Shown here in pieces: positions 1-64,000 of a stretch of DNA of 64,000 bases. Numbering within the stretch: the stretch's first letter is position 1; each line of letters begins with the position of its first letter. Origin of the DNA: Azolla caroliniana (Eukaryota > Plantae > Polypodiophyta); contig JBHGNT010000015.1 in the NCBI GenBank assembly GCA_043228905.1, positions 20,216,304 through 20,280,303 on the forward strand, given 5' to 3'. The position numbers were made by a program, and so were the translations under genes. The notes beneath the pieces were generated by a model, which worked only from the letters and a program-made list of their open reading frames with translations, did not search any database and had not been told where the DNA came from.

Positions 1-31
1 TGGTTCCATTCCTTCCAAGCAAGTTAGCAAT

Positions 32-3000
32 GTGTTCCTAGCCCAAGTCATTGTTAGTACTAAAAGTACTCCCCCAGTACCCGTCCCAACACTTTTAGAT
101 TCCGGAGCTAATTCTTGTTTCATGGATCGAAATTTTGCCCAAGCTTCTCAGATATCCTTAAGAAAACTTCCTTGTCCCGCATCTGTAGTAGTCATTGATG
201 GTCGTCCCATTGCTTCCGGGAATATTGTAGAAGAATCAGAACCCATTCAAGTTGTCCTAGGTAGTTTTGTGTGTATAATATCATTTAATATAATTAGTAG
301 TCCAGAGCATCCCATTGTCCTAGGATTACCTTGGTTTGAATTACATAATCCAGCCATAGATTGGAGAACAAGAGAAGTCCGATATCGACCACCCCAAGAA
401 TCAACTCACCGAGTTTCGACCATTTCACTCCATCAACTACGCGAAGAAGGACCCAAGGAGGCAGTGTTCCTATTTGCAATATCAGTACATCCTTCCAGCA
501 CTATTAAGAAGGACTCCTCAGTACAACTTCCGGCAAAATATCATCCTTATGCCGATGTATTTGACAAGGTAAAAGCCGGTACCCTTCCTCATCACTGTCC
601 CTATGACTGTCCCATTGATTTACAACCAGGAACCGAGCCACCATGGGGACCAATTTACAACTTGTCACCTACCGAGTTAGAAGTCCTTCGAGCCTACATA
701 GAGGAGAACTTGGCAAGCGGGTTCATCCATCATTCGAAATCTCTGGCCGGTGCACCCATCTTCTTTGTCAAGAAGAAAGATGGCTCACTTCGTCTCGTCG
801 TTGATTACCGCGGATTGAATAAAGTCACCATCCGGAATAGGTATGCACTTCCTCTTATATCAAGTCTTTTAGAGCGAGTTAATGGTGCCAAGTTTTTTAC
901 TAAAATCGACCTACGAGGAGCGTATAACCTCGTGCGGATCCGATCGGGAGATGAATGGAAGACTGCCTTTCGCACGTGGTATGGGCATTTCAAGTATACT
1001 GTTATGTCGTTCGGCCTAACCAATGCACCCGCAGACTTCCAACACATGGCAAATGATATATTCAGAGACCTCTTGGATATCTGTTTGATCATCTATCTGG
1101 ATGATCTATTGATTTATTGGAAGGCCCAAGAAGAGCACGATTCTCATGTACTATTAGTACTAAAGTGACTCCGCGAGAATGGTCTTTATGCCAAGCTAGA
1201 AAAATGTAGCTTTGACTGCAAGCAAGTGGAATTTCTAGGCTACGTCATCTCCTCAAAGGGCATCGCCATGGATCCAGCTAAAATCCAAATTGTACTAGAG
1301 TGGCAAATTCCACGGTCGGTACGAGATGTACAATGTTTTCTAGGTTTTGCTAACTTCTACCGTAAGTTTATACAGGATTACTTGAAGATTATTTTACCTC
1401 TCACACAACTTACAAAGAAGGGCCAAGCATTTCTTTGGCCCATCGAAGCAAATATGGCTTTTCGGCATCTTAAGAAAGCCTTTACATCAGCACCGATTCT
1501 AGCTCATGTGGATACAAGCAAACCATTCATCATGGAGGCCGACGCATCAGATTTCGCCCTCGGTAGCATCCTTTCTCAACAAGGAGATAAAGAAGAGTTG
1601 CATCCGGTGGCTTTCCATTCGCGCAAATTCGATGTCGCAGAAATCAACTACGAAATACATGGCAAGGAGTTATTAGCCATCGTGGATTCATTTGTGCAAT
1701 GGTGGCATTTCTTAGAGGGCTCTCCATATCAGGTCATTGTCTTTAGCGATCATAAAAATCTTGCTTATTTTCAGAATGCTCATGTACTAAATCAACAGCA
1801 AGCTCGGTGGGCGCAATTCCTCACGCGTTTTGACTTCAAAATCACATATCGACCGGGGAACCAACAAGGAAAAGTAGATGCACTATCACGACGTTCATAT
1901 CTTGCACCTCGTCCTGGTGATGCAACATTTGATAATCAAAAGCAAGTAATCTTGGGACCAACACGATTGCACACGACGCAGATTTTTCACACCCCGATGG
2001 ATTCACGGATTACCGATGACATACGTGCAACCTTGAAGACGGATAGTTTTGCTCAAGACATCTTGGCGCACATTGATACTTCTCGGGCATCCTGTTCTCA
2101 GTCTGAACAACCAGGTATTGACTACCGACAATTCGAATATCATGATGGTTTGTTATTCTTTTAAAAGCGCATATATGTCCCCGATTGCTCCTGTCGCGTT
2201 CAAATCGTCCAGCATTGTCATGACACCCATACGACGGGACATTTCGGTAGTACTAAGATGTTGGAGCTAGTGCAACGATCTTTTTGGTGGCCCCACATGC
2301 GCCGTTTTGTCGACGACTACGTTTGGACCTGTGATGTTTGCTACCGAGCAAAGATGCCACGACACCATCCATATGGCTTGTTGGAACCCTTACCGATTCC
2401 AAGTAAGCCGTGGCAGTCTATTTGTCTTGATTTTATCACAGATCTGCCGGTCTCGAAAGGGTTTGATGCTATCCTAACTGTCGTCGATCGATATACGAAG
2501 ATAGCACATTTTGTGCCGTGTACTAAAGCCATCACTAGCGAGGAAACCGCCGCCCTTGTTATGCGTGAGGTATTTCGGCATCATGGCCTCCCAAACAGTA
2601 TCATCAGTGACCGAGGACCGCAATTTGTCTCCAAATTTTGGCAGCATCTCTTCAAGATGCTCAAGGTCTCCTGCAACCTCTCCTCCGACTACCATCTTCA
2701 GACCGACGGGCAGGCGGAATGAACAAAACAAACGCTGGAGCAATATCTCCGGTGTTTCCTGAGTTATCAACAGGACGATTGGGCCTAGATTCTCCACTTT
2801 GCGGAGTTTGCGTATAATAATGCTATTCACTCCTCGACTCGGGTCTCCCCATTTTTCGCTTCTACCGGTTTCCATCCTCGCTGGTCGGTGATCGACACCC
2901 CGGAGCTACATACCAACCCTCGTGCCGAGGATCATTTGGAGAGGCTACACAAGATCCAGATGGATCTCTCTACTCACCTTCGTCATGCTCAACACATAGA

Positions 3001-3246
3001 AGACTTATGCGGATCGTCATCGGATTCTCTCCTCTTTTGCCATCGGAGATCGAGTATGGCTCTTACTTCGTCACATCAAGACTACTCGACCGTGCGACAA
3101 GTTGGATTATCGACGACTCGGTCCCTTCCGTATTACGGGTAAGATTAATGATGTCACATTCCGCCTTGAGTACCCGGACAAACCCGGTCCGCAATCAGCA
3201 CCGACTCGTTCCACTCGTCGTCTTTAAGGGGGAGATAGTGTCATGA
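32..3246 (+). pseudogene. Gypsy pol (PR-RT-RNaseH-INT), disrupted; chromodomain deleted
   Basis: ORF pieces 32-1168, 1226-2164 and 2258-2722 broken by stops; jumps from FRL to YPDKPG relative to the chromodomain-bearing copy at 42505-43860. Confidence 0.9.
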
Positions 3247-3684
3247 TATGGCAAGACTCGAACCCATGAACTTATGCTACATGGGTCGAGCTCTTACCAT
3301 TAGACTATGAATTGTAATTTGTAAGATATTATTTTCATTTATGCTTTATCATAGAAAATTGATGTATATTCTAGATCTCTCTGGAACATTCTAGAAGCTT
3401 CAGGATTATTCCTAAAAACACTATAAAAGGAGGCACAAGGCATTGTTTTGAACCAAATTGGTTCAACGCCAGTCTTAAGCCTCTTAGCCGCTTTGTACTT
3501 ATCTTTCACATAATATATTAGCTGTTGTCATCATCTTTCTCTCTCTCTCTCATTCTCGCTATCTCTCTCTCTCCTCTTCTCACTTCCTCTCTCGGGAGTC
3601 TTACGCAGTCCCGTCCTCTTAGTACTAAGAGTACTGCTCTTCTTTAGTACTAATTCCATCTCTGTTTTAGTACTATTCCTGACA
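3239..3684 (+). repeat. 3' LTR of Tcn1-like family A
   Basis: TG...CA termini, TATA at ~3422, homologous to 42091-42512 and ~46378-46810. Confidence 0.9.
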
Positions 3685-3861
3685 TCTCGTTGCGCACCGG
3701 TTTACGCACCTGGTTTACGCACTGGTCTGGCCTAACCGATCTGGTTCTCGTCTTGCACAACCGATCCGGCCAATGTTGAACTCGTATCTCAACATTCCCC
3801 CTCAAGCTCAACTTGAGGCTCTTCTGGTTCTTCCGGGTCACCGCTCCGGTTTCTTCTAACT

Positions 3862-6800
3862 TCACGCCTTGCTCGCGCTCCTCGATCTGTTCGATTCCGC
3901 CCGCCTCGACCCTTGAAAGTCGAGGTCGGTTTGTGTGCTCGTGCGGCCCTTCTCAGCTCGCTTGCTATCGCAGTGTTGGCCCCTCTTTGGCTGCCCTTTC
4001 TTCCAATTGGCCCTCGGTTGATTCGGCGTCTCCGAATCAAACATGCGAACCGAATCAGCTTCCTCTGATCGGTTTTCGCTCTTGTCTGAGTTGGATTCAT
4101 CTCCTCCATGCTTGGTTGGCTCCGGCTCTTCCTTTCGGCTGCTACCCTCACGTCCGCTTTCGAACTCTTTCGCGGATCCGCCCTCGGCTTCTTCAGCCGA
4201 ACCGAAATTGAATTCGTCATCCGACTCGGCGTCACGGTATCTTCCGCTCCTTTCCTGCTCCCTTCCGTGGTCATCCGAGACTTCTCTCCCCCTCAAGTTC
4301 GGCACATCGAGGTGGCGTAACCCAAGCGCACCCGAGAATTGCCGTAACTTGTCGAGACCAAGGGGCTTTGTGAAAATGTCGGCGGTCTGCCGATCTGTCG
4401 GAACATACTCAAGTTCGACTTCACCGGAGAGGACACGCTTGCGGACAAAGTGGTAGTGCACCTCAATGGGCTTAGTCCAGGTGTGGAAGACAGGGTTCTT
4501 CGCTAACTGGATGCTGCTGAGGTTGTCGTAGTAGATCATCGTCGGATCGGATACCTCCACTTGCAGATCCTTAAATAGCCGTTTCAGCTAGATGGTTTCG
4601 CATGTGGTGAAAACTGCTCCTCTATACTCGACTTCGGTGCTCGACAGTGCAACTGTCGGCTGCTTCTTGCTACTCCACGCGATCATAGTGCTCCCAAGAG
4701 AGAACGTGAATCCAGATGTGGATCGGCGGTCGTTGGCGTTTCCGGCCCAATCAATATCGAAGTAACCGACTATCTGCGCGGAAACACCAGTCCGATATAG
4801 TAGCCCCTGGTCCTTAATGCCACTGACGTACCGGAGTACGCGTTGTGCGCACTGAAGGTGCTCCTCGGTTGGCCGCGCCATGAACTGACTAATCACACCG
4901 ACCGGGTAATTGAGGTCTGGTCGAGTGATAGTCAAGTAGATGAGGCTTCCGACAATATGTCGGAACCTCTTCGGGTCGCAAACCTTTCCGGAGTCGGGGC
5001 GAAGCTTGACGGTTCTATCTAGAGGAGTCGAGACAGACTTACAATCTGCCATCCCAAACTTGAAGAGCATACCCAACACGTAATGCCGTTGGGTGATCAG
5101 TATGCCTTCGGGGGTACGGATTAGTTTGATCCTGAGGAAGTAATGAAGGTGCCCCAGGTCCTTCATGTCAAATGATGCCGTGAGCTAGAGCTTGACGCGG
5201 TCAATTTCACTTAGGTTGGCGCCGGTGATGATCAAGTCATCAACATAAAGTAAAATACTAACCGGCCTGAGGCGAGCTTTCCGAATGAACAATGAAGAGT
5301 CTGATTTGGACGTCGCAAATCCCATCCGACGCAATCGCTACGTGATTTTCGCGTTCCAAGTAGGTGGGGCTTGCTTTAGTCCGTAAAGGGACTTCTTCAA
5401 CTGGCAGACCGCCGAGGTGTTCATTCCGGAGTGAAATCCGGGGGGCTGTACCATGTACACCTGTTCCTGAAGCTCGCCTTGCAGGAACACATTCTTGACA
5501 TCCATCTAATATAAAAACCACCCCTTCGGCACAGCTACCGCAAGCCAGACATGAACGATCGTCATCTTTGCGACCGGCGCAAATGTTTCATCGTAGTCGA
5601 TGCCGTGTTGTTGCGCGTAGCTTTTCGCTACTAACCATGCCTTGTATCGGTTGACCGAGCTGTCGGTGTTGTACTTGACCTTGTACACCCACCTACATTT
5701 GATCAGCTTCACACCCATCCATGCGTCAACCAGGTCGCAGGTTTCATTCTTCGCCAAGGAGTGCATCTCTTCCTCCATTGCGGTACGCCAATTTGCGTCC
5801 TTCGCCGCTTCTGCGTAGCTCTCGGGCTCACGCACTTCCCCTACACGCGTCATGTATGTGTAATGATGGGCCATGTACTCGTTGTATCCGAACCACACAA
5901 CATGGTTCTTCTGGCGGGTAGATCAGCGTAATTGCTCATTAGCCGATGTTGAGGCTTTTTTGACTGACGTGGACTTCACTCTCGAAGGCCTGTCATCGCT
6001 CTTCTCGGAGTCGATTTCACGTCGATCCGACTCGCCCTTATTCGTGCCATACTCCGACATCTTCTTCTTCCCTTTTTCCTTGCACGTAAACTGTCTCCTC
6101 GGCTTCCTGTGCGGGGAATCTGGCTCTTCTTTGGACTGGTCAAACCGACCTAGTCGCTCGTTCAGTCCACTTAGCCGAAATGAAATCGGACTCTCATTGA
6201 GGGTCTCAATTTCGCGGTCATTCGGAGGCATTTCAACCTCGTTTACCTCATCATCGGAACTCGGGTCCGGAGATCCGGAGTTGGAGTTGAGGTCCGGAGT
6301 CAGAGGCAAGTACCAGGACGCGGACTCGTCAAACACAACATCGCGGCTCAAGCGAGCTTGTTTGGTTCGGGGGTTATAACACTTATAACCCTTCTGTTTG
6401 TCCGAATAGCCGACCAAGATACACTTCTCGGCTTTCGCGTCCAACTTCCTCCGTTTCTCCTTCGGCACATGCACATACGCAATGCTACCGAAAACTCTCA
6501 ACCGTTGTAGATTCGGCTTTCTTCCAAAGTACAACTCATGCGCCGACACTTTGTCTCCGATCCGATTCAGGATGTAGACCGCGGTTCGTACCGTTTCGGC
6601 CCAATAGAACTTGGGCAAGCTCTTTTCTTCCAGCATTGCCCGCGCCGCTTCCACACTCGACCAATTTTTCCTTTCAGTTACACCGTTTTGCTCTGGCGTA
6701 TACCTAGAACTGAATTCGCGCCGAATTCCCATTTGTTGCAGATAACTGCTCAATTGACCGGAAAAGTACTCTTTTCCGCCATCCGACCGCAGATCTTTCT

Positions 6801-8562
6801 CCATGTTTCCCTTTCTACGAAGCCTTTGAGGTCCCGGAAACAGTCAAAGACTTCACTCTTCTTTTCAATGAGATAGATCCACGTGTGTCGCGTGTAGTCG
6901 TCGATGAAGGAAACAAAATATCGACTCCCGCCAAGATAACGTTCTGTGCCGACCTGCATACATCTGAATGTGTCAAGTCGAGCTTGTTCCGGCTCCGGTT
7001 ATGCTTGTTGGGGAAAGGAAGTCGGTGTTGCTTCCCTAGCTAGAAGGCTTCACAATTTGGGCCTTCTGGCCACTTAATTTGGGCAATCTGAACACAACTT
7101 GTTTCGAATGCAAGTCGTGAAGCCTTTGATATTTGACGTGGCTTATCCACTTGTGCCACAAGTCGATGTCCGACACGATTTTTTGTCCTTTTGCGAACAT
7201 TGCGGTGCCAATATCATTTGTGTTGAGGATAAACATCCTCCCGTCTCTGCGCCCTTGCACAATAACTTGGCCTTCCTCCTCGATGAAGCACCCGAGATGC
7301 GTGAACCGGACTTGCATCCCCTAGTCGACGATCTACCCGACCGACACCAGATTCTTCGTGATTGTCGGGACGTGTAACACGTTCATCAGTTTCCCTTTTT
7401 GCCCGACATGGCTCAGGGGAACTTCACCGACATTCTTGATCGGATGCGGAGTGTCGTCTCCTGTTGCGACTACTCCCGGTTGCATCGGTTTCTCAAGGTA
7501 TGAGAACCACTCCTTATGGCTTGTCATGTGGTTTGACGCGCCGGAGTCTACGTACCACACCTCGTTCAATTTCGGGGTGCTCTTGTTCATCGAGTTCGCT
7601 TCGTGTCTCGTCACAAAGGCTGCCCCCTTTCCAACTTTTTCGGATCCATCGGCGTAGTGCGATCGCTGCCGATTTCCTTTGTCGGTTTGTCTGAATCCGG
7701 ATCTGGTTTTCTCAGAATCAGCGCGCTTCTTCCAGCACTCACACTCCTTGTGGCCTTTCTTGCCACAATACCAGCATTCCGCGACTGATTTCCCTTGCTG
7801 GTTCTCATCGCCTCGATTCCCCTTGTTTCCAAAGGGTCCGGAATTGCTGTCTGTATCACTTCGGTGCCTTCTTCCTTGATCCTGTCGGCCACTTCCATTG
7901 CGCACCGATTCACGTTGTCCGCCATGAACACGGGGCCTATCTTCCTCCGTGTACAACATCTTGCTATCGGTGTGCGTACTCCTCGACGCACCCGCGTGGT
8001 TCTCCTCTATAAGGAGCATCGACTGTAGGTCGAAAAACGATGACGTATTCTCCCGTGTGCACATAGCAGTTCGGAATGCTCCGAACTTCGATGCCAGTCC
8101 CCCGAGACAGATCTGCACCATCTCGCCTTCCTTGACGTTCACATCGATGGAGGCTAAGGAGTCGCATATATCTTTGATCTTCGAGATGTAATCAGCCACC
8201 AACAAATCGCGTTGTCGCAAGTTGCTCAACTCCTGTCGGAGTTGGAGCTTTCTGGCTATGGTGCTTGTGGCAAAAATCTTTTTCAGATTTCCCCAAGCAT
8301 CCTTCGACGTTTTTGCATCCCGAATATAGCTTAGAAGCTATTCGCCCACACAAGACGTGAAGTAATAGAGAACTTTACTTGCCGACTATTCCCAAGCCAG
8401 GAAGTCTTTGTGTGTCGAATTGGGTGTTGTGTCATTTGCTCCATCGACATAGCTCCAGTATCCATGTCCGAGCAGGTACTGGTGCATCTTGTACGACCAA
8501 GATGCGTAGTTGTTTCTGTCAAGCTTCTCGGTCGGAAGCGAGCTAGCCATGTCTCTATCCAT
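3862..8562 (-). pseudogene. Copia gag-PR-INT-RT-RNaseH, multiple stops and frameshifts
   Basis: CCHC knuckle CWYCGKKGH, PR WYVDSGAS, INT SDGGKEY/PEQNG, RT and RNase H motifs (WSSKKQPTVALSSTE, ADIFTK) across ORFs 7333-8229, 5923-6804, 5506-5898, 4588-5166, 3862-4560. Confidence 0.9.
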
Positions 8563-8650
8563 TTGTTTTTCCTGTTCTTTACGAAGGTTAGGTTTTCTTC
8601 TCGAACTAAGGTTGGCTACAGAGGTTCTCAACCCTCGCGCTTTGATACCA

Positions 8651-9079
8651 TGTGAAAAGAACAACATGCGGAAGCAACAGAAAGCAGAACGTAGGAAAAC
8701 ACAGGTTTAATGGAGAGCTTGGACACACACACTGAGTACGTGGTAGAGACAAAGAGAGAGAGACAATACACACAACTCAATTAAAAAATAATACTTAGTC
8801 TGTACATAGGATGTGCTCAGTGAGCACTTTTATACAAGTCCATATGGACTGACAGAAGTATTGACACGCACTTCCATGCTCATAAATGAGCTCTACACTA
8901 ACTCCCAAAATATATTCCTATGCAAAATATCTTTCCAACGGCCTCACGGTTTACGCACCGGTGTGGCTTCTCGTTACGCACCGGTTTACGCACTGGTCCG
9001 GCCTAATCGATCGGTCCTAACCAATCCGGTTCCCGGCTTGCACAACCGATCCAGCCAATGTTGAGCTTGTATCTCAACA
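8651..9079 (-). repeat. 5' LTR of Copia
   Basis: Minus strand TGTTGAGATACAAG...TTTCACA, immediately followed by PBS. Confidence 0.88.
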
Positions 9080-9653
9080 ACAAGTATATGGCCCATTATT
9101 ATGCCTTCACAATGAAGGTAGCGGCCGAACAAGAGCCCGAGAGCTCTACAGAAGTGGCTCGTGACCCACGATGGGTGAAAGTAGTTGACCCAAGCCTTCG
9201 TCACAGGCTTGAGGGGGAGGAAGCGAAATTGGCACGAAAATATCGATACCGAAAACTAGACAATGCCGAAAGCAACACCAGATGTCGGACACCTCACACT
9301 TGATTTTGAGGGGGCGTGTTGAGATATCAAGCTCAACTTAGTTTAGTCGTTTAGTCAACACGCGTAACTTAGTAGTTACCTAGATAGAATCTAGTTAGTG
9401 TGTTGACCTTAAAGCCTTAAATAGGATTTTGTACTTGAGTGGGATACATTGTAGATCCTTCACTCCCATGTTCATTTAATATAGGACTTACACCTTTGTA
9501 CCTATATTCGACTCACACATGTGCACCTTTGCACATGAGATGCTTTTTAATATAGTTAATCATCCCCCAGCTTGTCTCGTTGTTCATAAGTGTTAACCTC
9601 CTCTCTCTCTTCCTCTCACACACATACACACACATAGCACCTAATCTTTCACA
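9080..9653 (+). mobile_element. Internally deleted Copia 3' end (host of the minus-strand Copia), LTR 9317-9653
   Basis: Pre-RT peptide YMAHYYAFTMKV..EPES..DPRW; PPT TTGAGGGGGCG; LTR TGTTGAGATATCAAGCTCAAC...CTTTCACA with termini related to 8651-9079. Confidence 0.75.
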
Positions 9654-9759
9654 GCTGCTTAATCACATAATTAGGTACTAATTAACCCATAGTTAATTAC
9701 CTAAATCTTAAAAGTTGCCTAATCCAACTCTCAACCAATGTTGTATATGGTTGATTCTT

Positions 9760-10480
9760 CCTATTTGCTTAATTGCGTAGGTACGAACAATTTGGCTAGG
9801 CTCTCGACAATGAGGACAATGGATTTGGTTGTGGCGTCATTGTTTTCCATTTTTAAGATGGGTCTATGTGTCTTCCTAACATCAATTTGCATGGGGCCTT
9901 GTTCATCTAATGGTGTTGATGGTGAAATAAATAGAGGGTGCATGTGTAGGTGAAGGTTGGTTGGTTTCTCCTCCACTCCTTGTAGCATTCAAAGGGATGA
10001 TTATCACATTGAATGGATGTAGAAATTACACATTGAAGAAGTACACATAAAGAGTAATTCTTGATTTCGTCCTAAAACCAGTTGAAAACTAGGATATTAT
10101 AACTTCTTCATTCCAATCATGATTGCAAACAAATGTTGAAAATCAACAAAGAAAATAGGAATTGGCCGATTGCCTCGACAAAGGTTTCATATTTTATATG
10201 CAAATGCATATTGGTTGTCATTTGTGCAAAAAATGGACACCATCTCGATCAACAAGGCTTTGAAATAGTTGAGGAGAGAAGACTAATAGATCAATAGAGC
10301 AAACCAAGGAAGGGCAATTCATGCAAGCAAAGTTCCAACCATGCCTACTTTCGTTGTGTCGAAGGATAATTTTGACGGTGAACCTACATCACAAACTTCA
10401 TTTAGTTGATGAAACCTATGAACTTTGAAGTGATGATAAGCTCTAGCAAACTTCACAAACAGATTTAGTAGTCTTACCTT
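9760..10480 (-). pseudogene. Highly decayed Tcn1-like gag remnant
   Basis: Fragments KVGMVGTLL and GPMQID resemble VGLIGTLL and TPMEIE of gag 31424-32551. Confidence 0.55.
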
Positions 10481-10676
10481 CATTGGTATTGAGTCCTAAT
10501 AGATCTTGCTTGTGCCCCAATGATGGTATCACAAGCCCTTACAACCATCACATTGTTGCCCCCAATTCTCACATTCACACACACAATATTTACTAGTTTA
10601 GTCTCTCTCATAAACTCTTCACTAGTGATGATGTTTCGTAGAGAAATGCGAAGTAAAATAATAAAGACATAAATAT

Positions 10677-13600
10677 TGTGGTATTACCACGGACCAAGGC
10701 CCCACCTAACCAGGGTCACATTGACCACACCCAAAGTAGGCCCCTACCAAGCCCCCATAATTAGAAGAGCTAATTGGAGCGGGAAAACACCTATGACGCT
10801 AAGAGTATCCTATAAGATTTACTAAGAGTAGCCTATAAGATGTAACTTAGAACGTAATGGAAAAGGAGCTATTTTGAGAGCATTTCACATCTTGGTTCAA
10901 CTGATGTGTTTGATCCGTGTACATATGGGTGGAAACGATGGAATGCCCATACGATGGCGTGCAACTCTTTTTCGGTTGTCGAGTAATTTTGTTCGGCTTT
11001 GGTAAGTGATTGGCCTATGTAGGCAATCGGGCGTAGTTGGTCGTTGTCGTCGGATTGGAGCAGGACTGAGCCAAGGGCGATGTTGGAGGCATCCGTCTGC
11101 AGATGGAAAGGCTTCGTGAAATCAGGGTGTGTCAAGTGGTCAGAGGCTTGGAGCGTTCGCTTGAGCTGCAAGAAGTTGGATTTGCAGGCGTCGGTTCATA
11201 GGAAGGGTGTGTCTTTTTGCAGGAGCACGCGTAGTGGGGCTGACAGGTCGGCTAGCTGTGGGATGAAGCAGAGAGAGAACGTGAGGAGGCCGAGGAAACG
11301 TTGAAGCTGCTTGATTGTGGTGGGGCGTGGGAATTTTTGGACTGCTTCCGTCTTCTTTGGGTCCATCTATGTTCCATCGGAGGAGATGACGTACTCGAGG
11401 AAGCGGAGGCGCGTACTACCCCAACGACACTTCTTCCACTGCAACTGCAATCGATAGGCTCGTTGAACACAAGTTAGGACCTCTTGAAGGACTTGGAGGT
11501 GTTTCGCCCAGGTGCTTGTATGTATCAGAATATCATCCAGATAGACGATGACGACGCGGCGGGTGATGAGATCGTCGAAGATGGCGTTAGCCATTCGTTG
11601 GAATGTGCTCCCATCGCCAGATATGCCGAAGGGCATCCGTGTGAACTGAAAAATGCCTTTCCTAGTGCGGACTGCAGTTTTGTGGGCATCTTCAAGATTC
11701 ATAGGGATCTGCCAATATCCCGAGGCCAGATCGAGGGAGGAGAAGTACTTTGATTTGCCGAGCTGGTCGTCGATACGAGGGAGAGGATATCAGTCATGGG
11801 TGGTGATATGGTTCAGTTGTCGGAAGTTGACACAAAAATGGTAAGAGCCATCCCCCTTTTTTACCATGTGTGGCTCCGAGATCCACTCGCTCTTGGAAGG
11901 TGTGGTAATCCCCTATTGTAGCATAGTTTTGACGGCATTGTCGATGCGCTCGTGGTTGAGAGGGGAGCGATGTCGTGGAGCTATGTTGATGGGGCGGGCG
12001 TTGCCTGTAGGAATCATGTGGTGGATCGGAAAGCGGACCGAGGGAGGTTTTGCAGGTGGTGTAAACAGCGAGGGAAAGGTGGCTAGGAGCCGTCAGATGT
12101 CGTGGATGCGTTCTGTCGGTGATACTAGGTACTGTGTGTTGCTAATGTTGGTGGTATCTCGCGGATTAGTGAAGAGCGCGATCGGAAGGTGATTGGGGAG
12201 GACGAGTTGTTGCGAGGAGAAATTGAGACAGGCTTGACTATGGAGGAACCAATCGCAGCCTAGGGTGATTGGGAACCATTGGCGCGGGAGGACGTAGAAA
12301 CGATGTTGGATCCAGGCGGAACTGATGGTTAGCATGCACATGACTTGTGTATGTGAGTGGTACAACCGCTGCTGGTCGCCGAAGAGGATTTTAATGGGCG
12401 GTGTGTGGCTCGTGGGAAGTTGCAATTGGGTGACTAAATTTGCGTTGATGGAAGAGATGTTGTTGCCGGAGTCGAGGAGAACTTCTTGGTTCATGTGCTG
12501 GAGGCGGGCGATCGTGGTACAAACGGGAGAAGATGATGTGGAGGCATGGACATGCGGGGGCGGCTCTCACTGCGGCACCCCGCGCATTAGTTTTCCGAGA
12601 GCTCAGAGAGGGAGGCAACGTCGGCTAATTGGACGTTTTGCTTCTGTTGTTGATTTTGCCACTTTTGGCAGTGACGCCGGATGTGGCCATAGTTGTTGCA
12701 GTAGAAATATTTGGGGCGTCCCTGGCTGTCTCGTTCGGGCAATGCACACTTGGTGCGTAACTGCGCGTTCTGGATGTCGACGTCCATGGGAGTGGCGATT
12801 GGCATAGTGTTTGTATGATCGTGACTGAGATTACTTGGTGTGTGCAGGTCATGTGTGTTTACAACTTCGATGTGTTGAGCGGTGAGGATGGCTTCATGTA
12901 GTGTCTTCGGGCCTTGATCGCGTACATGGCGGCGAAGGTCGTGTCGGATACGTGGCCAAAAGAAAAACAACTTCATGTCTTCTGACATGTTGGTGTCAGC
13001 CCGATGTAGGATCTGTACAAACCGAACCGCGAACTGGGTGATGGGTTCGCGTGGCTGTTGGGCGATTGACTCGAGTTGTTGTAGGGCCATTTGATGGGAG
13101 TTCTGATGAGCAAAATTCTGAATCATGGCTGCCCGTAACAGATCCTAGTCGTTGCGTGTCTCCTCGGGTTGTTGTAAGAGCCATGTTGCAGCGATATTCT
13201 CGAGGAGTGTCTTCATTTCCATTGCCTTCCGGGGGTGTGGCCACTAGTGGTAACTGGCCACCATTTCGAAATGATCTAGCCAAGAGAGGACGTCTTCCGA
13301 TGGTAGGCCGAAGAATGGTTTTGGGCGAACTCGGTGGTCCGGGAGATTCTATTGTGGCTCGGATCGTGTTGAGAGGAATGACAACATGGCTTGGTTAGTA
13401 TGGTTAACTTGTAAAATAATGTTGGATAGGGCCTGAACTAGTTGGTCGATTGGTGATGTGGGTTGATGTTCTTGAGTTTGTTGTTGTAGGAATTTTGGAT
13501 TCATGGAGTTTGCGTTGCCGCTATTGTTGTCGTGTTACATCGTGGCGTGTGTTGTTGGGGTCCTGAATTGGGGTTGTTTTGTCCGTCTTCTCCACCAAGA

Positions 13601-13803
13601 TGTGAAATGCTCTCAAAATAGCTCCTTTTCCATTACGTTCTAAGTTACATCTTATAGGCTACTCTTAGCATGGTGGGTGTTTTCCCACTCCAATTAGCTC
13701 TTCTAATTATGGGGGCTTGGTAGGGGCCTAATTTGGGTGTGGTCAATGTGACCCTGGTTAGGTGGGGCCTTGGTTACGATTCGTGATCAAATTATATTAC
13801 ACA
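10677..13803 (-). mobile_element. Truncated Ty3/Gypsy element bounded by inverted LTRs (10677-10889 +, 13601-~13803 -)
   Basis: ~200 bp inverted repeat; PBS TGGTGGAGAAG (tRNA-Ala-like) after the right LTR; gag CCHC, PR LLDSG, RT YLDD, RNase H TDAS/YSTTEKE; integrase absent. Confidence 0.85.
10897..13126 (-). pseudogene. Gypsy gag-PR-RT-RNaseH, degenerate
   Basis: ORFs 12587-13126, 12093-12494, 11367-11702, 10869-11171. Confidence 0.85.
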
Positions 13804-14354
13804 AAAATGTATATAGGTCCTACTATACACAATAAAAGCTTTGGAGTTAATAAGAATCAATATTTTTATATTTTCATGTTACATAAATCAATATTTATAT
13901 ATTTTAGGCACGTCAACATCCCAACATCAATCACCTTTATCTTCAATGGGAACTTTCCTATTTAAAGACCTTTTTTCCTAATATAGCATATATCCTACAT
14001 GCATACATACATACATACATATACATATTATGGCATACTTGTCATGTTTACACATGTTCGAAAACCAACAACCTTCACCACCCCACTCCCATTGCCAAGT
14101 CTCACAACTACGTCAACCAAGGAGGGACCCCATCATACTTGGACAACAAGTGCATTGATGGTTTGGGTCATGATACATTGCCAATAGGGTAGTTCACTAT
14201 CCAAACCTAAAAGCGAGCTCTATGAGGCATAATTCTTATCAAGAAGATGAAGACATGTAACTCAAGTATGGGACACACCAATAAGCATCCTATTTGAACA
14301 TTATAGGAGAGCTGATGTCCAAATATGTGAAAAGGGACGTAATTCTAAATACTC

Positions 14355-14835
14355 AAATGCAAAATCAGTGCAAAGATGAAAATATAAGGTCTTTATACAC
14401 TTCTTCATCATTTTGGAGTCTACACTTAAGCTAAAGCGTTTTCTTAATCTCTTGTGCTCTTCCTCTCTCAAACCTAATTTTAGTTGAATTGTTTTATGTC
14501 CAACCTTAAGACTTAAGTTTTTAGCTTCAAACACTTAAAGCTCAATTTCATGTTAAGTATGGCTAATGGAAATATGGAGATGTTGGTGGTTAACCATTGT
14601 GTTTGGTTTCTTGTGTTTATGTTAAGTGCTTTAAGTGTGAATTAAGTCATCCACTATGTTAATCTTTCTATTTTATTTGTTATTTGCGAGAAGTACATGA
14701 TAAGGGATTTTTCTTAGGTAGGCTAGAGGATCTCATATAATATGTTTGAGATTGGTTTACACCCACCTCTCACTTGCCAAACCTGTGCACATATGCATGA
14801 TCCCTTGCAATGATTTAACATGAAGTTGACCAATA
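14355..14835. repeat. Old diverged direct repeat, copy 1 (copy 2 at ~17067-17712)
   Basis: Colinear similarity, e.g. AATGCAAAA..CAAAGATG.AAATATAA and TTGC.ATGAT.TAACATGAAGT..ACCA; possibly LTRs of an ancient element. Confidence 0.55.
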
Positions 14836-14907
14836 TGTAATATCTCATTGTGTTGAACCAACATGATATTAGTTCTACTAATAGGGGGTTAGATTGATGT
14901 CCACAAG

Positions 14908-16422
14908 TGTTACGGTCATGACCATATAATATCTTGTGGTAAGATTATACCATAGTATTCTATACACGTGGATAAAGTGTGAGGGTTAAACAAGAGTGTA
15001 AAGAAGGGAATGATTACTTTTAATCCTTGGGATTGAGACAACCCATTAAGGCCAAGTGTGAACTTGCCTGGGGGCCTTAGGTCTAGCTACCCTCATTTGA
15101 CATATTATCGACTACATCGAGACTATATCCTCGTGGTGATCAACTCTTGAAGCGAGCATGCCAGTACGAGGTACGACTCGATGCCACGATGGTGGTATGG
15201 GATGCCGATCAAGGTTTGAGTCCGTCTCGATCCCTTCGCTCGGGGGTGGGCGGGTGGATCGGCACCCTTCTTTCTCTCTCTCCTCTCTTATCTAGTTATA
15301 TTAGGATCATCTTTGACAATTGGATACCATGTATATATATGTGTTCTAACATAGATATGTTTATCACATGTATACGATCAAATACGTATACACGTGATTA
15401 CATATGTATATATTAAAGAATCGTTAACATAACATAGCCAACGAATGATGTAATCGAGATACATCATTGAGGCATATAGCCTCTATGCACACGAAACATC
15501 CAAAATAAGGGTGAACGTATACGCAATCGAGGTATTGACCTCTTACGTATACGACACAAATTGTATATCCTATATATAACAATTGAGGTATTGACCTCAT
15601 ACATATACGTAACATATGTAAGTGAATGTAATACGCAACCGAGGTATTGAAATCTTACGCATACAACACAAATCGTATATAAATATATAGCAATCGAGGT
15701 ATTGACCTCATACGCATACATATGTACGTTTTATACAACCAATCGCTTACCACTACAACATAATTGAATCAATGAAAAAAGAAATCACATTTTGAGTATA
15801 CATGATTAGATTGGGAGAGGAAAGAATAGAAAAAGAAGAAGAAAGAGTTACCGACGTTTGCTTGTTAATGCTGTTTTGGATCAAGCTTGATCGCACATCG
15901 ATCGATCATCATCCAACAAAAAAAAACCATCAACAAATGAAACATTAGAAGAAAAGCTCTGATACCAACTGTTAGAGCTTGATCCTAATGTAAGCATATG
16001 ATATGGAAATATAATATAACTAGATAAGAGAGGAGAGAGATAAAGAAGGGTGTTGATCCACCCGACCACCCCCGAGCAAAGGGATCGAGACAGACTCGAG
16101 CCTCGATTGGCATCCCATACCACCGTTGTGGCATTGAGTCATACATGATATTGGCACGCTCGCTTCAAGAGTTGATCACCACAAGGACATAGTCTCGATG
16201 TAGTCAATAATGTGCCAAATGAGGGTAGCTAGGCCTCATATTTATAGCTAGACCTAAGGCCCCCGGGCAAGTTCACACTTGGCCTTAATGGGTTGTCTCA
16301 ATCCCAGTGATTAAAAGTAATAATTCCCTTCTTTACACTCTCGTTTAACCCTCACACTATGGTATAATCTTATACTATGGTATAATCTTACCACGGGATA
16401 TTATATGGTCATGTCCGTAACA
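14908..16422 (-). mobile_element. Non-coding chromovirus derivative with inverted LTRs (14908-15318 +, 15970-16422 -) and ACAAG TSD
   Basis: TGTTACGG...CCGTAACA termini; ACAAG at 14903-14907 and 16423-16427; iMet PBS 15956-15967; interior homologous to the 5' UTR at 58270-58890. Confidence 0.85.
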
Positions 16423-17066
16423 ACAAGTGTCTTATTGAGTTTTCTGTAAGTTCTCGGGCGAAGAAATAATCTTCTCATTACCACCAATTTGATAATTTTG
16501 AATAGGGTTAGGAATTTGACTCAATCATGGACCAACTTGGAAGAAATGAATCATCCTTGGAATTCAAGTGCAAATCATATTAGTCTTCATATTTGTGTGA
16601 GTTTGAGACCATGCTGAATACAAGTTTTGTCCAAGCTTATTGTGATATTGGTGGGCAATCTTCATGCCTTTCATCTAGATAAAACATCTTTCAAGCCCGT
16701 TCGCCCAAAATCCCTAATTTCCTATCCCTTTTAGCACGACTACTAGAGACACATACGCCTTCCTTTACCGTCCAATACCTTTGCCACAACCAACCCCCAA
16801 TGCAACTCCCCACCAACTCAATAGAGCAACAACACACCACTATAGTCTATACTCCTTGTTGATGACCTATGTCGATCTCTTCCAACTTCACCTCCACCCA
16901 ATTCCATCACCTCATCTTCCCCACAACTTCAACTCATTGGCTTGTAATTGTTCCCTTCTATGTTTGGTACAACTTAGAACAACCACTCCTTTTCTTTTTG
17001 TGTGATAAGGAGAGTAGTTGAGGCTTAGGGGAGGAAATAGGATTATGACAGTATTGTAAATAGTGA

Positions 17067-17712
17067 AATGCAAAAGAAGTACAAAGATGGAAATATAAAC
17101 TTTATATATATATTTCCTTCATGTTGAGAGATTACCCTTTAAGCTAGAGCTCTCCTTTAAAATCTATGCTCTCCCTCTCGTAGTCTTCATCTTAGTTGAA
17201 CTCTTTGTGCCCAAGCGTAAGTATTAAGCTTTTAACCAACACTTGTGCTCCATTTCATGTAAGTGTGGCTAGTAGATATACAGAGATGTGTTAGTTAATC
17301 TCTATGTTTGATTTCTTATGTTTTCTCTTTTAGTTTAATGTTTACGCATGAGTTAAGTGATCCAGTAAGGTAATCTTTTTACTTGATAGAGGTACATTAT
17401 TGTGGTGTTTGCTTAGATAGCTTATATTATAGGCATAACCTTACAAACCAATCCTATAGCTAATCTTAATGGGTTAAGGGTAGGATAGTCGAGAAATTGT
17501 CCCAAATGCTAGGATAATTGGGTTCCTAAATATGTATCCTTAACCCATTAAAATTAGCTATAGAATTGGTATATAAGTTCATGCCTAAACAAACTAGGTG
17601 ATCTCACTAGATATACTCAAGAACGGTTGACACCCACTTTTGTCCTACCTCACCCGCAAAAGGGTGTATGTTCACCTAATTCCTTGCTATGATCTAACAT
17701 GAAGTCAACCAT
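17067..17712. repeat. Old diverged direct repeat, copy 2 (contains MITE)
   Basis: Similar to 14355-14835 apart from the MITE insertion. Confidence 0.5.
17430..17587. mobile_element. MITE with ~50 bp terminal inverted repeats
   Basis: TAGGCAT..CCAAT.CTATAGCTAAT.TTAATGGGTTAAGG is mirrored at the right end; absent from the paralogous repeat copy. Confidence 0.7.
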
Positions 17713-18645
17713 TAGCTCATTTGATTACCTAGTGTGACATCATCTCTCGTCAACGCAAAGGTTTATAGAGTAATCTTCAAGTAGTTCAAAACAAGTACTT
17801 GTGTTCTTAAAACATTTTTATAAAATGCTTTAAATCTATTGTTTGAAACTACAACTATTAGCTTGTTTTCTTTTATGAGTTTATTCTTGATACATTTGTA
17901 AGTGCAATATAACTATTTATTTAATGACGTTCAAGGCATGCTTAGTCTAATCATTACAACTTTGAAATATATGATTTACATAGGACATGAACTAAATTAG
18001 ACACCCCATAGACAACTCAAGGCAACCATTTTGCAAAAGCCACATAACTTGTAATCTCTTAATGTTGTCCAATGGTGTCATTTAACAAGAAAAGAAGAAG
18101 AGTTGTGGCTCAATAATGTGGAAAAATTATATTTATTTTCAATAAGTAGTTTGTTCACTTGTTTAAGCTAATGCAATTATTCAACCACTTCAACAACACA
18201 AAATTGTAGTCAAGCATGCCCAACACCATGGCTTATATGAATAACATCCTCATAAGATCTTATATAAGATGATATTCTAAAGCTCGAAATGTAACCATGG
18301 TATGCGATAATGAAGCAACTTTTTGAAACCTTGAATTCGGTACTTCTTATCATTTTGGTTAATTGTGTGTGGATGGGTTCATACAATAACTCAAAAGCAT
18401 ATAGTAGGGCAACTTTTCATGAGCTACGAATTTCATTGTAGAAATTGGTGACATGTTTAAAAAGTGAATCTTTCCATGGAGAACTATTTGTCTCCTTTAA
18501 TGGATGGGATGCATTACAGAAATAAAACAAGTCATGGAAGTGGAAGCTATTGTAGGAATGGTGATGCTCATAAGGAAATAGAGCTAAAAGAAAAGATGTA
18601 CGATACTAAAAATAGGAAACCAATAAATAGGTGGATTTGATTTAA

Positions 18646-18672
18646 TGTGTGTGTGTGTGTGTGCATGTGCCT

Positions 18673-18703
<31 letters not shown>
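18646..18703. repeat. Compound (TG)n/(AG)n microsatellite
   Basis: Direct reading. Confidence 0.9.
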
Positions 18704-18707
<4 letters not shown>

Positions 18708-20001
18708 ATGTGATATGTTGGGGGTGAAGAACCAAGTCTTTGAAGTGGTGTCAAGAGTCGTGATGGGAGAAAGCATTGATAAAATAGTAAAGGAAATAAT
18801 GAAAGATTCTAATGGAACATGAATGGAAAAAGTTGCCAAGTGAAAAAGAAAATCACTGAGAGAGATACATATAATGGCAATATGTCGGGAGTCGCATTAA
18901 TATATAGACAAATAAACATATAGAGAGAAACAATAAGGCATATATAAGAAAGAGAGCGACATTATGTACGGATTAATGCATAGAGATGAAAAAAGGGGGA
19001 TGGGAATGGGGCCTATGCGTGAAGAAAGTCATTGTATGACAACTTGATAAGACACACACATAGTTTGGGCATGTAAGGAGAGAATGAGTGTATGTGTAGG
19101 TAGTGAACGTGTGTGTGAAAAGAGATGAGAGAGACAAGTATAAAGAGGCCAACGTGGCTTGTGAGACCAGCACAATAGACATACTAGAGCTTGTTCACTT
19201 GTTTGAAAAAAAGAAATAAGTGAAACCACCCACATAAAAAAAAGAGAAAACAAGATTGACCATGTTGGCCCATCGCAAAGAGATATTACTATTGTGCTTG
19301 TAGAGTCTCGACCCAAGTCTACGATATTGCTTGCTAATTATGCTCTTATGTGTTTGTTGAGTGAGTGTGGCACTCTTCTCACGAGTGGCTTGGGTTCTCC
19401 TATATCTAAGTTCTTCGGTTCTTCAACCTCCATAAAGCCTTGGGGGGGAGGGTGTACGTGTACGTGAGCGTGAGTGTATATATTTAAAGGTCAAATGGAG
19501 TGTTTCCATCAATTCTTAATAATGGGCATTAGAGTTTGTAAACCATTCTCTTTCATACTATTTTCAATCATTATCAATGGATGCTAGAACCTCCAAAACA
19601 CATTCTCCTTACCGACATGGACAATTACGCACATAATCATAATCAATCCCCATATAAATGTAATAGTCTAATAGATAATATGAACACACGACTACACGTA
19701 TACTATACACACTTGACTTATTTATTTATTTATATTAGATGTGCTCATGTGCTTAACAATGGGGTGACAATAGGAACATTAACAATACCAATAATACTAC
19801 TAGTAATAGAAGTTTAGTCTTTAGTATATTTAAATTGGGCAATGACCAACAAGGATTCTACAATGTATAAATTAATTAAACCTCATCCTTCCATAACTTA
19901 GGTGTCATTTAGGACCCTTTGTAATTGATCTCCATGCTTTGTTTGTCATCCTTAATATTACCAAACCAGTGGATCTACATTTAGAGGCAACTAGACAAGC
20001 A

Positions 20002-20436
20002 ATGGAAACCAATGTTCATAACCACAAGTGTTGCCAAAAGCAAAAGCTAAGGAGAGGGCTATGGTCACCTGATGAAGATGAGAAACTCAAGAACCACATG
20101 ATGTCCAATGTCGGATCAAAGTCATGTACTTGGAGCTCAGTGCCTGAACTCACAGGTACCCACCATCAAATTCATGATTTAAGATCCAACTCTTAATCGT
20201 TATGATGGCGATGATGATGATTGCCATTAAGAGTACCATTAAGAATAACAACAATGCAATGTAGTAGTGAGAAAATTCTAGCAATTAGCTACAAATTAAT
20301 GTACCTAGGTTTGTATCACAACTCGACCTAACTAGTAACAATGTCCAATGTCCAAATTACGTTTGTTTGGTCACGACCTATCTACTATTATGTTGAAGTG
20401 TTGGAAAATTTATATTGTCCAAGTTAATATGTATAC

Positions 20437-20470
<34 letters not shown>

Positions 20471-21428
20471 GTGTATTTGATTATATAATGAGATGTTAAT
20501 CATGATAGTGGATGTAATTAATTTTGATTATACTAGGCATCCAAAGGTGTGGTAAGAGCTGTAGATTAAGATGGATTAATTATCTACGTCCCGATCTCAA
20601 GCGAGGTTCCTTCACTCCGTCGGAAGAGAGGCGGATCATCGATCTCCACCGCATTCTCGGAAACAAGTATGTAACATTTGCTCCATGGCCCTCTACATGT
20701 TTGTACAAATACATTCATACATTGATCAAAAGATTTTGCCCTTAAATCCTATCAATTTTCCTTCTTCTTCTTTGCTATATTCCAACAGGTGGTCAAGAAT
20801 TGCATCATATTTCCCTGGGAGAACAGACAATGAGATCAAGAATCTATGGAATTCCAGCTTGAGGAAAAGGATGCTAGTAGGAAAAGCAGGGGCCATGAAT
20901 TATAGTAGAGCTCATATGCCATCCAAATATATCAACATCATTGCTTCTGCTAATGATCCTAATATAATTGCATTAGGAGCCTCAGCCTCACGTGTTAATC
21001 ACATCATTAATGACACTGATCATATTTGCCCCACTACTTATCCTTCAGTGAGCAACACTAATTCCATCTGCCCAGTGGCTAATCCTTCCCTTATCACCAT
21101 TAACCCCATCTCCCCAATTCCTAATCCCTCCCTAATCACCAGTAATCATGAAGTATTAATCACCCAAGATTCTCTAGGACATAATCCACAACAAAATCCT
21201 AATACCAATGTCATTGATTCTATGGGGGAACATCCCACCAAGCCTATTTGCCTTGTGGGTTGTGACATGGACCAATCACCTTGCGCCACATGGCACTTCC
21301 ACGACATGCCGTCACCTTCGTCAATCCCGTCTCTATTGGACTCGTGCCCAGAAGATGTGAGCTTGCATTGGTTTGATCCTGAGGAGGTCACAAGCCTTGA
21401 CCAAGTAATTGGGCCGTTTCACAAGTGA
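20002..21428 (+). CDS. R2R3-MYB transcription factor, 307 aa, exons 20002-20155, 20537-20666, 20789-21428 (MYB26/55/61/103-like N-terminus)
   Basis: [69 protein letters not shown]; GT-AG introns at the conserved R2R3-MYB positions with a 130-bp exon 2; 924-nt spliced CDS in frame. Confidence 0.93.
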
Positions 21429-21810
21429 CAAACAAGGCTACAATGCGTCAAGTTTTGTCCGACGAGAAACAATGTGTGTATAAATGATGACTTGAGTAAA
21501 CTTGCCTTTGCTCTCTGTTTCGATCCTTGGTTCTCCCTTTTCAAGATAGGTGATGAAGCCATAATATTCAAGATGTCCCAAAGTTTTCAAACTCAATTGG
21601 CTAGAACACACTTATGTGCATATGGAATTAGTAAAGTTCTCAAGTATGTATGTTTTGTTTGCCCAATAATACCAAAGAAAAAATGGATATATCTAAAATT
21701 TGCCCTCCCCCCAACCACCTTTGCCCTTTGTAAAAAATAGAAACATAAAATTTGTCCCCACATCTTTGCTCTTTGTAAAAAACATACCGTTGTCTTTCAC
21801 ATCACCGTAG

Positions 21811-22060
21811 GGGATGCGATACTTTTATTCTCATTCATCCTCTTCGTCATTGAGTTCCTACTTCAACGAACTTTGTTTCAGTAATTTAACTTTGTGTTGT
21901 CAAACCTCTCCAATATATCCATGTCTCTTTAAGTTTAACTATGGGATGTCATACTTTTATTCTCATCCATCCTCTTAGTCATTGAGTTCCCACTTGTAAA
22001 AACTTTGTTTTAGTGATTAGACTCCATTGTGTCAAATGTCTACAACATATTCGTATCTTT
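21811..22060. repeat. Diverged tandem duplication, ~133 bp period
   Basis: GGGATG..ATACTTTTATTCTCAT.CATCCTCTT.GTCATTGAGTTCC at 21811 and 21944. Confidence 0.7.
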
Positions 22061-22211
22061 TTAACATTCATTGCTTTTTCTGACATAAACAATGTTCTTG
22101 CATATTTGAATTTGTGAATCACTTGGAAAATAACTCGTCACTATATTCGTACACAGACAACAAGTTCTGAATCACTTTTCAACACAATGTTGACATCATC
22201 TTCTAAGATAT

Positions 22212-23972
22212 TGTGGTGTGCATGTGTTCCTTTGTGCCACCCTTTTAGCATACCCTTTTTAGGATGCATGTACCTAAGCCAACCCAAATGGGTACCTTTG
22301 TATGAACTATAAATTGAGTAAGAAGTAAGAAGTAAGAAGCTAACTAGGATGGTTTTGATCTCTTATGTGCATTTCACATATTGGTGGAGAAGCGGGCACC
22401 AGTCCCCCACGTCCAAGTATCTACCTCTTCCCCCTCACCTTAGGTTGTCCACTAACTTCTTGTCCCATGAGTTTCTCCGATCCCCTTCTTACACGATAGT
22501 CCTCCTGTCCTCCACCCCAGCCAAGTCCAGGTGGCCCTCAGTCCATAGGAGTGACTGATCTCTTTCCGCCTATAGCCCTCCTGTCTCCCACCTTAGCCAA
22601 GTCTAGGTGGCCCTCAGTCCACTGAAGCGATTGATCTTTCTCTGCCAATTGATCTTTCCTTGATCCCCCTCCGATACGATAGCCCTCATGTCTCCCACCT
22701 CAGCCAAGTCTAGGTGGCCCTCAATCCATAGGAGCGATTGATCTTTCAGACAAATGGCCTCATCGAATACCGCAACAAGACCCTCAAGCAAGAGATGACC
22801 ACACGAATCAACCCTTTTCGAGCACTCTATGGGGGTGATCCTCGCCTCCCACCAGAATTGTCCATTGACGTCCATTCCAACCTTGCCAACATGGATAGTG
22901 CCCCATTGGGGACTCTATCTCCAATAGATGCACCCCCTCCTTTGACAAGCCAGCTCCCGAAACCTACAAAGTCGCACAACAACGCCAGAAGCACCGAGGG
23001 ATTCGGCTCGTTCACCGTAGTTCGTCCCATCAGATCCACCACGTACTTACTCTAACGTGATTCCAACAACTAATTCACCTCCTCCTATGTTTCCTGCATC
23101 AAGCCCTATGCCACCCCAGGCCCAACTTTTGACCCTCGTTCTTTCCCCATGTCGTAAACCTCCTTGTTTCTCTTAGGGGGGAAATGTTGTGTGCATGTGT
23201 TCCTTTGTGCCACCCTTTTAACATACCCTTTTTAGGATGCATGTACCTAAGTTGACCCACCCTTTAGCACACCCTTTTTAGCTAAGCCAACCCAAATGGG
23301 TACCTTTGTATGAACTATAAATTGAGTAAGAAGTAAGAAGCTAACTAGGCTGCTTTGATCTTTCTCCGCCAATTGATCTTTCCCTAATCCCCCTCCGACA
23401 CGATAGCCCTCCTGTCTGCCACCTTAGCCAAGTCTAGGTGGCCCTCAGTCCACAAGAGCGATTGATCTTCCAGACAAATAGTCTTGTCGAATGCCGCAAC
23501 AAGACCCTCAAGCAAGAGATGACTGCACGAATTAACCCTTTTCGAGCACTCTATGGGTGTCATCCTCGCCTCCCACCAGAATCGTCCATTGACGTCCATT
23601 CCAACCTTGCCAACATGGATAGTGCCCCTTGGGGGCACTATCTCCAATTGATGTTCCCCCTCCTTTGACAAGCCAACTCCCGAAACCTACAAAGTCGCAC
23701 AACAACGCCATAAGCACCGAGGGATTCGGCTCGTTCACCGTAGTTCGTGCCCGTCATCTCCACCAGTATGTGAAATGCACATAAGAGATCAAAACCAACC
23801 TAGTAAGCTTCTTACTTCTTACTTAATTTATAGTTCATAGAAAGGTACCCATTTGGGTTGGCTTAGCTAAAAAGGGTGTGCTAAAAGGGTGGGTCGGCTT
23901 AGGTACATGCATCCTAAAAAGGGTATGCTAAAAAGGTGGCACAAAGGAACACATGCTTCCATGCACAGCACA
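22212..23972 (+). mobile_element. TRIM-like miniature LTR element: LTR 22212-22378, PBS, internal, PPT, LTR from 23185, duplicated internal, inverted PBS+LTR 23750-23972
   Basis: PBS TGGTGGAGAAGCGGG (tRNA-Ala-like), PPT TTAGGGGGGAAA, integrase remnant QTNGLIE..NKTLKQ..PFRALYG; ATAT on both flanks. Confidence 0.82.
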
Positions 23973-24069
23973 ATATCATGCAAAGAGTACTCTATGATTA
24001 TCAATACAACGTTGGCATTGTCATTAAAATAGAGATTCTCTCTCTCAATATCTTTTATTATAAGTACCT

Positions 24070-24125
24070 TACCCTAATGGTAAGATGTTACACTACAAAC
24101 ACTATGCCTTGGGTTCGAAACCCAA
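24070..24125 (+). other. tRNA-like Pol III A/B-box element (SINE head or pseudo-tRNA)
   Basis: A-like TACCCTAATGG 24070-24080, B box GGTTCGAAACC 24112-24122, perfect T-arm TTGGG-TTCGAAA-CCCAA. Confidence 0.55.
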
Positions 24126-24191
24126 TTATCTCACCTCTCTATTACATACTTCATACATATCTGATTCTCTTTTCAATTCGCTAGATGCCAC

Positions 24192-24263
24192 TGTGGAAAT
24201 GTAAATATTGAACCCATGACCTACTGGTCTCCATTGGTCGACCTTACCAACTGAGCTACATCC
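24192..24263 (-). other. tRNA-like Pol III A/B-box element, possibly the start of a decayed LTR
   Basis: Minus strand GGATG-TAGCTCAGTTGG-TAAG...GGTCATGGGTTCAATA; 44 nt A-B spacing; resembles the start of the family A LTR. Confidence 0.55.
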
Positions 24264-24419
24264 ATCTAGGCAACCAATTCTCTGTCTCTCTCTGTCTCTC
24301 TATCTCTCTCTCGTAAAAGCACACAATTATATTAATGGTATGTAAAATCCACTTAGTTACAACACTTCTTAGTCTCCTCTACCTATCATATGCGTATGTA
24401 AGGAGAGGGACGTTCTGTA

Positions 24420-24754
24420 ATGCTATTTAAAAACCCAAATATGCATTTGAGCAAACAATCCCCACATGCTCTGACATCCAAAAATTCCACATGAGAATAC
24501 GTTTCAACTTCTTTATATAGGCCTTCACCCCATGTCTATTATCAAACATGAAAGCATTACGCATATTCCAATTGTGTTGTAGACCCCAATAACGTAAAAA
24601 TTGGAACAATATCTCCATCTCATCATTTGAACCATTTTGAACATATTGAGAAAAAACCCATTGTTAACGTCTCAAACAACAACGGGTTAAAACTTGCCAA
24701 ATGTCTGATAAGTACTTCCAAATGGTACACGCTATATGACATTTAATGAACCGT
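24420..24754 (-). pseudogene. LINE ORF2 3' end (CCHC/zf-RVT region), separated from 62153-64000 by the large Gypsy
   Basis: KCHIACTIW..W and WNMRNAFMF motifs; CCGT duplicated at 24751-24754 and 62153-62156. Confidence 0.7.
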
Positions 24755-26249
24755 TGTTGTGAAGATTTTCGGCAACGGTGTGAAAATCATGTGGAACAAA
24801 CAAAATCAAGAAAGTGTAATGTGCACTCAAACATTTGTAAATAAAATAAGACTAAAGCCTAGTAACCTTTGTTAGTTCATACAAACTCAAACTAGACGCG
24901 AACTCCGGCACCAAAGCGTGTGAGCCGACTCAGTATCGGCAACTCATCGGGAGTCTCATCTACCTCACGATCACACGACCCGATCTCAGTTATCCGGCGG
25001 TCTCCTTAGCCAATTCATGCAAACACCGCGTGATACTCACTTGGATTGCGCTAAGCGAGTTCTACGATACGTGAGCGGCACAATGGATTGTGGCATCCTC
25101 TACAAGACCGCGATGCCAATATGCCTCAAGGGGTACACAGACGCTGATTGGGCCGGCTACAAAGCCGATAGAAGATCAACCTCCTGAGCAATATCCTAGA
25201 GCAACAAAAAGCAACCAACCGTCGCTCTTTCGAGCACAGAGGCAGAATACAGGGGCGCGACAGTGGCCGCATGTGAAGCCGTATGGCGCAAGAGGATACT
25301 CAAGGATTTGGGCGTACCCATCAAGGATCCGACTTCCCTTTACTATGACAACATGAGCAGTATCTACCTGGCTCGGAACCCGGTGTTCCACGCGCGGACA
25401 AAGCACATCAAAGTGCACTATCACTTCATCCGAGAGCGCGTTCTGGCTGGCGATGTCGACCTACAACACATTAGCACCAATCTTCAAACGACCGACATCT
25501 TCACTAAAGCCTTAGGAGCCGACAAGCTATGGCAATTTATGACCGATCTTGGATTGACGATCCCTGACCTACCAAGCTTGGGGGGGAGTACTGAAGCCAC
25601 TACGCAATAACGTGTTGGGATTACGGTCCCTCCGGATGGGACGGTCGGATGTCCGGGAATCGGGAATGAAGACCCCGGTTACGGAGCCGGATGATGAAGA
25701 CCCCGGTTACGGAGCCGGATGATGAAGACCCCGGTTACGGAGCCGGATGACGAATGTACCCGGAGAGAGATCCGGATGCGGGGACATATTTGTGAATATG
25801 TTTGCCAAGAGCCCTTGAGGCTATATTTGTAAATAGCCCGAAAGTCATATGTGTATAAATATGACTTAGGGCAAACAGTTTATTGGTTGTTGCTCATTTT
25901 ATGTTTTCAGCCGAGAGAGTGAAGTGAGAGCAGCCGAGAGAGAGAGAGAGAAAGGAAGGGGTCGACGCCTCTGTGTATTACCGCCGCCTGTGGCGAAGAC
26001 AGTGAGCTCAAGGTTGTTGCCTTGTAGCTTCACCATTGTACATCTCTGTGTATAGTGATAGTTGGAGTTTGATGACTCCCGTGGTTTTTCCCATTTAGGG
26101 TTTTCCACGTAAAACACCCTGTGTACTCTCCTCTCTATTCTACTTCGTGCATTTTGTATTTCCTGTTTTCTGTGAATTTATCCTATTACTCGGTGGTGGC
26201 TGAGCACTGTTTTACAACAAAGTGGTATCAGAGCACGGTAACACAGAAA

Positions 26250-27252
26250 ATGGAAGGCGGCGGTAGTGGGCCTCCGGGCATGATGGTGCTGAACTCACAG
26301 AACTACGCCGACTGGAAGATAAAGATGGAAGACCTTCTCATCGTCCGAGACCTGTATGAACCGATCGACAATGCCGAGATACCCAAGGGGGTAATAGAGT
26401 CGGAGTGGAAGCTCCTGAACCGGAAAGCCGTAGCGACGATCCGGCAATATGTCGATGTAAGCGTTCTACAACATGTGGCGAATGACACCAACGCATATGA
26501 GATGTGGAAGAAGCTGTCGGGCCTCTACGAGAGGAAGAATGCGTTGAACCGAACCTCCCTGATGAGGAAGATAGTGAACCTCAAGTACCGGGACGGCGAG
26601 AATATGGTGGAACACGTGAGCACGTTCATGGGATTCGTGAACCAGCTTGCGGCGATCAAGTTCCCGTTGGAGGATGCAATGCAAGCCATCATTCTGATGT
26701 GTACATTGCCGGAAAGCTGGGAGAACTTGGTGGTGACTCTCAGCACCTCCTGCACCGAAGATAACTTGTCTCTACAAACGGTAAAGACAAGCATTTTGAA
26801 CGAAGAAGCGCGTCGGAGAGATAAAGAACCGGCCTCCGACTCGAAGGCGCTGCTTACCGAATCGGATCGGGGAAGACAATGGAACCGGAGTCCGCAAAGA
26901 CGGGAGAAGTCGGGGACCCGGTCGCATTCAAGAGGAAGGCCCACATGCTTCCACTGTGGGAAGCCGGGGCACTTCCGGAAGAATTGTCGGCATTACCGAA
27001 AGGACAACGGAGCCGACGACACCGATTCGAAGAAGTCACCGGAGAGAAACGGTGCATACCGGGGAGCCACGGACCGAAGAGGTCCGGATCGGCGAGGGCA
27101 GGACCGGAGAGGAACGACGGCACTCGCGGCAAGTGAAGAAGAGATAATGCTCATTACCGAAGAGAGGGAGCTGAACCTTGCCGGTGTAGAGATGACCTGG
27201 GTGGTCGATTCCGGAGCATCGTTCCACCTGACCCCGGAGAGAAGATACTTCT
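26250..27252 (+). CDS. Copia gag and start of protease (interrupted)
   Basis: ATG 26250; NYADWK, LPESW, CFHCGKPGHFRKNC, WVVDSGASFH. Confidence 0.88.
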
Positions 27253-27791
27253 TGTCGTGACTCTTGAGTAGGAAGCAGAGAGAGAGCGATGGCGATAGAG
27301 ATAACGATAACGATAGAGATGGCGAGAGCGGTAGAGATAGCGATAGTGATAGAAAGAGAGTGAAAGAGGGAGAGAGTGCGAGAGAGAGAAAAGTATAAGT
27401 GAGAGATAAGAAATGGGAATGCGATTATATTATGAGAAAGAAGATTACAAGGAGTAGGCTAAGGGCTAAAGACTGGTGTTGAACCGAATGAGTTGTGATG
27501 AGTATATGGACTCTTATTTATAGGCCCTTATGGAGTATTCTAGAATGTTCTAGAATATTTTAGATATTTATGAATAATAATAATAATAAATATAATCATG
27601 AAATATTCAAGAACATTCTAGAATAATCTAGAATGTTCTAAATATCTCGTAATAACTAAACATATAATTATTATGATTACATCTCACATATGTTATTACA
27701 ATGGTTAAAGTACAATATGTAAACCAAGAGGTTATGGGTTCGATTCCTGGTTCGCCAAGATGAATGTCATGATAAGCCAAGATGTATGTCT

Positions 27792-30700
27792 TCATGACAT
27801 TATCCCCCCTTTTCGATGACGAGTTGCACGAGTCGGAAGAAAAGAGTTCAGACTTGGTTTATGAGGATATTGGTTGTGAAATGCAACAACCATGTCGGAG
27901 GCATTGGCAAGATGTTCGGCAGGCTCCCATGTTCGATCATTAGGTGTATAGCCTAACCAATCAACCAAGTAGTATAGTTTGTTGCGAATGATCTTGGAGT
28001 CGAGGATAGCGGCAACCTCATATTCAGAGCCATTGGAAACGTCAATTGGAGGTGGGGGAGGTGTAACACGACCCGGAATAGAGCTCGTTGTGTAAGGCTC
28101 CAAAAGTGAAACATGGAAGACCGGGTGAAGACGCATATGAGGAGGAAGATCAAGTCGAAATGTCACATCATTGATCTTACCACTTATGACATATGGGCCA
28201 AAACGTTGATAATCCAATTTGTAGCAAGGTCGGGTCGTTTTAATGCTACCTTGTAAGAGCCATACACGATCGCCTACTTGAAATGTAGTCGATGAATCAC
28301 GCCGATGACGGTCAACAATCTTCTTTTGAGTGTTTTGGGCTTCACATAAATGATGCAAAAGCATATCCTGAACTTCTTGGAGTCGAGTGAGCCGATCTTC
28401 AGCAGCTGGGTTTTTTGGGAGTTCAGGATGTTCAAGCATCGTCCAACGAGGATGGTACCCAATGTTTGCAAAAAATGGGGAATATCCAGTAGAAGAATGC
28501 TCGGAGTTGTTATAAGCAAATTCTGCCAAAGGTAGTAAATCCACCCAATCATCTTGTTGATAGTTGACAAAACAACGTAGATATTGCTCGACTGTTTGGT
28601 TGGTGCGCTCACTCTGCCCATTAGTCTCTGGATGGTAGCCGGAAGAGAGTTTACAAGAAGTATGTAAGAGTCTGAACATGTGCCGCCAAAATTTCGAGAT
28701 GAATTGGGGACCCCGATCACTGATAATATCATCTGGAAGACCATGATGGCGAAACACCTCCCGCATGAGTAAATCAGTTGTCTCTTGACTAGTAATGGTC
28801 TTTGTGCATGGAAGGAAATGTGCCATCTTCGTAAAACGATCGACAACCGTGAGAATCGAATCAAATCCCTTGGAAGGTGGAAGATCCGTAATAAAGTCCA
28901 AGGAAATAGATTTCCATGGGCCCTCCGGAATAGGCATTGGCTGTAATAAGCCATATGGATGATGTCGAGGCTTTTTTGATCGGCAACATGTATCACAGCT
29001 ACGAACATAATCCGTAACAAAATGGCGAAGCCGTGGCCACCAATATCGGCGAGAAATCAACTCAAAAGTCTTGTGGATGCCGAACTGTCCCGCCATTGGT
29101 GTGTCATGACATTGTTGCATGACTTTGAGTCGAGAAGGACCGTCAGGCACATACAAGAGAGTTTGTCGAAAAAGTAACCCATCATGCCAACTAAACTGGG
29201 TGTAGTCTAGACGAGGATTTTGAGTTTGGGAGCTAGATGCACGATTTGGGATAATATGGCTCAAAACCTCTTGGGCGAACGCATCAGTCGCAATCTGCTC
29301 ACGAATGGAATCAAGAAGCCTTGAATCTCCCGGTGTGTTGATGGTATGCATTGCCATTATTCGTAGACGATCAGGACCTAAGAGGATTTGCTTTTGGCTT
29401 TCAAATGCGGCCTCTCCAGGTTGAAGTTCCATATACGAACGTCTAGATAAAGCATCTGCTTTTCCTTGTTGCATCCCAGGGCGATATAGAATTACAAAAT
29501 CGAAACGAGTTAAGAACTGCGCCCAACGAGCTTGTCGTCGATTCAAGACTCGAGCACTTTGAAAGTATGTTAGATTTTTATGATCATTGTAGACAATAAT
29601 CTGCTGAGAAGAACCCTCCAGAAAATGACGCCATTGTTGAAAAGAATCCACAATGGCAAGAAGCTCTTTGTCGTGAATCTCATAGTTGATTTCTGCGGCT
29701 TCAAATTTTCGTGAGTGAAAAGCCACCGGGTGCAGTTCACCATCATCACCAATTTGGGATAGTACACTTCCGAGTGCGAAATCCGATGCATCAGCTTCAA
29801 GTATAAAGCGCCTCATTGGATCGACATGGATTAAGATTGGTGCGGATGTACATGCTTGCTTTAAACCCTCAAATGCAGAGTTCGCATCTATACTCCATAC
29901 AAATGATCGATTCTTGTGCGTCAGTTGAGTGAGGGGCAACACAATTTTTGAATAGTCTTTGATGAACTTGCGATAAAAGTTTGCGAACCCCAAAAAACAT
30001 TGCACATCTCGCACAGACTGTGGTGTTTGCCAATCCAAAATTGTTTGAACCTTTGATGGATCCATAGAGATGCCATTTGAAGAGACTATGTACCCCAAAA
30101 ACTCCACTTGACGTTGGTCGAAACTACACTTCTCCAATTTTGCATAGAGACCATACTCTCGTAGCCGTTGCAAAACTTGGCGAACATGTATATCATGTTC
30201 TTCTTGAGTTTTTGAGTAGATCAAGATATCATCCAGGTAAACAATGATGAAGATATCGAGAAAGTCTCGAAAAATATCATTCGCCATATGTTGGAAGACT
30301 GCTGGTGCATTCGTGAGGCCAAAAGGCATCACTGTGTACTCAAAATGACCATAGCGAGTGCGGAACGCCGTCTTCCATTCATCCCCAGGACGAATTCGAA
30401 CAAGGTTGTAGGCACCTCGAAGATCTAACTTCGTGAAATACTTTGCTTCACTGAGGCGTTCTAGAAGGCTTGAGATCAATGGGAGAGCATATCGGTTTCT
30501 AACGGTCACTTTATTCAAGCCTCGATAATCCACGACCATACGAAGCGTACCATCTTTCTTCTTAACGAAAAAGATGGGTGCACCAACAGGAGATTTTGAA
30601 TGTTGGATAAAACCATTTGCCAAGTTCTCATTGATATATTCTCGAAGAACCTCTAACTCCGTGGGCGAAAGATTATAAATTGGTCCCCATGGAGGCTCTT

Positions 30701-31436
30701 TTCCTGGCTGCAAATCAATTGGGCAATCATATGGTCGATGCTCTGGTAGTCTATTAGCCTTCACCTTATCGAACACATCGGAGAATTCTATGTACTTCTT
30801 TGGTAGTTGGACCCCCAATTCTTGTGAGCTAGATGAGGGAGTTGCTAAAACCGCAAATACCATCATGTCTTCCTTTCTTCCATCCTCTCGTAATTGATGT
30901 ATAGAGATTGTTGAAATTGTGGGGGATCCTAGATCCTTAGTTGGAGCTTCAAGAGACTTGGATTGTACGGTGACCTCTTCAATAGTTCTTTTTCTCCAAT
31001 CAATGGTTGGGTTATGTAACTCAAACCAAGGAAGACCAAGAACTAGAGAGTGCTCCGGACTACTAATGATGTTAAATGAGATGACACTAGCCAAATTACC
31101 TAGGACTACACGAATTGGTTCAGACTCTTCGACTATATCTCCTGATGCTATAGGGCGACCATCGATGACTCCTACAGCTACTGGGTTTGGGAGTTTTTTC
31201 AAGATGATGTTTTGAGTCAATGCAAACTCGCGATCCATGAAACAAGAATTGGCTCCGGAATCTAGGAGGGCAGAGGCTAGGGCGCGATGACCTGTAGATG
31301 TGCTAAGCTCGACTTGTGCAGAAAAAACTCTACTAACTTGATTTGATGAAATGGAACCACAACTAGGTACTGACTCTACATAACTAGGATGGTCCAACCA
31401 AATGGCTCCTATTTTGGCCGGACTTATTCGTTTAAC
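27792..31436 (-). CDS. Gypsy pol (PR-RT-RNaseH-INT-chromodomain), probably expressed by -1 frameshift
   Basis: 1201-aa ORF; LLDSGA, YLDD, ADAS, SLDF/SDRG/SER, GPY, EYEV..YLVDWLGY..TWEP; second His of the HHCC motif reads Q. Confidence 0.93.
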   Translation of the reverse strand, partial: VKRISPAKIGAIWLDHPSYVESVPSCGSISSNQVSRVFSAQVELSTSTGHRALASALLDSGANSCFMDREFALTQNIILKKLPNPVAVGVIDGRPIASGDIVEESEPIRVVLGNLASVISFNIISSPEHSLVLGLPWFELHNPTIDWRKRTIEEVTVQSKSLEAPTKDLGSPTISTISIHQLREDGRKEDMMVFAVLATPSSSSQELGVQLPKKYIEFSDVFDKVKANRLPEHRPYDCPIDLQPGKEPPWGPIYNLSPTELEVLREYINENLANGFIQHSKSPVGAPIFFVKKKDGTLRMVVDYRGLNKVTVRNRYALPLISSLLERLSEAKYFTKLDLRGAYNLVRIRPGDEWKTAFRTRYGHFEYTVMPFGLTNAPAVFQHMANDIFRDFLDIFIIVYLDDILIYSKTQEEHDIHVRQVLQRLREYGLYAKLEKCSFDQRQVEFLGYIVSSNGISMDPSKVQTILDWQTPQSVRDVQCFLGFANFYRKFIKDYSKIVLPLTQLTHKNRSFVWSIDANSAFEGLKQACTSAPILIHVDPMRRFILEADASDFALGSVLSQIGDDGELHPVAFHSRKFEAAEINYEIHDKELLAIVDSFQQWRHFLEGSSQQIIVYNDHKNLTYFQSARVLNRRQARWAQFLTRFDFVILYRPGMQQGKADALSRRSYMELQPGEAAFESQKQILLGPDRLRIMAMHTINTPGDSRLLDSIREQIATDAFAQEVLSHIIPNRASSSQTQNPRLDYTQFSWHDGLLFRQTLLYVPDGPSRLKVMQQCHDTPMAGQFGIHKTFELISRRYWWPRLRHFVTDYVRSCDTCCRSKKPRHHPYGLLQPMPIPEGPWKSISLDFITDLPPSKGFDSILTVVDRFTKMAHFLPCTKTITSQETTDLLMREVFRHHGLPDDIISDRGPQFISKFWRHMFRLLHTSCKLSSGYHPETNGQSERTNQTVEQYLRCFVNYQQDDWVDLLPLAEFAYNNSEHSSTGYSPFFANIGYHPRWTMLEHPELPKNPAAEDRLTRLQEVQDMLLHHLCEAQNTQKKIVDRHRRDSSTTFQVGDRVWLLQGSIKTTRPCYKLDYQRFGPYVISGKINDVTFRLDLPPHMRLHPVFHVSLLEPYTTSSIPGRVTPPPPPIDVSNGSEYEVAAILDSKIIRNKLYYLVDWLGYTPNDRTWEPAEHLANASDMVVAFHNQYPHKPSLNSFLPTRATRHRKGGIMS
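31385..31436 (-). promoter_or_regulatory. -1 ribosomal frameshift signal (G UUA AAC + pseudoknot)
   Basis: Heptamer 31430-31436, 6-nt spacer, stem GTCCGGCCAAA/TTTGGTTGGAC, loop TAGGA pairing with downstream TCCTA; conserved at 45993-46044. Confidence 0.75.
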
Positions 31437-32551
31437 ACATCCTCTAATTGGCTCAAGACATCAAATCTATTCTCATGGCATGGGCTAGTAGGCTTAGTAC
31501 TTAAGTTATTAGAAGTGATAGTAGAACTTGATGTAGGGTTGTCATGTGCACTTACTTGGTAAACTTGACGCCTGGGTTTATGTGGACAATTCACAGCTAT
31601 ATGTCCTGGACCACCACAGTAGAGGCATAGGCGATGCGCCCGACATCGTTGTTTCTCAGCATCTGATAAGGGCCCTCGACGTTGTGTCGACTCTATTTCC
31701 ATCGGAGTGGGACCATCCCTCGTAACGGGTCTAGAACCTTGTGGCGGTGTGGCGACTATAGAAGCGTATGTCTGTTCCGGTTGGCGGCGTAACATTTGTT
31801 GACGTTCAGAACGTCGCTCAAATAGGCGATTATCACATCGCACAGCTCGGCTAATAGCTTCAGTAAGAGACTTTGGATCTTCATGGAAAGTAAGAAGAAG
31901 ATCTTTGACATCGTTACGCAAACCCTGACGGAATTGATCCATTAAGGCTGCCTCATCCCAAGGGATGTCGCATGCCAAGAGACGGAAATCTGCGGCATAA
32001 GCTGAAGCGGGACGATCTCCTTGTCGGAGTCTTCGAATCTTGTTTATTGCAGTCCTAGTGCTATCCGTATCTCCAAAACTAGCTTGAAACTCCTTAACGA
32101 ATGCCTCGAAATCCTCCAGTAATGGTGATTTCTTCTCAAGAAGTGGTGCAAACCATGCTAACGCTGTACCGCTTAGCAAGGTTCCTATTAATCCCACACG
32201 GGCAGCATCAGTTGGATACCGATTGGGATGTAACTGAATCACCAAACGAACTTGATTCAGGAAACCTCGAAAGAGAGATCTGGTACCATCAAACTTGGCA
32301 GGGAGGCTAATCTTTGGTTCCCTTGGGGAGTTTTGAACCCCCGCCGCTTGTTCTCGTAATGTTAATATAGTAGCCTCAAGTTGATGAACCCGTTGTGATA
32401 ACTCCTCATATTGATGAGCTTTCTCAGTACTGACTTGTTGAAGATCCCCGAGTAGCCTTTGATTTTCTTGCTCTAATGCCACAAACTTAGTGGTGAGCAT
32501 ATCGAGCTCCGAAAGGACACGCATATACTCTTGCTTGCTGACCGACTCCAT
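31424..32551 (-). CDS. Gypsy gag (retrotransposon gag domain + CCHC)
   Basis: 375-aa ORF, PAKFDG, LRQG, CLYCGGPGHIAVNC. Confidence 0.92.
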   Translation of the reverse strand: MESVSKQEYMRVLSELDMLTTKFVALEQENQRLLGDLQQVSTEKAHQYEELSQRVHQLEATILTLREQAAGVQNSPREPKISLPAKFDGTRSLFRGFLNQVRLVIQLHPNRYPTDAARVGLIGTLLSGTALAWFAPLLEKKSPLLEDFEAFVKEFQASFGDTDSTRTAINKIRRLRQGDRPASAYAADFRLLACDIPWDEAALMDQFRQGLRNDVKDLLLTFHEDPKSLTEAISRAVRCDNRLFERRSERQQMLRRQPEQTYASIVATPPQGSRPVTRDGPTPMEIESTQRRGPLSDAEKQRCRAHRLCLYCGGPGHIAVNCPHKPRRQVYQVSAHDNPTSSSTITSNNLSTKPTSPCHENRFDVLSQLEDVLNE

Positions 32552-32623
32552 AACCGCGGGGGAAAAAGAAAGAAGGATAAAGAAGAAAGCTTGCTAGAGT
32601 TATTGGAGAAAGGGAAAAGAAAT

Positions 32624-32634
32624 ATTCGGTTCAA
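32624..32634 (-). promoter_or_regulatory. Self-priming PBS (Tf1-type)
   Basis: TTGAACCGAAT 2 nt after the LTR is the exact complement of LTR sequence ATTCGGTTCAA (32865-32875), ~33 nt downstream of the TATA box. Confidence 0.75.
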
Positions 32635-33479
32635 ACTGTCGTGATTCTTGAGTAGGAAGCAGAGAGAGAGAGCGATGGCGATAGAGATAACGATAACGAT
32701 AGAGATGGCGAGAGCGGTAGAGATAGCGATAGTGATAGAAAGAGAGTGAAAGAGGGAGAGAGTGCGAGAGAGAGAAAAGTATAAGTGAGAGATAAGAAAT
32801 GGGAATGCGATTATATTATGAGAAAGAAGAATACAAGGAGTAGGCTAAGGGCTAAAGACTGGTGTTGAACCGAATGAGTTGTGATGAGTGTATGGACTCT
32901 TATTTATAGGCCCTTATGGAGTATTCTAGAATGTTCTAGAATATTTTAGATATTTATGAATAATAATAATAATAAATATAATCATGAAATATTCAAGAAC
33001 ATTCTAGAATAATCTAGAATGTTCTAAATATCTCGTAATAACTAAACATATAATTATTATGATTACATCTCACATATGTTATTACAATGGTTAAAGTACA
33101 ATATGTAAACCAAGAGGTTATGGGTTCGATTCCTGGTTCGCCAAGATGAATGTCATGATAAGCCAAGATGAGTTGTGATGAGTGTATGGACTCTTATTTA
33201 TAGGCCCTTATGGAGTATTCTAGAATGTTCTAGAATATTTTAGATATTTATGAATAATAATAATAATAAATATAATCATGAAATATTCAAGAACATTCTA
33301 GAATAATCTAGAATGTTCTAAATATCTCGTAATAACTAAACATATAATTATTATGATTACATCTCACATATGTTATTACAATGGTTAAAGTACAATATGT
33401 AAACCAAGAGGTTATGGGTTCGATTCCTGGTTCGCCAAGATGAATGTCATGATAAGCCAAGATGTATGTCTTCATGACA

Positions 33480-36400
33480 CTTCTCATCCTACACAGCCGG
33501 TGAGCATGGCTGTGTTCGGATGGGAAATGAAGGTACGTGCCGGATTGCCGGCATAGGAGACGTGTGGTTGACAACCCCGACCGGATGCAAAATGCTGTTG
33601 AAGGATGTCCGACACGTTCCGGAGGTTCGATTGAACCTGATTTCGGCCGGGAGGCTAGACGATGAAGGCTACACAGGTAGCATCCGGAACGGCGTGATGA
33701 AGTTCAGCAAAGGGAGCCTGATAGTGGCTCGGGCCCGGAAGGTCAATACATTGTACCTGATGAATTCCCGGCTATGTCCGGAGGAGCTGAACGTGGCAGC
33801 CGACACTGCCGGAGAGCTGTGGCACAAGAGACTGTGCCACATGAGTGAGAAAGGGATGAAGAGGCTTGCAGAAGACAACCTTATTCCAGTGAAGCATGTG
33901 CACCTGGAGAAGTGCACCGATTGCCGAACCGAACCTCCTTCCACTCAAGGCCACCGACGAGACGTAGCGCACCATTGGAGTTGGTGCATACTGATGTGTG
34001 TCAGGTAGAAACGAAGTCACACGGCGGAGCCCAGTACTTCGTGACTTTCATTGATGATCACAGCCGGAAGCTGTGGACAGCACCGTTGAAGACAAAGGAC
34101 CAAGTATTGTCCGTCTTCAAAGAACTCCACGCGAGAGTGGAAAGGGAATCCGGCAAGAAGCTGAAAACGATACGAGCGGATAACGGAGGGGAATACCGGG
34201 GGCAGTTCCAGGAGTACTGTCGCTCGAAGGGAATCCGGCTCGAGTTTACTGTGCCGAAGACGCCGGAACTGAACGGGCTGGCCGAGAGGATGAACCGGAC
34301 CATAATGGAGAGGGTCCGGAGTATGCTGGCGCATGCGAAATTACCCAAGGGATTTTGGGCTGAGGCAATGTCGACGGCGACGTATGTGATAAATAGATCA
34401 CCCTCAGTACCTTTGGACGGAGACACGCCGCAGAAAGTGTGGACCGGTAAGGAAGTGTCCTACCGGCATCTGAAGGTGTTCGGGTGTCTCGCATACGTGC
34501 ATGTGGCAAAGGACCGGAGAGGAAAGTTAGATCCAAAGACCTGGCCATGCATATTCCTCGGTTACGGCGACGACGAGTTCGGCTACCGAGTATGGGACCC
34601 GGTCGACAAGAAGATATTCAGGAGTCGAGACATCATCTTCATGGAGGACAAGACACTCGCCGACTGGGAGTCGGAGAAGAAGATGAAGAGCTCCAAGTCG
34701 ACCGGTGAGGATCAACTCTACGAGGAGCAGTCCCGACCGCCAAGGGACCGGTTAGCACTCGAGGATCCGGCCGAAGACGGTGAAGAAACCGAACCGGCCG
34801 AAGAAGACGAAAATGATACCGGAACCGGCCCCGATCCCGAAATGGATTCGGATGAAGAAGAATCGGAAGAACCGGTTACCGAAGCTCCGGAACGGAGATA
34901 TCCTCTAAGAGAGAGAAGGGCCCCCCGGAGATTTCCGGAACCAGAGCACGTGCTGCTAACCGACGAGGGGGAGCCGGAGAGCTTTGAAGAAGCAAAGCAT
35001 GACACCCAGAGCCGCAGGTGGTTGAGTGCCATGCAGGACGAGATGGATTCCCTGCATGAGAACCACACATATGAACTTGTGGAGTTGCCGAAAGGAAAGC
35101 GGGCACTTCGAAACAAGTGGGTGTTCAAGCTGAAACCGGGAGATGCCGGAAACCCCCCGAGATACAAAGCCAGGATCGTGGTGAAGGGGTTTCAGCAGAA
35201 GAAGGGCGTCGACTTCGACGAGATTTTTGCCCCGGTAGTGAAGATGACCTCCATCCGGACGGTGCTGAGCATTGCGGCAAGCATGGACCTCGAGGTAGAA
35301 CAGATGGACGTGAAGACGGCATTCCTTCACGGTGACCTCGATGAAGAGATCTACATGCAGCAACCGGAAGGATTCGAGAAGAAAGGGAAGGAGCACCTGG
35401 TATGCCGGTTGAAGAAGAGCCTTTACGGACTGAAGCAGGCTCCCCGGCAATGGTACCGGAAGTTCGACTCCTTCATGACCGACGAAGGGTACCTCAAAAC
35501 GCAGTCCGACCACTGCGTGTTTGTGAAGAAGTTCGAAGGAGGAGACTTTCTAATACTCCTCCTGTACGTGGACGACATGTTGATCGTCGGACGGGACCAG
35601 GTCAAGATACGGATGCTGAAGAAGGCTCTTCACCGAACCTTCTCAATGAAGGACTTGGGTCCGGCGAGGCAAATATTAGGGATGCACATCATCCGGGACC
35701 GGAAGAAGAAGCAGTTGTGGCTGTCACAGGAGAAGTACGTGACGAAGGTGCTTCACCGGTTCAACATGTCGGAAGCAAGACCGGTCGGGTCAACCCTCCC
35801 GGCAAACTGCAAGTTCTCCAGCAAGCAAAGTCCCAAGACAAAGGCTGAGAAGGAGGACATGATGAAAGTGCCATATGCCTCTGCCGTCGGAAGCTTGATG
35901 TACGCAATGGTGTGTACAAGACCGGACATAGGATATGCAGTCGGAGTGGTGAGCCGGTACATGAGCAATCCCGGCAAAGAGCATTGGAACGCGGCCAAGT
36001 GGATACTCCGATACCTGAAGGGCACGGCAAACGTGTGCCTCCGATTCGGCTCCGGTAAGCCCGAACTCGACGGCTTTACCGATTCGGATATGTCGGCTGA
36101 TGCAGATACCAGCCGGTCCACATCAGGGTATGTGATGACGTACGCAGGGGGAGCTGTTTCATGGCAGTCGAGGCTGCAGAAGACGGTTGCGTTGTCAACC
36201 ACGGAGGCGGAGTACATGGCGGCTGTTGAAGCCGGCAAGGAAATAATATGGATGAAGGACTTCATTAGAGAGCTCGGTATCCAGCAGGAGGAGTACCGAC
36301 TCTACTGCGACAGTCAGAGTGCCATCCACCTTGCGAAGAACGCGGCCTATCACTCCCGGACGAAGCACATCCAGCGAAGATATCACTGGATCCGGGAAAG

Positions 36401-36542
36401 GATAGAAGACAAGGAGTTCGTGCTGACGAAGGTCCACACGGACGAGAACGGGTCGGATATGCTGACCAAGGTGCTCACACCTGACAAGCTGGAAGCATGC
36501 CGGAAGAGGATCGGATTGGAGAGACATCCCATGCCGAAGTGA
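33480..36542 (+). CDS. Copia pol (PR end, INT, RT, RNase H) with one frameshift near 33925
   Basis: ORFs 33520-34008 and 33912-36542; LWHKRLCH, VHTD/ADNGGEY/AER, YGLKQ, YVDD, SDMLTK. Confidence 0.9.
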
Positions 36543-37732
36543 AGGGGGAGTTTGTTGGGATTACGGTCCCTCCGGATGGGATGGTCGGATGTCCGGGAAT
36601 CGGGAATGAAGACCCCGGTTACGGAGCCGGATGATGAAGACCCCGGTTACGGAGCCGGATGATGAAGACCCCGGTTACGGAGCCGGATGACGAATGTACC
36701 CGGAGAGAGATCCGGATGCGGGGACATATTTGTGAATATGTTTGCCAAGAGCCCTTGAGGCTATATTTGTAAATAGCCCGAAAGTCATATGTGTATAAAT
36801 ATGACTTAGGGCAAACAGTTTATTGGTTGTTGCTCATTTTATGTTTTCAGCCGAGAGAGTGAAGTGAGAGCAGCCGAGAGAGAGAGAGAGAAAGGAAGGG
36901 GTCGACGCCTCTGTGTATTACCGCCGCCTGTGGCGAAGACAGTGAGCTCAAGGTTGTTGCCTTGTAGCTTCACCATTGTACATCTCTGTGTATAGTGATA
37001 GTTGGAGTTTGATGACTCCCGTGGTTTTTCCCATTTAGGGTTTTCCACGTAAAACACCCTGTGTACTCTCCTCTCTATTCTACTTCGTGCATTTTGTATT
37101 TCCTGTTTTCTGTGAATTTATCCTATTACTCGGTGGTGGCTGAGCACTGTTTTACAACATAACGCGTGGATTCCGCAAACCGCGCACACTACGCAATAAC
37201 GCGTGGATTACGCAACCGCGCAACAAAGCCGCGAAGAGCTGATCTACCGCGCAAAGCTGCGAACAAAGAGGCAAGCCAAAGCGCAGACTTCGCAACTACA
37301 CACAACGCAAGCTGGAGCACATATTCCGCAACTCCGCATAAATGCGAGTCGACGCGGACTCCGGAATGCGAGTCGAAGCGGATTTCAGATACCGTCTGAA
37401 ACCGAGCTGGCTTGAGCTTGAGGGGGCATGTTGAGAATCAAGCTCAACTTGGTCTAGTGTGTGAACTCACCTTGAGAGTGAATAGACACTCCAACGGTCA
37501 AGAGTCACCATTATGTCACCTCTTTGTATTCTAGCATTTAGTATGAGTCATAGAATCATATTCTATGACACATAACTTATGAGCTTTCACATTCCCCATG
37601 CTCCATGAGTCTTGTAGTTAATGAAGAGAGAGGGTGACTACATAAAGCACCCTCCTCCCACCTTGTACATAGGTACCGAGTCTTTCTCCTTTGTTAATAT
37701 ACTTTTACCTTGCGTATTCTCTGTTTCTTATT

Positions 37733-37781
<49 letters not shown>

Positions 37782-38287
37782 TATGCGAGCTATGTAGCGA
37801 AGCTACGATAGCGATGAGCCGGTTCTTGGTCGTCGGCATGGAGCACAACACACGATCACGATGAGGCGAATGGGCTAGATCAAGCTACCAAATCGCTCTG
37901 ATACCATGTAAAGAATCAAGAGATGGATTCTTGTGAAGCGGAAGAGATATGAGTTATGTGTGTGTATGAGAGAGAGAGAGTGAATGAGTCAAGGAATAAG
38001 ACACAGAGAATACACAAGGTAAAAGTATATTAACAAAGGAGAAAGACTCGGCACCTATGTACAAGGTGGGAGGAGGGTGCTTTATGTAGTCACCCTCTCT
38101 CTTCATTAACTACAAGACTCATGGAGCATGGGGAATGTGAAAGCTCATAAGTTATGTGTCATATAATATGATTCTATGACTCATACTAAATGCTAGAATA
38201 CAAAGAGGTGACTCTTGACCGTTGGAGTGTCTATTCACTCTCAAGGTGAGTTCACACACTAGACCAAGTTGAGCTTGATTCTCAATA

Positions 38288-38843
38288 GGGTGCAAGCAAG
38301 GCTTGAACCTTGCACCTCTATGATAAGAGACGAATTAACTTACCACTAAAGCAACGCTTTAGATTGTGTATATTTTCTCTTCATATTCAATATTTCGTAC
38401 GAAACGAACATATAAAAACCGTGGGCACAAAAACCATGGTTTTAGCCCATGGTTTTAGCCCGTGGTTTTAGCACCCCTGTGGTCTTAGCCCATGGTTTCT
38501 ACCCGTGGTTTTAGCCCATGGTTTCAGCCCACGGTTTTAGCCCGTGGGTTTAGCCCATGGTTTTTGCATGGAGAGACCTATAAAAGCCTATAGTGGGGCT
38601 TGTGTAAGGGCAAGTGATGTAAGTAAAAAAAAAACTTGTAATCAAAGATCTAAGTTATCCTAATGGTGATGTATCTTGTCTCATAAAACTAAAGTCAAGG
38701 GTTCAATCTCTATCTCAATCTCTTCATCCATCTATCTATCTTCAATACTTTCTCGCTTACGTTGTTAAAAACATTGAATCCTTCCGATCCAGGACCCCGG
38801 TGGTCCCGCTTCATTTCACGAACACGCGAGGATTTCCTCGACA
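38288..38843 (+). repeat. Remainder of large Gypsy 5' LTR with 13-bp CCATGGTTTTAGC tandem array (38434-38565)
   Basis: Colinear with 61622-62152. Confidence 0.9.
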
Positions 38844-38888
38844 TCTTACTTGGTGAATGAGGCGATAGGGAGGATCTCAAGTACAACG

Positions 38889-41800
38889 ATGGCTTCGATA
38901 AGCAAAACTCAAGGAGAGGAATTAACGAAAGGTATGGTGTCCGTAGTGGAATACATGTTGAAGGTGAGAGATGGAGAAGCTTTAATCGACAAAGCTATTG
39001 ATCGTATGGTCGAGATAGTTGGACGATTTGGTGGCAAGAACATCATGAATTTCCTTGCTACCTATCGGAACAAGATGTAGCAGAGGGATGTCAACAATCT
39101 CAAACAAATTTCTAGCTTCAAAAGTGTGGTGGAACGAGGTATCCGCAAGCATGTCATGGAGATCCAAAACGAGCACACAACTTGGGTGGAGTTCGAAAAG
39201 GCGCTTCTCGCTGAATACATGCTTGAAGATGCGTCACAGATGACTTGACATACGCTAATGATGTGGATCGAGAAGAAAGGGAAGAATATGTGTGTGTCTG
39301 GAGCATATGCCGAATTCGACTAGAAGTACAACCGACTTCCAAGTGTAGATCAACGAGTTCTTGATGGAGATAAAGTCCTACTATTCCTAAAGGCAGTGGA
39401 TGTGAAAGATCAGCGAGAATTGGGAAACCTTTTGGAGGACGAAACACAACCAAATTGTTTGGTAGCGGACTGGGCGGCGTTGAAGAAGACTTGTAGCCAT
39501 CTTGATAAGCGTCGACAATGGCAAGAGGAAACTGATATGGAGAATCCACAATCGTGGAGGCGGAAGGCGCCTATGACGATCGAGCCTAGCAAGCCGATCA
39601 ACAATTTCGACAAGAAAGTGATGGAAGAATCCATAATTGAAGAGATCTCCAAGAAGTTTGAAGCGGTATCGTTGGCCAACTTAGGTCGATGTGGGCCCAA
39701 TGGAAAAGAAGCGTATAGATGTGTGTGGTGCGACAGCTTCGAGCACTCGCGAAGGGAGTGCACTGACTTGCAAGATGCGATTCGCAAGAACGTCGTCTAT
39801 TTGGACGGCAACATGATTCATTCGAGCGAGACTCGGAAGCCACTACGAGTGAACTTCGAAAGACGCGGGCTGAAAAAGATCGTGCACTATGCTGCATTGG
39901 CCAGGATATGAGTTGGAAGAGAGAATCTAAAGACGATCAAGCCGGGAGTTGGGTTTTGGCAAAATCGATTTGAAGGATCTACAACTTGCTGATCGGAATG
40001 TGCGATGAGTTACCGGATGGTCGGATCCAGTCAACGATAACACAAGCTTTGCAGAGGTTGTGTATGACAACTATGAAGCTCTTGTCGAAGAGAAGAGGAA
40101 AAGAACTGATGAAGAAGATGACACATCAAAGCGTCACAATACGAGGAATGAACGGAAAGAAGGACAAGCCCAACCTACGCCACGAAAAGAGATAGGAGAA
40201 ACAAGCATGAAGCCCGGTGGATCGAGCCAACCTTCTCGGATTGAAGTCGATGAATCTGTGAAGAAAGGAAAAGAACGAGTGGTGCCGCTAAGGTTGGACA
40301 TAGAACAAACAACCGACTTGTGGAAGGTCCTTGAGGAGAAGGTTTTAGACAGTCATGTCGACCTTACTTTGAGAGAGCTACTTGGGATCGCTAAGAAGGA
40401 GTTCCACGATACTATTGTGGAATTGATTAAGCGGAAGAGGCAACAAGCAGATGAAGAGGAGGTGAAAACAAGTGCCATAACTATGGCAAGATCGGAAGAG
40501 GAGAAAGAAGAAGAAGTGATGGTGGACAACCATTACTCTCAGCCTCATTGGGCAAGAGCGACAACGGAGACGCCGGTGAAGATCAGGGAGAAGAAAGAGA
40601 CTGTGGTAGCTTTGATTGACCATGGTTCGGAGATTAACCTCATGTCGACTCAGGTCTACAAAAAGGGAAGATGGCCGATTAATACAAACCACAGATGGAA
40701 GATTCGAGCGGCAACGAGGGCCACGGAGGACTTGTATGGAGCTTGTCCCAATGTTAAAGTCATAATTGGGGATGTGGAGATGGATCAACACTTCTTCGTG
40801 CAAGAATCGGCTTTGCATCCTGTCATCCTGGGTCAACTGTATATCACATCATCTCGGTTGGAGACCAAGGTGTTCAATAATGGAGCAGCCTTCACGCGAA
40901 TCAAGAGTCTTGACAATCAAAGATTTGTTCAATTCCTAACAGTGCGAGCTAATCATGAAAGAAATCGAGATAGTCTTGGAGGTGAATCACCAGATTTTTA
41001 GAGCGGAATATTGAAGCATGGGGCACAAATAGTCCGATCGATCGCAAGTGCCCACAAGGGAGTAGACCGCGTGGATTGCGAGGAGAAGCAACATATGTCA
41101 CACCTAGTGGCACATGTAAACTAGTACTACCCGACAAGAAGGACAAGCGTCAGATACAAGACTTCGAGAAGATGCAGAAAGAAGAAAGCATAATAGAAAA
41201 AGAAGAGTTCGTGACTCATATTATGGAAGAAGCCTCATTTAACGACACCATCAGCAAAATTGAGGATGTCGTGGACTTGAGCTATCTACACGATCATCGT
41301 GTGATTTCGGTTAGCTCCATCAACATGTACGCTATCATCGATGAATATCATCGAAACATCTTGATGAAGGAAGCTGACATCAACACAAAATATAAAACAT
41401 TGGATAGGAAGATCAAGCCAATTGCGGTTCCGCTACCGGAAGATAGCTGGCAAAAGATGAAGGAAGTCGCTAACGATCCAAGCTTAAGAGATCCAAAGAC
41501 AATAGGTCATGTCTTCACCGAAGAGACGAAGGGGAAGTTACAGGTTGGAAGGGAGGATTTCCTCCTCCCTGAAGAGGAGCGAATGTTTCGCGACATGCTT
41601 GAGAGACATGGGAAGGCTTTCGCATTTTCCCCACAAGAAATCAGATGTGTTGATCCAAGGACAATAGAGCCAATGGTAATCTTCATGGTGCCGCACATGC
41701 CTTGGAATTTGAAACCGAAACCGGTTCCGAGAGCACACCTACCGAAGTTGATCGAGCTCTTAAAGGAGAAGGTGGATATGGGAATTTTGGAACCGTCGAA

Positions 41801-42090
41801 TGCTCCCTATTCTAATAGGTGGTTCACGGTGTCGAAGAAGAATGGATCATTGCGATCCATCCAAGATCTTCAACCCGTCAACAAGGTGACAATTCGAAAT
41901 GCTGGAATCTGTCCGAGCATGGACGAATTTGCCGAGGCATTTGCGGGCCGGTCCATCTAATCCATTGGTGATCTCTACTCCGTATATGACCAATTCCAGT
42001 TAGCAATCGACAATCGTGATATTACGACCATGAGGACTCCGATCGGGCTCGTGTGGATGTGTACCTTACGTCCAGGTGAAATGAACTCGG
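38889..42090 (+). pseudogene. Gypsy gag-PR and RT N-half, degenerate
   Basis: CVWCDSFEHSRREC knuckle, PR LIDHGSE, RT PYSNRWFTV.KKNGSLR..QDLQPVN; stops. Confidence 0.85.
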
Positions 42091-45000
42091 TGTCAGGAAC
42101 AGTACTGAGACAGAGAAGGAATTAGTACTAAACGAAGGATTAGTACTATGAGAGGTGTAGAACTTCTTCGAGAGAAGGAAGGAGTGAGCAAGACGGAGAG
42201 GAAGAGAGAGAGAGTGATGATAAGAAAGATATGTATTATATGAAGAGAATATACAATGGTGGCTAAAAGGCTTAAGAATGGCGTTGAACCAATTTGGTTC
42301 AACATAATGCCTAGTGCCCTCTTTTATAGTGTTTTCAAGAGTAATCCTGAAGCTTCTAGAATGTTCCAGAGAAATTTGGAATATACACTAATTTCCTATA
42401 ATAAAATGTAAATGAAAATAATATTCTACGTATTACAATAGATGGTCTAATGGTCAAGAGCTCGACCCATATAACCTAAGGTCATGGGTTCGAGTCTTGC
42501 CATATCATGACACTATCCCCCCTTTAAAACGACGAGTGTCACGAGTCATCTTTGATTGAGGACCCGGTTTGTGTGGATATTGACGATGGAAGTCTTCAAG
42601 AAGAGCACGAGCGTTGGTCACATTCTCGATCGGTTCCCAAGTACGATCGCTGGGACTATAGCCTAGCCAATCGACTAGATAGTAGAGCTTGTTGCAAACA
42701 ATCTTGGAATCAAGAATGGCGGAAACCTCGTACTCCGGCCCATCTTCAAGCTCGATCGGGGTTGGAGGTTGGATAAGACGTCCTGGGATGGTGCTCTCGT
42801 GGTAGGGTTCAAGGAGAGAACTATGAAACACCGGATGTATCCGAAGTTGAGGAGGTAGATCGAGACGAAAAGCGACATCATTAATCTGTCCAATAATACG
42901 GAAAGGACCTAATCGCCGATAATCCAACTTCTCACATGGGCAAGTAGTCTTGATGTGTCGTTGTAGCAGCCACACCCGATCACCAATATTAAAACTGGAT
43001 GGAAGTCGATGACGATCCGCGTAGACCTTGTGTGTTTGTTGAGCTTGCTGGAGATGAGTAGATAAATCCGCTTGTATCTTGCGTAACCGCTCCAAACGAT
43101 CCTCCGCGCACGGATTTGTGGACACCTCTGGGGTTTCAAGTATACTCCACCATGGGTGACATCCCGTATAAGCATAAAATGGCGTAACTTTAGTGGATGC
43201 GTGGATAGAGTTGTTATAGGCAAATTCGGCGAAGTGGAGAATATCTGCCCAGTCATCCTGATGATAACTGAGAAAGCACCGCAGATACTGCTCCAGCGTT
43301 TGATTTGTTCGTTCAGCTTGGCCGTCGGTTTGTGGGTGGTAGCCGAAGGAGAGGTTACAAGAGACCTTGAGCATGTTAAAAAGGTGCTTCCAAAATTTTG
43401 ACACGAACTGGGGTCCACGGTCGCTGATGATACTATCGGGAAGTCCATGATGCCGACATACTTCACGCATGACAATTTCGGCAGTGTCTTCACTGGAGAT
43501 CTCCTTAGTACATGGCAAGAAATGAGCCATCTTCGTGTATCGATCGACCACCGTTAGAATCGCATTGAACCCCTTAGAGACTGGAAGATCTGTGATGAAG
43601 TCTAGAGCAATGGATTGCCACGGCTTGCTTGGAATTGGTAATGGTTCTAATAAACCATATGGATGATGCCTTGGCATTTTCGCTCTGCAACATGTATCAC
43701 AAGTCCGAACAAAATCCTCGACAAATTGTCGCATACAGGGCCACCAGAATGATCGTTGTACTAAATGTAATGTTTTAGTACTACCAAAATGCCCAGCTGT
43801 ATATGTGTCATGGCAGTTTTGAACTACTCGAAGGCGGCAAGAACCATTAGGAACATACAAAATTTCTTTAAAGAAGAGTAATCCATCATGGTATTTGAAT
43901 TGCCGATAGTCCGTACCTGGTGGTTGCGACTATGAACACGACGCTCGAGAGGGATCAATTTGTGCTAGTATAGCTTGGGCGAACGCATCTGTCTTCAAGT
44001 CTTCACGTATGGTATCGATAACGCGGGAATCCATGGGCATGTCAAAGATCTCTGTTGCTTGTAGTCGTGCCGGTCCCAAGATGACTTGTTTTTGGTTATC
44101 GAAAGCTGGCTCGCCGGGACGGGGTGCTAGATACGAACGTCGTGATAATGCATCTGCCTTCCCTTGGTGCTTCCCCGGACGATATGTAATTTTGAAGTCG
44201 AAACGCGTGAGGAAGTGGGCCCACCGAGCTTGACGTCGATTCAACACACGAGCATCCTGAAAGTAGGCAAGATTCTTGTGATCACTAAATACGGTGACTG
44301 GATGAGAGGATCCCTCCAGAAAATGCCTCCATTGCATAAAAGAATCCACTATTGCCAATAGCTCCTTATCATGAATTTCGTAGTTAATTTCGACGGCGTC
44401 AAACTTGCGTGAGTGAAAAGCCACTGGATGTAGCTTCTCATCATTCCCCTGTTGTGATAGAATGCTCCCCAATGCAAAATCCGATGCGTCAGCTTCGATA
44501 ATGAATGCTTTTTCCGGATCGACATGAGCTAGAATTGGAGCCGATGTAAATGCCTTTTTAAGACTCTCGAAATCCATGTCCGTTTCTTCAGACCAGATGA
44601 ACGGTTGTCCCTTCCTGGTAAGTTGTGTGAGAGGTAGAACGATCTTTGAGTAATCTTGTATGAACTTCCGGTAAAAATTGGAAAAGCCTAGGAAGCATTG
44701 CACATCCCGCACCGAACGCAGAGTCTGCCATTCTACCACCGTTTTGACCTTAGCTGGGTCCATGGAGATGCCTTCTGACGAAATGATGTAGCCGAGAAAT
44801 TCCACTTGGTTGCACCCGAAACTACATTTTTCCAGCTTTGCATACAGACCATGTTCTCGAAGTCGTTTTAGTACTGATAGTACATGAGAATCATGTTCTT
44901 CTTGGGTCTTTGAATAAACCAATAGATCATCCAAATAGATGATCAAACAATCATCCAATAGATCTCGGAATATATCATTAGCCATGTGCTGGAAGACTGT

Positions 45001-46461
45001 CGGCGCATTAGTGAGGCCGAACGGCATGACCGTATACTCGAAGTGCCCATATCTGGTGCGAAACGCGGTCTTCCATTCGTCTCTTGGTCGGATACGTACG
45101 AGGTTATATGCTCCCCGTAAGTCGATCTTCGTGAAGAACCTGGCACCATTGATCCGTTCTAAAAGACTTGAGATAAGGGGAAGAGCATACCTATTCCTGA
45201 TTGTAACCTTATTAAAGCCATGGTAATCTACAACGAGACGAAGCGATCCATCTTTTTTCGAAACCAGGAAAATGGGCGCGCCGGCTGGAGATTTCGAATG
45301 TCGAATGAAACCATTTTCCAAATTCTCCTCAATATAGGCCCGAAGGACTTCCAGCTCGGTTGGTGACAAATTGTAGATCGGTCCCCATGGCGGCTCTTTT
45401 CCCGGTTGTAAATCGATGGGGCAATCGTACAGTCGATGATGAGGAAGTGTGTTGGCTTGTACTTTATCGAACACATCGGCGTAATGACGATACTTCTCGG
45501 GAAGTTGAACGGTGGAATCTTCTTTAATGGTGCTGGAGGGGTTTACTGAAATGGTTGCCATCTTCTGAGTTGTCCCTTGGATTTGTCGACATCGGATTTC
45601 TCTTGTTCTCCAATCTATGTCTGGGTTATGTAACTCGAACCACTGTAATCCTAAAACTATAGGATGTTCTGGGATACTAATAATATTAAATGATACTACA
45701 CATGCTAAGTTATCTAGGACAATATTAATGGGCTCTGACTCTTCTATGATATTTCCGGAAGCAATGGGACGTCCATCAATGACTACTACAGAGGCTAGAC
45801 ACTGGAGTTTTCTTAGGGATATCTTATGAACTTGAGCAAATTTCTTATCCATAAAGCAAGAGCTAGCTCCGGAATCTAGGAGTGCTAGGACATGTACTAG
45901 AGGGGTACTTTTAGTACTAACTATTACTTCGGCTATGAACACATCACTAACTTGCTTAGAGGGAATGGAACCACTAATGGGTTGCACAGATCTAGGGCTG
46001 TCCAACCAAACGGCTCCTATTTTGGCTGGACTTAGTCGTTTAACTATTCTTCTAACTGACTAAGGACATCAAATTTGTTTGCTAGATCTGGGCTATTAGT
46101 ACTATTAGGACTATCAGATATCCCTACTGAAATAGGCTCGGGTTTAGTACAATTAGAACTACCGACTATTTGGTTTACCTGTCTTCTTGGCCTATGGGGG
46201 CAATTTATTGCGATATGTCTTGGTCCACCGCAGTAAAGACATAGTCGATTTGTACGGCGTCACTGCTTTTCTTCTTCGGATAATGGCCCTCGACGATGTG
46301 TAGTGTCAATCTCCATTGGAGTCGGAGTATTCGCTGGAGGCGCATTATATGACTCCCTCGGAAAAGGTCTTGCTACCACTGAGACTTAGTACTAAACGAA
46401 GCATTAGTACTATGAGAGGTGTAGAACTTCTTCGAGAGAAGGAAGGAGTGAGCGAGACGAA

Positions 46462-46515
<54 letters not shown>

Positions 46516-46810
46516 TGATAAGAAAGATATGTATTATATGAAGAGAATATACAATGGTGGCTAAAAGGCTTAAGACTGGCGTTAAACCAATTTGGTTCAA
46601 CATAATGCCTAGTGCCCTCTTTTATAGTGTTTTCAGGAGTAATCCTGAAGCTTCTAGAATGTTCTAGAGAAATCTAGAATATACACTAATTTCCTATAAT
46701 AAAATGTAAATGAAAATAATATCCTACGTATTACAATAGATGGTCTAATGGTCAAGAGCTCGACCCATATAACCTAAGGTCATGGGTTCGAGCCTTGCCA
46801 TATCACGACA
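42091..46810 (-). mobile_element. Tcn1-like chromovirus family A, deleted for U5 end, PBS and most of gag
   Basis: TSD CTCGG; 3' LTR 42091-42512; 5' LTR ~46378-46810; PPT 42513-42526. Confidence 0.93.
42505..46044 (-). pseudogene. Gypsy pol with chromodomain, broken near 43860-43930
   Basis: ORFs 43930-46005 (PR, RT, RNase H) and 42505-43860 (INT, chromodomain). Confidence 0.9.
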
Positions 46811-47661
46811 CTCGGTGGCTCATATGGTGAATGCCATGAACAAGGTCTTGAAGGATTGCATACCAGATATCACGATGCCATTCTTGGAGGATATTCCGAT
46901 AAAAGGATGTTCGAATGAGAAGAAAGATGAATCGAAAGATAAGGAAGGGTGTAGAATGTTCGTCACGGATCATATGAAAGATTGTGAGAAGGTGCTTCAA
47001 AGGCTCGAAGATGCGAATTTGACATAAATCCACATTCGGGCAACCAGAGATCTTGGTGGTACATTATATGGACTACTAAAGAAAAGAATGAAGTTCAAAT
47101 GGCGAAGCAAGCATACAAACGTGATGCGAAGATTGAAGAAACTACTTCTTGAAGCTCCAGCACTAAGGAAGGCCGACTATACCTAAGGGAAGCTGATTTA
47201 TGTGACTATAGATACTAGCCTATTAGAGATCTAGGTACTAAAGTTAGCTTAAGATAAGGATAAAGTAATGATAGATAGAAAGGAGAAAGAGAAAGAAGGG
47301 TGCCGATCCACCCGACCACCCCCGAGCGAAGGGATCGAGACGGACTCGAGCCTCGATCAGCGTCCCATACCATTGTCGTAGCGTCGAGTCGTACCTGATG
47401 CTAGCGCACTCGCTACAAGAGTTGACCCACCACAAGAGCAGAATCTCAATGTAGTCAAAAGATCATCAAATGAGGGTAGCTAGGCCTATTATTTATAGCG
47501 ATACCCAAGGCCCCAAGGCAAGTTCACACTTGACCTAATGGGTTGTCTCAATCCCGAGGATTAAAAGTAATCCTCCCCTTCTTTACACTCTCGTTTAACC
47601 CTCACACTTATCCACGTGTATAGAATACTACGGTAAATTCTCACCACGGGATATTAAATGG

Positions 47662-48103
47662 TCATGCCCGTAACATACTCCCCCTCTTTAAAACATTGCA
47701 CTCTTGCAATGGAAAGTTGGGGAAATTAGTTCTGAGAGTATTTTCACGTTCCCATGTGGCATCTTTTATTGATTTATCCATCCATTTTATTTTAAATTCT
47801 CGGATTTCTTTAGTACGTAAATTTTTTGTTTTAACATCGAGAATTCTTTTTGGTACATGTGGTTTAGATGATAATTCTTCAGAAGTAGCCAGAGTTTCAG
47901 TTGTAATTGTATTGTCGCCAGAACCTAGAAGTTCTTTTAGACGACTCACATGGAAGACTGGATGAATTCCAACACCATCGGGAAGAGCAAGACGATAGGT
48001 TGATGACCCAATGCGTTTGAGGACTATAAAAGGTCCACAAAACCGTGGGGCTAACTTAGCGCACTTACCTGTAGACAATGTCTTAGAATTGTCAGGTACA
48101 CGT
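47662..48103 (-). pseudogene. Integrase C-terminus with degenerate (type II-like) chromodomain
   Basis: KLAPRFCGPF, HPVFHVS, PKRILD..FKIKW..ATWE. Confidence 0.8.
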
Positions 48104-48699
48104 TGTCGTGAAGAATTTCGGCCAGAGGCGGAACCCGGGAAACATTGGCTACATCGGCGGGGTGCAGCGTGTGTACGCACCCATGTACATTTAGTGTGAA
48201 TAACGAGGGCGCCTTTATGGCGCCGAAGAGTAGTCAAGTCGGGACAGACGGTCCCATGTAAGTCGGGGTTTATCCCACATTGTAACGCATCCCTGTCCTT
48301 GTTCTATAAAAGGAAGGGAACGCCCTTTGTGAAGGGGTTGCCCATTTTGCATTAGAGGGTATACCGTTAGGATTAGAGTTAGTTTCTTCTTCTTCTTCTT
48401 CCCCCCTTCGTGTTCGCTTAGGGTTTGCTTCAGCTCATCTCCTGCGCAAGACCCCGACCGGTGGCTTGGCAGCTGACAACTACTGTAACCTACCTCGGTC
48501 CGGCTTGACGCCGGGAATGTATTCTTCTTATATATATATATATATATATATATACGTTTGCGTCTGTCTGTGTATATTCGCGTCTTCGTTGGTGTCGGGT
48601 GCTTCCCCTTTCCTGCGTTTCCTGTACTTAAGGGTGTGAGTCGGGTTGGCCTATGTGTGTGTGTGTGTGCGTGAGTGTGTGTGCGTGAGTCGGTGTTAA

Positions 48700-48737
<38 letters not shown>

Positions 48738-48901
48738 GTTGCTTCCGGTGTGCTTCTGGGATGCCCCGGAAATGGTGAAGCACGACTTCCTACGCTCCAT
48801 CACTCCCTAGTCCAAGACCCCCGTGGTCCCGCCTTTCTCCACGCACGCGCGTAACAACGCGACATATTTGGTGAACCTAACGTGAAAGGTGGCAAGGGAG
48901 G

Positions 48902-49960
48902 ATGGAGTCGGAAGACGATGACCTTGCGGAGATGGTGGCCGAAGTGGTGTTGGAGTCAGCACGAGTGGTGATGAGGCGAGAAGTAGCGCAACAAGCGGTT
49001 GAGCGAGTGGTCGAAAGAGTCGATCGTTTCAACGGGGACAAAGTCCCATCTTACTTGGAAGCCTACAACGCGGAAATGGAGGAGCGTGGCGTAGACGAGG
49101 CGTTAAGGCTGGAGTTCTTCTGTCGGGTCCTGGCTGTCCGGATGCATGCGGAAATAAAGGAGCTCCGTGAGGCTCATAGTTCGTGGGAGGCCTTCGAAGA
49201 GGCACTCCTGAAGGCATACGGAGGACGGCGGAAGAGCCGGGGCCGACATGACTTTGACCAGTGGGTAGCATCGGCAAAGACCCACCGGGGCGCGGCCAAG
49301 GCGTTTCGAGAGTTCGAGCGGCGGCTTGCTCAGCTCCCGGAGCGGGAACAAGGTTTGGTGGGGGCAAACAAGGTCCTATTGTTCCTCAGGTCGATCGACC
49401 GAGTGGAACGGGAGGCCATCGGGATTGAGCTCGAAGACGATGATGGAGCGAATGGGCTTACGGAGGACTGGTCGAAGGTCGGAAGGGTGTGCCAACGGCT
49501 AGACAACGAGCGAGCCGAGAAGGCCAAGAGGAAGGTACGCGACGGCGTGCCATCACAGCGGAAAGAGGCCGAACGGCAAAGAGAGTCGGCAAGGGTCGGC
49601 GTTGGGTCAGGATTGCAGAGGCGTACGCAGCTCTCGAGGCGATGCTCGAGGAAGAGGAAAGACGGAGGCCGCAAGCTGAGACTGAGGAGACGGACTTGCC
49701 CGACGCAACGACGGAAGATCGGTACCACGGTACCACGGGAGAGGGTGCGGAACGAAACGCCCTCTCGACTTGCGGAGATAGAACGGCCAAGGACGAGGCC
49801 GAGATATAGATCGCGGAACCGGAACGTTGGGACCAACGGTTTCGGGCATGTCAGCCCGAGATCCCGGTCATTGGAGAAGCAAGCCCAGACGGGGCTTGCG
49901 CGATCGGTAAGAAGACGACCGTCAACCACGAAGAGTCGGTGGCTACGGACAAGGGCGTAA
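48902..49960 (+). CDS. gag-like ORF of the non-autonomous element
   Basis: AVERVVERVDRFNG and KVLLFLRSID..E..LEDD..GLTEDW align with large Gypsy gag (AIDRMVEIVGRFGG, KVLLFLKAVD); C-terminal third doubtful. Confidence 0.7.
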   Translation: MESEDDDLAEMVAEVVLESARVVMRREVAQQAVERVVERVDRFNGDKVPSYLEAYNAEMEERGVDEALRLEFFCRVLAVRMHAEIKELREAHSSWEAFEEALLKAYGGRRKSRGRHDFDQWVASAKTHRGAAKAFREFERRLAQLPEREQGLVGANKVLLFLRSIDRVEREAIGIELEDDDGANGLTEDWSKVGRVCQRLDNERAEKAKRKVRDGVPSQRKEAERQRESARVGVGSGLQRRTQLSRRCSRKRKDGGRKLRLRRRTCPTQRRKIGTTVPRERVRNETPSRLAEIERPRTRPRYRSRNRNVGTNGFGHVSPRSRSLEKQAQTGLARSVRRRPSTTKSRWLRTRA

Positions 49961-50745
49961 AACGGACGGGCAATTCTTTGTGTCTTCCCACACTTGCTCC
50001 CAAGACGATGGCAGTCGGGCCCGAGTGCCCATGTGAGTCCCAAGCGGAGGAAGGCGGCGGCGAAAGGCCAAGAATCACCGGCGAGACGATACGGGGAAGG
50101 AGCAGACGAAAGCCCACGGACCCAATTCCGGAGAACTCGACATTCGGGCCCGTATACCCATGTAAGACCGAGGAGATGGATAGCGGTACTGAGGAGTCCT
50201 GGCACAATGCTAGCGAAGATGGATGGGAAACAGCCTGCGAGGAGGCCGAGGACGGACGCGGCACGAGGAGATCTGCATTCCGATACGGGTGGAGCGTGAT
50301 CCGGCTATGGATTGTTCAATCGGGGCCGGATTCGGCGTAAAGGTGCCGATACGGGAGAGGGTGCGGGACGAGCCGCCCTCTTTTACATGGGGAGAAAGAC
50401 TGACTGGGCGAAGGTCGAGAGTTGGAAGGAGAATGAAAGCCGGTCCTATGGAGTTCCTTACACCGATCCGGCTGCCGGCCCGAATGCTGGCGTGAGTCCT
50501 ATAAGAGAGATCGGTGGCGACAGGAGAATGGGACTCGGCAATCCGGAGAATGCCGAACGGACCCGGACGAGAACCAGGCGGAGCGGACTCCTGGACGACC
50601 ATTCCGGGAGGGAGGAAGAAAGCAGGCCTACGAAGAGGCCGAGGACACGGTACGTCGGTACCACGGGAGAGGGTGCGGAGTAAACCGCCCTCTCGGCATG
50701 CGGAAAAGGACGACCCGGGGCAGGGTCGGGAAGACAAAGCGGAGG

Positions 50746-51206
50746 CCTACGGAGGATCCGTCACACCGGTTCTAGAGACTTCGGCAGTCGGCAACGCGGT
50801 CGACGTAAGACCAAGATACTGACGGTGGCGGCGAGGTGACGAAGGCAAGGGCTACGGATGGGCGGTCTACGGAGGATCCTTCACACCGGTTCTAGAGACT
50901 TCGGCAATCGGCAACACGGTCGACGTAAGACCAAGATACTGACGGTGGCGGCGAGGTGACGAAGGCAAGGGCTACGGATGGGCGGTCTACGGAGGATCCT
51001 TCACACCGGTTCTAGAGACTTCGGCAGTCGGCAACGCGGTCGACGTAAGACCAAGATACTGACGGTGGCGGCGAGGTGATGAAGGCAAGGGCTACGGATG
51101 GGCGGTCTACGGAGGATCCTTCACACCGGTTCTAGAGACTTCGGCAGTCGGCAACGCGGTCGACGTAAGACCAAGATACTGACGGTGGCGGCGAGGTGAC
51201 GAAGGC
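50746..51206. repeat. 120-bp tandem repeat, ~3.8 copies
   Basis: CTACGGAGGATCC.TCACACCGGTTCTAGAGAC recurs every 120 bp; stops in all three + frames. Confidence 0.9.
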
Positions 51207-51534
51207 TATGGGCGTAAGGATGTCCGGTCCTACGAGACTCCGGCAGTTCGGCCAACGTGCCAACATGAGACCAAGAGAGAAGGTTGGTGGCGGCGGGAAA
51301 CGGGACCCGACTACGCAGAAGACACGAGGAGAGTCTGGGAGGGACTCAAACAAAAGACACCCGAATTTTGGCAAGCATAGAAACGGAGCCCGGTCCTATG
51401 GGACCCTCACACCGAGCCGAAGACTCCGGCAGTTCGGCCAACGCGGCAACATGAGACCGAGAGAGAAGGTTGGTGGCGGCAGGGAACGGGACCCGACGAC
51501 ACGAGGTTTCGGAAGGAGCCGGTAGGGGCAAACA

Positions 51535-51716
51535 CGGGGAGGTGTGTCCGGCCAGAAAGGCACACCTTGGACAGAACAAGAGTCTCGCAAGTGGCCATCG
51601 CAGGCCAGATCGAAGCGTGACTACGGGGAGGTGTGTCCGGCCAGAAAGGCACACCTTGGACAGAACAAGAGTCTCGCAAGTGGCCATCGCGGGCCAGATC
51701 GAAGCGTGACTACGGG
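51535..51716. repeat. Tandem duplication, ~89 bp period
   Basis: CGGGGAGGTGTGTCCGGCCAGAAAGG...GAAGCGTGACTA occurs twice. Confidence 0.85.
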
Positions 51717-53014
51717 ACGGTGTTCGGCGCGGGCAGGGCCGAACGAAGGAAGCGGAAGACGGCACAAGGGAGAAGCCGGGAACAAGGTGACAGGTGCCTA
51801 GTGGACTACGCCGGGTCGGAGTCAGGGATGGCAAGAGAGGCCGGAGGAGGATCCTCCACACTCGCTTCGTAGATCTTGATAGCTCTGTCGAAGTAGCGAA
51901 GACTAGCACGGCAAGCCCGGGGTGACAAGCTGGTGGGGGCGAGGGGACGACGGCAAGCGGAAGACTCAGAACCTATTGCAGCAGCACGAAGACGGGAAGG
52001 GCCAAGCAGGCTACTACGGGGTGTTCCTAGGATGCAAAGGACACCAGTATGCGGGGAGCGGCGATGCACGATCTGGCCGGAGAAGGGGCCGACAAGGCGT
52101 GCAATGAACCGGAGTACAATACAGGCAGTGCCAAACAACGGACGAGGGTATGTGGCACACGGAGGTGCCGGAGCGAGAAGGCGAGCGCGGAGAAGACCGA
52201 AAGGGAATCCTCCACACCGTTCCGGAGACCATGGCGGTTCGAGCCGACGCGGCGATGTAAGACCATGGAGAGGGAAGGTGGCGGTGAGAGGACAAGGGCA
52301 GACGACGAGAGCGGGGCGTTCATATGGCCGAACAAGGGCCAGTGGAAGTACACGTACTACGGAGATCGCGGTAGAGGACCCATCGACTGGTCGAACCAGC
52401 CTACGGGGAGGTAAGCGCGAAGGAAGAATCGAAGCTGACGGATCAAACCGGCAGCGAGCCGGGATGCAGATCACGGAAGACCGGTTTCTCACCGGCCGAA
52501 ATCTCTCACCCTTCAACCGGACTTGGCACATACCGGTGGATGTGCAGTTAGGTGGGGGCGGATGTCGTGAAGAATTTCGGCCAGAGGCGGAAACCGGGAA
52601 ACATTGGCTACATCGGCGGGGTGCAGCGTGTGTACGCACCCATGTACATTTAGTGTGAATAACGAGGGCGCCTTTATGGCGCCGAAGAGTAGTCAAGTCG
52701 GGACAGACGGTCCCATGTAAGTCGGGGTTTATCCCACATTGTAACGCATCCCTGTCCTTGTTCTATAAAAGGAAGGGAACGCCCTTTGTGAAGAGGTTGC
52801 CCATTTTGCATTAGAGGGTATACCGTTAGGTTTAGAGTTAGTTTCTTCTTCTTCTTCTTCCCCCCTTCGTGTTCGCTTAGGGTTTTCTTCAGCTCATCTC
52901 CTGCGCAAGACCCCGCTCGGCGCGACGAGCCCGTGAGCTCCCCGACCGGCGGCTTGGCAGCTGACGACTACTGTAACCTACCTCGGTCCGGCTTGACGCC
53001 GGGAATGTATTCTT

Positions 53015-53051
<37 letters not shown>

Positions 53052-53356
53052 GTTTGCGTCTGTCTGTGTATATTCGCGTCTTCGTTGGTGTCGGGTGCTT
53101 CCCCTTTCTTGTGTTTCCTGTACTTAAGGGTGTGAGTCGGGTTGGCCTATGTGTGTGTGTGTGTGTGAGTGTGTGTGCGTGAGTCGGTGTTAAGCGCGCT
53201 CTCTCTCTCTCGCTCTCTCTCTCTCTTCGGTTGCTTCCGGTGTGCTTCTGGGATGCCCCGGAAACGGTGAAGCACGACTTCCTACGCTCCATCACTCCCT
53301 AGTCCAAGACCGCCGTGGTCCCGCCTTTCTCCACGCACGCGCGTAACAACGCGACA

Positions 53357-56300
53357 ACGTAAAAATACCTTCTGTCCAAGGTTGAATACACGAGGTTGCC
53401 TATGATGATCGGCATAAAAACGTGCTCTATCTTGAGCTGTTTTTATATTATCTCGTGCAATATGCAACATATATTGCATATCCCGAAGAAAGTTTTGCAT
53501 ACTTCGCAACTCATCATGATGTATATTAACATCAATCGGGACTTGTGGCTGAAAACCATACATCAACATAAAAGGACTATATCCCGTCGATGTATGCTTG
53601 GAGCTGTTATAAGCAAACTCCAAAATTGGGAGATAACGTTCCCATTTTGTTGGTTTTGCACCAACGTATGCTCGAAGCATGTCCTCAATAATTTGATTTA
53701 CTCGTTCTGTCTGTCCATCGGATTGAGGATGATCCGTGGAGCTCATGCTCAACGTAGTTTCTAACTTCTTAAAGACTTGCGTTCAGAAGTCACTAGTAAA
53801 CTTTGGATCTCGATCACTCACGATATCCATCGGTAACTCATAAAAACGAAACAATTCGTCAACGAATTGGTAAGCCAATTCAGGAGCTATTACCGTGGTT
53901 TTAGTAGCAATAAATCTGGCCATTTTAGTTAGTCGATCAACGACAACCCAGATGGCATCATAGCCTTTTTGGGTGCGAGGAAGGCTAACAATAAAATCCA
54001 TGGATATACTTTCCCACTTATTATTGGGAATGTCCAAGGGATGTAAAAGTCCTGCGGCTTTAAGTCGCTCGGCTTTGTTAACCTGACATTGGTGACATTT
54101 AGTCACATAGCTATATATGTCAGGACGCATCTTAGGCCAATAAAATTGAGTGGAGATGAGAATGAGTGTACAATGTATTCCAGGGTGCCCTGCTGAGGGT
54201 GCATCATGGCATTCAAAAAGAATCCTCTTTTTGACCTCGAGTAAATCTGGAACACAAACCTTCCCATTACGGTAGAGCAAACCGTTAGCAATGTGGAAGT
54301 ATTCCTTCGAGGATGTGGTGGTGTCTGTTCTAGACTCAACTCTTGCCCAGTATTTTGCAAAATAACTGTCATCAGGATACCTTCCTCGAAGGTGATCATA
54401 AAGATCTGATGTTATTTCAGTGAAGCTAAGCATGTTAACTTCACGGATGCGACTTAGTGCATCAGCGACAGTGTTCATGGAACCTTTACGATATCATATG
54501 GAAAAATCAAAGTCCTGGATGAGATCAGCCCATCATGCCTTACGACCTTTTAGGTCTTGTTGGTCACAAAAATATTTCAAGGACTCGTGGTCCGTAGTTA
54601 CCACAAAGCGATTTCCATAAAGATAATGGCGCCATGTTTTGAGCGCATGTATAACTGCAAATAATTCCTTTTCTTGAACGGTATACCGACATTGAGCAGA
54701 ATCAAGTTTCTTACTCTCGAATGCTATTGGTTTACCATCTTGATACAAGACAGCACCTATAGCATAATCGCTTGCATTGGTTTCAACCTCAAAAGGTTTT
54801 GAAGGATCAGGTAAAAGAAGTGACGGAGCCTTGCAAACCATGTCCTTGAGTTCCTTAAAGGCGAGGTCTAGTGTAGCATTCCACACAATAGGTTTTGTAG
54901 ACTTACGTGTTTGACCTTTTAAAAGATCAGTAAACGGCGTCGTCAATTGGGAGTAATTACGAAGAGACTTTCGCAAAAACCCTACAAAACCAAGGAATGA
55001 TCGAACTTCTCGAATATTCCGAAGAGTGGGCCAAAGCTTGATTTTCTCAATGCGAGAAGGATCAATTTCAACTCCTCGTTCGGTTATGAGATGTCCAAGA
55101 TAAGAAATTGATTTCTTGAAGAACTCACATTTTGAGATCTTCGCATAAAACTGTTTGTCACGCAATGTTTGTAAAACAAAGCGGACATGTCTAGCATGTT
55201 CTTGTAATGTACGGCTATAAACTAAAATATCATCCAAGAAAATAACGACAAATTTTCCAAGTTGTTCACAGAAAATGTCATTCATTTCTTGTTGAAATGT
55301 AGCCGGAGCATTGGTCAAACCAAAAGGCATAACCAAAAACTCGTAATGGCCATAGCGTGTACGAAATGTCGTTTTAGGAACATCGTCCTCACTTATTCGT
55401 ATTTGATGGTAGCCAGTACGGAGATCAAGTTTTGTAAAATACCGAGCTCCCTGGAGACGGTCAATTAGATCGTCAGCACAGGGCAATGGATACGAATTCT
55501 TGATCGTCACTTTATTCAAGCGTCGGTAATTAATACACATACGCCATGTGCCCTCTTTCTTTTTAACCAAGAGAACTGGTGCACCCCATGGAGATTTACT
55601 ATAACGTATATAACCCATTCGTAAATAGTCCTTGAGTTGCTTAGATACCTCATCTTCTTCGGATCGACTTAAGCGATACGGAGGTATACTTATTGGTGCA
55701 ACACCAGGTACAATATCTATACGATGGTCTATATTTCGTTTAGGAGGTAACCCATCAGGTAGTTCAGTTGGAAAAACATCATGAAAATCATTTAAGATTT
55801 CATCAAGTTGTTGTTGTTCAAAATATGTTAATTGAACCGAGACATTATCGATATTATAAACGTGAATGTCTGGATCAAGTACACAATAAAATAGAGTAGA
55901 ACAAGACAACTCGGATATTGATGGACACGAGGAAACAATCGAGAGGGATTGTTTTTTTACACATTGAATAAAATGCGTACAATCGTTCAGTACAAAAGAA
56001 ATGGAATGACGAACCCAATCAATAAATAAAGAAGAGTTTTTATTATAAAACCAGGGATAACCCAGTATTACATCAGTGGTACAAAGATTCATTACATGGA
56101 AGTCTACTTCCTCTATATAAGTATCAATAGAAATTCCTAATGAATGAATCGCCCCGTTGATGTATTGTACTCTTCCATCAGCCAAGTGCACCATGTAGGT
56201 GTGATCACTTACGGTGGGTTGGATTCCCCATATCTGAACCAAACGATCATTCACAAAATTGTGTGAGCTTCCCGAATCAAATAAAAATTGTACGGGAGAT

Positions 56301-57241
56301 CTTTTGATATACCCGTTTGCACGTAGTAAATCATTGGGACCCAATACATAGTGAGGGAAAGAACATTGACAATTACTTAAATGATGTGTATAGACCTGAA
56401 GGACATTAGGAATCTGACCTTTATGGTCTGCAGCTTTAGCTTTGTTGTCATGCTCTTTCCGTTCAACAAATTGCGACTGCTTAGTCCCGGGCGCTTCGTT
56501 GGGTTTGTTGTGGTCCTTCTTCGAAGTGCGTTGATAGCGAAGAACTATTTCAACGGCCTCTTCGAAGGATTTTGGATCCTTATCGTGCATTATCCAATGA
56601 TAGTCCGAATTGGGGATGCCATTGACAAAACAAGCTATCAACCAATTGTCCCCTTCTAGACCCGATTTTTGGATTTGGGTTCTAGCATGGTGAACATAGT
56701 CTTCTAGAGAGGAAAATTTCCTGCTAGAGAGGTTCATTAAAGCTTGTGCTGCCTCGGTTCGAGAGGGAGGTTGCAGAAATTGGCCCTTAAAAACTGTGAC
56801 AAAATCTGTCCAGGTATCGGGCAATTTCCCAATAGTACGGAGCCCACGCCACCAGGCGGCGGCCTTACCCCCGAGTTCTCGGCCGACATATGCAATCTTC
56901 GTACTATCTGGCGTGGGATAGAGCTCAAAATGAGACTCCCATTGTCCCAGCCATGTGCAGATTGCGTCTTCGGTTCTTTCCTTTTTGTCTCCCGTAAATG
57001 GCTTAACGACAAATGATGGTTCACCTTGTCGCTCATCAGGTCTATTAGTCTCACATTGTAGACTAATGACACGTGCCTCAAGAGCACTCTGAGATTGCCG
57101 AAGTTCGGTCATCTGTTGAGCGGTGAAACTAAGGTATTGGGTTATTTGTGCCAAATACATCTCAGTGGACATTTGTCCAGGAGGATTCCCTTGAGTTCCT
57201 TCCGCTTGAGCGGATGACATCGGGTCGTTAATTTGAGCCAT
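53357..57241 (-). pseudogene. Chromovirus gag-pol (gag, PR, RT, RNase H, INT), disrupted
   Basis: 902-aa ORF 54533-57241 (LFDSGS, FLDD) then 53783-54478 and 53282-53752. Confidence 0.9.
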
Positions 57242-59316
57242 TAAAGATTATTTCTGGAAAAGAAATAGGATAAGGTCAGAGATATAGTCATAACATCATG
57301 TCGTGATGTAAACATATCATGGGCGAGCATTAATCGATATCATTATCTCACGTCAATACCCCTCTAGACGTATGAGATGAGGTTCAAGATCAGGTTACTA
57401 TGGTATCACAAAGGTGTTTTAAAAACCATGGGGGTGACAATTTAATGTCTTTCCCTAATCTCTATATCGATTTTTTCATGGTGGCTCCCCGAGGCTCAAC
57501 CATGTATGTTCGCGTCATGAATAGTTTATACACGAAAAAAATGTTAACAATAAACTATGTTTCGGTGCCCACATATGTGGTTTCGGCTCTTTAAGTCCTA
57601 TTACAAGGACCCCGAGGTGCACTTAGACCTTAAGTCTAAACATGTGTTATAGTCATATGTATCAAGGATGTTGTATGGTCTTGGTCATATTTGAACTCGA
57701 GACCTCGAGAACAAATACATTAAACACTTGAGCCAACCAAGTAAGTTGCTCTTCTTGAATGTTTAATGTTTGATGCGTATAAGAGATATGCGAGATCATA
57801 TATGTTTTTTCTAAAAGAACATATATGTCAAGGGTCCTTATTTCGCCCTCATTTACCAAAACTATGTTGGTACGTTACCTAACCTCAAGTCTCGTAATTA
57901 CGATGGCATACGCCAAAGTGCAACCTAATGGTCAAGCCAAATGAGCCTTCGTTTCGTAGTAGGCCCACGTGGCCCATCACATGGTCACGTCATTACGAAT
58001 GCCTCTCGTAAGAACGAGCTCATGGTGGCATCGTATCCATGTAACGAGGGAGGGATGTTGGATACGTGTGTCATTGGAGCAACCTCACTTGAATGGGTCA
58101 AGCCCTACGTACTCAACATCGTTATGGCTATAGGCGTTTCTTTACGTAACGAAATCGAGGTCATCAACGGGGTTGTCAACAATAAAAAATTGTTGAAAAA
58201 GGGATGGTGACAACGCCATTCTCACAAAAATGTGAGGACGGCCACCAACATCCTTTTCCCGACAAGGACAACTTTCGATATAATCACGTAATAACGAATA
58301 TACACATATGTTTACTTATCACATATATACGATCAAATACGTATATACATGACCACATATGTCTATATCAACATATCGTTATATTAAATAGCCACAAATG
58401 ATGTGATCGAGATACGTAATCGAGGTATATACCTCTACGCACACAAAACATCCACAAATAAGAGATCATCGTAATACGCAATTGAGGTATTGACCTCTTA
58501 CGCATACGAGACCAACCGCATATCGTTTACAACAAATCAAGGTATTAAACTCATACGCAAACGTAACATATGTTCGTGAACGTAATACGTAATTGAGGTA
58601 TTAACCTCGTACACATACGACACTCATCACATGTCAAACGAGGTATTGACCTCGTGCACATATGTAAACGTTTTAGATAATCAATTAAAGACCACTATAA
58701 CATCATTGCCTTAATGAAAAAAAATGACATATAAACTAAACACATGATTAGATGGGAGAAGAGAGAATAGAAAGAAAAATTATGGAAAGAAGTTCTTTGT
58801 TGATCGTTGTCTGGATCAAGGCCGACCGCACATCGCTTGATCAGCATCAATCAAAAGACAAATGAAAAACAAGGAAACATTAGTACATAAATCTGATACC
58901 AAATATTAGAGATCTAGGTACTAAAGTAAGCTTAAGATAAGGATAAATTAATGATAGATAGAAAGGAGAAAGAGAAAGAAGGGTGTCGATCCACCAGACC
59001 ACCCCCGAGCGAAGGGATCGAGACGGACTCGAGCCTCGATCGGCGTCCCATACCACCGTCGTGGCGTCGAGTCGTACCTGGTGCTAGCGTGCTCGCTACA
59101 AGAGTTGACCCACCACAAGAGCAGAGTCTCGATGTAGTCAAAAGATCATCAAATGAGGGTAGCTAGGCCTCTTATTTATAGCGATACCCAAGGCCCCCAA
59201 GCAAGTTCACACTTGACCTAATGGGTTGTCTCAATCCCGAGGATTAAAAGTAATCCTCCCCTTCTTTACACTCTCGTTTAACCCTCACGGGATATTAAAT
59301 GGTCATGCCCGTAACA

Positions 59317-61428
59317 GAGCCCAACCGGAATCAGGTGGGTCATCAACCAAGAAGGAGAAGATAATGCGCGGTATGCCATCCGATTCTCAGTGAGCGACAA
59401 CAAAGATACGCCCAAGTCAAGCAGGAACTTTGGGGTATTGTGTCGGCAATGAAGACGGATAAAGACTACCTGATCGGGTCGGAAGAAATAATTGAGACAG
59501 ATTGTCTCCCAATCCTCGGGTTGATCTCAGGATTTGTGACACCAGATCTAGCTATGCTAAGGTGCATCGCCTATATCAAGTCTTTAAACCCAGAGATCCG
59601 CCATATTGTAGGGAAGAAGAACGTCATGGCTGACATGTTGTTGAGGGCAAGATTTGAAAATGAAGGTGACGTGGTTTTGGAAGATGAAGATGTCACCCTC
59701 GACTTCTTCAAGATGGCTCGACTATCGGCGGAAGACAAGGGCACGCTAACCCTCCACGCCTTCAACGAGGACGAGTACGAAGGGGAGTGGTTACTAATCG
59801 GCAGATTCCTAAGAACAATGACGACAGATGCTTCATTGACGAAGGAGGAGGCCCTACGAATCCGGAAGAAAGATTACCAATACTTCTTGAAGGGTGGATT
59901 CCTTTGGCGACACCCAAAAAGAAGGACAGGAATACCACGTCGAGTGGTGGTGAAGAAAGAAGAGCAAGTGACGCTAATGACCAAATTCCACGAGAGTGCC
60001 TGGGCAGGTCATAGAGGAACATGGGCGACGTTCGAGAAGTTGAAGGAGGGCCAAGCATGTACAAGGATGTACTCCATTTTGTGTGTACATGCGAAACATG
60101 CCTAGTACATTCGAATATACGTCATCATGATGAGCTACGACCGACATACCCACTCATCATACACTTCAAATGGATGGTGGATCTGGTCTCAATGCCAATG
60201 GGAGTGGGACAAATGAAGTACTTAGCTCTGTCAAGAGAAGACTTGACAAATCAAGTGGAAGGACGGGCCTTGACAAATAAGACGTCATCGTGATGAGCTA
60301 CGACCGACATACCCGCTCACCATACACTTCAAATGGATGGTGGATCTGGTCTCAATGCCAATGGGAGTGGGACAAATAAAGTACTTAGCTCTGGCAAGAG
60401 AAGACTTGACAAATCAAGTGGAAGGACGGGCCTTGACAAATAAGACGTCATCGTGATGAGCTACGACCGACATACCCGCTCACCATACACTTCAAATGGA
60501 TGGTGGATCTGGTCTCAATGCCAATGGGAGTGGGAGAAATGAAGTACTTAGCTCTGGCAAGAGAAGACTTGACAAATCAAGTGGAAGGACGTCGGTTGTT
60601 TGCAAATTTCTACTCGAAGAGGTTGTTTGCCGATACGGATGTGTGGGAAAGATAGTCACCGACCGAGGGGAGTTGGATGCACATGAAGCAACGGAGCTTT
60701 TTGAATGACTAGGTGTGAAGCTCTCCCTCACAATTGCCTACAATCCAGAAGCAAATGGGAAGATCGAGCGAGGGCATGGACCTATCGTCAAAGCCATCGT
60801 ACGAGCACGCAACGGTCAAGTTGGGAATTGGCCACGACTATTGCCCTATGCCTTGTGGGCTGATAGAACAACACACAGCTCGGTGACAGGGTATATGCCA
60901 ACAGAGCTTATGTATGGACAAAAGCTGGTAATGCCCATCGAAAGGACGATCACCTCATGGGTAGCGATACCATGGGAGAACGAGATGAACCGAGAAGAGT
61001 TATTAGCGGCACGGATAAGGCAACTTGAAAGAAGACTTGAAGATCTAGAAAAAGCGCGAAAGATGATAGAGGCAGCCCGAGTGAAGAACAAAATTCGGTT
61101 CGACAAGACGCATCGACTGCGTCCCAAGAAGATTGAAGAAGGAGATTGGGTATTGGTCTACGACAGCAGCTTTGACAATCAACACAGTACAACAAGGAAG
61201 TTCGCAAGAAGATGGTTCGGACTGTATGTGGTGACAAGTGCCAACGATAATGCCACATACCACCTTGTGGAGCTAGATGGATCAAGGTTGGTCGTACCCA
61301 TTGCGGGGAAAAGAGTAAAGATTTTCAAGAAAAGACAAGACGAGGATCCTAACCTCGATCACCTCGACGATGAAGATAATAGGACGGATGTGAATGAGGA
61401 CGTGGAAGAATCTGATTGGTCACCGTAG
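59317..61428 (+). pseudogene. Large Gypsy RNase H and integrase, with 163-bp triplication
   Basis: YAQVKQEL, IETDC, HE..AGHRG, DLVSMP, TDRGE, YNPEANGKIERGH. Confidence 0.85.
60121..60590. repeat. 163-bp tandem triplication inside integrase
   Basis: GTCATC.TGATGAGCTACGACC at 60121, 60284, 60447. Confidence 0.9.
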
Positions 61429-61491
61429 CCGAAATCTCGCACTCTCTCTTCTTGGCACGTACCAAAGGACGTGCGGTTTAGTGGGGGTGGA

Positions 61492-62152
61492 TGTCGTGAA
61501 GATTTTCGGCAACGGTGTGAAAATCGTGAGGAACAAACAAAATCGAGAAAGTGTAATGTGCACTCAAACATTTGTAAATAAAATAAGACTAAAGCCTAAT
61601 AACCTTTGAGTCCATACAAAGGGGTGCAAGCAAGGCTTGAACCTTGCACCTCCATGATAAGAGACGAATTAACATACCACTAAAGCCACTACTAAGTGCT
61701 TTAGATTTTGTATATTGTCTTTTCATATTCAATATTTCGTAGGAAGCAAACATATAAAAACCGTGGGCACAAAACCATGGTTTTAGCCCATGGTTTCAGC
61801 CCGTGATTTTAGCCCATGGTTTCAGCCCGCGGTTTTAGCCCGTGGGTTTAGCCCATGGTTTTTGCATGGAGAGACCTATAAAAGCCTATAGTGGGGCTTG
61901 TGTAGGGGCAAGTGATGTAAGTAATAAAAAAAACTTGTAATCAAAGATCTGAGTTATCCTAATGGTGATGTATCTTGTCTCATAAAACTAAAGTCAAGGG
62001 TTCAATCTCTATCTCAATCTCTCTCTATCTCTTCATCCATCTATCTATCTTCAATACTTTCTCGCTTACGCTGTTAAAAACATTGAATCCTTCCAGTCTA
62101 GGACCCCGGTGGTCCCACTTCATTTCACGAACACGCGAGGATTTCCTTGACA
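61492..62152 (+). repeat. 3' LTR of large Gypsy
   Basis: TGTCG...TGACA after the PPT; matches the two 5' LTR pieces. Confidence 0.92.
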
Positions 62153-64000
62153 CCGTTGTAATATTTTCCACCACCTTGCATCTGACTTAATACATTCCAC
62201 AACTTCGTTGCTTTAGGAGATAGCCAAGATAATGATGCCATCACATTATGATACAATATATTTGAAGTGACCTGTAACAAGCATGTACCATCTTGTAACC
62301 GCCAATCCACCCAAGGTGCAAAATTTGTTTTCAATGGCAAAGGTCTTTACAACAATGGTATATCTTGTAATTCCTCCCAAATAAATCCATAATTTGGGGG
62401 AATACATAACCATCGCTTGGCATCTTCAAAATCCGACAACCTTTGAGATTCATTATCAACCACATCTTCCAAATGTACAATCCCCAATCAAAATAAATGA
62501 TTGAATTGAGATCTCAACTTCTCTTTCCCATGCCAAAACAACACTCGAGAAGAAACAAGCAATTCATTTTGTAATGAATTACAATATTCTCGATCACTTG
62601 ATGGTCCCCATTCAAAAAGAGATCATGCATCTTGCCACGATCTTACCAAATGTTGTCCACATACAAAATGTCGAATCTTTAGAGGAATACTTCCATTGAG
62701 TAATCACCACCATGATGCTTGAATCTTTGTTTTCCTGCGCACCAATCCTTCATGCTCAATAAAATATTGCATCATAGATATCCATGGTTGATCTTGTTGA
62801 CATATATCTTGTAATAATGCAAATCTACAAGCCATCAAATGCCTTTCCAAATCCAATATTGTTTGCACCATCTAACCTTTTAGGAGTAGCCAAATGGTCC
62901 CATGAAATCCATGTAACTCCCATCATTTCTCCCTTTTTGCCACAACATAACATGTTTTGTAATGCCTTCTTAGTCCAAGGTAGTAAAGGAAAAATATATA
63001 ATAACATGGGTATCAAGATACATTGCACCACTTTGAGTCATACATGAAAGGGTCATAATTGAGACTTCCAATACATAAATTTGTCCTTCAATTTACTACC
63101 AATCCAAACAATCAATTGAACATTTGTAACATCAACACCCAATGGATAACCCAAATGTCGATAAATTGATCCTGGTGTAATCACTAACCATTGCCATCTC
63201 AAACATTCCAAATCACTCTCCGTATAAGAAATAAGGCGAGACTTCCTCCAATTTATATACAACCCTGAAGCCAAAGCAAATTGATCCCAAACTTGTATAA
63301 TCCTTTCAAGATTTTCTTTTGAGTCTTGTAAAAATATAAAAAGAATCATCAGCCAATGCTTGTGCTTCCAATTGTCCACATAGATGCAAACCCACAATAT
63401 CACCACTAGCCGCAAGATTTGACAACATTACTAACAAAGGATGTGTAACAATAGCAAATAACAATGGGCTTAGTGGACATCCTTGCCACACGGATCTAGT
63501 AAGAAACACTTTCGGAGTAACTCCACCATTACGCATCACGCGTGAGGTTGCATTTTGCCCTAGCAAAAAGATAAGTCGACACATACGAGGACCAAACCCC
63601 ATATTATACATCACACTTGAGAGGAAAGACCAATTAACATGATCATATGCTTTTTCCAAGTCTAATTGCACCATAACCATTTCTTGATGTGTATGTCGAG
63701 CATAATCGGAAGCCATTTGAACATTCAAAATATTATGCAATATATTTCTACCTGTAATAAAACCATATTGAGATGGATGAAAAAAGTTGAGCTAAGAACT
63801 TCTGAAGTCTGTTGGATAATATCTTTGCAAGCACTTTGTACTTGTAACCCTCCCATCAATGAAATAGGCCTCCATTGATGAAATGACTTCGGAAATGGTA
63901 CCTTTGGTATCAATTTGATTAAGCTCACCTGAAACCAAAATCCCAACATTGTTGAAACATTTGTGTGAATGGACTCTTAAATATGCCAACATACTTCTTA
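62153..64000 (-). mobile_element. Degenerate L1/Tx1-like LINE ORF2 (RT), continues beyond window
   Basis: LIPK, WRPISL, LDLEKAYDHVNW, QGCPLSPLLF, ADD, SGL.IN..KS, YRHLG.PLG motifs with frameshifts. Confidence 0.88.

Follow-up and report, generated by a model that had tools for sequence, protein, structure and literature searches.

Why do coding retrotransposons carry, in the U3 of their long terminal repeats (LTRs) and facing out of the element, the two internal boxes of a tRNA gene promoter? The question is raised by a 64,000-nt stretch of Azolla caroliniana DNA (assembly GCA_043228905.1, contig JBHGNT010000015.1, positions 20,216,304 to 20,280,303), here called the window, which is filled by nested retroelements surrounding a MYB-domain gene. 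That tRNA-like parts occur in LTRs is already known in passing: "not a few" Repbase LTRs contain them, according to a study limited to elements under 1000 bp (PMC10886601). Our literature search, which covered some of its sources in part, found tRNA-derived LTR cassettes in Helenus only and none in autonomous plant elements; Repbase entries or subscription papers may describe the clade.

Elements and cassettes in the window

Element A, a chromovirus of Tcn1 type by likeness (42091..46810, minus strand, 5-bp target duplication), has a 3' LTR of the TG...CA form at 42091..42512 (-), a polypurine tract at 42513..42525 (-), which the integrase frame crosses into the first LTR bases, and an integrase chromodomain at 42583..42732 (-; PF00385, E 2e-13). 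It is defective, with an in-frame pol stop at 43930, and the end of its 5' LTR including the primer site and the start of gag are absent. In the 3' LTR, the TATA box of the Pol II promoter lies at 42321..42329 (-), the R start at 42283..42295 (-) is the self-primer, with its complement behind the 5' LTR, and the U3 holds an array of GAAnnTTC/TTCnnGAA motifs at 42349..42370 (strand unassigned), which we take to be of the heat-shock-element type. In family A, 16 nt separate the B box from the LTR end, the TATA box is at LTR nt 184 and R starts near nt 219. Element B (27253-33484, 6.2 kb, 5-bp target duplication) has gag and an open pol frame of 1222 aa, a self-priming site behind its 5' LTR (32624..32636, -) with sequence complementary to the R start, and a 294-nt U3 duplication within the 5' LTR. 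Reverse transcriptase, RNase H, integrase and chromodomain are encoded by A, by B and by a second A-type copy at the left window edge; A and B show the Gypsy domain order with the chromodomain C-terminal, and both are inserted within other retroelements. Family C is a Gypsy without chromodomain, whose pol is 25% identical to that of B.

B boxes are found at 42487, 46785, 3264 (-), 27737 and 61643 (-), with A-type boxes 44, 44, 43, 43 and 44-45 nt upstream, respectively, all of them where the sequence-only reading had placed them. In the 3' LTR of A, the cassette runs antisense to the element, with its A box (tRNA positions 8-19) at 42443..42453 (+), the remaining D-loop register (20-23), conserved too, at 42454..42458 (+), a spacer in the anticodon-arm register at 42459..42478 (+), and an extended B box at 42479..42496 (+), i.e., variable-loop GGTY (45-48) followed by the B box proper (52-61, at 42487-42496). 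The AT-rich stretch upstream of the A box (42393..42442, +) is a putative TFIIIB loading region. By box search and profile, the 5' LTR of A has its cassette at 46741..46794 (+). The 3' LTR of the second A-type element, which lies on the plus strand, has one at 3255..3307 (-), the 3' LTR of B at 27694..27746 (+), and the 5' LTR of B has two, in the inner (33080..33132, +, B box 33123) and outer (33374..33426, +, B box 33417) copies of its U3 duplication. The family B A box has T in place of G10.

We scanned the window at a score threshold of 14 with a two-box profile built from 18 related families, window families A and B excluded. It gives 12 sites, against none in six block-shuffled windows. 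The LTRs of A and B hold six of them and those of family C three; two more lie at 24.1-24.3 kb, and a weak one at 57697 has no A box. The pair at 24.1-24.3 kb, at 24070..24121 (+, score 20.4, B box 24112) and, facing it, 24205..24258 (-, score 30.7, B box 24214), has an A box and a B box in each cassette and lies outside any delimited LTR. The word GGTTCGANNC occurs eight times in the window versus 1.79 expected, a count reached in 0/100 shuffles, the LTR copies not being independent of one another. Chromovirus D and Copia LTR stretches examined in the window have no B box. The claim that every cassette is antisense to its element holds for A and B, where it lies in U3, and fails for family C, which has both orientations with the sense copy scoring better: a weak antisense cassette in U3 (61634..61688, -) falls below the threshold of 14 and another in an interrupted solo LTR (38300..38353, -, B box 38309) scores 16.9, whereas the sense cassettes, one downstream of the TATA box (61876) at 61955..62008 (+, B box 61999) and one in a solo LTR at 38656..38709 (+, B box 38700), each score 27.1.

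Conservation of the boxes and loss of the tRNA fold

Briefly, relatives were collected from a metagenome by a search for a chromodomain pattern that took no account of the LTR. The 97 stretches obtained and two window matches make 88 distinct rows, of which 67 belong to the A/B group and 21 to a clade of their own, a split taken from a tree that includes frameshifted rows and a long-branch outgroup, with L084 assigned by eye. Fourteen of the 67 A/B-group rows were excluded for having no recognisable LTR start or fewer than 130 nt behind it, and the 53 usable LTR starts represent 23 families. An antisense B box (GWTCRANNC) lies within the first 90 nt of 49 of the 53 (36 perfect, 13 with one mismatch) versus 4.2% of shuffles, and in 21/23 families; the orientation is antisense in 49/49. 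The A-to-B spacing is 44 nt in 37/49, 43 nt in 9/49 and elsewhere in 3/49, next to 43-45 nt in five tRNA genes found in the flanks, and the LTR end and the B box are 16 to 63 nt apart. In 18/21 families, versus 0.8% of shuffles, ARTGG stands in register, and the full A box, TRGYNNARNGG, is complete in family A, G10 being kept in only 8/18 families.

As motif anchoring would be circular, the first 150 nt of the 23 families were aligned blind, with no motif anchor. The share of the commonest base is 0.83 at positions 52-61, 0.83 at 44-51 and 0.82 at 14-23, versus 0.53 in the spacer, 0.54 at positions 8-13 and, in the two flanks, 0.49 and 0.56; the LTR end reaches 0.91. The boxes, which the sequence-only reading had asked to be compared with their flanks and with shuffled LTRs, stand out in both comparisons, except for positions 8-13, which are hardly above background. 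The spacer is of fixed length and nearly saturated in sequence, its pairwise identity between families (0.40) being close to that at chromodomain third codon positions (0.44). T47, T55 and A58 are invariant in 49/49, positions 12 and 59 are free, and C56 is present in 45/49 despite its CpG context when position 57 is G. Conserved in the A part are T8, R9, Y11, A14, R15, G18 and G19, and in the B part G46-T47-Y48 and G53-C61; positions 49-52, which are free in the B-box consensus, are fairly conserved (T50 in 42/49, G51 in 43/49, G52 in 48/49). Upstream of the A box, the 21 families have 69-86% AT over 70 nt, and along U3 the LTR end is followed by the B box, the A box, AT-rich sequence of about 50-70 nt, enhancer repeats, TATA and R, with heat-shock-type motifs in the enhancer repeats of 14/21 families. 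The cassette is therefore a real, strongly conserved feature.

Within family A, we compared contigs of three DNA-type runs and counted variants of at least 8%. Variable positions number 15/51 upstream, 5/6 at 8-13 and 6/20 in the spacer, against 1/10 at 14-23 and 1/18 at 44-61 (a C-to-T change at CpG, 2-9% of depth). Positions 62-72 are also invariant, so that within-family variation does not tell the B box apart from the LTR end. This bears on a further reading, in which the conserved words would belong to the integrase end or bind Pol II factors, and the resemblance to a tRNA would be a relic or a coincidence. The block does lie near the conserved LTR end, and in family A its neighbour 62-72 is as invariant as the B box; between families, however, the stretch from the LTR end to the B box is poorly conserved (0.49) and varies in length, and coincidence is hard to reconcile with two blocks that keep a constant spacing and match the tRNA register exactly, with a saturated spacer between them. 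We regard that reading as very unlikely.

From T8 on, the family A sequence follows class I tRNA register exactly, with a D loop of 8 nt and a variable loop of 5 nt. This register, the fixed spacing and the conservation of the boxes across families bear out the tRNA derivation that had been proposed. The D loop is most like that of Arg(ACG) and Gln genes, a likeness that presumably extends to other plant tRNA-Arg genes, and the variable loop is most like that of Thr and Asn genes. ARAGORN and Rfam call no tRNA in the window, nor at the cassettes of 20 related loci, and no SINE body, A/T tail or target duplication is evident by eye at the cassette. A conserved cloverleaf was considered and rejected, since the paired fractions (0.34, 0.59, 0.36 and 0.61) are at the level of shuffles (0.30, 0.61, 0.34 and 0.66; 16 families). 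In the same 16 families no stem rises above column shuffles and neither strand has a consensus fold; a hairpin with z about -4.9 is restricted to A-type families. The earlier statement that the boxes were kept while the spacer and the cloverleaf decayed is thus supported, and such a pattern fits selection on TFIIIC binding.

The same data weigh on the possibility that the outward Pol III RNA is itself the selected product, antisense to the integrase end, damping the element or feeding small-RNA control. A transcribed unit would require both boxes, the tRNA spacing and an AT-rich upstream stretch, all of them present here; in foamy viruses, A/B boxes in the LTR give rise to Pol III RNAs (PMC3993851), and Ty1 antisense RNA silences in trans (PMC12786077), as far as these sources were available. 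Against this, neither a fold nor a terminator is conserved: a T4 terminator lies inside the LTR in 5/21 families and within 30 nt beyond it in 9/21 cumulatively, 10/21 families, family A included, have none in the next 185-240 nt, and the product of the 5' LTR would be random flank. Antisense RNA, one of the two roles suggested by the sequence-only reading, is weakened accordingly, and we consider a selected RNA product quite improbable. In the accounts available, the foamy-virus miRNA cassettes resemble ours in placing A/B boxes, required for Pol III transcription, in the LTR of an autonomous retroelement, and differ in having defined hairpin products and T-run terminators, neither of which is conserved here (PMC3993851). 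Cassandra likewise keeps a Pol III promoter within plant LTRs over the long term; in contrast, its promoter is of the 5S type 1, has a conserved terminator and drives the RNA of a non-autonomous element (PMC10886601, PMC12786077).

Descent of the cassette

In a tree built from integrases, the families with the cassette, A and B included, fall into one group with support of only 0.79, or 1.0 together with three sister sequences sampled as proteins. The clade without the cassette is separate with support 1.0, and the cassette occurs in 0/18 of its rows scanned (of 21), 13 of them with at least 500 nt downstream. Three convergent captures had been envisaged; with A and B in one clade of 21 cassette-bearing families, they share one inherited cassette and only family C stands apart, which reduces the count to two lineages in the window. 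Outside it, L008, a Gypsy element 34% identical to the pol of B, has two sense cassettes in U3 and resembles, on our assumption, seed-plant Tekay/Del elements. The other 14 viral-collection loci have no cassette, and scans of that collection gave no close relatives of A/B or of C.

The A/B elements prime themselves. In 8/10 loci, the R start holds 11 nt exactly complementary to the primer site, with compensating changes between families. Their chromodomain is of the aromatic-cage type, with Y, W and Y/W in the alignment columns that we take to be the cage positions. Homologs that carry a name come from fungi, fish and algae, at 42-55%. By eye, SM-Tcn1 is alike in its separate gag and pol frames, near-identical integrase/chromodomain motifs, the same R-start sequence and a self-priming pair; its U3, in contrast, has tandem repeats and, again by eye, no cassette, and none is mentioned in the available parts of its descriptions (PMC2864245, PMC6317226). 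Self-priming, the cage-type chromodomain and the SM-Tcn1 likeness suggest, in trees without Tcn1 references, that the A/B elements belong in or next to the Tcn1 clade, which the sections available of one study report only from mosses and club mosses (PMC6317226).

Candidate roles of the cassette

Pol III modules known from miniature elements make the RNA of the element, which an outward cassette in a coding element cannot do. The nearest case is Helenus/TRIMp3, which like A/B has tRNA-derived sequence in both LTRs. Helenus is short and non-autonomous, whereas the elements here are 5-6 kb gag-pol elements with a TATA promoter; moreover, in the four Helenus LTRs examined, the Selaginella one included, the cassette is in sense and able to make genome RNA, and the A/B cassette is antisense and unable to (the parts seen of PMC10886601). 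As the cassette cannot make element RNA and is yet selected about as strongly as the integrase end, it should have another job.

We consider it an even call that the cassette is a TFIIIC/TFIIIB site selected as DNA, i.e., a portable barrier of the tDNA type beside the Pol II promoter of the LTR. A tRNA gene or SINE head would have been captured once into the U3 of the clade ancestor, and reverse transcription would have copied it to both LTRs. TFIIIC would bind the A box and the extended B box, and TFIIIB would load on the AT-rich DNA that lies between A box and enhancer/TATA region, so that a Pol III complex would point outward from the Pol II promoter, TFIIIB standing between the two. The promoter of the 5' LTR might in this way be shielded from spreading heterochromatin or from read-through, in the silent insertion sites that the chromodomain integrase is thought to favour, and Pol III RNA made outward, if any, would be incidental. 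The conserved pattern fits the promoter box consensus. From the sources available, the extended B box of tRNA genes is GTCnnnnGTTCRAnYC (PMC3159450), into which cassette positions 44-61 fit, with 46-48 falling inside it, and C56 is the critical base for TFIIIC (PMC4228148). Yeast tDNA complexes are described as positioning nucleosomes, stopping heterochromatin and blocking read-through, and they can repress nearby promoters (the available part of PMC4228148). The yeast tDNA barriers and ETC sites are comparable as B-box-dependent TFIIIC sites with effects independent of RNA; they differ in being fixed in the chromosome, whereas the cassette is retrotransposon-borne and a putative site of this kind (PMC4228148, PMC3159450, as available).

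Several observations do not sit easily with the barrier. Positions 44-61 form a nearly continuous conserved block, as would be expected of a pairing site. In the 3' LTR the complex would meet a genomic Pol II transcript head-on, which is the main cost of this reading, and yeast tDNAs block Pol II according to the part of PMC4228148 available. Related chromodomain chromoviruses thrive without a cassette (the 0/18 above, and SM-Tcn1 by eye), as do the window chromovirus D and Copia LTR stretches, and our literature search met with no demonstrated plant tDNA barrier. A clean promoter reading is also disturbed by the loss of G10 in 10/18 families and by positions 50-52, which are conserved beyond the consensus.

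The continuous block leads to a role in the genomic RNA, in which the antisense 3' U3 would pair with the T-arm/variable loop and the D loop of a host tRNA and aid dimerisation, packaging or strand transfer as in Ty3. Such Ty3-like pairing was absent from the readings offered earlier. It would explain the strict antisense orientation (49/49) together with the continuous 44-61 block, since the two conserved blocks correspond to the T/variable and D arms, and variants in 44-61 are mostly transitions, which wobble would tolerate. In Ty3, the tRNA pairs with U3 via the T-psi-C and D arms, so that both systems have a U3 complementary to these arms; the difference is that Ty3 is tRNA-primed and its U3 part completes the primer site, whereas in the A/B elements the partner of the primer site is their own R start (PMC5371799, in the part available, for Ty3). 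The self-priming described above counts against the pairing, as do several properties of the block. A58 of tRNA is m1A, which cannot pair in the mature molecule, and the corresponding position is nevertheless invariant; position 59 is a pyrimidine in 9/49; 0/5 flank tRNA genes match both blocks, in a small sample; and relatives replicate without the cassette. Sense copies in other lineages, i.e., family C and L008, are compatible with a DNA site and incompatible with an RNA-pairing site. On balance, we find pairing with a host tRNA unlikely; if true, it would give tRNA a role in self-priming elements. Pairing of the U3 motif with the self-primer was also considered and rejected, the primer changing in L015, L041 and L075 while the motif stays unchanged.

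A DNA site could also act at integration, the boxes tethering element DNA to Pol III sites or giving tRNA-targeting elements a landing pad. TRE5-A is drawn to isolated B boxes (the part seen of PMC3159450), and five tRNA genes are present in 4/85 loci scanned. These five lie at no fixed distance from the LTR end, one of them in the cassette-free clade; A and B sit within other retroelements in a window that has no tRNA gene; and ends of LTR similarity are not clustered upstream of the A box. Neither landing pad nor tRNA targeting finds support in this small sample, and we hold an integration role to be most improbable.

If the cassette is a barrier, it would answer how heterochromatin-seeking chromoviruses remain expressed, C56 would offer a one-base test of plant tDNA barrier function, and many mobile TFIIIC sites would be implied. 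A broader proposal is more tentative and, in our judgement, probably claims too much: plant autonomous LTR retrotransposons would have captured tRNA promoters repeatedly as TFIIIC/TFIIIB anti-silencing barriers, and their thousands of copies, more numerous than the tRNA genes, would constitute the principal TFIIIC sites of the host genome and shape its chromatin domains. On a practical side, about half of the candidates returned by SINE finding are other elements or none, according to the part available of PMC7315354, and LTR cassettes help explain the LTR fragments among the output of such programs.

U3 organization of the Tcn1-type chromoviruses

In 14 of the 21 families of the cassette-bearing clade to which elements A and B belong, the U3 carries arrays of heat-shock-element-type motifs (42349-42370 and 27520-27650 in the window), and in the families without such arrays the equivalent place in U3 is taken by other, CATG-rich repeats. 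The U3 of the 5′ LTR of element B contains a 294-nt tandem duplication (32874-33467), so that both the A box/B box cassette and the TATA box occur twice in this LTR. A strong hairpin has formed from the cassette in A-type families (42460-42497; z between about -4 and -5 for either strand) and is absent from the other families. The integrase frame crosses the polypurine tract and stops within the first bases of the LTR (42505-42512, 27792-27799), an arrangement seen in most families of the clade.

B-box likeness of the self-primer

In both A and B, the self-primer at the R start (42283-42295, 27478-27490) matches a B box in sense orientation, GGTTCAACRC. In the related locus L075, the self-primer yields a one-mismatch B box when read in another register than that of A and B; L015 also belongs to the loci of this observation. 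No A box lies upstream of the self-primer match, and the likeness may be due to chance. In SM-Tcn1, an element of the Tcn1 clade, the R start and the sequence behind the 5′ LTR form a self-priming pair, as judged by eye from supplement 1 of PMC2864245, although the paper itself reports that evidence of self-priming was not found.

Cassettes and tRNA genes elsewhere

Two mutually facing cassettes lie outside any delimited LTR (24070-24258); they have no match among the fetched loci and are possibly decayed LTR or SINE heads. An unrelated plant Gypsy element (L008, 4835-5055) has two sense cassettes in its U3, the first of which was called tRNA-Gln-like by ARAGORN in relaxed mode. Five tRNA genes or pseudogenes (L036, L058, L065, and L082) occur in the non-coding DNA of the loci, which totals about 107 kb, and this density seems high; no fixed distance was found between these five and the LTR ends.

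Nested elements and other genes

A solo LTR of the non-chromovirus Gypsy family C is split into two pieces (24755-24885 and 38288-38843) by a 13.4-kb nest of a Copia element, element B, and an inverted repeat, and the breakpoint is on the downstream side of the antisense B box of this LTR, about 13 nt away. Chromovirus D contains an inserted 5-kb element that is rich in GC and has direct repeats of about 800 nt. Long frames occur in this insertion (48104-53356) and inside the element hosting A (39324-41960), and neither set has a Pfam match. Amid the repeats is an R2R3-MYB-type gene with three apparent exons (19999-21428).
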